Source of the DNA: Mizuhopecten yessoensis
Taxonomy: Eukaryota
Assembly (NCBI RefSeq): GCF_002113885.1
Contig: NW_018407403.1
Coordinates: forward strand, 1,352,055-1,416,054
Direction: 5' to 3'
DNA: 64,000 bases
Part shown: piece by piece, positions 1-64,000 of the stretch
Numbering within the stretch: position 1 is the stretch's first letter
Layout: every line of letters starts with the position of its first letter
Made by a program: the position numbers and the translations under genes
Notes under the pieces: model-generated
What the model was told of the DNA's origin: nothing
The model's database searches: none
What the model saw: the letters and a program-made list of their open reading frames with translations, nothing else

Positions 1-228
1 TAATTTTCCCTTTGGGGCCCCGCCCTGGCCCCAGGGGTTGGGGTAGGAATCCCAATTTTACAATTTTGAAGCCTCATCTACCAAGGATGATTCTGACCAA
101 GTTTGAAAAAAATCCATCCACTGGTTCTTGAGAAGAAGTTGAAAATGTAAAAGTTTACGCACGACGGACGACGACGGACGAAAAGCGATTGGAATAGGTC
201 ACTTGAGCAAAGCTCAGGTGACCTAAAA
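1..228 (-). mobile_element. Helentron-associated non-autonomous element (HINE-like), 5' end; truncated by window edge
   Basis: Reverse complement of the 5' end at 30405 (TTTTAGGTCACCTGAGCTTTGCTCAAGTGACCTATTC) plus a (CGTC)-type microsatellite at ~158-180. Confidence 0.75.
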
Positions 229-325
229 ATCAAACTTTCTTTTTATAGGACATGGTGTACATGCAGATTTAGCCACGGAACACTGCAATCAATGAGTTTG
301 TTTGTGTTTTACATCCTATTAGCAG

Positions 326-519
326 CTATTCCGTCTTTGCATATTGCAGAGTTATCTTCTCTTGTGAGCAGGGAGTGATTGTTATGTCATTGGTTTGTGT
401 GAGAAAATTAACGTTGTTTTCTCAAAAATTGATGACGTTACTCTCACAAACAAATGACGTAACAATCAATACCTGCTCACAAGAGAAGATAACTCTGCAA
501 TACGAAAAGAAGGAATAGT
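326..519. mobile_element. Palindromic MITE in GABPA intron
   Basis: ~75-bp imperfect inverted arms (CTATTCCGTCTTTGCATATTGCAGAGTTATCTTCTCTTGTGAGCAGG ... CCTGCTCACAAGAGAAGATAACTCTGCAATACGAAAAGAAGGAATAG). Confidence 0.7.
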
Positions 520-562
520 CATTTATTAAGGATGTTTCCGGTATCAATCAACGAGTGCATAC

Positions 563-1869
563 CTGTATGGTGTCCTGTAAGAAAAACTGGTGTTCCGCCA
601 AAGAGCACTGTAGCCTCATTTCCAGTAGGGATTTCAGTGTAGATAGGGGCTCGGCAATGTCCATGTGCTGTATTATGAGGTTCTGGTAGTGTGGTGCTGG
701 CTGTTGATTGGTCTGTTGGACTACCTCTTCCTCATACACGACCCTATGTCACAAGGTCAACAAAGGTCATGAAAATATTCAAAATGTGATTTTTCAAAAT
801 TACCTGAAAATTTACTATTTTTTTCAATAAAATCAATGGCAATAATAACTACAAAAAGTTTAATGCTTTAACATTACAGTTTATCAGTTGTTTAATGTTC
901 ATTTTAATATTGTAATCCGAAATCGTCAATTTCATATCATTTGACTGTAATTCTCCATATTGCTGTTATCACATGATGTAGATAGTTGTAGTTAACTATA
1001 ATAATTCAGCGGCTGAACCAAAATTTTTACTTTTTAATAGCCCTCCAAAATTGTTTGTATACTGATGATGACTGGCATATATATCAAGCCAAAACCTTTG
1101 TATTTCTTTGCATTGCCCGTGGAAGGTCAGTTTGAGTCTACTGTATGTGAGTTTGATAAAACCTGCTTTAATTTCAGTCTTTTAATACAAGATAACAGTT
1201 TTTAGCTATTAAAAGATAAAGCTATTATCTTAAAAGCTAATCAGAATTAAACAGCTAGCCCCTGTGCTGTGTCATTACCCGTCTGCAAGGGAAACTTCCT
1301 GTGTTTCCGTGATGTCGTGTTCTACTTCCTGTGAGATCTGTACCTCCTCTATCTGAACTTCCTGAGCTGCTGCCTCTTCAATGGCCTCGGCCTCCCCCAG
1401 TTCAAGTTTTAGCTGTTTGATGGGCGGCTCCTCATCTTCCCCTAGCTCTTCCTCTACCTCTTCCTCCGGATGCTTCATGGCTGGGGTGAAAAAGAATATG
1501 TGCAATAATTCAAAGAACACAACAGAAAATGTTTCATTGAAAGATTTAGGTTCAACGCTTTCAAAAACACTTACAGAACCTATAGTTGTATATATATAGT
1601 CTAAATTAATTATATTTTAACTAATCAAATTTGTTTAAGATCTGGTAATGGTTATCTAAATTAATCCCTATCCTTCATATAATTTGATGTATTATACAAA
1701 CATTAAAACAAATTGTAAAATTTCTACAATTCATGTTTTAAATAAACTTCATTTAAAAGAAAAAAGAAATCTAATCGCAACATTGTTTTCTTTGGTCTTA
1801 AAGCTTACACATAGAGATGTATCCGTCCTCCGTCATGGTGACGGTGATGGTATTATTGTCCCCATCCAT
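563..1869 (-). CDS. GABPA: GA-binding protein alpha (ETS factor), 5' coding exons join(1869-1809,1480-1279,743-563); gene continues beyond the left edge
   Basis: Phase-consistent GT-AG splicing gives MDGDNNTITVTMTEDGYISMSMKHPEEEVEE...NLIIQHMDIAEPLSTLKSLLEMRLQCSLAEHQFFLQDTIQ. The last part matches the GABPA N-terminal ubiquitin-like (OST) domain (vertebrate IDINEPIGNLKKLLEPRLQCSLDAHEICLQD). Adjacency to ATP5PF supports orthology. Confidence 0.9.
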
Positions 1870-3499
1870 AGAGACTGGACCAGGGGTACTCCAACCTACA
1901 AACATAATAAACATCAAAGTTAGTTTCAACAGTTTCTGACATTCAAATTCAAAGTTTACTGTTATTCTTTTGAAATATGGGCATAACAGGCCCTTTTTAT
2001 GGCCGAATAAAGGCCAATTCCCCTCTCCAATTTTGGCAGTACAGGGCCGGGATTAATGCATGAGGAATAGAAAGTTATAAGCATTACCTTTAGTTGAAAT
2101 GGGGAAAATATGCGCTTTAAGTGCATGACCATGTGTCCAGCGAGGGCTGCAGGCCAGAGCCAGGGGAGTACAAGACGGGGGACATGGATCATTTTTAATT
2201 TTAGTTCCTCGCTGTTCATTTGCTTCGAATTGACCACAGGATATGCATTAGAATAAAGCAGGGTCAATCAGCAGCTTTAATTGTTTTATCTTTTTGTTTT
2301 ATAACCCCTCCCCATTAAGACTGGAATAATAAATTGGGTGTATAATTATTTCCACAAATTTTGTACAAATATTCCATACAGTGATGGATCTAGAATGGTC
2401 GGTTATATTACCATTCATCTATATGAGCAATGACGTTATTGATAATGATACTACTTGTAAACAAATGCACAAACTTCATTGGTAATGCTAGCCTTTTCAA
2501 AATTGGGGTACAAAGCAGGATATTTTATTGTTACGAATAGATATTATATGAGACAGAATTCATCTGATTTGTACCAGAAATGGCCTGGTATGCCTTTCAG
2601 GTTTTCGCTCATTTTTGATACAAAAAAGGTGGTATCTGGAAATAGATATTGTTTGTCAAAGCAAAGAATCAGTAATAATGTCATGATTTCTAAATTTATA
2701 TACAATTACATTTTATTTAGCTTAATGAACATATATTACATTTCTGTAGAGATAGTGTAGAGCTGTCATCCTATAGCTAATTCATGGTACCTTGATAAAC
2801 ATTATTATGTTGTATTTGTACCTATAACAATTTTTTACATGAATATCACCTTGAAGTTTTACTAGAAACAGGACATTTGCTTGACTGTATATAAGGAAGT
2901 AAATATGTTCACAGTTGTAACCCAAGACAATTTCCTGGTCAATCATTATATAAATGAAAAAAAAAGATATTTTGATCAATATGAAGTTCAAAGAATTCCT
3001 AATGATGCATGGATATCAGACTTAGGGGTCATTCAATGACATAGATTCCTGATATAAAATAGAATAATAACATTTTATGGTATGTATAGATCTATAATCA
3101 GAATGAAATAATTTTTATTTAAAAGCATGATTTCAATATATATATGTCAAAACATCACATTGCATGTTAGTGCTAGTGCTATTTTATAATTGTTATTTTC
3201 TTACACTACAACATATTTGTACCATCCCATTAATAATTAAAAAATAAAATAAAAAGCTAGACTAGTATTTGATAAGTTTAATGCTTGATTACCTTGGTTG
3301 TTTTCAATGTTACCTGTCTTAATTGATTTATTTAGCAATATGCATAAAAAGAAGCAGACAAATGAACCAACCCAAAACAATAAACAGGTTATTTGAGTCC
3401 TCTTTGTAGATATGTTATTTTTGAAATTCCCTCGAGAAACTCAAGAAAACTATGTCCGTTCATGTACCTCATTCGACACGCCCAGTTGAACACGCTGTT

Positions 3500-3925
3500 T
3501 TGTTTAAATATGGCCGACATCTTGAAATTTTTGAAACCACAATGGCCTAGTCGACATAAAAATGTCGTATTATCATATAACACGTTTCTGGAGGTTGTGA
3601 CAAACATTGTCACCAGAGAGGAAATGAGTGTCTGCTACAGCGCAAACATATATCAAAACTTCCGGCTTTTCAAAACCACGTTCTACATCCTGTTTGGTTT
3701 CAGAGTTGTTGACCAGTGCGCGCCCAGGATAAAAGACGAATTTCAGGGCCTCAACGCGTTAAATATTGCCAATACTTACCTAAATATTTGTGTCCAGACT
3801 GTCACAATGACTCGTCGTGCGATTAGTTCTTTGAAAACTTCGTTAATTAATAATTTTTTGACCGGAAATTTCTTTGAAACGGAAATGCCAGACAAAGCAG
3901 GATCTTCCTTTAGATCACGTGACTA
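3500..3925. promoter_or_regulatory. GABPA promoter-proximal region with ETS/GABP, E-box and YY1-like motifs
   Basis: ACTTCCGG 3658-3665, CCGGAAAT 3862-3869, ACGGAAATG 3879-3887, TCACGTGAC 3915-3923, AATATGGCCG ~3507-3516. Confidence 0.5.
3780..3850 (-). other. GABPA: Probable non-coding first exon of GABPA (upstream boundary approximate)
   Basis: Strong minus-strand donor AG|GTAAGTA at 3780/3779 in a CpG-richer patch; acceptor of the next exon at 1897-1896. Confidence 0.5.
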
Positions 3926-5837
3926 GAATTTTGATAATTTATGCAGGGTGGCTATATTTTACAAACTGATGAAATAAAGTGAAACGCACGCCTGGAATAT
4001 TACGTGAAAGTTTTCATCGTGAGAACTCCATATAAAATTCGACTACTAAATACTATGTATCAATTTATGTTTGTGTTTACATCCACATCATGTTGAGATA
4101 AAAAAAAATCCTGCAAAGATTGCGATGCTGCTTTTTTATCACCTCTCGTATGAAATATCTCAACTCTCGTCCTTTTCGTTATTTCGCGACACCATTGGGA
4201 TAGAGGTCAGTAGAGAACTAATGAAGTTATATTTTGTAAAAAAGCTAATAATCTTAATTTGATCCACGGAGGAAATATTTCCCATTTTTAACTGATAAAT
4301 ACCTAATCAACGTTAAGGCAAAGAAGCCTTTTTGACTCGTCGCAGGTTGAAAAGGTGACCACCGACACGGTCATAGCATGGTACCGGTGTCTGCAAACAC
4401 TTCACTACGCCGACCTTTATCGTTGTTTTCCAGCATGTCAGGATATTTATTATTTTCCAAAGTTATAATGGACACCTTTTCACATACATTTTCTTTTAGC
4501 TATTTACATTATTGCATTGTTGAAATTTACCATCCTCTAGTCCGCCTACCCATCCACCCCTACCCCCACCACTTCGGTTCACCGACTGCTGATATGAAAT
4601 TAACACCTTGAAAGTTGAAAAATTCAGACTGGAGCAAAATGAAAAAAGCAGAGTGGTTGCATTGTCATGTATAAAATGCGTCTTCTTCTTTCACATAAGG
4701 AACGTATCTCCTAGTATGGAGCGATGACTTCTGAGGACCAGCTTCTATGCCTTGCCTTTTTGCACATCACTGCTCACATTCACAAACTGCATTTATTTGA
4801 CTCATTATTGAACACCAACTAAAACTATGACAACAGTTAACATAGATCTGCAAGGATTTTGAAAAACAATCACTGGTATTGAAGCAAAAACTAATAAACT
4901 AAGATTTATAACTAAAAAAAATAAGGAAAAGTAGCTTTTCTACTCTTACCTTTTGATTGGATTAGAAAACAGTAGACGTACACAAGGGAAAGGTAACTTT
5001 TTGTTAATATTTGTATGCAACACATCATAACTGTGCTTAACCAAATTGTGGGACTATATCACGTAGTCTTATTGTATTGGGTTCATATATGTTTTTTGCA
5101 AGAGTTTCCTTCTTTCTCCATTGTGATTGCAAGTAAATCCAAAGCAAAACATTTTGTTCCGATTAAAAGAAGTAGTAAGTATATACAATTTTCTCCAGAT
5201 GACACAGCAGTAATGCAGTACTAGGTATATGCAAAGTGGGCTATAAATAAACAGGCAGAGACACTGGTCACATAAGGGCGTTGGTCAATTTAAAATTAAG
5301 GAGAGGATGGATAAGTTTTTGTTGCAGAGTAAAGGAAGTGATTGAAAACTGACTTTGAAGTCGAAATTAAAGAGTAAACATTGTTGATAAGCAATGGAAA
5401 AGCACATCACTGTTAACGTTTGATTTTGCCCTTCTTCGCTTATTCTGCAAATTTCACAGCAAGGGCTCAGAAACTGGTCACTGGACTACCCCGAAGTCCC
5501 ACTAGAAGTTCATCCCAGTATAAAAGTACTGAATAACAGATGATAGGAATATTCTTCCATACCAGACACATAAGGCAGGAAAATATCACATGATAGTTTT
5601 CATACAATGGCATCAATTCTTCCTTGGTAGGCATATATATTATATAATATAGAAACATTTCATTGATGTTATAGTTTTTGCCCAACCACTCTAAAACTCC
5701 TCATCCCGGAATATATATATGTATACCTTTCATCCCACAAAATGTAACATTGGGAACCTTGATATAACCAATTTAAGCCTTGTATTACACTGATATCCAC
5801 GAAAAATAACGATTATATTTTTTGTATTGTAGTCATC

Positions 5838-8800
5838 ATGCTGGTCTCGAGATTGGCAACATTAGGCCGTGCCGTCCAAGTCCAGGCGCGCCGAAACTTT
5901 GGTGTGTCTGCCGCTGTACTGCAGAAGGCTGACCCAATACAGAAGTTGTTTTTGGATAAAATTAAAGAATACAAACAAAAGTAGGTATACTGCTTATCTG
6001 TGAAGGTTTGGGAAAAAAATAAATCTGCTGTACCTCACTGGTAAACCTGTTGTACCTCGCTGCATGATCTTATGAGTTTACTAGCTTCTAGTAAAGTAGG
6101 GCCCCTAGCATCATTTCGGGGCTTTGTGGGCAGCCTTCTATGCCTTCGGGCCTTAGAAGAAGACGTCATGGTAGCTAATAGCTATGGATATTTAAATATG
6201 CAGGGAATGTAAGCATATGTCTTCAAAGATCTCCAAACCTGGTATTTTCACATTTAATTGACAGAGCTTTCAATAGACCCTTTAGTGTATGTTTTTTGAC
6301 TCCAAAAATGAGGGTTGTTGACGTCTCTTGGGATTTAAAGTATTGATAAATGTCAAAGAGTCAAATGAAAGCCCAATTAAATAGACTTGCAGCGGGCAAG
6401 TGCCATTAATATTGATGCATTTTTGTCATGACATATGTCCAAATATGTGTGAAATATGGGGAGATAAAACCAGATGGAGAAAATCCCCATAAATGGCATT
6501 AAACCTGGCAAGGTTAAGCAAGCTTTAATAGTCGTGGGTTGTACCTTTTGCTTTTTCAAAAGTAACATACATGTGACACTATATTTGGTATGGAAATCCT
6601 CAAACCTGAATTACTCGACTGCAGTAATCGTTTATAGCCATTCCAGATGGTAAATCTTTGCAGCCATCTCTTTGGTGTTTGGGATACTATGTTTGTGTAC
6701 ATACATGTATGACAAAAGCTGTTTCCCCCTCAGGAACTACAGTTGTGTCAATTCAATCATTATAGTTAAATCAAGTCCATTATGTTTCAAAGGGCGACAC
6801 TTATTTATACATCGCTGAATCAAAACTTTGTTGCTATTTTTATATCTACATCACAGTCAGTCGTGCTTCGACAGGTCCTTCTTAATGGGCGACCAATCAT
6901 CTACCTGGTAATTCGAATGGGATAATTCTTATTGATGCATTAATATGAAGGAATTCCTGTGTGTTCTCCCAAATCAAATGCTACAAGACTCTTAGAATGA
7001 CATCATGTTTGTGACCCTCATGTCTTTCATTTTCCCAAATATGATTATTGCAATCAACGAAATCACAGTTCATGTTATGTTGAGTTGTCCTTCTTTGTAT
7101 TTCTTCAGCTTTTAGACTGGGATAGTCAACACAAATGTACATTGATTGCGTCGGGTAAATCTAGATATTCTACACATTGATCTATAGAGCAAAATTTATA
7201 AGGACATTGAGGAGACCATGTGCATGTGTAATATATAAGAGGACATTTAAGAGGCAAAAAATGATCTGGTGCCCTCCATTGTAACACTGAGATCAGTTTT
7301 GTTTTCCATCTTTCCTAGTGTGTACTTTCTTTTTTATTTATTTACTCTATCTTTCTGGCTGTGTCTCCATTTAGGCACCCGTCCTTGTATGACCCGCTGG
7401 CTGATTTGAAGTCTGAACCCCTTCATTCCTAAGGTCACATTTGAACCTTACCAAACCACCAAAGACTGGGCAAGTCCAGTTTAAATATATATGAGGTGGA
7501 AGAGTTAAACACCAAACAAAAAAAGAAAAGAATACCCCTGCTGTTACCCACTACATGTATCGTAAGAAGCGACTAATGTGGGAACCCCCTGTATAATTTG
7601 GGATTTGCTTTGGTGTCCTCTATTTTGGGGCACAAAAGCGACCAAAGTAAATCTGCTGTGCCCATTGCAATATTTAAGATCTTTATATAATTATCTTTCT
7701 TTCTACTTCTAACTACCTTTTACTTCCTAGTTCCTTGCTTGGCAACACCTTTATACTTTTGGCTTGAATGTTGAGCGTTTGCCCAGATGAGGAAGGCATA
7801 AGCATTGGGTTCTGTCCCCAGGCCAGGACAAACCAAAGTCATTAAAAATGGTTGTTGTTATCCTTGCTTAACGTTCAGCATTAAGGGGAATGGCAATAAC
7901 TGGTTCACCCGTTGTCAGTATAATGTGACCGGATGGAATGCTGTGCTGGGTGCCTTCGGCATGATCCGCGCTATCACAAGGAGGCAAGCCCACCAACATA
8001 CCCTGTCTCCTGCATACACACACGCAAGCACACATACACTACACACATAGAGGCAAGTCCTTAAATGACCTTAGCTGTTGATAGGACGTTAAACAAAATT
8101 AAACCAAACCAATCTCTACTGAAAACCCTGGTGATGTACCTGTAAGTTCAGTGATAAATCTACATCAAGCTTTTAGACTTATACATGTACTAATAGAACT
8201 TACTTAAATTTAACATTGTAGGTTTGGTTTTATTGTCTCTCTGCCACAAAGTTGAAGCGAGACTTAGGTGTTGCTTTTCCGGCGACGACGACGACATCAA
8301 CATCAAGTTTTTGTGTTTAAATTAGTCTCCTGAAAGTATAAGTGCTACACCAACCAATCTTGGACCATAGATGCATCTTAGGTAGTAACGTACATCTCAT
8401 ATCATGCATCAAATGCTTTCATGGTCCATAGACATTATCATCATCTCCATCAACATTAAGTTTTTGTGTTTAAGAAAGTTTCTCTGAAAGTATAAGTGAT
8501 ACACCAACCAAAGTTGAAACTTGGACAGTAGATGCATCTTAGGTAAAACATCTCAGCCAATGCAATAAATGCTGGATGCAGAATACCTATCATTAGGTCC
8601 ATTGACTTTGTCAGCATTTCCATCAACATTAGACTTTTGCATTTAACTTAGTTTTTCTGATATGTCTGATGGTCAAAGCAGGGCTAGACATATTAATGTG
8701 AATGGCTTGTTTAACGTCCTGTCAGCAAGGTCATTTGAGGACATTGTGGGACTCATTGTTCTTAGAAAGCAAAAGTTGAAAAGGACCCATGAAAGTAAAT

Positions 8801-11423
8801 GGTAGATTGATCACTGTAGGTTCAACCATGTATTTGTTCCTGCAGGAATATGATCAAGGAGGCAGCCGCAGACCCTGGCTTGCAGAGTGAATTGGAGCGA
8901 GTAAAGGGAATGTATAAAGTGCAGAAAGGCGAAGACATGACGACGCTGTCACTTCCAGAGTTCAACGGTACGTTATAACCCTTTCACCCCTATGTAACTT
9001 CAGTAGACTATACCACAAATTGATATGGATGAGTCCATTATGGTCTACAGTGGTGAACGGGTTAAAGTGACATACTTTTCTGTAGATTTTTCAGGGACCT
9101 ATACATTGGTGTAACATCTAGTCTGTACCTCTAGGTTCCATGTCAGTTCATTGTGGTGCCTGTTGCATTGCCTTGGTACACAAAAATAGACAGATGAAAA
9201 TTTTATCAATATGAAAAATAGATGTTTAGTAAATAATTTCTTTTCGTCTCGCCGCCACAAAGTAGCGGAAGCGAGACTAAGGTGTTGTTTTTCCGGCGAT
9301 GGCGGTGTCAACATTAAGTTTTTGCATTTAAGTTATTTTCACTGAAAGAATAAGTGCTAGACCAACCAAACTTAGACAGTAGATGCATCTAAAGTAGAAC
9401 ATCTTAACCCATGCATCAAATGCTGGATGCGGCCTACCTTTCATGGTCCATTGACTTTGTCAGCATCTCCATCAACATTAAGTTTTTGTGTTCAGTTAGT
9501 TTCTCTGAAACAATAACTGCTAGACCAACCAAAAAATGACATGTGCATTGATGGTCCAAGTTCCCCACAGGTGAGACATCATTCTTACCCTGGACAGGTG
9601 TACCCACCCTTATACCGGGGTGAGATTTCCTTGTCTCACTCTAGGGTTGAGACGGGGGGATTCCCCTATTCATAACAATGGTATAACGTCCCTTCAACAG
9701 TACAATGACATAGCGTAAACAATCCCATCAACGTCACATCAACCCTGAATTTATCATGTAACGTTATCATTACATTGTGTAATCACCCCCTTGTGGGTGA
9801 GATGGGGGAATTTCAACCCACGGGGAAAGGTTCTTAAGTTGCCAAACACTCGGCAAACCCTCATGTTTGGCAACTTGAGAATCTTCCCCCTTGGGTTGAG
9901 ATTCCCCTATCTCACCCCCAGGGGGTGAGAGATTCTATTCATCCAAATGGCTTGTTTAACATTAACACTTTCACCACTGTAGACCATAATGGACTCATCC
10001 AGATCAATGCATGGTAGAGTCTACTAAAGTTACATAGGGGTGAAAGGTTTAATATTGAAAGGGTTAACTCTGTCAAACCTCATCTCTTGGAATTTGAATA
10101 AAAAGGAAGCTCAGAAAATAAGCTGCAAAAAATAGAAAACAAATCTTCCTTCAGCATAACGTTTTGATCAGCATCACATTTAATGACAAACGATGTTAAA
10201 TAATGCAGACTTTTCAGTAACATTTATCTGAATAGTCCAAAATAACGTTTCTAATGACCAATGTTTGTTAGTATGGGTATAAAATACAGTAGAAAGTGGC
10301 CATTTGAACTGGTCAAAACCAAATCTGAACCAGTCATATTTGCCTACTGTTGGTTTTTAGCTCACCTGGTCGGAAGGACCATGGTGTAGAGCTTATGCCA
10401 TATCGCAGCGTCCGTCATTTGTCCGTTCGTCAACTTTTTCTTTAAAACGCTACTAGTCATTAACGACTGAGCATGTTTTGACCAAATTTGGTCAGAAGCA
10501 TCCTTGGGGGAAGGGGAACAAATTTTGTATAAACGGTGGGTCGGACCCACCTGGGAGCTGAGGGTCGGGGCCAAATAGGGAAACCTTAGCAAATTCTTTA
10601 AAATCCTTCTTCTTCTGTAGGAATGAAAGGATTTTGTCCATATTTGGTCTGAAGCATTTTTGGGTAAAGGGGAACCAATTTTGTATAAACGGTGGATCTG
10701 GCACCGCAGGGGCCTGAGGGGCAGGGCCCAATAGGGAAAATAGAGGTTAAAATCATTATAATCCTTCCTCTACCCTAGGGATTAATGGATTTTCCCCTAA
10801 TATAGTCTGGAGCATCCTTGGGCCAAGGGGACTCAATTTTATATAAGCAGTGGGTGTGGTCTCGCAGGGGACAGAAGGGCGGGGCCCAATAGGAGAAATA
10901 GAGGTGAAACCTTTAGAATCCTTCTTCGACCATCAGGATAAAGGGATTTTATCCTAATTTAGTCTGGAGCATCCTTGGGTCAAGAGGACTCAATTTTGTA
11001 TAATTGGTGGGTATGACCTCCCCTAGGGGCACATGGGTTGGGGTCTGTTTGAAGTTTGTTCTCTCTATATCTCAAGTACTGGATCTTACAGCACCTACCA
11101 TGGAGTGGTGCTATATCCTTACTTCATACCAATTATTTTAAACATATTCATGTGAGCAATACAGGCCCTCTGGGCCTCTTGTTCATGAAAGCACTACATG
11201 ATTTCATTTAAAAAATTTAGAATATAATTTGTGCTGGTAAATTTCGAAAGAAGTAAGTAGTGTATATGTATATCACATGAATGTGACACATGTTTTTCAT
11301 GGATGTATTTTTTGGGACATACACTTCTATTTGTAAATCCACTTCTATTTTACAGATATTGTACTCGGACCCGTTGACCTGGGTGTGGTGTCTGAGGGTT
11401 CTGCAGAACAGCTTGAATCGTGA
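5838..11423 (+). CDS. ATP5PF: Mitochondrial ATP synthase coupling factor 6, join(5838-5980,8846-8967,11356-11423), ~110 aa
   Basis: Spliced translation MLVSRLATLGRAVQVQARRNFGVSAAVLQKADPIQKLFLDKIKEYKQKNMIKEAAADPGLQSELERVKGMYKVQKGEDMTTLSLPEFNDIVLGPVDLGVVSEGSAEQLES*. It has an Arg-rich presequence and the hallmark DPIQKLFLDKIxEY. Splice phases 2 and 1 are consistent; ATTAAA at ~11665. Not in the ORF track. Confidence 0.93.
7770..8112 (+). mobile_element. tRNA-derived SINE (Meta-domain-like core)
   Basis: Degenerate B-box head, core GTTGTCAGTATAATGTGACCGG also present at ~18508, tail CCTTAAATGACCTTAGCTGTTGATAGGACGTTAAAC plus (AAACC)n. Confidence 0.65.
8230..8712 (+). mobile_element. HINE-like family 2 copy (others at ~9240-9580 and ~12735-13103)
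   Basis: Shared start TTTTGTCTCGC...GCGAGACT.AGGTGTTGCTTTTCCGGCGA, internal tandem units (CAACATTAAGTTTTTG...GATGCATCTTAGGTA) and end ...AATGGCTTGTT. Confidence 0.6.
8979..9061. mobile_element. 83-bp piggyBac-like mini-MITE
   Basis: ATAA|CCCTTTCACC...GGTGAACGGG|TTAA; same-length copies at 9966-10048 (inverted) and 24533-24615. Confidence 0.65.
9240..9958 (+). mobile_element. HINE-like family 2 copy with a nested hairpin element (~9581-9940)
   Basis: The family 3' end is split into GGTGAGACATC (~9570-9580) and AATGGCTTGTT (~9946-9956) by an insert containing a ~54-bp-arm inverted repeat at 9795-9918. Confidence 0.55.
9966..10048. mobile_element. 83-bp piggyBac-like mini-MITE (inverted relative to 8979-9061)
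   Basis: TTAA|CACTTTCACCACTGTAGACCATAATGGACTCATC...GGGGTGAAAGGT|TTAA. Confidence 0.65.
10354..11183 (+). mobile_element. HINE-like element, near full length
   Basis: 5' TTTTAGCTCACCTGG, GTCC-type microsatellite, ~4 internal ~165-170-bp tandem units, 3' GTGAGC...GGCCCTCTGGGCC hairpin followed by TCTTGTT. Confidence 0.75.
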
Positions 11424-11773
11424 ATTATTAATAAGAGTCGACCTTCCTTATGAGCAGTTGTGATAGCCACCTACAACTGTGAAATACGAAAAAACAACAC
11501 TTTCAGGATGGAAGAAAATTGTGCAGACACTATGTTTTTGATATTCGGAATTAAACAAAAGAAAATATGTGATGGATATATTGGTGTGAATGTAGATTAT
11601 TTCAAGTTTGATTTGTATATATAATGATCACTGGATGTGTATACATGTAACTGAGGTATGTTACATTAAAAGTTCTGGTGTGAGGCGATACATAATGTTG
11701 TTCTGTTGTGTTTAGTTGTAGGGCAGGCGAGAAACAGCTCAATGTAATACATGTTATCTGTTTGAAGTTGATG

Positions 11774-12311
11774 GAGCCAACCTAAGGTGTAGGTATGTGG
11801 GTTGGTCAGTGGGGGGAGCCAACCTCAGGTGTAGGTATGTGGGTTGGTCAGTGGGGGGAGCCGACCTCAGGTGTAGGTATGTGGGTTGATCAGTGGGGGG
11901 AGCCGACCTCAGGTATAGGTATGTGGGTTGGTCATTGGGGGGAGCCGACCTCAGGTGTAGGTATGTGGGTTGGTCAGTGGGGGAAGCCGACCTCATGTGT
12001 AGGTATGTGGGTTGGTCAGTGGGGGGAGCCGACCTCAGGTGTAGGTATGTGGGTTGGTCAGTGGGGGAAGCCGACCTCATGTGTAGGTATGTGGGTTGGT
12101 CAGTGGGGNTGACCTCAGGTGTAGGTATGTGGGTTGGTCAGTGGGGGGAGCCGATCTCGGGTGTAGGTATGTGGGTTGGTCAGTGGGGCAGAGCCGACCT
12201 CAGGTGTAGGTATGTGGGTTGGTCAGTGGGGGGAGCCAACCTCAGGTGTAGGTATGTGGGTTGGTCAGTGGGGGGAGCCAACCTCAGGTGTAGGTATGTG
12301 GGTTGGTCAGT
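11774..12311. repeat. 42-bp G-rich minisatellite (~13 copies; N at 12109)
   Basis: Unit GGGGGGAGCCGACCTCAGGTGTAGGTATGTGGGTTGGTCAGT. Confidence 0.95.
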
Positions 12312-12387
12312 GCGGCACTGCACTTTGAGTATGGATACCAAAAGGTATGCAGGGCAATTTCAGTAGTAAAATATACATTACAAGTCT

Positions 12388-12547
12388 GATCATAATCACA
12401 GCATACTTGAGCGTCACCAATTAAGTGGATTTTAAAGTTTATTTGACTGACTAGTAAGGAGGTGCTTCATCCTGATGAAACTAGTCGGCCAAATAAACTG
12501 AAAAACCCACTTAATTGGTGACACTTGAGTATATTGTGATTATAATC
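12388..12547. repeat. Long palindrome (~65-bp arms), possibly derived from a Penelope pLTR
   Basis: ATAATCACAGCATACTTGAGCGTCACCAATTAAGTGG...GACTAGT pairs with ACTAGTC...CCACTTAATTGGTGACACTTGAGTATATTGTGATTAT. Confidence 0.75.
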
Positions 12548-12734
12548 CTACATATTATCTGTATCATATTTTACATACTTTGACAGATATGATCGGTCTG
12601 GTTTGCAGTATGTGGATGATACATTATCAGCACAAGACATTGCATATCATGACATTTTCCATGGTTTCTAGCCCAAACATTTACCAAGTGGTTACCTGAT
12701 GATAAAACTTCTGTCTTAATATTCATACTTATGG

Positions 12735-13103
12735 TTTTTGTCTCGCATCCACGAAGTAGCGGAAGCAAGACTAATTAATATTAGGTGTTGCTTTTCTAGC
12801 GATGGCGGTGGCGTCGACATTAAGTTTTTGCATTTAAGTTAGTTTCACTGAAAATGTAAGTGCTAGACCAACCAAACTTGCGCCTTAGGTGCATCTTAGG
12901 TAGTACATATGAACCCATGCATTAAATGCTGGATGGGGCCTACCTTTCATGGTCCATTGACTTTGTCAGCATCTCCGACAACATTAAGTTTTTGCGTTTA
13001 AGTTTGTTTCTCTGAAATTTTAAGTGCTAGACCAACCAAACTTGACATGTGCATTGATGATTAAAGAGGGGCACAGGCGAGACATCAATTTGAATGGCTT
13101 GTT
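12735..13103 (+). mobile_element. HINE-like family 2 copy
   Basis: Homologous to 8230-8712 and 9240-9580; ends GGCGAGACATCAATTTGAATGGCTTGTT. Confidence 0.6.
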
Positions 13104-13865
13104 CATACAAGTATTTGTGGAGAGTCATGATGATGATAAAGGATATTTTATAAACGTTAACAACATTTAAAGTAAAGGTACCACTAGGTCAGTTATAAAA
13201 TGCTAAAAAAGGTCTTCAGCTTGCAGATTTTTAACTTTGGAGTACCAGGTACTCTCCCTTTTAAACAGAAGATGAAGCTACCGAAATGAGTTTTTCGAAC
13301 TTACAGAAACTACTGGTACCTTTATTAATATTTTCATAAGTTTGCAGCCAATACACTTTACACTAATTTTGATGCTGTGCTGGTAAAGTGTAGGCTTTGT
13401 AGTAAAATGGTCATGAATTCGACCTGTGCATTTTTTTCTTGATTTGTATATTTTGAATTTCTGTTTTCAAACATTCAGAATTTAAATGACTACATTTCTT
13501 TTAATGCATAGCAATGTGTTATTTTGATGGAATTTTTCTTTTGAAAAAAACCTTCAACAAATTTTTCACTGAAGTGGTAATAATAAAGTTCAACTTGTTG
13601 ATACCTTTTACCCTAACTCATTCACCCCTGAAGACACATTTGATTTCTTCCAATTCTATGGTTGGAATAGTTCATTACAAAATTTCAGGGTTGAATTAGT
13701 TTCAAGTATTTCACTTACCATATATCTGATATAATTAGCATCTATCTCTCTTTTTTTTAAGGATTTGAAATTGTATATAGCCAATCCCCACAAGGCTCGG
13801 TCAATGATTTGGGGTAATTACACACTTTTAAAGAAAATATTTATGTCTGCTGATCATGGCTGATC

Positions 13866-16800
13866 ATACTGTACTTCAGCCACACTGGGATGTTTATACT
13901 GTCCTGTTATACTGTACCTCCAGCCACACTGGGATGCTTATACTGTCCTTATGTTATACTGTACCTCCCGCCACACTGGGATGTTTATACTGTGGATGTT
14001 TATACTGTCCTGTTATCCTGTACCTCCAGCCACAGTGGGATGTTTATAGTGTCCTTCTGTTATACTGTATCTCGCCACACTGGGATGTTTTTAATGTCCT
14101 TCTGTTATACTGTACCTTCAGCCACACTGGGATGTTTATACTGTGGATGTTTATACTGTCCTGTTATCCTGTACCTCCAGCCACACTGGGATTTTTGTAC
14201 TGTCCTTCTGTTATACTGTACCTACAGCCACACTGGGATGTTTATAATGACCTTCTGTTATACTGTACCGCCAGTCACACTGGGATGTTTATAATGTCCT
14301 TCTGTAATACTGAACCTCCAGCAACAGTGGAATGTTTATAATGTCCTTCTGTTATACTGTGCCTCCAGCCACAGTGGGATGTTTATAGTGTCCTTCTGTT
14401 ATACCGAACCTCCAGCCATACTGGGATGTTTAAACTGTCATTCTGTCATACTGTACCTCTAGCCACACTGGGATGTTTATAATGTCCTGTTGTACTCTAC
14501 CTCCAGCCACACTGGGATGTTCATAGTGTCCTTCTGTTATACCGTACGTCGAGCCACACTGGGATGTTTATAATGTCCTGTTGTACTCTACCTCCAGCCA
14601 CACTGGGATGTTTGTACTGTCCTTCTGTTATACTGTACCTACAGCCACACTGGGATGTTTATAATGTCTTTCTGTTATACTGTACCTCCAGCAACACTGG
14701 GATGTTTATACTGTCCTTCTGTTATCCTGTACCTCCAGCCACACTGGGATTTTTGTACTGTCCTTCTGTTATACTGTACCTACAGCCACACTGGGATGTT
14801 TATAATGTCTTTCTGTTATACTGTACCTCCAGCCCCACAGGGATGTTTATAATGTCCTGTTATACTGTGCCTCCAGCCACACTGGGATGTTTATATAATG
14901 TCTTTCTGTTATACTGTACCTCCAGCCCCACAGGGATGTTTATAATGTCCTGTTATACCGAACCTCCAGCCATACTGGGATGTTGATACTGTCATTCTGT
15001 TATACTGTACCTCTAGCCACACTGGGATGTTTATAATGTCTTTCTGTTATACTGTACCTCCAGCAACACTGGGATGTTTATACTGTCCTTCTGTTATACG
15101 GTACCTCCAGCCACACTGGGATGTTCATAGTGTCCTTCTGTTATACTGTATCTCGCCACACTGGGATGTTTTTAATGTCCTTCTGTTATACTGTACCTCA
15201 AGCCACACTGGGATGTTTATAATGTCCTTCTGTAATACTGTACCTCCAGCCACACTGAGATCTTTATAATGTCTTTCTGTTATGTTGTACCTCCAGCCAC
15301 ACTGGGATCTTTATAATTTCTTTCTGTTATGTTGTACCTCCAGCCACACTGGGATCTTTATAATGTCTTTCTGTTATGTTGTACCTCCAGCCACACTGGG
15401 ATGCTTATACTGTCCTTATGTTATACTGTACCTCCCGCCACACTGGGATGTTTATACTGTCCTTCTGTTATACCGTCCCTCCAGCCACACTGGGATGTTT
15501 GTACTGTCCTTCTGTTATACTGTACCTCAAGCCACACTGGGATGTTTATAATGTCCTTTTGTTATACTGTACCTCCAGCCACATTGGGATGTTTATACTG
15601 TCCTTCTGTTATCCTGTACCTCCAGCCACAGTGGGATGTTTATAGTGTCCTTCTGTTATACCGAACCTCCACCCACACTGGGATGTTCATAGTGTCCTTC
15701 TGTTATACTGTCCCTCCAGCCACAGTGGGATGTTTATAGTGTCCTTCTGTTATACCGAACCTCCAGCCATACTGGGATGTTTATACTGTCATTCTGCTAT
15801 ACTGTACCTCTAGCCACACTGGGATGTTTATAATGACCTTGTGTTATACTGTACCTCCAGCCCCACAGGGATGTTTATAATGTCCTGTTATCCTCTACCT
15901 CCAGCCACACTGGGATGTTTGTACTGTCCTTCTGTTATACTGTACCTTCAGCCACACTGGGATGTTTATACTTTCCTTCTGTTATACTGTCCCTCCAGCC
16001 ACAGTGGGATGTTTATAATGTCCTTCTGTAATACTGTACCTCCAGTCACACTGGGATGTTCATAGTGTCCTTCTGTTATACTGTATCTCGCCACACTGGG
16101 ATGTTTTTAATGTCCTTCTGTTATACTGTACCTTCAGCCACACTGGGATGTTTATACTGTGGATGTTTATACTGTCCTGTTATCCTGTACCTCCAGCCAC
16201 ACTGGGATTTTTGTACTGTCCTTCTGTTATACTGTACCTCAAGCCACACTGGGATGTTTATAATGTCTTTCTGTTATACTGTACCTCCAGCAACACTGGG
16301 ATGTTTATATAATGTCCTTCTGTTATACTGTGCCTCCAGCCACACTGGGATGTTTATAATGTCCTTCTGTTATACCGTACCTCTAGCCACACTGGGATGT
16401 TTCTAATGTCCTTCTGTTAAACTGTACCTCCAGCCACACTGGGATGTTTATAATGTCCTTCTGTTATACTCTGCCTCTAGCCACACTGGGATGTTCATAG
16501 TGTCCTTCTGTTATACCGTACCTCTAGCCACACTGGGATGTTTCTAATGTCCTTTTGTTAAACTGTACCTCCAGCCACACTGGGATGTTTATACTGTCCT
16601 TCTGTTATACTGTACCTCCAGCCACACTGGGATGTTTATAATGACCTTGTGTTATACTGTACCTCCAGCCACACTGGGATCTTTATAATGTCTTTCTGTT
16701 ATGTTGTACCTCCAGCCACACTGGGATGTTTGTACTGTCCTTCTGTTATACTGTACCTCCAGACACACTGGGATGTTTATAATGTCCTGTTATACTGTCC

Positions 16801-17686
16801 CTCCAGCCACACTGGGATGTTTGTACTGTCCTTCTGTTATACTGTACCTCCAGCCACGCTGGGATGTTTATAATGTCCTTCTGTTATACTGTACCTCCAG
16901 ACACACTGGGATGTTTATAATGTCCTGTTATACTGTCCCTCCAGCCACACTGGGATGTTTATAACGTCCTTCTGTTATACTGTACCTCCAGCCACGCTGG
17001 GATGTTTATAATGTCCTTCTGTTATCCTGTACCTCCAGCCACACTGGGATGTTTGTACTGTCCTTCTGTTATACTGTACCTCCAGCCACACTGGGATGTT
17101 TATAATGTCCTTCTGTTATACTCTACCTCTAGCCACACTGGGATGTTCATAGTGTCCTTCTGTTATACTGTATCTCCAGCCACGCTGGGATGTTTATAAT
17201 GTCCTTCTGTTATACTGTACCTCCAGCCACACTGGGATGTTTATAATGTCCTTCTGTTATACTGTACCTCCAGCCACACTGGGATGTTTATAATGTCCTC
17301 CTGTTATACTGTACCTCCAGCCACACTGGGATGTTTATACTGTCCTTCTGTTATACTGTACCTCCAGCCACACTGGGATGTTTATACTGTCCTTCTGTTA
17401 TACTCTACCTCCAGCCACACTGGGATGTTTATACTGTCCTTCTGTTATACTCTACCTCCAGCCACGCTGGGATGTTTATAATGACCTTGTGTTATACCGT
17501 ACCACCAGCCACACTGGGATGTTTATAATGTCCTGTTATACTGTACCTCCAGCCACACTGGGATGTTTATAATGTCCTTCTGTTATACTGTACCTCCAGC
17601 CACACTGGGATGTTTATAATGTCCTTCTGTTATACTGTACCTCCAGCCACACTGGGATGTTTATAGTCTCCTTCTGTTATACCGTA
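13866..17686. repeat. 47-bp tandem satellite (~80 copies, 44-47-bp variants)
   Basis: Unit GTTATACTGTACCTCCAGCCACACTGGGATGTTTATAATGTCCTTCT. Confidence 0.97.
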
Positions 17687-18467
17687 AATAAAACAGAAAA
17701 AATGAATTTAACCAATGTATTTGAGTAGTATCAGCAATCACGTATTCCCAAATTTGACAAAGCCTGTAGATTTTCTCCAGTATGGTGTCCCCAAATCTTA
17801 AATTTTATTATACATTATACATGCACTGGTCTAAGATAAAAGTTGGTCTAAGATGAAAGTTAGTCGAAACACTTCAAAAGATTAGATATCGATTACAGGA
17901 TATCTATCATAGGTAAATAAAACTTAATTTATTTCCTGACGACCAAGGCTGCGATTCAGTCATTCACCCCTGAAGACTCATTTGAACTCCTCCAATTCAA
18001 ACGTTGGAATAGTTCATTACGAAATTTCAGGGGTGAGCGAAATAAAGCAACATTTCCACAATGAGCCTCAAGTTTTACAGATATTAAATGGATTCCTGAT
18101 ATATTTTAATTTAAAATATCTTTGGTGAATTAATGTGAATTCCAAACATCATGCATAATTTATTTAATTAAAGTAGTAAGATTTACCTCCCTTTGACCAT
18201 TGTTCAGAGGCCATGTATAAGAAAAAGAGATGTTAATGACAATTTAGCCTCATACATTTTACTGAATTCATCTTTACTTGAAATGACAAAGACATGAATA
18301 GAAATCAACATCTAGCTGATGAATTTCGGTTTGCTTGATCAGATAAAAAAAAACAACCGTTTTCTACCACACATAATGACACAAAAAGACGTGCGACCGA
18401 AAACCCCAATACAATTGTGTTTTCCATGCCGGTCCGGTTAACCTGACATCAGTTTTATCATAGTGAC

Positions 18468-18670
18468 GACGTTCAACATTCAGGGTAATGGCAACAACTG
18501 GTTCTTCCGTTGTCAGTATAATGTGACCGGGCGGAATGCTGTGCTTGGTGCTTTCGGCATGGTATTTCAGTGAGGTAGCACTATAAAGCACCCATGCACG
18601 CAAACACAACCCACATGGCATGAAGTTAGCTGTTGATGGGATGTTTTAAAACCCTATACAACCAACCAAT
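18468..18670 (+). mobile_element. 5'-truncated SINE (same family as 7770-8112)
   Basis: ACGTTCAACATTCAGGGTAATGGCAACAACTGGTTC...GTTGTCAGTATAATGTGACCGG, tail AGCTGTTGATGGGATG plus (AACC)n. Confidence 0.6.
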
Positions 18671-20446
18671 CATAGTGACGTCACACAAATTACTGTATCT
18701 GTCATAAATAAATGAAAGGGATCAGAACCGAGGGAAGTCCAGGTTTGCCTCGACAGTTTACATCCGAGGAAGTTATTTCATATCGTGTTATCTTCACATT
18801 CAGTCTTTCCCTCCTAAAACTTGTATTAAAATGTCGCCAACAGTAAATTATTCAATGAAAAGAAACGTTGCCTTTTCCAGCTTACTCGTCTAATTATTTG
18901 AAATGTGACGTCATTTCATTAATATCATGTGACTGCCAACACACCAGATTGAAACAACAAAACAAAAGGCAAAACATCGTGGAAAAAAGAGAACGATATA
19001 TGTGATTCCGAATGTTTTCAGGTGATTCCGAAGTTTTCAGGTGATTGACATGTTTTATAGGTTATTTCATGTACCAATTGTGGCCCCTGTCATAGAATTG
19101 GCAGTGTTTTCAAGGAAAATCTCTCACCAATGCTCCTATTTTTTTTTTTTTTTTATTTTTTAATTAATTCCAGACATATCATACACATGAGGAACCGTCT
19201 GAGGATGGAATACGTCAGCTACGGTCCTTTACATTAATACTCACATAATTAAGCATACATATTCCAGTTTTTTTTTATCATAATAAATATTCTGTGCAAC
19301 TCTGTTCTACAAGAAGGATTTGAATTAAAATATATGTATCTAACCTTCGCACATAAAAAACCTTTTTGTTGTTGTAAATAACCAGTTGATGATTAACTTA
19401 GAATTTGGTTCACAAATATAACTTGCATAACATACGCCTAGGAAAATAAATATACAAAAAAATGACTGGAATTAATAGAAACAGGGATTGGGGGATAGTT
19501 TGGTTAAAAAGTAGAAGTTTATCCAGAAAAAGAGGGACAGGGATAAGAGAGACATAAGAGTAAGAAGAGAGGAAGAGAGATTCCCGACGAAAGCAATAAT
19601 TATTCATGAAAGGGTGATTATTGTAATTTATCAGCAAATGAAAAAAGAAAATCAGAAAAATACTTGCAAAAAGAGGAGAGAAAAAGAAGTAGATTTACTT
19701 AGTTTTTATACTTAATGACAATATAGTTGCTTGGTATATGTATGTATCTATATATGGGGCAAAGAAGTAATTCCAACAGTTTGGACAAGTTTAGGTTGTC
19801 AAATTTCCGGATCAATCCGCTCCTTTTTCAAGACACAGTGAAACAGAACAGTTACATGTACATATACATCATATTACAAGAAGATAGAATTGATATACTA
19901 TAATTGAAAATAAAGCTATTATATAAAACCAATAGTCCCCTCGGCTAAAAACAGCCGAAGGCAGCAATTAAGCTGAGAGCATCGCGGACAAGGAACGCTG
20001 ATGTAGAGGACCTATTCTTGCGCAAGATGCACTGTCATATAAAGTGAGTCAACGAGAGATATCAAAAACGTGGAACATGTGCATTTGGAAATCTGGCCTG
20101 GTAAATGTGAAAAATCTCCAATCTGCTACGGAATGTCTCATTAGTCGCCTCTCAATACTGCGATGGATCTAAGTCACAGCAGGGGGTCCCACTTAGTCGC
20201 CTCTATTATGTGCCTCTATTGGTTTGCAGGAATTATGCATGTAATTATCAAATAAGTGAGTGCAGGAGGAATAAGTAGATAAAATGGCTAAGATACTGTA
20301 TAAATCTGCAAAATAAATCTGACAACGGCTGTTGGTCACACACACTGACATGAAGCAGCAGGCAGGCGAGATAGCAGACCAACTGTGCAATAATGAATCA
20401 TTAGGTCAAATGCCCCCTGGAAGGAAAACGAGCGGATGGCAACCGC

Positions 20447-21180
20447 CTATCGTTCGTTCATACCTCGAGGGTAGCGGGTTTGTAGATTGGTGATCCAAAA
20501 CCGTTCTCTCGTACGTCGTCTCGTTTCATCCCATGTAGGGCAATGATCTATGGCAACAACCTGCATGTCTTTCCAACTATGGCTAGGCATATTAAAATGC
20601 CTTGCCACAGGGAAGTCTGGTTTGTTCTGCTTGATGGAGCAGCGGTGGTTGTTGATCCTGACATTGAGCTGGGTGCAGGTCTCGCCCACGTACTGTAACT
20701 TGCATTTATTGCAGGTAATAAGGTACACCACATTGACTGATGTGCATGTCAGTGTTTGTAGTATGTGATACACTTTGCCGTTGATTGTACATCGAAATGT
20801 ATCTGTGGAGCGCGTGTATGGACACAGTTTGCACACCTTCTTGTTACATGTATTGAAAGAGCTTTTCGCCGCAGCAGGGTCTTGCTGCTTACCACAAGAT
20901 CTCTAATGTGTTTAGGTCTACGATATGCCAGTATAGAAGACTCTGGAAAGATCTGCCGAAGTTTCGCTGAAGATTTGATGATGCGCCAGTGCTTTTTCAA
21001 GATAGATGGAAGTGGCGGCATGTCTGGGTGGAACATGACTACAAAAGGTACCCTTTGTGTATGGGGTCTGACTTTGTATACAAGCAGACTTGCCCTGTCC
21101 AGTACCCTCACTTTGTCTATTTCCCGATCTATCAAAGTAGATTTGTATTCTCTGCCAAGAAGATGGGACTTTAACTCTAT
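20447..21180 (-). mobile_element. Penelope-like element (Neptune-type) 3' fragment: RT C-terminal linker + GIY-YIG endonuclease, frameshifted
   Basis: RVPFVVMFHP...ILAYRRPKHIRDLVV, a Cys motif (CNKKVCKLC), NVVYLITCNKCKLQYVGET...RINNHR...RERFWI..LQT.YP.GMN. Confidence 0.88.
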
Positions 21181-22650
21181 GCTATGTATCTTTCGATAGT
21201 GTATGCTGTTTTCAGTTTACTGATTAGAGTAGGTAGGTAAAGCTCTTTGCAAAAACACCATTGACAATATATGTAGTGTTTCATATTTATAATTATGACA
21301 TTTTCTGCCCTGTTATTCAGATTTTGATTTTGTGTTATTTTCCCAAAAATAAAATATTTTTTAAATATATTAAAAGTCACATTACAAGTAGTTTGGATTC
21401 AAATTTGGAAAGCAAGAATAACATGTTGGACTTTATTACATTGCCATAGTACAGGCTGAATAGTTTCTTCTTCTATGAAGCAAAAATTACACATATCAGA
21501 CTGAACCAAATTAATCTTTTTCAAAAAGGTGTTTGTAACTAAAATGTGATGATTCATTCTAAATTGCAGCCATTGTAATTTAGAATTTGTATTAGTGTCA
21601 AAAGGTAGTTTGTATATTTTCTTCCAATCCTCACTTGGTATATTTCCATATACATTTTCCAACTTTATTTGACCAGTAGGCACTACACTATTTTTGTTCA
21701 GCACATTGTACATATCCTTTGTACCTTTTTACGTTTGATAATTATATTAATATACAGTGGTATCAATGTTAGTGTAAGCTTTTTCTCAAAAGTCCAGCCT
21801 AATTTTCTTATTGCAAAAATGAGACCATTATAATCAATAAAGTTAGTATTTAAATTAAAAATATCATTAAACTCATTATGTTGAAGGAAACTGCCATCTT
21901 CCTTAATAAGATCATTTATGAAAAACACACCTTTATCAAACCATCGTTTATAAAACACAGTAGTATTGCCTATTTTGATTAAGTCATTATACCAAATAGG
22001 TAAAGATAATACTTCATCTGGCTGAGATATATCAATTTTCCCCCTTAATGTATTCCATGCATGAAGAACATCAATCCAAAATGTGTTATGAAGTATATTT
22101 TTGATAACATAATCAATATATTTATTACCTAAAGTTAACAGTTTATTTTTATTTATTTTTTCAAACAGTAGGGTTTGCCAATTTGACGTCTTAAGACAAA
22201 TATTTTTTATCCATGTTGATTTTAGAGCCATTTCAAAATGTTTGATATTAATCATTTTCAAACCACCTTCTTCATACTGTTTGACGATGACATCTCCTTT
22301 TACTTAATACTAATTAGCTATTGGACTTCCCCATAGGTATTCATAAAACAACTTTTGAATTTCTATCATAATATTTTGGTTAGGAGAATCCTATGAATAA
22401 ATGTGTTAGTATTGGTAAAAGTAGAGATTTTATTACAGTAATCCTGCCTATCGAAGTTAATACTGTCTATTCCACTGTTTAATTAATGACTTTAGTTTCG
22501 TAATTTTTTCTTTGAAATTGAATTGAACTATTTTAGTAAGGTCCACATCAAAGTGAATACCTAACAGATTAAAATGTGTTGAGTCCCATGATAGAGCAAG
22601 ATTATTGACTAATTATTCTGTACTATACTTTTTACTCCCTATCCATATTA
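21180..22650 (-). mobile_element. Decayed L1/Tx1-type LINE ORF2 3' portion (zf-RVT region)
   Basis: GG..MINIKHFEMALKSTWI, LPIWYN, KLQWLQFRMNHHILVTN..L.KI....SDMCNFC..EEETI; several frameshifts. Confidence 0.8.
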
Positions 22651-23348
22651 ATTAATGAACAGGGACCTTAGTATACGTCCCTGGTTTGAACAAGTTCAGT
22701 GTTGAAAAAGATGTTCATTGTTATAGGATGATATTTCATTGGCATTTTATAAAAAAAATCCTACACCGAGAGGGAAGTACATTTATATAAAATATATTCA
22801 TGTTTGGTTAATGAACGTGCAATGAATATAATTCTGGTAAACGTAAGCCGTCTTTTATGAGAAATAATGATTTTTCGATGATGTGCATTCTTTTCGGTTA
22901 AAAAAGGTTAGATTTGGTATATATGATACATAGTACATTGTACATCTTGTAAATGTGCCATGTTCAGCATTCTATCTTTTTTCGAAACATCTTTTTTGTA
23001 TTTGTAGCTACAATGGCGGTTTGGTGACACCAGTAATGGTCCCCATAACAATATCTGGGCTAGGTGATTGGATGTCGCTGATCGTTATATGTTGAGGCCC
23101 GGATAATGTGCGGAGTAAAACAAAATGTCTTCCTTCGTTCATTGTGTTTCTATGTCATTTATTCAACTAATTAACATAATATATCATATACACCAGTGTA
23201 TGTTGATCCGAACATTTAAAATATACACGACAAGTGGTAATTGTACTGTTTATATATATATATATATTATAGACCAATACAATACAAAACGTAACCTATT
23301 TATATACATTTGTATATGGATAGCCGATTTATCTGCTTGGTTAAGAAG

Positions 23349-23552
23349 GGGCCGTTGGCCAAGTGGTTAATGCGTCTGACATTCTGCTCCACCAATGGGT
23401 CGCGGGTTCGAGACCTACGTGGAGCAGTCGTCAGGTCCTGGCCATAGGTCGGTGGGTTTTCACGGGGAACTCCGCCTTTCCTCAACAAAACCTGGCACGT
23501 CCTTAAATGACCATAACTGTTGATAGGACGTAAAACACAAACAAATCAAAAC
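23349..23552 (+). mobile_element. tRNA-derived SINE with V-domain-like core
   Basis: A-box TGGCCAAGTGG, B-box GGTTCGAGAC, core GTGGGTTTTCACGGGGAACTCCGCCTTTCCTC, tail shared with 7770-8112; imperfect flanking CTTGGTTAA duplication. Confidence 0.75.
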
Positions 23553-24532
23553 TTCTTGGTTAAATAGGGTCAAGCTATGTAACACCTACCAGTGATTCTA
23601 ATGCAATATTTCAAAGGATTGTTTTACAGGATATTTCCTTTTGTAATAGACTCTATAAGTATACCACAGGGAATAGACCACTTTATTTAAAAAGGATGCG
23701 TCACAAAAGATGACATTCCAATCGTCCCAAAAAATAACTCAATTTATTTGGGTAAACGTACCGCCCAATCAAAACCTTTAAACGACCCATACAATTTCGG
23801 TCCTGGGACGTAAAACATAATCGCAATGTTCATTTTGTATCCTAGCCAAAATAAGTTCAGTTACAACCGCAATTGTCTCAGAAAATCAGAGGCCAGTGTC
23901 ACACTACACTTGTACTGTACCTAGTACAAAATCTGAAGGAAATTTCAAAAGAGAATCTTTATCAATTTTCGACCAATTAGAAGGGTCATGAAGTTTCCAC
24001 GGTAAATGATAAGTGAGGTTCAATCATTACATGTTCAAATAATCAAATAATCAGGAATTGTTTTTCTTTAATTTAGTTCGAGAATTTTTTTGTAGCCCCA
24101 GTGCATAAATTATCGAGAAGAATAACATGTACAACAAACGGTATATGTAATAGGTACCATTCCAGAAGTCACTGAAAATACCTCTATACAATCATAAACG
24201 AAAGGGGGAGGGAGGGGAACCATGGCGTAAACTTAGATTAAGTAGAATAAGAATGCTATTGTTGAAAACACAGAAAAAGCAATACATCTGGTGTACATGA
24301 CACGATAGCTAACATTGAATGTAATTTGGACAATTTAAGAAGATCCCCAAACTGTCCAGTAGCCGCAAAGGACACATCGCGAAAGGCACAGTGCCGCAAT
24401 ACACTGCTACCAGCGTTAAACGAAATAATACAATATCTGAATTTTGACCAATCAGTAGACGCAGTGATATCTTGGCAAGTCTTAACAAGTCCACCAGTAC
24501 TCAGGCGAAACACTATTTTAACCCGACCCTAA

Positions 24533-24615
24533 CCCTTTCACTACTGGAAACCAAAATGGACTCGTCCAGATCAATGCATGGAATATTTAACTTAAGTTAC
24601 ACAGGAGGTAAAGGG
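24533..24615. mobile_element. 83-bp piggyBac-like mini-MITE
   Basis: CTAA|CCCTTTCAC...GGTAAAGGG|TTAA; interior homologous to 9966-10048. Confidence 0.6.
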
Positions 24616-26192
24616 TTAAGTATTTAGGAACAGTATCTGACAAACTAGAACGAACACGGACAATATCCAATCACAAAGACGAATCAAAGAAGCAACAACA
24701 TAAACTGAGGGGACACGAACACCAAAGGAAAACAAAATATGAAAAAAGGTCCAAACCAGGCGTCCACTGCATACCGACTGGTACCAGTTAAGTTTGTAGT
24801 AATTATCAGCGGCATTGTCTAAAGCTATCTAACCTAACTAACATTGAACTCTGTTACCGGGTTTCTGATGGTTCTCAGGGCTAATATTTCGCGGCTTTCC
24901 CGATTATTTTTTGTTTTACGTCCTATTAACAGCTATGGCCATTTAAGGACATGCCAGATTTTGGTGGTTATTGTATAATATAGGATCGACCGCATAGCTA
25001 TTCACAAACAGGTTTTTAATGAAATGATATATGTCGTGTTACATGGTAACTCTATTTATGCACACACCCATTACCTTGGGTCTATTTTTAGAGTCTCAAA
25101 GGAAATCTTGCTTTTAAATTGCAGTTAAAACTAGACACTGGTGCAGCCAAGCAGATAAAGGTACAATTTGTAGGTCGTATCAGTTACACAAGTAACGAAG
25201 GAAGACAATTACATAACTTGTGCCTTTCCAGGCCTCAAACTCACGGATTACGACATCTGATCACCTAGCCCAGAAAGTATCCGTAGCTCCTACCACCACA
25301 CCACCTCACAAAAGATGGCGGACACGTACGTAATGCTCGCAGGGAAGGTTATGTGTAAGGCGACTTTCACTCGTTTTCACTTTGGCAGAATATGAAGGAG
25401 CAATTCATCAAAAGAATTTTCCATTGTGACAAATTTATGATCGGCTATGGAACATAACGTTATCAACTGAACAAGGTTAGTGCTTCCTGCTTCCCGCTTG
25501 GGGTGTCTTTTGACATTGTGTAAATGATCTTGTGTTTTCATTAATCAGTATTCCATTTTTAGGAGACATATTTACATAAGTAATATGCTTGTTTCTTTTT
25601 TCATATATATTAGATTTTAATTTTAAAAATTAAATAGAAAATGCAAATTCAATAATAATAAAAAAAGTTTTAAGGAAAGTAACTCTTCTCTAACATAAGC
25701 CATAAGGTAAAGTGTGTGGGGTTGCATACAGTGTATATCATTTGTACTGTCATATTCCCCGGTGTATGAAACATGGTTTGATATCATATCATGATTAACA
25801 CTCCTTTTGTGTAATTTTAGTGTCCTTTGATGTCACATGCAAGCAATTTTAATATAATACTTGATCTTGTGTTAGTTTTATAAGACGATAAATCGGAAAA
25901 ATGGTACCACATCGTCACTACACAAGGGAATAATAATAACGTGCTATTGTTACAATCATACAACAGACAATTTAGGAATTAAGGTAGAAAAATATGTTTT
26001 AATTTAAAATGGGTCATTTTATCGTGTTTCCCCCCTGTATAGAGCTAATGAGGTGTTCTACATATCAAGTATAAACTGTATGGCGACATAATTTAGCTGT
26101 GTAGAGGGGGTAGTGACGAAGGTAGGACATTTCATAAAAGTAAAACAGTATAGTGACACACGAAAGCTAATCTTTTATGGTTGTTTTACTGT

Positions 26193-26452
26193 GATATTAC
26201 TTTATACCTATAAACAGAGTACATTATCAGCACGTTTTACTGTGTAGCGACAAATGACAGATATTACTTTATACCTATAAACAGAGTACATTATCAGCAC
26301 GTTTTACTGTGTAGCGACAAATGACAGATATTACTTTATACCTATAAACAGAGTACATTATCAGCACGTTTTACTGTGTAGCGACAAATGACAGATATTA
26401 CTTTATACCTATAAACAAAGTACATTATCAGCACGTTTTACTGTGAAGTGAC
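26193..26452. repeat. 67-bp tandem repeat, ~4 near-perfect copies
   Basis: Unit GATATTACTTTATACCTATAAACAGAGTACATTATCAGCACGTTTTACTGTGTAGCGACAAATGACA starting at 26193, 26260, 26327 and 26394. Confidence 0.92.
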
Positions 26453-28786
26453 ATACGAATGACGGTATATTAGGTTCGTCTCTTAAATAACAAACGATGG
26501 TTAATATGACGATATTTTTTTGTATAGTGACAAAAAATCAGAGAGAAAATAATGTCTAAATTACAAAGCAAGAAGACATTCTAGGTTGAGTTCGGTAATT
26601 TAATAAAGATTAATAAAGGTTTAGGGAAACACTGATTTAGAAGGCAATCGGATGTTTTATTTGACGTATCATCATCTATAAAGATGTTTAAAGGATGTTT
26701 TTTTGTTGGATTATATACATATTTGTTCCTGTCACATCACACGACGAGTAACAGTTGTATTACAACTCAGGTGACCGTTAAGGCCCACGGGCTTCTTGCC
26801 TGTCTAATTCCTATAATGAATTTAACTAATTGCAAAACGTAAAGCTCCGAGCAATACTTATTAGAGAGTGAATTCCATTAGTCAAATGTATTTTATTAAG
26901 TCATTTTTGATTTCAAAACTTAACTATTTTTGATACACCCACCAAACATTTATTACCAATCAAAATTATTTGTTGGTTGATTTCTCGTGGAATGGTAAAT
27001 CTCATTAAAAAACGTCACAATTAAAAACTATTATGGAGGGGAAGAGGTGAAAGATAATTGATGTATAAGTTCCTTTATATTCTGTTGGGTAAGACGAAAA
27101 GTTTATTCAACAGGTAAACACAATAGTTGGCTTGCAAAGCATGGGATATACTTAACGACTCTGCATTTATAAGGTTTAATAGAAATACAAATCATTTTAA
27201 AAACTCCTCTTAGGTATTTCAAGGACATCCAGGTAAAGGTTTATTTTTATCGAAACAAGTTTGAAAGAGGCGTGTTTACATTGAATGACTCACAATTCAC
27301 ATAATTTGATTTTTTTCACGTTACGAGTTCCGACATGATTTTTCAATTAATACAAAATTTTTGAAATATCACGGACTGGTATCTGCTTTCAAACGTCTTG
27401 AAAACCCCCCATTATTTTCTGGTAGAAAGCCTTTGCAGCCTATTATTCCACTCCTTTTTGATATTATATCTTTTATATCATAAAGAGGTTCTAAAAATTT
27501 CTATAACTGTATTATTTGCTCTCTTGTCACTGCCTACTAAGACAGAGAATGAAACCACTGGTTAGATACTGATAAGACAAACGAAAACAAATATTTAAAT
27601 AATCTTTTACATTTTAAATTTAAAATATGATGTAACAATGGTTCCATGTTAGAATTATACAACAAATTTTGGTAACAAACACTTTTATTTTAAAAATCAA
27701 AGTGTGTTTATGACGTATTGGCACGGTTCGGAATTGAAATTAACCAGCAATCCTCTAACTTTCGAAATCAATACGGCATGCGGTTTGACGTACATCCCAT
27801 TCTATTTCAACAGTTGTTTTGATCAGTTTCGATTTTGGTCCCTAGCATCACTGATGTGTCGCAGAAGGCAGACACAGCTGTAGGATGCACTGTTCATTTT
27901 TGCATGCTGTATCTATTACAAAATTTTGTTGGATATGTGCTACGTTCATCTTACGTTTGTGCATGTACATCATAATTGTTTGATAACTTCAAGACGATTC
28001 CCCGATATTCTTTTATGGATAAATTATACAATGTAATATTTCAATTAGTTTACGACGAGGTCATTTCCAAACACCATGTTGTACAAGGAAATAGTTAATA
28101 CCTATAGTGAGGTTGTAAAAACAAAAATATGAAGGCTGAATAACGATTTGGTTGCATTCATGGTCGAATCAAGGTAATTCTCAAAATTCCAAGGGTTACG
28201 CGTTTTTACGTTCTTTGCACTCTTGGAAACATCCTCGAAAATTCCTGGGGCTACGCTTTCTTAAGTTCTCTACATCCCTGGTTATGACGTAATCATCGAA
28301 TGTTCTGTAATCGCCAACTTTTAGATTTTACAAGTAGACTGTTTGATCATGTGATGTTCATCAAAAGAATCGTGCGATAGCATATCGGTAAAATTTATCA
28401 GGTATCGTTACTGTGTTATCTTGAAAGGACAGAGCAATTGGTGAGAACTTTTCATAACTGAAACCAATCAAACAGTTAGCTCTGTACATTCATTTTGTCA
28501 TCACATGCATATGTATTTTAGGCATGCAGAGAACTTAAGTGAGCGTAGCGCCTGGAATTTCCAGGAAGGACGAAGAAGAGTGAGCCTCAAGCACATTATA
28601 TATGAACTGCTTCACAATAATTTGACAGTTATTTTGCGCGAGTTATTTAATCACGAAAGCAACCAAATCTATATTCGATTATGTAGTCTCATATGATTCA
28701 CAGATAGAAGTATGAGGCAAATCACTGCGTGACACACAGACATGGATGTAACAAGTATTATATTGTGTTAGTTGCAGCCTTACAAG

Positions 28787-29210
28787 ATGGCCGCCGTTAT
28801 AGTTACAGACGATATCATGCGGTATACTGTGGAGATTGGTGACGTCACCAGAATTGAGGACTGGGTTTATGCTAAGGTAGACCTTTCTAAATGGAGAGAC
28901 ATATCCGGCAACAACTTTTACCATCTCTGCGTCTTGTGCGGGAAGCCATCTGTACTTGAAAAGATTGACCAGACTTTCCCACAGTATCGTTGTCTTGTTA
29001 AACAAGAGAACGGGAATGGAATGACTCCGTTGCTGATGTGTTGCAAATCTGGGCCCTACATCGACTCGGCAACAACGCTGGCTACCATTGATCTCCTGCT
29101 GCGATTAGACGGGCAACCGACGATGCAAACATTCAGCAAATGTATATCAGTTGCCAAGGAACACAACGACATTCGTGTATATTTACGATGGAGGAAGGGA
29201 AGCCCATCCG
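28787..29210 (+). CDS. ROCO gene exon: ankyrin-repeat-like N-terminus
   Basis: DISGNNFYHLCVLCGK and ENGNGMTPLLMCCKSG resemble degenerate ANK G-TPLH motifs; donor G|GTAATT. Confidence 0.65.
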
Positions 29211-32200
29211 GTAATTTTGGTTAAAGCTCCATATCGGTATTGATGTTCACTCATTATAATTATAATTATAAAGTCGAGGTTCCTATATATTGCTTTATCA
29301 CAACCAATACCGTTGATCGTCTCAAGGTAGTTCACAAATTATTATCCGGGGTTCTGGGGCCTTTGCAATTAGCCAATATATTTCTCAACTCCCTGGGGAG
29401 CATACATTTAGGCGTTCAAAGCTATCATTCAACAATTCCAGCACTGCCCAACCACGTACTCATTTGAACAAGAAGATAACACGATCGATATATTTCTTTC
29501 CTGTTGCAGGACTACCCAATTTCATCAAAAAGGAAAATAATGATATCATATTGAAATACATCAACGTTGTGGAGACGGTGGACAAAGGCAAGACAAAACG
29601 CTACCAGAAGTGCATGCTAGAACGGCAAGGAGTGTTTGAGCACATCAGGATATTTTACGTTGGACCAGAAGGAGTAGGCAAGTCTACTCTATGCAGACGT
29701 ATGACAAATCGTTCTACTCAGAATATCAGAAGTACCGATCTGATGGATTCATCAATGAACCGCCTCGCCGTCAATTTAAGAACTTGCCAACGGCGGGAAA
29801 TACATGAAGATACGGCGTACCAGTTATCGATAGAAAAGATCAGGAAGGAAATTCACCATTCCGATCAGAAATTGCACCCTCCAGGTGAGTCATTGTACAA
29901 TGGAGCAGTATTTAATTTCTTCATTCAAAGATAGAACGTTTAATTACAATTGACGCGGATAAAATAGATGATCTCTGTACAAACATGCAAACTAGCCAAA
30001 AAGGACATTTTATTAAATGAGGACATATGTTCAAACACAAACGGAAATAACCTTCAAGCTTTTATTAGAACGAATATGACTAATTTTTATAACGTGCCAT
30101 TTTTAAGTTTTTAGGCACTCTGCAGATGCATACTATCTTATGTGATCAAGAACATTATTTTCTTCAGGAAATGATACTTTAATACAGCATTATTATATAT
30201 GAAGATGGAACCTCAAGCTTATCTGACACATTCTCAGATATATGTGGTGTGTTGAATAAGGAAAGTGAATTAAATTGTCTTTATGTAAATCATGTTACTT
30301 TCATTACCCTATTTTATCATGATAAGGTTGAACATGTTTGTTTCAAAGATAAGGATGTACCATTTTCATGTTCAAATCTCGTTTTGATTTTTTTGTGACA
30401 GTTTTTTAGGTCACCTGAGCTTTGCTCAAGTGACCTATTCTAATTGCTTTCCGTCTGTCGTCGTCCGTCGTCCGTCGTGCGTCGTGCGTCGTCTGTCGTG
30501 CGTCGTGCGTAAACTTTTTACATTTTCAACTTCTTCTCAAGAACCAGTGGATGGATTTTTTTCATACTTGGTCAGATTCATCCTTGGTAGATGAGGCTAC
30601 AAATTTGTAAAATTGGGATTCCAAAGGGAAAATTAACCAATATTTCGAAAATCTTCTTCTCCAGACTCAGAGGTACTACAGTCATTTTCTCTACATGGAA
30701 AGAAAGATCATCAGGGGCTTTACCTAAATTGTAAATTTCAGGAAACCTCAGCCATCCGTTCTACCTTGGGGAGGGGGTAAAGTTTACTATAGTTTATATA
30801 AGGAAATAACACTTTTGGGTATATTTTGACAACTTTTTGTAGGAAATTATTTTTACTTGTTGAGAATTATCCTTGGAGGAAGATGGTTTCAAATTGTAAA
30901 ATTGAGATTCCTACCCCAACCCCTGGGGCAAGGGCGGGGCCCCAAAGGGAAAATTAACCAATATTTCAAAAATCTTCTTCTCCAGACTCAGAGGTACTAC
31001 AGTCATTTTCTCTGCATGGAAAGAAAGATCATCAGGGGCTTTACTTAAATTGTAAATTTCAGGACCCCCCTTACCCCCAGCTATTCGTTCTCCTTTGGGG
31101 AGGGGGGTAAAGTTTACTATAGTTTATATATGAAATTTTTTTCTCCTCCAGACTCCAGTTCTACATTCATTTTCTCTGCATGGAAAGAAAATCATCAGGG
31201 GCTTCTCTTTAAATCGTAAATTTCAGGACCCCCGAGCTATCCGTTCTCCCTTGGGAAGGGGGTAAAGTTTACTATAGTTTATATAGGGAAATAACACTTT
31301 TGGGTATATATATTTTATCTATTTTCAGCAGAAAATTACTCAAACTTAGTCAGAATCATCTTTGGTGAATGAGAGTATTATTTTGTAAAATTTGGATTCC
31401 TGCCCCATCCCCAGGGACTAGGGCGGGGCCCCGAAGGGAACATTTACCAATATTTTCAAATTTTTATCCTTTGATGACATTATATTTCACTTAGTTTACA
31501 TGCTGATTTCCACATCACATCTAAACAATAAAATAAAGCTACCAGTACCTATGATATAACTCAGGTGACCGCTAAGGCCCTTGGGCCTCTTGTTTTATAA
31601 AGTTAACAAAATATGATAAATTTCAAAAGCAAACATGCAACAGAAAAATGTATAAAAAACTAGATACCTATTGTTTGCATGTCTATTGTTTTTAAGTTTT
31701 AAAACATCACCAATTCGGCAGATTTTTAAATATTCCAAACAATACCAACATGGTTGCACTCTATTCCATCTTAAATGATTTTTAACATAATATTTATCGC
31801 TAGAAATGCCATTTTATTGCCACTTTTAACAGTATTACGTTGATGTTTTGCTGTGCTTTGAGCTTTAAAATGTTCAATACTATAAACCTAACATACAACT
31901 TTAGCGGAAACCTTTTTGATTTTTGATCACACAAAAGTTAACAAATAACACAAACAATAATATGTCAATAAGTGCACTGACCCATATTTTGTTCCTGGTT
32001 CAGGAAGAGAAACATATTTTCGATTGATCAACTGAATATTAAATAAGCAGCACTTTTTACATTAATCGTCAAAAATGCAAATTACGGTGAAAAAATATAT
32101 TTAAATAATAAGAGGTAGCGGTAACCTATATTGCCTTTCTGAGATAAGAGTATGAGCTAAAGTCATTTTACTCCCGTAATTTAGAAGAAAATACTTTTTT

Positions 32201-35200
32201 CATAAATTGTGCAAAGGGCCGGTTTCCAAAACGGCCGCTTCTCTGATTCGAATTTCCTGTTGGTGGTGCATTGCCCATGCCGTAGTGGTCACGAATCTAT
32301 AAAGTATAAAGATTTAGGTCACTTGGTTTGTTTTTTATGGCTCCTCAAAGTTGTACCTTTCAGAAGCTGTCTAAGTGTTGATAAAATGTGCATGTTATGT
32401 AAAATATTAATGAAAATCTAATCAAATGATGGTCACCGTAAAGAATACATTCATGGCATGATTGTGACAAAAAATCATGTTTCCATCGCGCCATTTGGCT
32501 GTTTTATGGAAGAAACAATCTCAAAAATGCCATTTTCGATGATAACATTTTAGACACAAAAACTGTGTTTTTTAGAGAATACACCCTTTTATGGGCGTTG
32601 GATGCAAACCAATTTTTATCCTATTAAACAGTACGTAATATGCTATTGATGAGAGGAAAAATCATCAAAATGTAAGTGGTGGAACATTTTCAAATGTTGG
32701 GTTGAATTAGCCTATGGTTGAATTGCCGATTTTCGACTTTCTTTAGATAATTAACAAAAAAACGAGAGTATTTGCTCGGTATGTTGAGAATATGTACACA
32801 GATATGAAAAAAAGTGAGAGAAACACTTTTTCATAAAAAAAATCCAAGATGGCTACTTCACAAGTCCCCGTGGTTGAAGACATTGGCTGACAAATAGACA
32901 GAACAACAAACAAAACGTGTTCCTTATGATTTTGGTTGGTTTTCGCATTTACGGGAGTGTTCATAGCTACGGGCGATTGTATAATACCTATATTTATAAG
33001 TTTGGTTAGTCACATGGTAACGGGGATCTTTCATATCGAGCCCCAAACATACTTTCGACATATGCACTCCGTTGCCGCATGGAAAACTATTTCAAGTTTT
33101 GTCGGAATTTCTTTACCTGTGGTTGTAATGGTCGAGGGTTTTCCAGCGTCCTGTAATACCCAAGGTAGTACAAGATACTGGAGATGTGCGCACACATTCC
33201 CATCGTTCTCTCTCCAACTGGGCACTGGCAGTAGTAGTCCTTTATTGGGGCCTCAACATCGGGTGAAACGGTGAACCGTATCCAAACGTTATATTTCGTT
33301 TGGCTTTTGTGTCGAGAATGTATTTGACATCGGAGAAGGTCTGGGGAGTGCTGGTAAAGCCACACCTCATAGTCTCCGTCATCACTTAAATGTTCGGCGA
33401 TGTAACCAGGAGCCAGAGATATCTGATACGTTCCACACGTAATGGTTCTCAAGTAATCAAGATCGAGACGGGGAAACAGTACGGAAGATGCATCCATCTT
33501 GACAAACTCGGACCTTGCCCGTCTAGATAGATCCGGATCTGTCTTGACTCTCTGAGCTAAACCATTCGGTGTTGTCAAACGGTCCTTCATACGTTCAGCC
33601 ATTAGCCTATCTTTGGCATCTCTCTCTGGAGATCTCTGGTAGATCGGTCCTCTAATACCATTCAGACAGGCTGTGACGGTTCGAAGCAAAGCCTCGATGA
33701 CATTGATAAAGCTGTTAGACACCAATTGCGTTCGGAAGAACGTCCAGTGTTTCAGACGACCATGATAGGATTCCACAATCCACCTCGATTTGGTGATAGT
33801 TCTGTCAAGATTTGCTTGGACGTCAGAATGTTGACTTTGACCGGGTTTCAGGTATGACGGCATGCTAGCATTGAGGCCAGAGGCTTCGAGAACTGGTAGG
33901 ACATCTCTAAAACCTCGGTCAACGACAACGTTGTCGTCTGGTTGTAGCCAAGTAACTAGCTTGTCCATGACTTTTTTTGTAATTGTAGCATCATTTTCGC
34001 TGCCAGTGAATGGTCCTACTGTGTCCAGAATGTAGCCATCTGGTAAGGCGATGCTCATGAATTTGAGATAGTTTCTCTTCTTCTGGCCACAGTAGGACAT
34101 TCTCTGGAGCTTGTGGTCGGAGCTTTTCTGGATATAAATATAGGTGCCATCTAATATGGCAGTGGCTTTATCTCCAAAAAATGCTTCTGAAAAGACAGTA
34201 TTGTGCCCGAGCAACTGTTCTCTTGTCAAGTGATCCGGACCTAGAAATTGTGGGACTATCGATGTGTCTAATGCCTGTACTATGGAGTGGAAAGTTTTGG
34301 ACACACTTGACTTGGAAATTCCAAAAAGAGAAGAACACTGACTCCAGGAAATGTCGGTTTTCAGAGATCTCTGGTAGATCGGTTCTCTCATACCATTTAG
34401 ACAGGTATATATACCAGATGAAAGATATGGGGAACAGAGCGAGTGGATTTCGAGGAACTGATCTTTGGACCAACCTGTCCAGGCCATGCATGCCGAGTCA
34501 TCAAGAGAAGAAAAGCTTATTGTAAACGCAGACTGGTTCTGTGAAAGGACGTGCGACACCTCTAGGAGGTCATTAATGATTTCGGACGATTTTGATGGTA
34601 ACTGAGATTCCAAGGAACCTCTACCATCAAGGACAACCTCTGTAGACGGATCTAAGTCGTTACCAATAAGGTGAATGGAGCAGACGCGGGATGAGGTGGG
34701 ACACCACAGTTTGTGTGAATAGATCAGGTGATGTCTTGCACGTTTTGGTAAGACTGATGATTTTGTTCCATTTCTTGCAAAGGTAACAAGACAGAGACAG
34801 CATTTTTTGTGTGAAGATGATCCATTCAAAAGATCATGAAGGGTCAGCAACGGCAGGATATGGGACGGGGAGTCGTCTTCTTCCTCTATTTCCTGGTTCT
34901 GCTCGGGTTCAGGTTCAGGCTGATTTTTGTTCCGAAGATACTTCATGTAGCACTTCTGGCAAATAAGTGCTTGTTCCTTTGCTGACATCAATCCTTGTTG
35001 CACCAGCGTATCTAGGAGCCATTTATATTGTGGACTATTTACATTGCGTGCACTTCTGTTCTTATTGCCACTACGTTTCTTGAAGTATACTTGACACCCT
35101 TCTCCAACACATTTACCCTCCATCTTGAAACAATAACGATTGGTTTATGAAGCGTCGATAAAGTAACAAAATAGCAAGCCACCGATGATTGCTGTAAACA

Positions 35201-38200
35201 GCTAATACTTAGTAGTTTGGTACAATTATGCGAAAATGTGTGATAAATAACGAACAACTAATTACACAAAATAACAAGACAATATAATAAATCACATTCA
35301 ATACCTCCAAGAAGCGCAGAATTGATTGATTACTTAGAACAAAATAAAGTATTTCATATGGATAATCTATCTATTCGATGTGGCGTGGTCGGCAGGCACA
35401 AAGAAAGTGAGACAAGTCAGGGTCCCAACCCTGACAGAGCCACAACGCTTTGGAGATGGGACAATAAAACAAGGAAAGTGAGACAAGAATAGCTAGCGTC
35501 GAGTCAATGATTCCGTAAACGTATAGACAAAGACAAGAAGATACGGATAAATGTACAAGGCCACACGATCAGAAAATTCAGAAGAGGACAACTTGAGATA
35601 GAACAGTATTCATGTATCAGGGTGTCCTCAGTGTAAATCTTTATATCGATACTGTTTATTTAGTCGTTACACATCATAAAACTGTCATGAAAATATCCGC
35701 TCTGATATTCAATATAAAAGTTTGTATATAATAAGCTATATAATAGGGTTTCAGACAAGGTTGTTACTCATTTCCCCTTTTCTTTCAATTTACAACCACA
35801 TTCAGGCGGCGATATGAGAACGTTCCACCACATGGAATTAGCTGATTTTTGGTACACATATGAAACAAGTAAAGCTCTATCCGATTTTCTGATGGAAATT
35901 TGCATCCAAAACTATATAACGGGAGAAAATTGCAATTTTATGGCATTTTTCTTCATAATTGTGTCTCTGCAAGTGCATTTTCATCCGAGAATTTTTTTTT
36001 ATGTTTTATGAATAAACACGATGTTTTGGAAATATTTATCAAAAGAAATTTATACTATGTTGCGAATTACAATTTCGAGATAACCTTCTTTTATTTACGA
36101 ACTTATGTCTTTGATGCTGAAATTGACAACTTTATAAAAATACATTTTCACTGAAATTATGAAATCTGGGTGTCGGAAAGGTGTAGAATTATTCTTCGGA
36201 AAAGAAAAAAACAGTAGTTGAGCTAGATAAGAAATTATACGGGGGCAGGCTCCTATGGATAATTAACATTACTGGAAACAGGCCCTTTTCTTTTAACTTA
36301 GTTTGTTCTGCATACATACGGCCAAAACAAAATGTTTTGCTCAAACTCTGGAGTAATATTTCGCCTTTTTGCATTAAGTAGGTGTGACCTCACCAACCAC
36401 ATCAAAACCTCCAACAAGACCAAACGACGGTGAACGATTGGACACGTTGTCAAATGAAGGTGAGATCCACTTCTGTTATTTTATATTACTTTGTGACATA
36501 CATCACCTTTATAAATTATTTCTAAAATTCGAAACCTGCAGTATACTATATTAACATTTGAGAACCAACCAGATTGTGGTTGGTTTATATCATAATGAAC
36601 GCAAATGCTGTCAAGTGAAATGGAAATATGTCATGCATATTATTTTGGTATTTGATATGTATGATCACTTTATGAACCAACCAATCTGGTTGGTTGATAT
36701 AATCTTAAACATTTTAAAATTAAGTGTTGGAAGCAGGGCTGTTATTGTCAAGAAAGGGAAAGGTCAGGATCATAAAAACGAAATCGTTACACTTTTCGTT
36801 CAGGGTTATTCATAAGCCGTTCCATTTGGTCATGCTACTAGTACAGCTCGAGGCTGATGAGGAACTGTTTGTAATAAGTTTATGAAGAACGGTTTGTAAT
36901 ACGTTTATGAAGAACTATTTATAATAAGTTTATGAAGAACTGTTTATAATAAGTTTATGAAGAACTGTTTGTAATAAGTTTATGAAGAACTGTTTGTAAT
37001 AAGTTTATGAAGGGATTTCTTGGTATTCATTAGCAATGCATTATTGGTATATTCGAAAGTGAAATTGAAGGACGTGGCAATCTTACATGTCTGTCCATAT
37101 GCTATCTTAATAGATTTAGCTTCACAATCGGATCAAATAAAACCACATGTAGACAACGGTGACCAACAGAACTGCTTTCTCAATGGCAGTTCTTGGGATC
37201 GTTGTTTTGTCATTTCCACTCTTTTACTGACTCTAAACATCGCCACTCGAGTCACATAGCTAAAGCTTGATGAGGACGGCAGACTAGAATATATCATACT
37301 TGTCCACAGCATGTTAAAAGTATTGCCTAAGAGATATAACCCCGCTGATGTTCAACTTTTAAAGTATTATTCTAATTTTTATCTAATTTTTATGATGACT
37401 TTCAAAGGGCTAGTAGGAGCAATCTTATTATTGTTCTAAAACACTCAGACTACCGGTGATGTGGTATTTTTTAATTTTTTTTTATCCAGGAGCTCATTCA
37501 AATGACCGCGTAATGTCAGACAATCTATCTTGTTTCGAGTTTTTTGTTCAATATCATTCATTTTTCCTTATGATTTTCCGTATCAATGTGTTTTTCGATA
37601 GTGAAAGAAAATGATGTTCCAAAGCACACATTAGATCGCCAAAAATCGTCCTTCAAATTCCCTCTTGGTAGTTATGGGCAACAGAGTGAGCGAGAGAAAA
37701 AATTGATTTACAATGCTGCCGAAATCAACTTTGCCGGAGATTTGCAGAAATCGACAGACGAAGAGGCGTACATTTCGCTGTGGGATTTTGCAGGAGAAGA
37801 GGTAAATAATGTCGGCATCAGTTCCGCGCTATCACAAGGAGACAAACACGAACATATTGCAGCCTCCCAAAACACACGCATACACTACACGCATGCATCT
37901 TTCACCATAGCTGTTGAGAGGACGTTAAACAATACTAAACCATACCAAACCAAAGGTAAATAATGTAAGCATAAACCAATGATTCACGAAAGGACCAAGA
38001 AAGATATAACAAAGTTACAAACACATGAGACGTAACCGGATTGGCAACGAAATAATTGTAAAACATTAAGGTAATAGGATTGTGTAACCATTTCTCAATA
38101 CAATGTCTTCAATTTTTTTTAGTTATATTGCTTGGAAGTAAAGAAAAAAAATCTGCCACAAACAAATATGGGTTGTCTGAATTTTAAGGATTTTAAATGG

Positions 38201-41200
38201 AAATTTATGTAAAAAGGAGATAATTTTGAATAAAAAATGAAAGAATTTTTTTTGCAAAATAATGTCAATAAAAATTATACTGACATAGATTAGTATTGCA
38301 TTAATGTATATCAATTTAATAAATGCTGATATTGTGTAAAATTAATTATCTATAAACGATTAAAAATTGCCTTTTTATAATAAAACCATATACACATAGT
38401 AATTGCATGTAAGAGTTATCTTTCTGGGAAATATTCACAATAGTGAAATAGGTAGCCGGTTTCCTGAAGTACAGATAAATGGACACATGTGACTCATTGA
38501 TAAAAAACAACTGAATTAATGCCTGGATTGCTTTGAAATACTTTAATATTGAGAGAACACACTCTTCTGTCAATAATAAACTTACAAAATTCATCAGTTT
38601 AATATTAAATATTAGAATATGCGGATATTGTGATACTGTCTCCCTTCATTGGATTTTCAACTAGGATGTACTTCCTATTTCCGTTTATCAATACATTCAT
38701 ATAACCTTAATTGGAGTCTCACAAAGAAAAATCTTCGATACTCAAGGGATTATGCTTATTTTCGCTCTCGCCTGGAATATGTCATAGCAAAATTGATGGC
38801 ACGCGGCTAGCTTTTTGATTGGTCTCGGGTAAAAACAATGACCAATCGATACATGTTAACTGACACCTGTCCATTGAAGATTACAGAGGAGCGACACCCG
38901 ACTTCAAACCACTCACGTTTACGGTTAAGAGACCAATATACTCCTTTTGATGTACATCAAAGAATCAAACTAGTCTTCTCGTCTCATCCACAAGGTATCG
39001 CACACTGATCGTTCAATCTTGCTGTGACTTAGTCCAGGGGTGCAGAGAGCGAAAGTGAGCGCAACGCCTGGAGTATCGAGGATGAAAAAGGAGGAAAGAA
39101 AAGTTAATGTTTGTATCTAAAACAATGATGTACCAAAAGGTCAGAACATCAGAATAACTGTATCTGTGATTTCATATGAATTACCATCGACGTTGTCTTT
39201 AGAAGTCTAGATTATGAGGTGTCTAGATTATGAGGTGTCTAGATTATGAGGTTGGTCACTTTCTAAATGTATGCATCTCCTATACAACATGTATTGAGCA
39301 TTACAAAGGTCTAGTATAAATGTGACGCCTGTGAATTGAAATTGATTTCCGTTCCTAATTTCACTCTGATTGCTACGCAGTGTAATATATTCATTTCTCT
39401 CATTTCCGTATGTGAAAGATAGAGCTATCTAGGGTAAGAAATGTGTGTAGGAAATGTCCATCTTACACCCCATTCCACGTGACATGACGTCACAATGACT
39501 CAACAATGACGTGACGTCACAAATTTGTAAAAAGCCCGATGCCGCAATGCGGAAAAAGGCGATGTGATGAAATTAAAACCTTTTTCAATATATTTGCCAT
39601 ACTCGGTAGAAAGATAAGATTATTTTTCCCTGTTCGCGCAGAAAAAAATATGGTGTATGCTTAATCTCGCTGACCGATTTTTGTTATAAAAAAAGCTCGG
39701 GGAATTGATATTTTTAAAATGGTACCCATTCCAAACGTATTTTCTTGATTTCTGAGCTGATTCTGGTAGTTGAAATGAGAGAAATAAGACTCTTCCATGC
39801 CCAAGGATGTAGGATAGGGAAATTCCAGCCTCGGGTTTTTCATTCCGCAAAACCATCGCTATATATTCGGGTTTTACCAAATTTGAAAACCCCCTAGTTG
39901 GGATTTCCCTATCCTACACCACTGTGCATGAAAGAGTATTATATTTTTAAATTTTAGAATTGTAACATATGAAAGCTTACACATATATACGTCACTTGAA
40001 TTAATGAGGAGGGCAATCAAAACTAGTGGTGACTTCCTTTTATTTCTTCTATCCTTAACACTAACGAAACGTTAAATGAAAAAGAATATCAAAGTTATCC
40101 CATTTGTGTTCGATGTAGATGACAGTCGGTGATCTTCATGTAAAAGGCAATCTATATTAATAGTATTTCGTTATTAATTTCTAGCTGTACATGAATACAA
40201 ACCACCTATTCCTGACCGGGGACGCTGTGTTTTTACTGCTCTTCAATATTGTTCAATGTATCAACGATTCTCGTCACATAAGTGAGTACTTTTCAATATT
40301 TAGGTATGGTCTTTGAATGTCAAAATCATCCCATATCTTAATATGAAATGTCGAAAACTGGTCACTTTATAATCCTCTCTTCTAAAACATTCTCATGTAA
40401 TGGACGAGCTCGAAAGGTTCCGCATCATTGGGAAGGATCATCCCCACAAATTAATAAATGGATTTCTTGTTTGTTTAGCTGTTGATTTGATGGGATATAA
40501 GTTGCATCATAGTACTATTTGTTGTCCGTATTGAACACTTTTGAGAAAGTTTCTCATCCAAAAGATTAATTTGTTTGTGACTATATTTCGTTGACAGAAC
40601 GACTCCATATGTGGCTGAAATCGATCGACGCATTATCTGAGGATCGTAGCTCACCCACCTTGCAGGCCCCACCCATAGTGCTTATAGGAACACACCTGGA
40701 TCAGCTCCCTGGATCGGTAAAACTACAGAACATGTGTTGTCTTGTTTTCAAACAAAGGAATAGATAGGGTAAAAGGCAAGGTATATGTTTTTGATACATG
40801 TATCTTACAGCCCATATGATACAGCACGTTGTATTACAAATGCTTTTTGCATGGCACGACTCCTTGTAACGCATAGACTATTATCAAAAGAACGGTATTA
40901 TATTTGTACAATATATAAACATTGTATATCATATACTTGCTTTAAATATCGACCAAATTGCATATGTGATACTGTGTCATTCCAATGGTCGCTATTGCCC
41001 GCCCGTGTAATAACTTATCGATATCAGTCCGCATCCGGTGATATCAGCCCGCTTCCGGATATATCAGCCCGCATCCGGGTCTTCAACATAATCCGGTCCG
41101 GTGACCGCTTCACATTTTAGAGGTTTGTTATTGTTGTCGTCTGCACCTCTCGCCTATACTTGAAGTAGATGAACTTATCGACAAAGAAAATGACCAAAGG

Positions 41201-44200
41201 TTGGATTAGGCGATGTTTGTTAACATCAAAAAAGGAAGGACACTGGTAGTTAATGTCGACAGCATGAAAAACGGCAATACGAAGAGGAAAACTATGTGAT
41301 ACAATTTCATAACATGCCTGTTTTTATATCTGACTCCATATTGGCCCTCAACCTATACCAGGCCCGCGGACCTTTCTGCCCTTGGGCCTGATTTATGTAA
41401 CTCGGGCCAATACGGGGCTTGATATGAAAACAGGCATGTAATAACCTCTAAATATGTCGCAATGTTATAACATGATATCATTACTCCACTCAAGATGTCG
41501 TTTTGTCTGGCTTGTTGAGCTGATTCGTCTTTCTGAAAAGAAACAAAAATTGGGGCTTATTGGGAGATAATATTGACCTTTACATATACAAGATGTAAAA
41601 TTACCTATCTTAGCGGCATTGTATATTAGCAAAATTTTAAAAGAACAGAATGGTGATTACTGCTGAATTCTAAATTCAAATACTTATTTTTATACCTGTC
41701 ATACACTTCTGTTGCCGATCTGCAAATATATAATTTCGCAAAATGTCAGAAAATTCACCGCACAATAATTTTGTCCAAGTTTTAATTTCGCGACCTCCTC
41801 TCAATAGTGAGAATTGTGATAATAGACGGATAAAGCTTGGGCGAAATATTCTTGCTTGAAATATCCGTTTATATAGCAAAACAATATCCACGTGACAAAG
41901 AAGTCAGGTTCATGTTGCTCGCAATGAATAGGTCCGAATTGAATATCACAAACACGTTGATGAATTTTCTCTTCTTATCTAGGACTCGGAGAAAACGCTC
42001 CAAGCTGAATCATTCTACTCTGATATCGTGACCAGACATCCCGTTATGGCGGCCATCGCCGAACGTCACATTGTTACGTTCTTCCCATTAGACAACCTGA
42101 AGGATGACAACCCTATGTACGAAATGTTATGGTATGCCATTGTGAAAGCAGCACAACATCAGTCCCATTGGAAATGCCCTGTTCCCATGGTATGGCTTGC
42201 TTTGGAACGAGATATAATGCTGGCTAAAGGCAAGAGGGTGCGGGTCATGACACTGGATGAAGTAATTGAGAAAGTCAAAGGGCTTGAAGTTGAAGTAAAA
42301 GAAGGGGAATTCGGTGTAGAGGAATGTTTAAGGTAGGTGTATTTCTCTATGAATAGGCATCATTTTACAGAATATTGGCTATTCAGTATAAAAATTCCCA
42401 GTCTGGTTGCTATTTGGTTAACTGTGTCATTTTGTTAAAAACTTATGAATTGTATGAAATTGCGTTTGTGCAAATCCAAACATTGTACACAGTACATTTT
42501 AAAAAAAATATTGTGACGTTCTATTTTCACTGGTTCTTTTTTTATCCTGACATTTGGATTGACAGTTTCATTTTATCCATTAAAATTGATATTTTAATAA
42601 CATTGTTCAGATATCTGCACCGGACAGGAATCATACTTTGCTTCGGGACCGACAGTCCGGATAGTAAAATAATAACAGATCCTCAATGGCTTGCTAGGGG
42701 ATTTAGGGCCATCATCACCGCTCGCAATTTCATGCCGGACATTCCAGAACACTCTGAGGTGATGGATCATTATTACAAGACAGGCGAGATAACTCTTGCT
42801 CTGATCAAATTGCTTTGGGGAAAAGAAAAAGAAGATGGCTTCCTACAGCATGAACCCGTGCTTATTGCATACATGGTTCGCCTCGGTCTGCTCACACCAC
42901 CACTCTCTGAAGGAGGAATAGACATCGACGAAGTCTTTTTCGTGCCATCTATCCTCCCTGAAGCTGAACCAGAAAAAATACAGCATCTCATAGAAAATAC
43001 GTACACACAAAGGAGTGCAACGTTGTGCTTTGTTTTTATAAATGTCTTCGTTTCGTCACCAGTTTATGACAAAGTCATGGCATTCTGCATTCACAATTTC
43101 GGCAAAGCTGATTTGACATTCATGGAGCAGGGATACTGTCTCCAAAGAGGTCTTGGATGTTTTCGTCTGAATAGACGAAGAAACATGGTTCTACATTGCC
43201 AGGACTCAATCATCAAACTAACAATGTTCTCTTCAACATCAGATGATGCATTGGAAGCAGGTGAAGGGTTTCACCTGAAAAATGTACTGACAGCGATGTT
43301 AAAAACAGTTCTGGTCACTAATCAGCAGGGACACCTTGTGAAAGAGTTCGACCTTTTTCTAGACAAATCATATCGTGTCACTAACGACGGCAAATACGTG
43401 AGGGAGTCAGACCTCGCACAATCGTCTGAACCGTTGGACTGTTCCGGTCCAGCCAACAGCAAAACTGTCTGCAAGTCCGATTGGGATGTTTGGTTTGTTG
43501 ATCCATCTTTGGTAAGTTGACGTCATATTTTGTATGATATTTTGATAACTAGACATTTTCATGTAGAGCCTTGGGTTAGTTAACCTCTTATTTGCGTATA
43601 AAGCAATGTCAGGGTATAAACCTTAATTATACATAAAACTTTCGCAATTTCAATTAATAAAAATTCGGTAAACAGATTCATGACTACAAAATAGTACATT
43701 TGTAAATGATCAAATGAACTGCCATTTGTAAATACAATTATGATAGGTGAATATCTTATAGTAGAAGAACGGTTCCATTATTGCATACGATATTCTAATA
43801 CTTAGTAGGAGGGCGTCCGACTTTAGGAGATATTCTAATATTCCAAAATTAATTCTTTTAAAGGTTTGCATTCTCTGTTTATGTACCAACATATTTCTCT
43901 ACTATACATCTTCTTTTAATGGATTGTGTCATGGCAAAACCGGAAGGACTATACGCGCCACGTTTCGGTTGCTACGAGTTGAGTAGTGTGGAAACTGTTA
44001 CGAAATCCTGCATACCTGGTTATCCTTCGACACAAGATTAAAAGAATCGCTCGACAGTATTGCAGTGAAATTGACCGGCTTATACATAGTTTACCTGTGT
44101 AGCTCCACTGTGATCTTTAGCTGAGAGATAGCGTTTGGTCAACAATTAATGTCCGGAATCAATCCAATGGTTCACATGTACCGTCATTGATAGTTTTGTT

Positions 44201-45989
44201 ATGAAATATTCCAAGGTTGTGGAGAGGGTTTGTTTATCGAGAACGGAAATCATGGATTTATAAGACACCATATTCTATAATGTCCTTTATATTTTTAGTT
44301 CTGTGCAATCTTTATCAGCCATTCAAATCCTTTTTTCATATTTTGTTGTAGAGAGCTGATGTTATGGAATCAGCAACGGGTGAGTTATAAATTTTGATAT
44401 AAGCCAAATATTTTGCGTCTGTATTGATAGTATGGCTTATAGCGACTGTAAGCCATTTTGTAGGAGCGATGTTGAGAGCTTTAGTATTTATTCAAACATT
44501 TTATGCTATTGTAAAAACTTGCACCCGATGCACTGTAGATGAGATGACTACCATTTTTTATCAGCGATGTTAAGAGCTTATGTATTTATGAATATATATA
44601 TATTACCGAATATTTACTCTAGTGAAGTCATTTTTAACGCTTATCATTTATAAAAAAAAAACAGGAAGCAATAGCGGAAGCTTACGTTGATAAAGAAAAG
44701 TAATAAAACATTTCATCTAAATACAATTTGCATTCATATTACTATCGTCCGTATGATGCGTTTTAGTTTAGACTAAGAAATAGCTTTACAACAGCAATTT
44801 TTATCAAATCTTATTCTTTCATCTTTTACATATTACGAACTTGTCTTTTTTTTAGTAAGCCCTTTCAACACAGTCAAGCGATTTACATCCAAGCAAATGA
44901 GCCGAATTGCAAAATATATTGGCTCAAGTTACTGCCTCCTCTTCACTGAGCTCGGAATGAAACTGCATGAAATGGAACAGGTACGGGAGAGCTACTCCAG
45001 TGAATGCTTCAGAACATTCATTACCCAACTTCTGTGTAAATGGCAGAATGGATTACCTCCCAAGTCGTCCATCCAGAGCATCTACACAGCACTTTCAGCT
45101 AACCATGTAGAAACAAGCCTTCTCTCTACCGAACTGCAGAGTGACATAGCGTCAATGGATCCTTCCGGTAAGAGAGTTTCAGGTGCCCATTGTTAATTAC
45201 GCCCTTCATATTTAAATATGATTTTACAACAAATCTAAAACTTCTTAATACAGTACACAGTTCCCGTCACATTGTTTGAGTCACTAACGTTTTGCTTTAT
45301 ATCACAAAAATTACCATTGCAAATAAGCTTGACATGTTATCACTGACCACTTGATAATGACTATTCTTTCCGTCAGAATTAAGGCAATTCATTATAGATT
45401 TAAATTCAATACAGAATACGGTAATACAGTCTGTAGTATATATTCCAAAAACGACAAAAAATAATAGTCGATTAAGCGATCATAATTTTAAAATTAAGCA
45501 CAGTGTACATATAAGTATGCTTGTAGTTTTAAAAGATATATCAACAAATAAATTCTGTTTGTGTCGCGTTTAAGATAAGAAGCGATAGAAAGGACAAGGC
45601 TTTGGAAGTTATACAGAACGCTTAGTGACTAAGGAGCAGATTGATTCTTCTAAAATAAGATAACACTAGCTTCTAAAAATCCCTGACTTAATTATCATTA
45701 TTATTCCTTAATTTATATTTTAGATGAAGACGCTTGCAGAGTTCCGAATGAGAACGACATAGACTGTATTGCTCTCCGGCTGAACAAGTCATACGTTATT
45801 TTCTTTTTGGAACTTGGTATGGAGATTGCAGAGGTTGATCAAGCAATGCTTGATTGCAAAAATGTGAGACGGGCTTTCACCAAATTATTGAAACAATGGG
45901 TCGATCGATGTGGTCAGACAGCTTCGATGGGTCGGATCTACAAAGCTATGCAGGAATGTGGTATGGAGCATAACTCATTACGAGAATGA
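28787..45989 (+). CDS. Kinase-less ROCO protein (ANK-like, ROC, COR, death domain x2), join(28787-29210,29510-29884,36382-36459,37602-37801,40185-40281,40598-40716,41983-42332,42611-43511,44352-44379,44856-45167,45724-45989), ~1049 aa
   Basis: All junctions are GT-AG and phase-consistent (3150 nt total). G1 GPEGVGKST, G2 RSTD, G3 ISLWDFAGEE, LYMNTNHLFLT, G4 IVLIGTHLD, COR motifs HWKCPVPMVWLALE / YLHRTGII / ITDPQWL / FFVPSILP, and two C-terminal death-fold exons. The 78-nt exon is the least certain. Confidence 0.85.
29510..29884 (+). CDS. ROCO gene exon: ROC P-loop (G1/G2)
   Basis: IRIFYVGPEGVGKSTLCRRM...RSTDLMD; acceptor TTGCAG, donor G|GTGAGT. Confidence 0.85.
30405..31593 (+). mobile_element. 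HINE-like element, full length, in ROCO intron
   Basis: 5' TTTTAGGTCACCTGAGCTTTGCTCAAGTGACC, (CGTCGTG)n, internal tandem units, 3' CTCAGGTGACC plus hairpin GGCCCTTGGGCC TCTTGTT. Confidence 0.8.
32280..36190 (-). mobile_element. DNA transposon (PIF/Harbinger-ISL2EU-like or Kolobok-H-like); ends approximate
   Basis: Transposase ORF flanked by imperfect subterminal inverted motifs (TTGGATGCAAA and GTGGTGGAAC at ~32598-32686 versus GTTCCACCAC and TTTGCATCCAA at ~35822-35909). Exact termini and TSD not resolved. Confidence 0.6.
33087..35123 (-). CDS. DDE_Tnp_4-type transposase with C-terminal SWIM zinc finger (678 aa, intronless)
   Basis: Catalytic ILDGTYIYIQK / VVDRGFRD / SRWIVESYHGRLK; SWIM-like CQCPVGERTMGMCAH; N-terminal Cys/His motifs. 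Confidence 0.88.
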   Translation of the reverse strand: MEGKCVGEGCQVYFKKRSGNKNRSARNVNSPQYKWLLDTLVQQGLMSAKEQALICQKCYMKYLRNKNQPEPEPEQNQEIEEEDDSPSHILPLLTLHDLLNGSSSHKKCCLCLVTFARNGTKSSVLPKRARHHLIYSHKLWCPTSSRVCSIHLIGNDLDPSTEVVLDGRGSLESQLPSKSSEIINDLLEVSHVLSQNQSAFTISFSSLDDSACMAWTGWSKDQFLEIHSLCSPYLSSGIYTCLNGMREPIYQRSLKTDISWSQCSSLFGISKSSVSKTFHSIVQALDTSIVPQFLGPDHLTREQLLGHNTVFSEAFFGDKATAILDGTYIYIQKSSDHKLQRMSYCGQKKRNYLKFMSIALPDGYILDTVGPFTGSENDATITKKVMDKLVTWLQPDDNVVVDRGFRDVLPVLEASGLNASMPSYLKPGQSQHSDVQANLDRTITKSRWIVESYHGRLKHWTFFRTQLVSNSFINVIEALLRTVTACLNGIRGPIYQRSPERDAKDRLMAERMKDRLTTPNGLAQRVKTDPDLSRRARSEFVKMDASSVLFPRLDLDYLRTITCGTYQISLAPGYIAEHLSDDGDYEVWLYQHSPDLLRCQIHSRHKSQTKYNVWIRFTVSPDVEAPIKDYYCQCPVGERTMGMCAHISSILYYLGYYRTLENPRPLQPQVKKFRQNLK
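36862..37011. repeat. 25-bp tandem repeat, ~6 copies
   Basis: Unit GAACTGTTTGTAATAAGTTTATGAA. Confidence 0.9.
37602..37801 (+). CDS. ROCO gene exon: ROC G3 motif
   Basis: AYISLWDFAGEE|GTAAAT. Confidence 0.85.
37813..37953 (+). mobile_element. 5'-truncated SINE with 13-bp TSD
   Basis: Matches the 3' half of the SINE at 7955-8112 (CGGCAT...CCGCGCTATCACAAGGAG...AGCTGTTGAGAGGACGTTAAAC). Flanked by AGGTAAATAATGT at 37800-37812 and 37954-37966. Confidence 0.8.
39205..39252. repeat. 16-bp tandem repeat x3
   Basis: GTCTAGATTATGAGGT x3. Confidence 0.85.
39790..39937. mobile_element. Hairpin end of a non-autonomous palindromic element (similar style to 9795-9918 and 41308-41450)
   Basis: TCTTCCATGC..GATGTAGGATAGGGAAATTCCAGC pairs with GTTGGGATTTCCCTATCCTACACC..GCATGAAAGAG. 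Confidence 0.55.
40185..40716 (+). CDS. ROCO gene exons 40185-40281 and 40598-40716: ROC switch II to G4
   Basis: LYMNTNHLFLTGDAVFLLLFNI... and KRLHMWLKSIDAL...APPIVLIGTHLDQLPGS; not in the ORF track. Confidence 0.85.
41308..41450. mobile_element. Palindromic MITE end
   Basis: ACATGCCTGTTTTTATATC..ATTGGCCC pairs with GGGCCAAT..GATATGAAAACAGGCATGT. Confidence 0.55.
41983..43511 (+). CDS. ROCO gene exons 41983-42332 and 42611-43511: COR domain
   Basis: QHQSHWKCPVPMVWLALERDI, CLR|YLHRTGIILCF, IITDPQWLARGFRAII, FFVPSILP. Confidence 0.88.
44856..45167 (+). CDS. ROCO gene exon: death domain 1
   Basis: FTSKQMSRIAKYIGSSYCLLFTELGMKLHEMEQV...QLLCKWQ...SIQSIYTAL; death-fold pattern (IA..IG...L..ELG...LL.W). 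Confidence 0.75.
45724..45989 (+). CDS. ROCO gene last exon: death domain 2
   Basis: PNENDIDCIALRLNKSYVIFFLELGMEIAEVDQ...KLLKQWVDRCGQTASMGRIYKAMQECGM*. Confidence 0.75.
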
Positions 45990-46511
45990 AATCAGTATGG
46001 ACGATGAACAGTTTGACTGTTTTGAAGACGACGAACAACACAGTAGGACACATGTTCGTCAACGACTTTATAATATGTATCTTAAGTTGTTTTACAAGTA
46101 TAACACACAGCCATTGGCTACGAGTTCTTCTCATATGTCATACATAAATGCAGGATGTGACAACTGTATATGGACATCAATTTTCTTGCTGCTAACACCC
46201 ACCGTTCATACGAATCGCACTATCGTACACACGCATCTGTGTACAATGAAAGAGAGAGAGAGATTTGATATTGAAAGGAAATATTTTCATATATTTTCTG
46301 CATTTTCAATGCGTTGTCCTTGATATATAGAAAAGGAACTTTTACACGAATATACATTATGAAAATATAATCTTGATTCTAATAGAATATGGAAGTGAAT
46401 TGCAGTTTTTTTTCATACCGTAGGTAAGTGTTAAGATCAACTAAAATGAGTATTGATTCCTTTTTATTATGAGATTAAACTTCAGCTGTTTTCACTGCTG
46501 ATATTATAATA

Positions 46512-46712
46512 CTGTATAACACGAAATGTTCGTTGTGTATAAACATTCGTGGTTTTCGTGGTTGAACCACGAAAATTAATACAACGAATTTATATGATAT
46601 ACGTGTATACTGTTGGTTAACATAGGATTTCCACGAAAGTTTGTAGCACGGAACCATCCTAAAGGCTTCAAACGACGAAGGAAAGTACCCACGAACATTG
46701 CGTGTTATACAG
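46512..46712. mobile_element. MITE with 22-bp TIRs
   Basis: CTGTATAACACGAAATGTTCGT ... ACGAACATTGCGTGTTATACAG. Confidence 0.7.
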
Positions 46713-47626
46713 TGATACCTCTTCCGCAGCAGCAGCATTCCTTTACACAGCAGTTAGCTGTAATCTCCGCTGATATCATCAACGTTTTCTGCAACTCTGA
46801 TTCACTCGCGCGACCATATGTTATCAAACGTTACATATACATTCGTTTCTAAATGATTTCTTCCAATGTGGTCTACCCAGCAACTCCTAAGAATGTGTGT
46901 CCACTGTAAACGTTGACTGCCACGGTGGCCTTTACAAGCCGTGATTTCATAATAGAGGAATATTGGTTGGCAATAAAACTCACATGCACTAAGACTTAAT
47001 CAAAAGTTGGCATAAAGAACACTCATCAAAATTATCGACGTAGCAGTAATTGTTGCTGGCTGACATCGATGACGTAATGTTGACATCCGTTTCTAAGAGT
47101 TAACAAATGTCAGTCAGAAACCATTAGAAAATTTCCATCTGGATTTGACTTTACCGCGTAAACGGTCCATGATGTCTCTAACAATGCAACTGAACAAACC
47201 GAACAATTTCCGATTGAACACATTCATATGTAATATTAAGATAGTACAACTTGCTGTCAATCTTAAGGTCGATGCATTTCAATACCTATGGTTAGAACAG
47301 GCCGTATATCTGATAACGTGTCAGGGCCAAATTGTCGGAAGCCTAGTTAGCTTAGGTGAATACATCTCTCATTAATGCTGGATTACAAAGATGACTTTGA
47401 AAACACAAACAAGATGATAATAACTTTGATGAAGCATTGAACAATATTATCAGATTAAATGAGAAATAGTTCAAATGAAATATTAAGTGTATATAAGCTT
47501 GTATCTTAAATAAATAAAAAATGGTTTTCAAACATTGTCGGCTTATTATCATGTTAACCTCTAAGATAAGTTCTCCCACGTTCAGGTTGAAGATCAGTCA
47601 TTTGGTCAGACTATCACCAATTCAAG

Positions 47627-48435
47627 ATGGTGTATGGTGTTGTTTTTGTAATGGTGTTGGCTGTGGCTTTTGCTATTAACGGTCAACAGGATTATAAGTA
47701 TGACACTATTCTATCTGAAGTATCTGCTTTGAAGAAATTCACGTTTAACATGAATGTGGAATTTGGTAGACTCCGACAACAGCATGAAGAAATGCGGGAA
47801 GAGCTTCGAGCTTTCAGGTGAATAGTTACGACACCTGGATTAAAACGTATTTAATTCAGAATATAAAAAATATCTATAGAGATATATATCATACATATAT
47901 ATATATAGCTACATTGTACAACTAGAGTAGAACAATTTTTTGGGGGAAAATGTAAAGCGACTTTGACAATTAATATGCTATGTTTTGTCAATGAATCCAC
48001 CAAATTGCGAGAACATTTCAGTGTTATGACGTCAAATATTGTAATACAATGTAGCTAACAACTTCACATTTTATGCAACTTTGTAACATTGTACTACATC
48101 CGGAGGCACGTTGATCTAGTGGTAGGACGCCAGGCTCTTGCCAAAGGGCTGCGAGTTCGAGTCACGGCACGGAACTGTGTTGTATCTTTGAGCAAGATAC
48201 TTTACTCCGCTTGTTCCAGTCTACTCAGCTGTAAATGAGTATGTGGTTGGGCAGTACTAAATTTGTAGAATGCTAGATGTGAGCGCCGAAATGGCAGCAC
48301 CGGCCGTATGCTCCCGAGGGAGTTGAGACATATATTGGCTGGTTGCAAAGGCCCTATAACCACGGATAATAATTTGTGAAACGCTTTGAGACGACTTACG
48401 AACTAGGTTGTGATAAAGCGGTGTATAAGAACCTC

Positions 48436-48472
<37 letters not shown>

Positions 48473-51400
48473 ATTCTATTTATCCTTCCATACCGTTTTT
48501 AATCTGATAATCTGACAAACTGTCACACTGATGGATTTGTTACTATGTATAATTAAAAGGAGCAGACATAATTCAATAGGCACGCATTCATTGGAAGGAG
48601 GTGATAGTCCCCCACAAGACAAAAAAGACGATGGAAAAATTATTGTACTTAATACAAGAACAGCAGGTAAGATTTTTCTCCCCATTATACCTCGACAATG
48701 TGTTCATAATAACTTGTTTTATCAAGTGTGTATTTGTCTGAGAAAGTGTCAACAAGAACTATTCCTCATATTCACTGATTGGTCGGAACAAAAGCAGCAA
48801 CTTTTCATAACAAAATTGACTATTGAATATTCAGGTAGATATACGTGACCAAACTCTAGGCTGATACATGTCCTTTCAAGATTACAGAGGATTTCATCGC
48901 AATTTCAAAGCCTGTTGGTTTTACGAATAACCTGCGACGCAAACCCTTTGATCGACATCAAAGTCATCAGACTAGCATTTTTGCATAATCTGGATGATGT
49001 TACATAAAAAGTCTCATATTTTTGTGTGTGACATACTCCAAGGGTGCAATGAAAGATATGTGTACTGAAACCGTGACCATTTGATTGAGAAGATGCATTT
49101 TATTCTGACATGTGGTTGTTTATTCTGACAAGTGGTTGTTTATGCTGACATGTGTTTGTTTATTCTGACATGTGGTTGTTTATTGTGACATGTGGTTGTT
49201 TATTCTGACATGTGGTTGTTTATTCTGACGTGTGGTTGTTTATTCTGACATGTGGTTGTTTATTCTGACATGTGGTTGTTTGCATAACATATCTGTCACA
49301 ACGTTCATTCGATTTCCATCCATCTTGATTAAGAAACGATTACTGAGAACATTATCAAACTCTTCTGATCCCCTAAAAAGACCTCCAATCCCTAAAACTT
49401 TCTTTGTAATCAGAAGAAATTTAATAAATTACATGTTAGAAGGTTAACGCTGCTGCCCCTCTGTTTCAACGGTAAATTAGACAACTAAAATTTGCAGTGT
49501 GTTGGTAACTTGAGCCACCAATGATTCCTAGAAGGACGAAACAGCCTTGTGGGGCAGTGTAACTCATTGTGATTTATTGTATCTCTAACCATATTTTGTG
49601 TGTGTTTGTGACGTTTTTCATTGACCGCATACCTTTTCAAAGCAGCAATCTGTAGAAATGTATTGCCTCAAAGCAATCTTGATGAAGATTCTGTAAGAGA
49701 TAAATGAATAACAGAATGAGCTAGAAAATTTCCAAAATGAAGGTGATCACTAACAGGGAGATTTTTTATTAATTTTTGTATGTGTAATTATTATGTTTGT
49801 GCGTTCGGACGGTACAGGGTATCACATATTGCGATACTTAATTGACTGGAAAACTATGTTCCTAAACACGTAATTATATTTTAACGTAAACACTTACTCT
49901 CTTTCCTTGCAGGTCAGGCCGTCAATACTTCTTTCCAAACTCACTGGAATGACTCTCAAGGTAAGGATATTTAATTATTTAGTGCAATAATTTTATGCTC
50001 AGAAAAAGCCGGACATTTTAATTATTGTGTTTTTGTATTTTTGTATTGATGCTCCGATAATTTTGGACCAAACACTATTTATTTTCTAACTTAAATTCTT
50101 AACAAAACATCTGAACACTATATTTCTCATATTGGCTGACACTTGGGGCGTATTTAGTATATTATGACGTCATAGTATTATTCCCCTCTAACACATAACC
50201 CGCCCGCTGTTTCCTGTAGACACATCAAAAACGGTGCTATGACATTTAAAAAAAAAATGCAACCGTCTCTTTCCTTTCGACATTTGATCTCAGTTTTTCG
50301 GAGCATATTCCAGGAAGTATTTGCACATAACATTTTGCTTCCTTAAAACCCAGAATCAAACACAAATGGCGACCATAACGGCAACGAGGCAGAATAATAA
50401 TGTCACGTTATCTTAGTTTATAACGGCGCTTATATGTTTGAAACCAATTAATGTTTAAGTTATACAACTCGAACTATATATAGCAACCGATTAATCAGCC
50501 AAAAAAGAGTTCTGGCTAGATGAACTTCGGAAAATTACATTGCGTTGCTGAACAGTCAGTATCACAATAGTGAACTTTTTATACCAAATATTTGACGTAA
50601 TAACCTGCATGGACTGGAAATAATTTTTGTTTTTAACAGTATCCGCTTCACAAGTTGCAAATGGAAATTCATCCCTACAGAGTCTTAAAGGGGATAAAGG
50701 AACAACTGGGACCACAGTACCAAAAGGGGATACTGGAACCACTGGACCTACGGGACTAAAAGGGGAAATGGTCCAAAAGGGGACAAAGGAGATATATGCA
50801 CTACAGGACTGAAAGGGAATAATGGAAACCTCAGGGACTCCTGGAGCTATGGGAGCAAAAGGGGGCCACGGACCAAAGGGAGACAAAGAAGAAATAGCTA
50901 CTGCAGGGCCGAAAGGGAACGATGGAATCCCAGGGCCTGGTGGACCTATGGGAGCAAAAGGGGGCCACGGACTAAAGGGAGACAAAGGAGAAATAGGTAC
51001 TGCAGGGCCGAAAGGGAACGATGGAACCACTGGCACTACTGGGAATATAGGACCAAAAGGGGATCAAGGTCCTAATGGAGACCAAGGAAAAATAGGAACC
51101 GAGGGGCCTAAAGGGAATACTGGTACACATGGAATTAAGGCACAAACAGGGGAAATTGGGGGAACTGGAGCCATGGGTCAAAAAGGGAACTATGGTTTAC
51201 CTGGGAGTAGGGGACCACAAGGAGCTTCTGGAAGACCAGGTTTAGAAGGACAAAAAGGGAACAAAGGGACGCATGGGGCTGCTGGACCTTTAGGACCCCC
51301 AGGGTACATTGGTCATCCGGGGATTACAGGACGGAAAGGAGATGCTGGAAATCCTGGAATTGTGGGACAGAAAGGGGATACCGGAGGCCAAGGGACTCAA

Positions 51401-54400
51401 GGAGAGAAAGGGGAGACAGGATTAGACAGGACTGGTAGGCAATCACTTTTTTAAACTCTATTACTATGATGTATCTTTAATATTGGTCAATAAAGACGAA
51501 TGTATGTATATCCAATCTGGAACATACTATTGAAACTAGTGTTGTGGCTTATAGAAATTCTTCTACCGACGTCAATAATGGTATATATTTCTACTCTTCA
51601 TTTCCTCTATCTGTTCATTTCTTATGCGATCATTAGGTTATAAATACGGACTGTCAGTGATATGTCGAATGACGCCCTAAACGTTCTGTCAATCTTTCAC
51701 AACATACTGTAAATGTATATATTTTAGCGGTAGTACTATATTGGCGCTTTACGCTCCATTTATGACGCTGAAGTATTTACCAATTGGAGTTTTTGTAAAT
51801 TGTTATCTGTTGCATATTTTGTCAGCGTGCCAATTCATCAATGCGCTAATCTGCCTAAATTCGATGAAGCGCTAAAATTTGAGAGTGCTATAATAAGACT
51901 GATAACAGTACGGGTTTGCATTGTCTTATTGGAGAGTTAGGGAAATTCTGACGAAGGAATGGCGGAAATTGGGTGTGGGTAGCTCATTTAGAACCGACAA
52001 TTGTTTGCAGTTTCTAAGGATCCTCGATGTTAATTGCACAATACAATTTTGATAAAAAGGTGTAGCAAACACATGTGTTTTCATTTAGACATTTCGAATA
52101 TGTAGATTACAACTCTGAAAGTTTATAAGGACTTTGAGTCCATGCTGTTTTCACGCTTAAGTGGCATTACACATAGAATATATTGGATTCATGATATCAA
52201 ATCTCTGTAACTTAGGTTGGCAAAATCAATAATGAGTATTGTGCGGGAGACGCACAGTTTGATATCTCTTAAATTCCGTTTTGTTTTTTTGGCTCATTAT
52301 ATATACATAATTCAAATATTGTGTATTATATTTCCATTTCGTGAGTGCAATACGGTACGAAGGGTATTTTGTGATATTACTCTACAGATTGTTGTTTTGG
52401 TTCAGTACTTCCTGAGTACCTTATACAATTATGGACTTCAGGTGAGGTCTATCCCTGATTTACGGACCTGGTCTGAACAATATTCACCGAGGCCGATGGT
52501 TTTATTATACGACATTTTACAAAAGATCAATCGTTTTCCATGTCATAAACACATATATGACATGAATCATTTTGGAATCACATAGCAAAGGACTTCAAGT
52601 ACAAAATAATGGGAAATTACCTAGGCCTTTCTTAAGTAGTTGTCTGTAACACTTTTCTATTTATAGCTCAAGGTCTGTAACACTCTTCTAGTCATAGAAC
52701 GAGGTATGTAACAAATTTACAGACTCGTCACATGACGTCGCTCCTCCAATCAGGGCTGGGAACTAGCGCCAGTCATATTATAATAGGGAATACGGACTTT
52801 GTCACATACACCAACATAGTAATATCCCAAACTTCAAAAAGATTGTTGTTAAGATTTACCGTTTGGAGATTGGCGACGATCAATATAAGTATCTGTTTTC
52901 CAGAACTCTACATGGTACATATAACCATGGCAACTTATTGGCAAAACTGTTCTTACGGAAACCTTGTTCATGTTGTTTATTGGAAGGACGTGACAGTATA
53001 AAATTTACGCTTGGTCGATATCACAGTAACAGAGCCACGGTTAGATATATAAAAAGGAACACTTGATTATTCTTTAACAGCATGTTAAGTTTTATTAGAA
53101 TTGGATATTAAACGAAATTACGATATATTTTTTATGAAAAACGTGAACTAAAATAGAATCCTTATGGAATAATAATTGTCACGTGAAATGACTCTACATT
53201 GCTTCATGCTAGCATAAATCAGGGAACGGAAATCAGGAAAGCCAATTGTCTTCGTCGTGAACTGCGCCGTGATATGTAGTTGCGGTTTGTTCCCTGCGGC
53301 CATGTACGTCATTCATATGACGTTTCTCCTTTGAATTTAGATTCAATTTCAAAGTTGTTCAACAGTCGAAAAAATTCAAAACATGTCAAAATGACATTTC
53401 TTAATCCGAATATTGTTTTTCTTTTAGAAACTGGTTAGAGATGTAACTACAATTTGTAACATAATCCTGATTATTATTGATGCATCTTATCTTATCCTAT
53501 TGAAATTCTATTCTCAGGAAGAAATTTTGTTTGCTTCTTTAATCATTAAGAATTGTGTAGAAAAAACACGAACAATTGAAATATTGTAAATGTGAAGTTT
53601 ATATTTGCATATGTAATTGTCACTTATCATTTGAAACTAGACTGATTTTCTTTGTAATTGCGTTTGAATATGACAATGCCTATAATTACAATCAGGTAGT
53701 TGTGAATAACACAAGCTTTTACTGTTTGATTTAGAAATACGAGCGTTTATTTTTGCGTTAAGAATATTAGTTTGAAAATATTTAACTCGAATATTCATTT
53801 ATATATTAAATAAATAATAAAAGCAGAAAAAATATCCTTACGAACGAAGAAATATTATAAATAGAAAAATTCTCAACAACAAGTCTTTAGTACTTTCATC
53901 TCTTCTTGGAGATTCTTCAGACTTAAATAAATCATATATATATATAAGATATTGATCTCAGAACCATTTCCAAAGCTAACATTTCCTAACCGCAACCAAT
54001 TAAATGGGTCACAATACGAACATTTTCACACGCGAAAATTTCAACTTTTACAATAATTCATTTTTTCCCTTTTTCAGTTCACGACATAGCGTTTTCGGTA
54101 GGAAAAAATCTAAAACATCACGGTCATCTCCCTCATGTGGTGTTTGAGGATATTTATATGAATAACGGACATGACTACCATCCATCGACTGGGGAATTTA
54201 CCTGTGATGTAGCGGGAATGTACTTGTTTACGTTGTCTGCTAATGTCAGCCCGGGACATGAGATGCTGTTCTATATGAAAAATAACGGACATCATTGGCG
54301 CTACATGGCAGTCTCTGGAAGTGGAAGTCATCACCAAACAGGCTCTGTCTCAGCTCTTAATAGAATGAAACACGGAGACATTATGACGGTAGAGCTGACA

Positions 54401-54457
54401 CGCAATACAGATAACACCATGGCCACCACTACGTTTGAAGGCGTTTTACTTTATTGA
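47627..54457 (+). CDS. Secreted C1q-domain protein with coiled coil + collagen region, join(47627-47817,48560-48666,49913-49960,50640-51434,54078-54457); disrupted at 50765-50826 as sequenced (possible pseudogene or assembly error)
   Basis: Signal peptide MVYGVVFVMVLAVAFA, heptad segment, long Gly-X-Y run, gC1q motifs IAFSV / VVFEDIYMNNGHDYHPSTGEFTCDVAGMYLF / GSVSAL..MKHGD / TTFEGVLLY*; phases consistent; AATAAA ~54463. Confidence 0.82.
48101..48470 (+). mobile_element. tRNA-derived CORE-type SINE with (TTA)n tail
   Basis: A-box TGATCTAGTGG, B-box GAGTTCGAGTC, CORE-like TGTATCTTTGAGCAAGATACTTTAC...CTCAGCTGTAAATGAGTA, (TTA) tail 48438-48470. Confidence 0.8.
49101..49280. repeat. 20-bp tandem repeat x9
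   Basis: Unit TATTCTGACATGTGGTTGTT. Confidence 0.92.
50640..51434 (+). CDS. Collagen (Gly-X-Y) exon of the C1q gene, with frameshifts
   Basis: GDKGTTG...GPKGDK...GLPGSRGPQGASGRPGLEGQKG; in-frame TGA at 50810-50812 between a -1 and a +1 indel. Confidence 0.85.
51705..51911. mobile_element. MITE (TACTGT...ACAGTA termini)
   Basis: TACTGTAAATGTATATATTTTAGCG ... GCGCTAAAATTTG...ACAGTA imperfect TIRs. Confidence 0.5.
54078..54457 (+). CDS. Globular C1q domain exon (His-rich)
   Basis: VHDIAFSVG...FTCDVAGMYLF...TTFEGVLLY*. Confidence 0.9.
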
Positions 54458-57400
54458 TGAAAAATAAAATCATCTGCATGCTAAAACATCATGTAGCTTA
54501 TTATTTTCACAAATAACACCACGTAAACCAAGTCATAAAACAACACAAGCAAAGTTTTATTTTTGTTGCTTTGTGTTTATCACTACAAAAGTAATCGGAA
54601 AGTCTATTTTTGTAAATATGTATTGGCAAACGCGTCTTAGCTCTATAATGGTGTAATGAACCTACCTATTACAATCTTGGAAGCATTTCAGTTTAAGTAG
54701 TACATATTATTGTCGGTTTACCAATGTAGAAAGTTATGACAATCTTGTAAGTTTATTTGTAACGAATAGCATCGCTATACGAAAGAAGAACTTTGGTATG
54801 AATATTGTATTTCTTCAGGAATGAGTGTATGATGAAGTTGAAATTAATATACTATATGTTGATTAGGTATTGGCATATTATGACAAGTTACCGATCGCGA
54901 TCTTGAAATATTACAGTGATCAGTCTCATACTCGAGGTCTATTCTCGCTTCGGTTTCTATTATTACATCCGGGTAACTGTTCTGTATACTAGGTTTTGAT
55001 TGGTCAGCTAATAGTATAAATAGCTGTGAACCGCAGCAGAGTAAATTTAAAGCCTTTTTTTTATTTTTCAATTTTCAAAGTTAATTCATAAGTGGGGTTA
55101 TCGTTCAATTTGGACTTTAAAACCCCGTAGCTTATCTGTAGTACTTGTAACAGTCTTTCAAATTTGAATTTTGTTGGTGCGTGAAACCACCGATTGCCAT
55201 ATATGGAAACGGAAAATAGTCACGAAATTTCCCTGTTTCAAACAATAAGTTATAAAAAAAAAATCTATTGAAATGAAGACATCGCAATTTCTATGTTTTA
55301 AATGCAAAAAAAAAAAAGAGAATAAAAAATAATATTTTAGGCTTCTGTTTTGGCTAACTGATTTTTTTATTATTATGACATTCATCTTTAAAAACGACAC
55401 CAATTTTCTGTTGTTTAAATAACTGATGAATCGTATATTGACTTGTTTATTATCGTCAATCTCCCGATTTGTTTCAATGATTTTGTTCGTTAGAGCTATT
55501 TCAGTGTGTTTCGGTAATTCATCCAATGGTTTAACTCAGGGCTGTTGGTTTGTAGTGGATATTAAACCAGTGAATCATGTCAACGACGACATACTAGCCT
55601 TACTACTGAAATGTAATATAACATAATGGCGACGGGCCTAAACGCTGAAATTGTGTACAGCCATTGTTTAATACCAATACGTGTTACCGTTACAACTGCA
55701 TGTTAAGCATTATATCTCTATAAAGGAATATTTGATCGCTAACTGGCAATACAGTAACAATCTCACGTATTTACTTGGCATTTCACTCTGAACTTGAGAT
55801 AGTGTACTCAAGTATTTCACAAATGAAACTAGAGTTACTTCCCTTCAAAGGACCAGCTCTGTAGTTTGTAGCAAAACTGTATGATGAAACCAACACACTG
55901 AGACACTGCCGTTTATGTTTCTAAGGTCGCCTTATAGTTCGTACTCAAAGTATTGTACCACTACGTATTAATTATAATGAGAAGTAAATTGCGCTAAAAA
56001 TGTAGGTAATGATAATTTAATTAAATCGTTTGTTTCGAATGTGATCTTCAGTTATAAAGAAAGATATATTTACGATGTCGTTTACCTTCCATGTATAGTT
56101 ATAACAGTTCGACGATATTCGGTAACAGAAATATATATTTCTTTGTCGACCGCATAATTCAGTTAAACTACAAATCCACTTTTTGTGTGTAAATGATATC
56201 AAGTGGTGAAGTGTCATGAATAAGACAATTGACATCACATCATAACCTCATGACCTCATAACCTCACGACCCCGTCTATCGTATTTAAGACATCAAACAT
56301 GATGTCTAGAATGCAACTTAAAGGATTGTTTCTGGTTCAAACTAAATATCTGAACACGTATATATTTGTATACTTTCCATAGTTAAATATATATTTTCAC
56401 GAATATTCGTATACTTTCCATAGTAAAATATATTTTCACGAGTATTCGTTTAATTCCAAAAGTAGACTTTTGTGTTAAGAAAAGTTAAAAGTAAATGTAA
56501 GTCTTAAATATTGATGTGAATTCGTTGGAATAATCTTGTAAAAGATTATATTGAGTTGTTTCTTTTTGATTAAATGTACTAATATATTCATTAAAACCAC
56601 GTTTAGTTGAATGCGAAATGGATTACGCATGTAATGCTGACACGCCCAATGAATCGTGAAGACGATTTAGACTAATTTTTTGTTTCACGAAGAATTGACC
56701 GTGATCCAATCGGTATAAAGACTGTTAGGTCACTTGCCCCGACTATTACGTCTCAACTGAAAAATGGGGAAAAAATTGGAAATACCAATATTGTGTTGCA
56801 CTCCAATTTATCAAAGGTTACTGAATAAAGCATGCCTAGGTACTTGTATGTATCATGATCCGGTTTTGAATGTAATAAGCATGAAACAAACACAGTCTAA
56901 TGAAAGAAACGCTGGCGCAGCTGACATTCCAAACAAAATATCTTAAAATCATAAACTTAAAGACCAAGCATTATTTTTTTTCCAAATGCGACATTAATTT
57001 GAAACATACATTTTTTTTTTGTACATTGTAGAGAAAGATTACTTTAAAGTTAATAGTAAGATGTAGGGTCCACTCTATGTCAACGTAACCATCTATAATT
57101 AATCTTAATGTGAGTAAAATGTTGATGTGCTAGCTGATTACTAATATATAAAGCTTTCCCACCGTTTTACAGGATGAAAGGCCAAAAGCAACTGGTAAAC
57201 GATGATTAAACCCTCAGGGCATCCGCCTCTGTAAAACATAAAGGCATCCTGTGACGAACGAACTTCAACTTCATAATCTTCAAACTGTGCCACATTGAAA
57301 TACACATGTATTAATACGACCTTCAATTTGTTTTGCGGTGTTTACATGTTACATGTAAGTGTTCGTGTTGATGAAACAGGACAATTTTAGTTACGGAGTT

Positions 57401-57790
57401 GAAGTACTTTGAAGTGAATGCTACTAAGACTTAATGACTAATATTAACTTGTCATATTGAAAAGGATATTTTTTTTATTAGGTTTCATTTAAAAATTCCT
57501 CGTTTTGATAGAGAGAGACAGTTTTATTACGCAGTTTGAGTACTTTGTTCTGAGTGTATTATGTTTAACATGTTTTATTTGATATAAAAGGACAGTTTTT
57601 AACAAAGTGTCAGTATTTTGTAATGAACTACATAAAACGTATTGTTTTTGATTTGTTTCACTGTTTATCGTCGATGCAACAACTTAGGTAACATGGATAC
57701 ACTTCTGAAATGAAAGAAATCATGAGTGAAAAGAAAAGGTTGAAGTTCTTCGTGTCACAAAGGGGGAAGCGGATCACTGTTGCTTATGCG

Positions 57791-58492
57791 AAGTTCTTGT
57801 TACACAACCAATAAGTGTTTCAATATGACGTTTCGATGACCAGTACGGTATGTACTCTGTCACCTTCATCGAACAAATGATCAGTGAAGCGTATGCCCAA
57901 TCGACATCGTACACATTTTACATCTTTGTGTACATACGCTTCACTGGTCATTTGTCTGATGAAGGTGACAGAGTACATACCTCACTAGTCATCGAAAATA
58001 TTGATAGAAACACTTATTGGTGGTATAACAAGAATATTTCATAATTCATACTTACCAACCTGAAGAAAAAGTAAGAAATATCGGATCAGTGTTGTTTTCT
58101 GAAGGTCCACAATGCAGAAGATAAAGAACAAGCGGAAGATAAAGGAAGCCATCTGGATACGCCGCAGTGGGCCAGTTCTAAATCGAGACGAGGGGGCTCA
58201 AAGACTCTCGCACATCTATGACCAAGTGGTAACAAAGCGTAGCTGAATTGAGTTATTTCGGTACATATATAACAACTAGTGTGCATACGTTTCCAGCGTT
58301 GCCGAAATCGACATCGATTTTATGGACAACTCGTACACATTTTACACCTTTGTGTGCATACGCTTCATTGGTCATTTGTCTGATAAAAGTGACAGTGTAC
58401 ATATCGTACTAGTCATCGAAACGTCACATAGTGCATTTCATTGGTTGTGTAAAAAGAACTTTTCATAATCCATACTTACCAACCTGAAGAAA
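57791..58492 (+). mobile_element. 5'-truncated Penelope/Poseidon-type element: inverted pLTR + pLTR + GIY-YIG C-terminus + pLTR
   Basis: ~58110-58246 encodes KRKIKEAIWIRRSGPVLNRDEGAQRLSHIYDQV..*; direct repeats ~57907-58070 and ~58331-58492; inverted copy ~57791-57895. Confidence 0.8.
57950..58003 (+). ncRNA. Minimal type I hammerhead-ribozyme-like motif in pLTR (degenerate; homologs at 58375-58428 + and 57824-57876 -)
   Basis: CTGATGA-A-GGTGAC...GTCATC-GAAA; the other two copies retain GAAACGTC. Confidence 0.55.
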
Positions 58493-59614
58493 ATGTGTAG
58501 AAACTTTTTTAAGGATTTTGATATGTCCCGGCCTTGGAACACAACTGATTGCTTTTTTATCTTTGGCGAACGTTCAACACCTGGGTCAAACTTGACAGAT
58601 GAAATCAATAAGTATCTCGAATGTGTCCCAAATTTGGTTTAAGGGGATATTTAGTCAAATGAAAACCTGAAAATCAAGTCGATCCTGAAAATATTGATCT
58701 CCTGACGAAATTTACGTTGTTGATAATGACATGACCTGAAGCCAACGTCCAGTGTGGTCAGTTTCATCTTTTGGAAAAGCCGGTGAGAAAAAATAGCAAC
58801 GACCGAAATAGAGCAATATCCGGGCCTTCCAGTGAGAAGTAAACATGTTCAGCAACATGCTGTCGACCGACAACACAGTCACAGTTCACATATAACACAT
58901 TCTTGAATTTACACAATACATCGCAAGTAGGAATCGTACGTATCTTAATATATACCTTTAATCAGATATATCTGTTCACATTTGGATTTGAATAAAAAAC
59001 GAACTGGTTCAATTACAGCATGCACGCCTTGAGAGGGTACCGCAGGGAGAATTTCAAACCGCAGAAAGTACGATATCAATAGGTTTGAACACAGGTACTT
59101 GTATTCTAGAGAGGCTAGGTGAATAAAGCGAGAAGTTATCTCCTCTCCTCGACTGGGAACACACTTTTGTAAGCTATGAATTCATCGACAGCTGTCGCTA
59201 AAACGTATGGCTGAACAGTTAAGGATTTCTCCATTACTAATTAAAAAACTCCAAGAAAACAGTGTCCTTTGTCGATTTCTCGACATGAATTGCTCATGAG
59301 GTGTATCAAACTAATCATAAATAACTTTGTGACAAGGATATATAAAAAAAAACTTGCTTCACTAGATTGTCCTGTTTAAGGGTTTCAAAAGGTGACCTGC
59401 ATTCAGAATATTGTCAGACGGGAACAGGGGGGTTCATTATGATTTTGTTATGAAGTTGCTATAGCATACGTACTAATACATGTACATGTGCAATTTATAT
59501 ATCATGTTGTCATCATAATATTTTTCCAATATGATATATTTAAATATGTTTATTATAGAAACGTTTACACAGTCCATATTTTACACAGTCCATACATTAT
59601 CTTCAAGTGTAAAC

Positions 59615-59766
59615 TGACTCATAAAAAGCGCCTTGGCAGTACATACTGAATGACGTGTGTAGCTACAGTGCATTTCATAGTCAGCAGAGCGCCAAGGACA
59701 GCAATTTCGAAATACACTCCGCAGAAATTTGGTGATCTCATTCAAAACAGCCAGAACACAAATCAG
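59615..59766 (+). promoter_or_regulatory. Probable promoter and non-coding first exon of the 60982 gene
   Basis: TGACTCA (AP-1) at 59615-59621 overlapping TATA-like CATAAAAA, TGACGT at 59651, strong donor CAG|GTAAGA at 59766; acceptor TTTTCAG at 60954. Confidence 0.45.
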
Positions 59767-60981
59767 GTAAGAAGGGTTTTGTTCTAGTTTGAGAGCACAT
59801 ACTTTCTACTTTTAGCTATAAACTATTTTGTATTCGATATTTTGTTTAAATAGTCATAACAAAATTTAATGAAATGATATTAAACATTTCAATTAAGTGA
59901 GTTCTACATGTATCATGGATAATGTAATTACAACAAAATTTGATTAATTCCTAGATAGAGGATAAATTCCTTGTGTTTTCAGCTTTTTTAAAAATTCCAT
60001 AGCACGTGCATTAATGCTTTTTTAACCATTTTCTAATTATTTGAGGTACAATGTACCCATAATTAATCTTTTTATTTTGTTTTTGCGTCTGTGCTTAAAC
60101 TTTAGCACTGACATTTATGTTATTTCACTCCTACAACATAAGCGGCCGAACAAAATAACAATTTTTCGCGAAAATATTTCCTGGGAACACGTAGCACTAC
60201 GTAACATTCTTAAGGTATTAACAAGAGATACATTAATTTCTTAATGCAATAAAGTAAATCCTGGGTATTTTGTCTCCCTGTCTTATCGCCATAATACTAC
60301 TGAAATCTATAAAATTATAACCATGAACAGTAATATGTTGTCTAATCTGACCGATATGTTTTATCATCAGTGTCAGATAAAACAGTATTTACTAAATTTC
60401 CAAAAAATGTCCAATCGGAAAAAGCATTTCTTCATTTTCAAAATATCCGTTTGAAAAAGCTGATGAATTTCATAAAATTTAATTCTGATATAACCAAAAC
60501 GAAACCTAAAACATCACAATTAATCTAAAACTAAACTTTTTAATTGACATCGCTATTTCATGTATTTAATCCCCTTTAAAGACATAAACACTATAAATAA
60601 AATAATTATTGCTCTTACAGTACTAAAAAAGGGACAAAATTAAAAGTAAATGGAATTTTATCACTGAAATAATTAATTAGAAAATGAACTATGATTTACT
60701 ACATTCAACTTGTTTCGAAACATATTTCTAAAGATTAATGTACTATATAGTAAAATTGTAACTATGCATTACTTCATTATTTATAATTGTATGTCATTTT
60801 CTAATAGATGTACTCTTGTAATTGGATTTGGACGTATGTATGTATCACATGTTGTAACAATTGTATATATGATTGAATAAAATAATATATGTGAAAAAAA
60901 GAAAAAAAATATAAATGTTGATTTAACTAAAAATATTTTTTTTATATTTTTCAGGTACAACATAGTGCCATTAACCGAGCA

Positions 60982-61285
60982 ATGCATTTATCCGTAATTT
61001 CCATGGCTGCCATTTTGTTGGCGGTCACACTTGTTAAAGGCGACAAAGAGAAACACTCGAATTACTATGCCAACCAGAATTTCAAAAAGGCATTTAAGCT
61101 CAGTCCAGAGGCTCCTCTACCTCCTACAGATGAGGAAGACGAGAGTACCGGATGTGCATTGAAGGTTGAGTGTAAAAACAGGAAAGGTGAACCCGGAACA
61201 TCAGGTTTGCCTGGTATGGACGGTACGCCCGGGTTGCCGGGATACGATGGTCGGCCTGGAGAAAAGGGCAACCAGGGGGAACCAG
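60982..61285 (+). CDS. First coding exon of a secreted collagen-repeat protein (C1q/CTRP-like architecture suspected); continues beyond the LINE or window
   Basis: Signal peptide [20 protein letters not shown], Cys pair CALKVEC, Gly-X-Y run [33 protein letters not shown], donor G|GTAACT. Confidence 0.75.
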
Positions 61286-61290
61286 GTAAC

Positions 61291-64000
61291 TTTCATTTCA
61301 GAATATTTATTGTTCAGACCTTAGATACAAAGGAATTGGGCAACAGGCAAAGCCTATGAGCGCCCTCTCCTTACAATTATAAACAGTTTACACACATCAT
61401 ATTGAATTGAATTAATGATAAAACATGTATATTATGTACATGAATATTGATATTTGCATGTCATTATTATTATTTTTTTAAAAAGGTTGTACAGAAACTA
61501 GATTTTACAAAAAATGGCAATTGAAATTATGCTGGTGGACAGCACATAGTACAATTATGTACTGGTATCATTCCATACAGCAAAGTCATGAGATAAACAA
61601 GTAAGTGTAATCTAGTTAAAGCGTCTTGTATCTTTAACCAATCTCTTAACCATCTCCAAGATACTTATGTTCATATTGATATCGAGTCTTTGACATCCAT
61701 AAAGAAAAGTCTGAGTATTTAATGGAATAATGTCATTAAAAGCAGAAATGGAGTTCAGGAGAATTTGCCTTTGATTAGTATACAGAGTACAATGGAAGAA
61801 GAAGTGATCACAATCCTCAACAGGAGAACTACATAAGCAGGCAGGGGTATCAATTAGGTGAGATTCAAATAGATCTGAATTCAGGTTACTGGCACAGTTT
61901 CTAAGTTGACATAAGGTAATATTAAATTTTCGATCACCATTGTATTTAAAAATATCAGTACATTGGGGTTGAGAATCCATTTCATCTGAGTGTAAAAAAT
62001 CTCTTTTTATAGATCCAATGGATGTCATTGTGGGATACAGGCAAGTTGGATTATTCCATTCAGACATCAGTTTCGGGAAAAAACTGGCATTATATAACTG
62101 AGTTCTTGGTATAGGAACATCAAAAATTCTATTGTGGCGAAGATGATAATTGTCAGTATTATCATTAATGTACGGTTGAATTATATCATAGACATGAGAG
62201 GGACATTTCCTATTATATATTTTATAAAAAGTAATATTTTGATGCAAATGTCTTCTTCTATTAAGTGTTATAAAACCAGATTCTCTATATAAGATAGCAT
62301 GACTTGTTCCACGTCTTAACCCTAAGATAATACGTGCTGCTTCTAGTTGGATAGACTCCAAGACACTGCATTCATTCTGCGTGCAGTTTGCCCATATAAT
62401 ATTTGCATATTCCAGAATTGGACGTATAAATGTGATATATATAGTTTCGAGTGATTTTCTATCAATTTTGTATTTCAACATTCTAAGTATATTAATTCTT
62501 TTATAAGCTTTTTCGTATATATAGTTTATGTGGTTAGACCAATTAGCCTTGCTGTTGAAAAACAAACCTAGGTGTTTATGATTAGAAACATTAATAATTG
62601 ATGATTCATCAAAATATAGGTTAGGATGCAGTGTCTCAGAGTCAACCCGCCTCGAGAAGAGCAGGGCTACAGTTTTATCTGGATTAAAGATAATTCCCCA
62701 TGTTCTAGCCCAGATTGAAATTTTCCTCAGATCATCATTTAATATATTAGCACATTCTTGCCTGTCTCCCTCAATGAGACCATATAAGGAGGTATCATCA
62801 GCAAATAGTTTGAAGTTTGAGGCCAATTCATCACCAATATCATTAATATATAGTAAAAACAAAAAAGGACCAAGGACTGAACCTTGGGGTACCCCTGCCT
62901 GTAATGTTTTCCAGTTAGACTTATACCCATCTATGACCACTCTCTGTTGCCTATCATGAAGGTATGATGTAAACCATTCTAACATATTATTACATATACC
63001 ATATTTTTTTAGTTTATAAATTAGACCGTCATGCCAAACTCTGTCAAAGGCTTTGCTAATATCACAGAAAATCATTCTGGCCTCTTTGCCTTTGTCTAAA
63101 TGTTTTACAATTTCATCGTTTATATTTAATAGCTGATACACTGTGGAATCCTTAGGTAAAAAGCCTGACTGATTCTTAGAAATAATGTTATATCTTGAAA
63201 GGTAATTGAACATATATTTAAAAACAATTTTTTCAAATAGCTTGCTAAATATAGGGGTAACAGATATTGGTCTATAGTTGGATGGATCACTTTTATCTCC
63301 CTTGCCCTTATAAATTGGGGTAACATGAGCATTTTTCCATCTATTTGGTAGCTTTCCGGTAGAAATAGATTTGTTGAATAAGAGATAGAGTGGTTTCACA
63401 AGAGATTGGGAAACCCCTTTTATGAATTTTGGAGGGATACTATCAGGGCCTGAAGGTTTATTAGTATTGAGTAGATCGAGCTGATCAAGAATGTCCTGTT
63501 CGGTTATGTCTATTGTTGAGAAGCTATGTCGGGGTCGGGGGCAATCAGGAGGTAAATCGTCAGCATTCTTTTCAGTTACGGAAATCGAAGTGAAATAATC
63601 GTTAAAAGATTCCGCCTTATCTATGGGGTGGATTTTCAGTTCGCCGTTGATAATCAATGGAGAGTCATTTTCGTTTTTGTTTTTGAGATTCATAACCGAT
63701 TTTACAATACGCCACCATTTTCCTGGGGGTATGGTTTTATCATTTAAAGAAGATTGAAGTTTAGATAAATATTTTTCTTTAGCTTCCCGGACTAAGGATA
63801 TAACTTCATTCCGAATAGATCTAAATTTTGCCCAAGAAGATGGAGTATTATGTAGCTTAGCTTTGGAATGCTGGCGATTTCTTTGTCTAATTTTGAGTCT
63901 GAAACCTTTAGTCATCCAAATTTTATCATTAGGTCTTATAGTTACTGTTGTATGGGGCACGAATAGGTCGAACCAGGTAACTAAATAGAGTATACTTCCA
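61291..64000 (-). mobile_element. CR1/L2-clade LINE, 3' portion with 3' UTR
   Basis: Open RT ORF, 3' UTR stem-loop (~61338-61365), AATAAA followed by a short TGAAA-type tail ending ~61291. Confidence 0.88.
61612..63960 (-). CDS. LINE ORF2 reverse transcriptase (782 aa visible; frame stays open to the window edge)
   Basis: KPSGPDSI, NYRPISV, FCDISKAFDRVWH, GVPQGSVLGPFLFLLYIND, LFADDT, HKHLG, C-terminal CLC..VEDCDHFFFHC. Confidence 0.93.
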   Translation of the reverse strand: MPHTTVTIRPNDKIWMTKGFRLKIRQRNRQHSKAKLHNTPSSWAKFRSIRNEVISLVREAKEKYLSKLQSSLNDKTIPPGKWWRIVKSVMNLKNKNENDSPLIINGELKIHPIDKAESFNDYFTSISVTEKNADDLPPDCPRPRHSFSTIDITEQDILDQLDLLNTNKPSGPDSIPPKFIKGVSQSLVKPLYLLFNKSISTGKLPNRWKNAHVTPIYKGKGDKSDPSNYRPISVTPIFSKLFEKIVFKYMFNYLSRYNIISKNQSGFLPKDSTVYQLLNINDEIVKHLDKGKEARMIFCDISKAFDRVWHDGLIYKLKKYGICNNMLEWFTSYLHDRQQRVVIDGYKSNWKTLQAGVPQGSVLGPFLFLLYINDIGDELASNFKLFADDTSLYGLIEGDRQECANILNDDLRKISIWARTWGIIFNPDKTVALLFSRRVDSETLHPNLYFDESSIINVSNHKHLGLFFNSKANWSNHINYIYEKAYKRINILRMLKYKIDRKSLETIYITFIRPILEYANIIWANCTQNECSVLESIQLEAARIILGLRRGTSHAILYRESGFITLNRRRHLHQNITFYKIYNRKCPSHVYDIIQPYINDNTDNYHLRHNRIFDVPIPRTQLYNASFFPKLMSEWNNPTCLYPTMTSIGSIKRDFLHSDEMDSQPQCTDIFKYNGDRKFNITLCQLRNCASNLNSDLFESHLIDTPACLCSSPVEDCDHFFFHCTLYTNQRQILLNSISAFNDIIPLNTQTFLYGCQRLDINMNISILEMVKRLVKDTRRFN

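Follow-up and report, generated by a model that had tools for sequence, protein, structure and literature searches.

What might a ROCO protein do when its GTPase switch is joined to death domains and no kinase? All four ROCO proteins of humans are encoded by disease genes, and control of their output by the GTPase is still debated; to our knowledge, the well-studied animal ROCOs all signal via a kinase, MFHAS1 excepted. The gene LOC110455160 of the scallop Mizuhopecten yessoensis raises this question within the 64,000-nucleotide stretch of DNA analysed here (the window, to which all positions below refer). Our analysis confirms an intact, spliced and expressed gene for a kinase-less ROCO protein. 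Its four-part product begins with a short and degenerate ankyrin-like module, continues with a ROC GTPase and COR-A/COR-B, and ends in a pair of death domains. We put at roughly 55% the chance that this product is a scaffold in innate immunity or cell death whose death domains are gated by the GTPase.

Gene structure and expression

A query with the largest exon (window 42612-43517) retrieved, at 100% identity, a 1049-aa protein from the public record, XP_021360806.1 (OWF46832.1), which is isoform X2 of LOC110455160 and carries the RefSeq label "uncharacterized". The gene has 11 coding exons at 28787-45989 on the + strand, with all introns GT-AG. A scripted exon walk from the start ATG at 28787 to the stop codon at 45987-45989 found a single 11-exon solution, and this set reproduced XP_021360806.1 residue for residue, bearing out the intact 11-exon frame of about 1049 aa in the original prediction; the frame, 3150 nt in length, is uninterrupted over the 11 exons and has canonical splice sites. 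A tandem NAGNAG acceptor at exon 3 (36379/36382) gives rise to isoforms X1 and X2. Exon 9, a 28-nt linker micro-exon (44352-44379, residues 849-857) that tblastn missed, is placed by the exact protein walk only, and the splice junctions of exons 3-11 in general are based on the RefSeq model, homology and contig-length arithmetic.

Counting a non-coding 5' exon on the + strand (25200-25475, donor 25475|GT), the transcript comprises 12 exons or more. This 5' exon is seen in RNA contigs and reads, one contig reaching 82 nt past 25200, and its GT..AG junction to 28772 is spanned by contigs from sequencing runs X1 and X2 and, in run X24, by 14 polyA RNA-seq reads that begin at 10 different positions; the junction from 29210 to 29510 is spanned by one contig from run X1 and seven X24 reads. 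One 3641-nt contig, from a run of probable RNA origin, covers 25323-25473, 28770-29209 and 29509-29887 and then continues for 2671 nt downstream, a length that fits the remaining 2351 nt of coding sequence plus a UTR. In runs X1-X14, from six studies, about half of the words of 42028-46100 are present, in line with the exon share. Transcripts are spliced and polyadenylated, as RNA contigs and polyA reads show, and expression is modest: one polyA run reaches a depth of 3-10, a second run about 0-1.

Could an upstream exon add a kinase? The original prediction had named this as a point to check, together with expression of the locus, which the contigs and polyA reads over the two 5' junctions establish. 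The sole upstream exon is non-coding: all three frames of the exon ending at 25475 are closed, with an in-frame stop five codons ahead of the junction, so the protein gains no kinase from upstream, and the + strand from 18000 to 28700 holds no long open frame. A Pfam scan of XP_021360806.1 likewise found neither a kinase nor an LRR, so the predicted lack of both stands.

Domain architecture

Pfam matched two Death domains (50.7 bits, cut-off 22.6), Roc (44.5 bits, cut-off 27) and Ras (33.4 bits) in XP_021360806.1, with COR-A at 23.3 bits (below its cut-off of 35.3) and a weak Ank_4. The AlphaFold2 model has a mean pLDDT of 87.8 and a pTM of 0.86, with very high confidence along the chain except for one loop. 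Each module named in the original prediction, from ankyrin-like N-terminus through ROC-COR to tandem death domains, was recovered, by the different lines of evidence that follow.

The N-terminal module is encoded by coding exon 1 (28772-29210; acceptor 28772, ATG 28787), residues 1-141. Ank_4 reaches 22.9 bits on this exon alone (cut-off 22.7) and 18.2 bits on the whole protein. In the AlphaFold2 model, these residues form helix pairs at 8-28, 44-63, 81-107 and 113-138, with a period of 32-37 residues; the ten best protein language-model neighbours of residues 1-180 are all ankyrin clusters (0.94), and paralogues of LOC110455160 carry canonical ANK repeats at the position aligned with residues 1-141. 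Together these support a predicted short, degenerate ankyrin-like module of about four repeats, for which a ligand-sensing role would be weakly founded.

The ROC domain is spread over six exons. Exon 2 (29510-29884, residues 142-266) encodes linker helices, strand β1, the P-loop, switch I Thr217, β2 and the first helix of an insertion; exon 3 (36382-36459, residues 267-292) encodes a Pro/Ser/Thr-rich disordered stretch of that insertion, and exon 4 (37602-37801, residues 293-359) its remainder, strand β3 and the G3 motif. The switch II helix and β4 follow in exon 5 (40185-40281, residues 360-391), α3, β5 and the G4 motif in exon 6 (40598-40716, residues 392-431), and the C-terminal part of ROC in exon 7 (41983-42332, residues 432-547), where COR-A starts. 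The motifs are G1 GPEGVGKS (193-200), switch I Thr217, G3 DFAG (354-357) and G4 GTHLD (422-426), and the Pfam Roc match covers residues 341-408. The residue following DFAG is Glu; Ras has Gln after its G3 motif. Small GTPases align with the ROC model at Z 17-18, and G1, the switch I Thr, DxxG and G[ST]HxD hardly vary across 44 relatives. With its G1-G4 motifs intact, this ROC is predicted to be a guanine-nucleotide-binding domain.

The insertion between β2 and β3 did not figure in the original prediction and came to light in the follow-up. It is about 110 residues long (about 110-170) and partly disordered, consisting of two helices and a Pro/Ser/Thr-rich disordered loop of about 50 residues; pLDDT falls below 50 at residues 266-316. 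The insertion is missing in small GTPases, whose 164 aligned residues are spread over 307 residues of the model, and is common to the whole family: the Lys-to-Asp distance in ROC has a median of 170 residues among the 44 relatives, compared with about 41 in Ras.

Directly after ROC come COR-A and COR-B, mostly in exon 8 (42611-43511, residues 548-848), the signature exon of the family at about 900 nt. The Pfam COR-A match, at residues 499-596, is the sub-threshold one noted above (Pfam COR-A appears in 41 of 44 relatives in one set and 33 of 37 in the other), and we accept the COR assignment because fold alignments support it where Pfam is weak. VIA-align superposes the model on LRRK2 (Z 26.9 over 495 residues), Chlorobium tepidum Roco (CtRoco, 3dpu; Z 24.8, 457/485 residues) and Methanosarcina barkeri Roco2 (MbRoco2; Z 24.6), the LRRK2 and CtRoco alignments covering residues 143-890 through COR-A and COR-B. 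Foldseek agrees (LRRK1 at E 2.7e-15; CtRoco 3dpu at TM 0.70), and the modelled fold thus identifies XP_021360806.1 as a predicted ROCO protein.

Do the last two exons give a death-domain fold, as the original prediction asked? Both do, in the model and by profile. Exon 10 (44856-45167, residues 858-961; 312 nt, phase 1-1) and exon 11 (45724-45989, residues 962-1049 plus the stop codon) score 25.7 and 29.7 bits with Pfam Death when taken singly (cut-off 22.6). The first domain matches the death domains of TNFR1 (Z 12.8, rmsd 1.5), ankyrin-G (Z 12.0) and FADD (Z 11.6); the second matches that of RAIDD/CRADD (2of5_A) at Z 15.2 and rmsd 1.2 Å with 87/91 residues aligned, and Foldseek finds 2o71 at TM 0.87. 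CARD, DED and PYD chains reach Z 8.3 or lower. The family profile matches CRADD with either half (5e-12), then ankyrin-1, RIPK1, FADD and PIDD. The tandem model has a pLDDT of 89.4 and the death-domain cores are conserved. Both exons therefore encode members of the DD subfamily, most similar to the death domains of RAIDD, TNFR1, ankyrin, FADD and RIPK1.

The family in bivalves

The gene does not stand alone. Its COR exon has matches at 66 places in the M. yessoensis genome, nearly all of them a single open frame; 233 clusters at 50% identity also match (E <= 1e-3), and relatives occur in other scallops (Pectinidae) and in the clams and freshwater mussels Mercenaria, Potamilus and Sinanodonta. 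In the COR exon, identity to the closest relatives found is no more than about 51%. The lineage-expanded, uncharacterised bivalve family that had been proposed is thus borne out. Of 81 relatives, 33 carry Death and 13 carry HEPN_DZIP3, and other modules include TIR, CARD, caspase, Macro, WWE, OTU, SH2, Ig, NHL and PARP14-like RRM/KH; EF-hand is also among the N-terminal modules that precede the ROC-COR core, and neither kinase nor LRR was found among the Pfam families listed. The family retains the ROC-COR core and exchanges the flanking modules, with at least 60 COR exons in the scallop genome.

Proposed function

How might such a protein signal? The steps of the mechanism are inferred from the biology of ROCO proteins, DAPK1 and the death fold. 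ROC-COR would be a switch whose conformation or dimerisation depends on the bound nucleotide. The ankyrin-like module would take up the input together with the ROC insertion, through partner binding or modification. The active state would expose or cluster the tandem death domains, which would then seed a helical death-domain assembly with FADD-, CRADD- or MyD88/IRAK-like adaptors, leading to caspase activation or NF-kB-type signalling. By analogy, a receptor or signalosome function may plausibly be inferred: the logic of the scaffold would resemble that of an NLR or PIDDosome seed, and its layout that of DAPK1 minus the kinase.

We also entertain, much more tentatively, a wider version of this scaffold reading, in which the family would be a bivalve NLR-like repertoire built on ROC-COR instead of NACHT/NB-ARC. 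Its at least 60 genes would combine a length-variable, lineage-specific insertion between the switch regions with varied binding modules (ankyrin, SH2, Ig, NHL, PARP14-like RRM/KH, WWE) and effectors (tandem death domains, CARD, caspase, TIR, HEPN). In LOC110455160, a change of GTP state brought about via the ankyrin-like module or a modified ROC loop might free pre-paired tandem death domains to seed a caspase/NF-kB signalosome.

Must the protein detect anything itself? It could instead be a downstream adaptor for death-domain-bearing TNFR-, TLR/MyD88- or UNC5-like proteins, with ROC-COR just timing or limiting the signal, as GTP does for DAPK1; we regard this as somewhat doubtful. It would fit the lack of a recognisable ligand-binding repeat array beyond the degenerate ankyrin-like repeats, the closeness of the death domains to those of the adaptors CRADD, FADD and RIPK1, and the fusion of Aplysia ROC-COR to MyD88-like and TLR-like proteins described in a mollusc survey (PMC9334734). 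However, the varied N-terminal modules of the relatives (SH2, Ig, NHL, PARP14-like RRM/KH, WWE, EF-hand) form a pattern of sensor diversification, and a family of at least 60 genes would be unusual for a pure adaptor.

Death domains have non-immune roles too, in ankyrins, UNC5 and DAPK1, and the product might be a DAPK1-derived, kinase-less scaffold of the cytoskeleton, autophagy or trafficking, perhaps like s-DAPK-1, a kinase-less isoform that regulates full-length DAPK1. This is unlikely: the scallop family has at least 60 members, with caspase, TIR, HEPN and CARD partners that DAPK1, as far as we know, never has, and the product carries two death domains and no Ser-rich tail. The order ANK-ROC-COR-DD does equal that of DAPK1 past its kinase and CaM region (PMC4917528), and the family profile retrieved an insect ANK-Roc-Death protein (P0181, the only DAPK-like proxy), but the similarity is limited to about 90 ROC residues (30% identity over 89, E 6e-7). 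Least probable is a young, drifting paralogue without maintained function, transcribed on its way to becoming a pseudogene in a birth-and-death family: of the variants that one RNA run shows in exons 1-2, five of seven are non-synonymous, though seven do not suffice for a test, paralogues have a less degenerate ankyrin module and even the nearest relatives are distant in the COR exon, but the frame and its splice sites are unbroken, the GTPase motifs and death-domain cores are all conserved, the model is confident outside one loop, and the transcripts are spliced and polyadenylated.

The scallop family joins a ROC-COR switch directly to death-fold, TIR, HEPN and caspase modules. If the reading as a GTPase-gated scaffold is true, the combination of a sensor with an NTPase switch and a death-fold effector would have arisen twice in animals, with STAND ATPases (NLRs, Apaf-1) in one case and ROC-COR in the other, and LOC110455160 would provide a simple system, free of a kinase, in which to ask how ROC-COR passes its nucleotide state to an effector domain. 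Bivalve immunology and aquaculture would gain a large, so far unstudied gene family as part of the candidate repertoire of intracellular defence and cell death.

Comparison with known systems

The predicted ROC-COR-A-COR-B fold superposes on those of LRRK1/LRRK2, CtRoco and MbRoco2, and we take the G4 motif GTHLD to be the same as in LRRK2. However, sequence similarity to LRRK2 is marginal (E 1.4e-5), LOC110455160 is without the LRRs, kinase and WD40 of LRRK1/LRRK2, and scallop LRRK1-like proteins match the family profile at E ~5e-15, far below the scores of family members.

DAPK1, in which an N-terminal kinase and CaM region are followed by ankyrin repeats, ROC, COR, a single C-terminal death domain and a Ser-rich tail (PMC4917528), shares the order of its non-catalytic modules with LOC110455160. 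In DAPK1, a GTP-binding P-loop ROC regulates the same molecule, which is linked to cell death. By contrast, the scallop protein is without the kinase, the Ca2+/calmodulin segment and the Ser-rich tail, has about four degenerate ankyrin-like repeats where DAPK1 has ten ankyrin repeats, carries two death domains instead of one and holds the large β2-β3 insertion in ROC; its family numbers at least 60 genes, whereas DAPK1 is single-copy, and the likeness to DAPK1 is one of layout.

ROC-COR with immune-type partners is itself an established idea. A mollusc immunome survey describes ROC-COR fused to TIR or Death, along with Aplysia TLR/MyD88-like proteins bearing ROC-COR (PMC9334734), another paper presents brown-alga LRR-ROCO proteins as candidate immune receptors (PMC11378527), and two others treat ROC-COR ("AP-GTPase") as an NTPase of apoptosis and immunity, including in bacterial conflict systems (PMC7159879, PMC8195603). 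In these papers, as here, an immune switch is proposed from sequence only; the algal and bacterial proteins differ in varying by their LRRs. The sections of the four papers that we consulted do not describe the layout ANK-like-ROC-COR-DD-DD, the shared ROC insertion or a scallop expansion of at least 60 genes. The locus had been put forward as undescribed, which is apt in that the gene is uncharacterised, but a RefSeq model exists and fusions of ROC-COR to TIR or Death are published (PMC9334734): ROCO proteins are a known kind and the gene is annotated already, yet uncharacterised.

Membership of the STAND class, defined by a NACHT/NB-ARC core, was considered and rejected, as the top fold and sequence matches are all ROCO proteins and small GTPases. 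LOC110455160 differs from NLR/STAND receptors in using a Ras-like ROC GTPase plus COR as its putative switch, not a STAND ATPase. The likenesses are a variable N-terminal module, a central NTPase switch and a death-fold effector, expansion in one lineage, and shuffling with TIR, CARD, caspase and HEPN; with the PIDDosome the protein shares a second death domain that superposes on that of RAIDD at 1.2 Å. We regard the resemblance to NLR/STAND receptors and death-fold signalosomes as an analogy of layout, not membership, and the module shuffling among relatives lends indirect support to the NLR/STAND analogy that the original prediction drew.

Results

LOC110455160 of the Yesso scallop, Mizuhopecten yessoensis, is already annotated, as XP_021360806.1 / OWF46832.1 ("uncharacterized protein LOC110455160 isoform X2"; its automatic UniProt name is "Ser/Thr kinase roco5"). 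Open frames on the + strand between 28.7 and 46 kb of the window carry P-loop, DxxG and THxD motifs, a long COR-like frame and two Death frames (open-frame listing and Pfam), and the largest exon, used as query in a full HMMER search, retrieved this public protein at 100% identity and exactly 1049 aa in length. By tblastn and an exact walk along the window, the gene comprises 11 exons separated by canonical GT..AG introns, running from the ATG at 28787 to the stop at 45987-45989 and including a 28-nt micro-exon (44352-44379) that the exact walk placed and BLAST missed. Since the exons reproduce XP_021360806.1, the original prediction of an 11-exon frame of about 1049 aa was right to the residue. 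The two annotated isoforms, X1 (1050 aa, one extra Val) and X2 (1049 aa), arise because coding exon 3 has a tandem (NAGNAG) acceptor, aag/tag/GTG, at 36379-36382; the extra Val sits in a disordered loop of the ROC domain. A tblastn search with XP_021360806.1 matched its own exons only, and thus no tandem paralogues in the window. We rejected a pseudogene reading: the frame is uninterrupted, the GTPase motifs and death-domain cores are conserved, and the transcripts are spliced and polyadenylated.

Is there a kinase exon upstream? This was the most serious challenge to a kinase-less protein, and we therefore aligned RNA reads over the 5' end (25200-30600), where such an exon would be located. 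A contig of 3641 nt and depth ~30 from one sequencing run (X1, probably RNA) joins 25323-25473, 28770-29209 and 29509-29887 and continues for 2671 nt further downstream, a remainder consistent with the other 2351 nt of coding sequence plus ~320 nt of UTR. The junction 25475->28772 (GT..AG) recurs in a contig of a second run (X2) and is crossed by 14 polyA RNA-seq reads that start at 10 different positions, and the junction 29210->29510 is spanned by the X1 contig and seven reads. The upstream exon is closed in all three frames and so cannot code; read in frame with the ATG, it meets a stop five codons short of the junction. The transcripts thus do gain an upstream exon, but a non-coding one, and Pfam finds neither a kinase nor an LRR in XP_021360806.1; the protein is kinase-less, as predicted. 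The junctions of exons 3-11 are based on the RefSeq model, homology and contig-length arithmetic, reads having been aligned at the 5' end. Expression is modest (depth 3-10 in one polyA run, near zero in another), and 14 runs from six studies contain about half of the sampled words of 42028-46100, which is the exon share of that stretch. Across coding exons 1-2 (28925-29758), essentially all reads of polyA RNA-seq run X24 depart from the reference at seven positions, five of them non-synonymous (L47V, K72R, L178Q, S222T, N225H) and two synonymous; this is an allelic or strain difference, with too few sites for a selection test.

The introns hold features of their own. RNA depth at 29363-29465 (intron 1) and 30403-30600 (intron 2) is 10 to more than 100 times that of the exons, reaching the thousands in contigs and, in raw reads, 40-140 against 3-10. 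Reads at these spikes mostly leave the window for dissimilar sequence, and small internal length variants are numerous; the spikes look like copies of a dispersed repeat with high expression, separate from LOC110455160. Rfam gave no match within 24000-47000, so they are not known RNA families. Inside intron 2 (29885-36381), the - strand encodes an intact 678-aa PIF/Harbinger-type transposase (33087-35123) with DDE_Tnp_4 (1.9e-17), HTH_Tnp_4 and a C-terminal SWIM-like finger. In the genome, 670 first-look candidates yielded no fewer than 39 further full-length copies at ~99% identity, and the element appears to represent a very young family of DNA transposons that is probably still active.

Elsewhere in the window, a 47-bp satellite of ~80 copies occupies 3.8 kb (13866-17686), a stretch of strong GC and AT skew, 42-bp and 158-bp arrays lie at 11773-12312 and 10485-11012 (13 copies with 92% matches for the 42-bp array), and a 67-bp array (26193-26453; 3.9 copies, 98% matches) falls within the 5' UTR intron. 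Downstream of the gene on the + strand, an open frame with a signal-peptide-like start followed by a coiled coil (47627-47818) and two collagen triple-helix frames (50822-51451 and 60982-61356; Pfam Collagen 4.8e-27 and 1e-6) probably represent one or two secreted collagen-like genes. At the window edge, a 782-aa frame on the - strand (61615-63960; RVT_1 9e-33, weak zf-RVT match) is probably a non-LTR retrotransposon copy.

Exon-by-exon Pfam searches were weak for ROC and COR because these domains are split across exons, and we therefore used the whole protein, which gave two Death domains (50.7 bits), Roc (44.5), Ras (33.4), COR-A (23.3, below cut-off) and a weak Ank_4. An AlphaFold2 model built with a 97-sequence family alignment has a mean pLDDT of 87.8 and a pTM of 0.86, with only residues 266-316 disordered. 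Its best Foldseek matches are all ROCO proteins, led by LRRK1 (E 2.7e-15) and C. tepidum RocCOR (3dpu, TM 0.70) and followed by LRRK2 and M. barkeri Roco2, and the VIA-align superpositions on LRRK2 (Z 26.9, 495 residues, rmsd 4.1), CtRoco (Z 24.8, 457/485) and MbRoco2 (Z 24.6) span ROC, COR-A and COR-B. In sequence, the protein is only marginally similar to LRRK2 (E 1.4e-5), which places it and its relatives in a divergent ROCO clade. A word-based protein search with residues 180-850 recovered the protein itself and one weak match only; with the family alignment, it reached other ROCO classes (protist LRR-ROCO, Dictyostelium roco6, LRRK1/2) and no wider taxa of the family. A complex prediction for two copies of COR-B (residues 650-850) scored 0.00, with the fold of the chain itself uncertain without an alignment, and is neutral on dimerisation. 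At the N-terminus, residues 1-140 are modelled as four helix pairs, repeating every 32-37 residues, and align with canonical ANK repeats of paralogues, and the ten best language-model neighbours are all ankyrin clusters; the module is short and degenerate, and "ankyrin-like" is a fair label.

The ROC domain retains G1 (GPEGVGKS, 193-200), the switch I Thr (Thr217), G3 (DFAG, 354-357) and G4 (GTHLD, 422-426), all nearly invariant across 44 relatives, and the predicted domain likely binds GTP; with a Glu directly after DFAG, its catalytic rate is not predictable. The P-loop Lys and the G3 Asp are 155 residues apart here (family median 170, range 92-346), against ~41 in Ras. The model places the extra piece, a feature absent from the original prediction, between strands β2 and β3. 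A helix (241-263) leads into the disordered loop (266-316), which is Pro/Ser/Thr-rich and derives from exon 3 and the beginning of exon 4, and another helix (322-335) follows. The 164 residues that align with small GTPases are spread over 307 residues of the model, consistent with an insertion, and the solved ROCO structures with which the protein aligns have no counterpart of it.

Each death domain is coded by one exon (that of the first, DD1, is of phase 1-1 and 312 nt) and is recognised by Pfam on that exon alone, at 25.7 and 29.7 bits (cut-off 22.6). Modelled separately, residues 855-1049 reach a pLDDT of 89.4. The second domain, DD2, superposes on the RAIDD death domain of the PIDDosome (Z 15.2, rmsd 1.2 Å, 87/91 residues) and DD1 on those of TNFR1 (Z 12.8), ankyrin-G (12.0), FADD (11.6) and RIPK1 (11.2), whereas CARD, DED and PYD chains score at most 8.3; either half of a family profile of the tandem region matches CRADD at 5e-12. 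Among solved tandem death-fold proteins, none matches both domains at once: the RIG-I/MDA5 2CARD and the caspase-8 tandem DED each fit one domain only, with Z ~7. The two domains are 30% identical to each other (E 8e-9), and the pair is common to at least 18 relatives from the protein search, making it an old internal duplication.

How widespread is this protein type? The 301-residue COR exon has 66 matching places in the scallop genome, nearly all of them single open frames of ~300 codons with a stop in one match only, and local clusters of five (C1340), four (C4076, the contig carrying the window) and three (C5302). The nearest paralogue, LOC110455149, lies ~670 kb away on the same contig and has a COR exon 51% identical. 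In a library of 1.84 billion proteins, 233 clusters (50% identity) matched at E <= 1e-3 and 97 at <= 1e-10. The 20 relatives looked up are all bivalve (Mizuhopecten, Pecten, Argopecten, Ylistrum, Mercenaria, Potamilus, Sinanodonta), named "uncharacterized" or carrying automatic kinase names. Two Pfam censuses together covered 81 relatives, with figures drawn from the 25 commonest families per census. They found Roc in 72 and COR-A in 74 of the 81, Death in 33, HEPN_DZIP3 in 13, ankyrin in about nine, SH2 in five and TIR in three, and neither a kinase nor an LRR among those commonest families, a listing that could miss a rare exception. Single or few relatives add CARD, caspase, Macro, WWE, OTU, MIB_HERC2, EH, EF-hand, Ig, NHL, VWA or PARP14-like RRM/KH, in layouts such as caspase-ROC-COR-DD, SH2x2-ROC-COR-DD, PARP14-RRM/KH-ROC-COR-DD and HEPN-Ig-ROC-COR-Macro. 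LRRK1-like proteins of the scallops themselves match the family profile far more weakly (~5e-15). The family forms a separate ROCO clade, expanded and kinase-less, in which immunity- and cell-death-type modules are shuffled at the flanks.

Discussion

LOC110455160 is an intact, expressed gene for an ANK-like-ROC-COR-DD-DD protein whose nucleotide motifs are conserved; it belongs to a family whose plan runs from a variable module through ROC-COR to a death-fold, TIR or HEPN domain. What might such a protein do? ROCO proteins undergo nucleotide-dependent conformational change and dimerise through COR, and in DAPK1 the output is regulated by GTP binding in the same molecule (PMC4917528). By analogy with these proteins and with death-fold assemblies, we propose, at a probability of roughly 0.55, that the protein signals through its tandem death domains under ROC-COR control. 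Input would arrive via the ankyrin-like module or the disordered ROC loop, ROC-COR would gate access to, or clustering of, the death domains, and these may then seed a helical assembly with adaptors that leads to caspase or NF-kB-type signalling. The main rival, which we regard as rather unlikely, makes the protein itself an adaptor acting downstream. A DAPK-like scaffold with a non-immune role is more doubtful still, set beside the company of immunity- and cell-death-type modules across the family. That this is a drifting paralogue seems very improbable.

The view of ROC-COR as an NTPase of apoptosis or immunity is established (PMC7159879, PMC8195603), ROC-COR fusions to TIR or Death have been noted in Aplysia (PMC9334734), and the LRR-ROCOs of brown algae are candidate immune receptors (PMC11378527). 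In the full-text literature, whose coverage is incomplete and leaves absence unproven, we found no description of the ANK-like-ROC-COR-DD-DD architecture, the shared ROC insertion or the scallop expansion. With both defining features, ROC and COR, present, the protein belongs among the ROCO proteins; its NTPase class differs from that of NLR/STAND proteins, so it is not one of them, and the likeness is in layout only. Nor is it DAPK1: the latter has its non-catalytic modules in the same order, whereas the LOC110455160 protein dispenses with the kinase and the CaM segment, carries two death domains and belongs to a large family.
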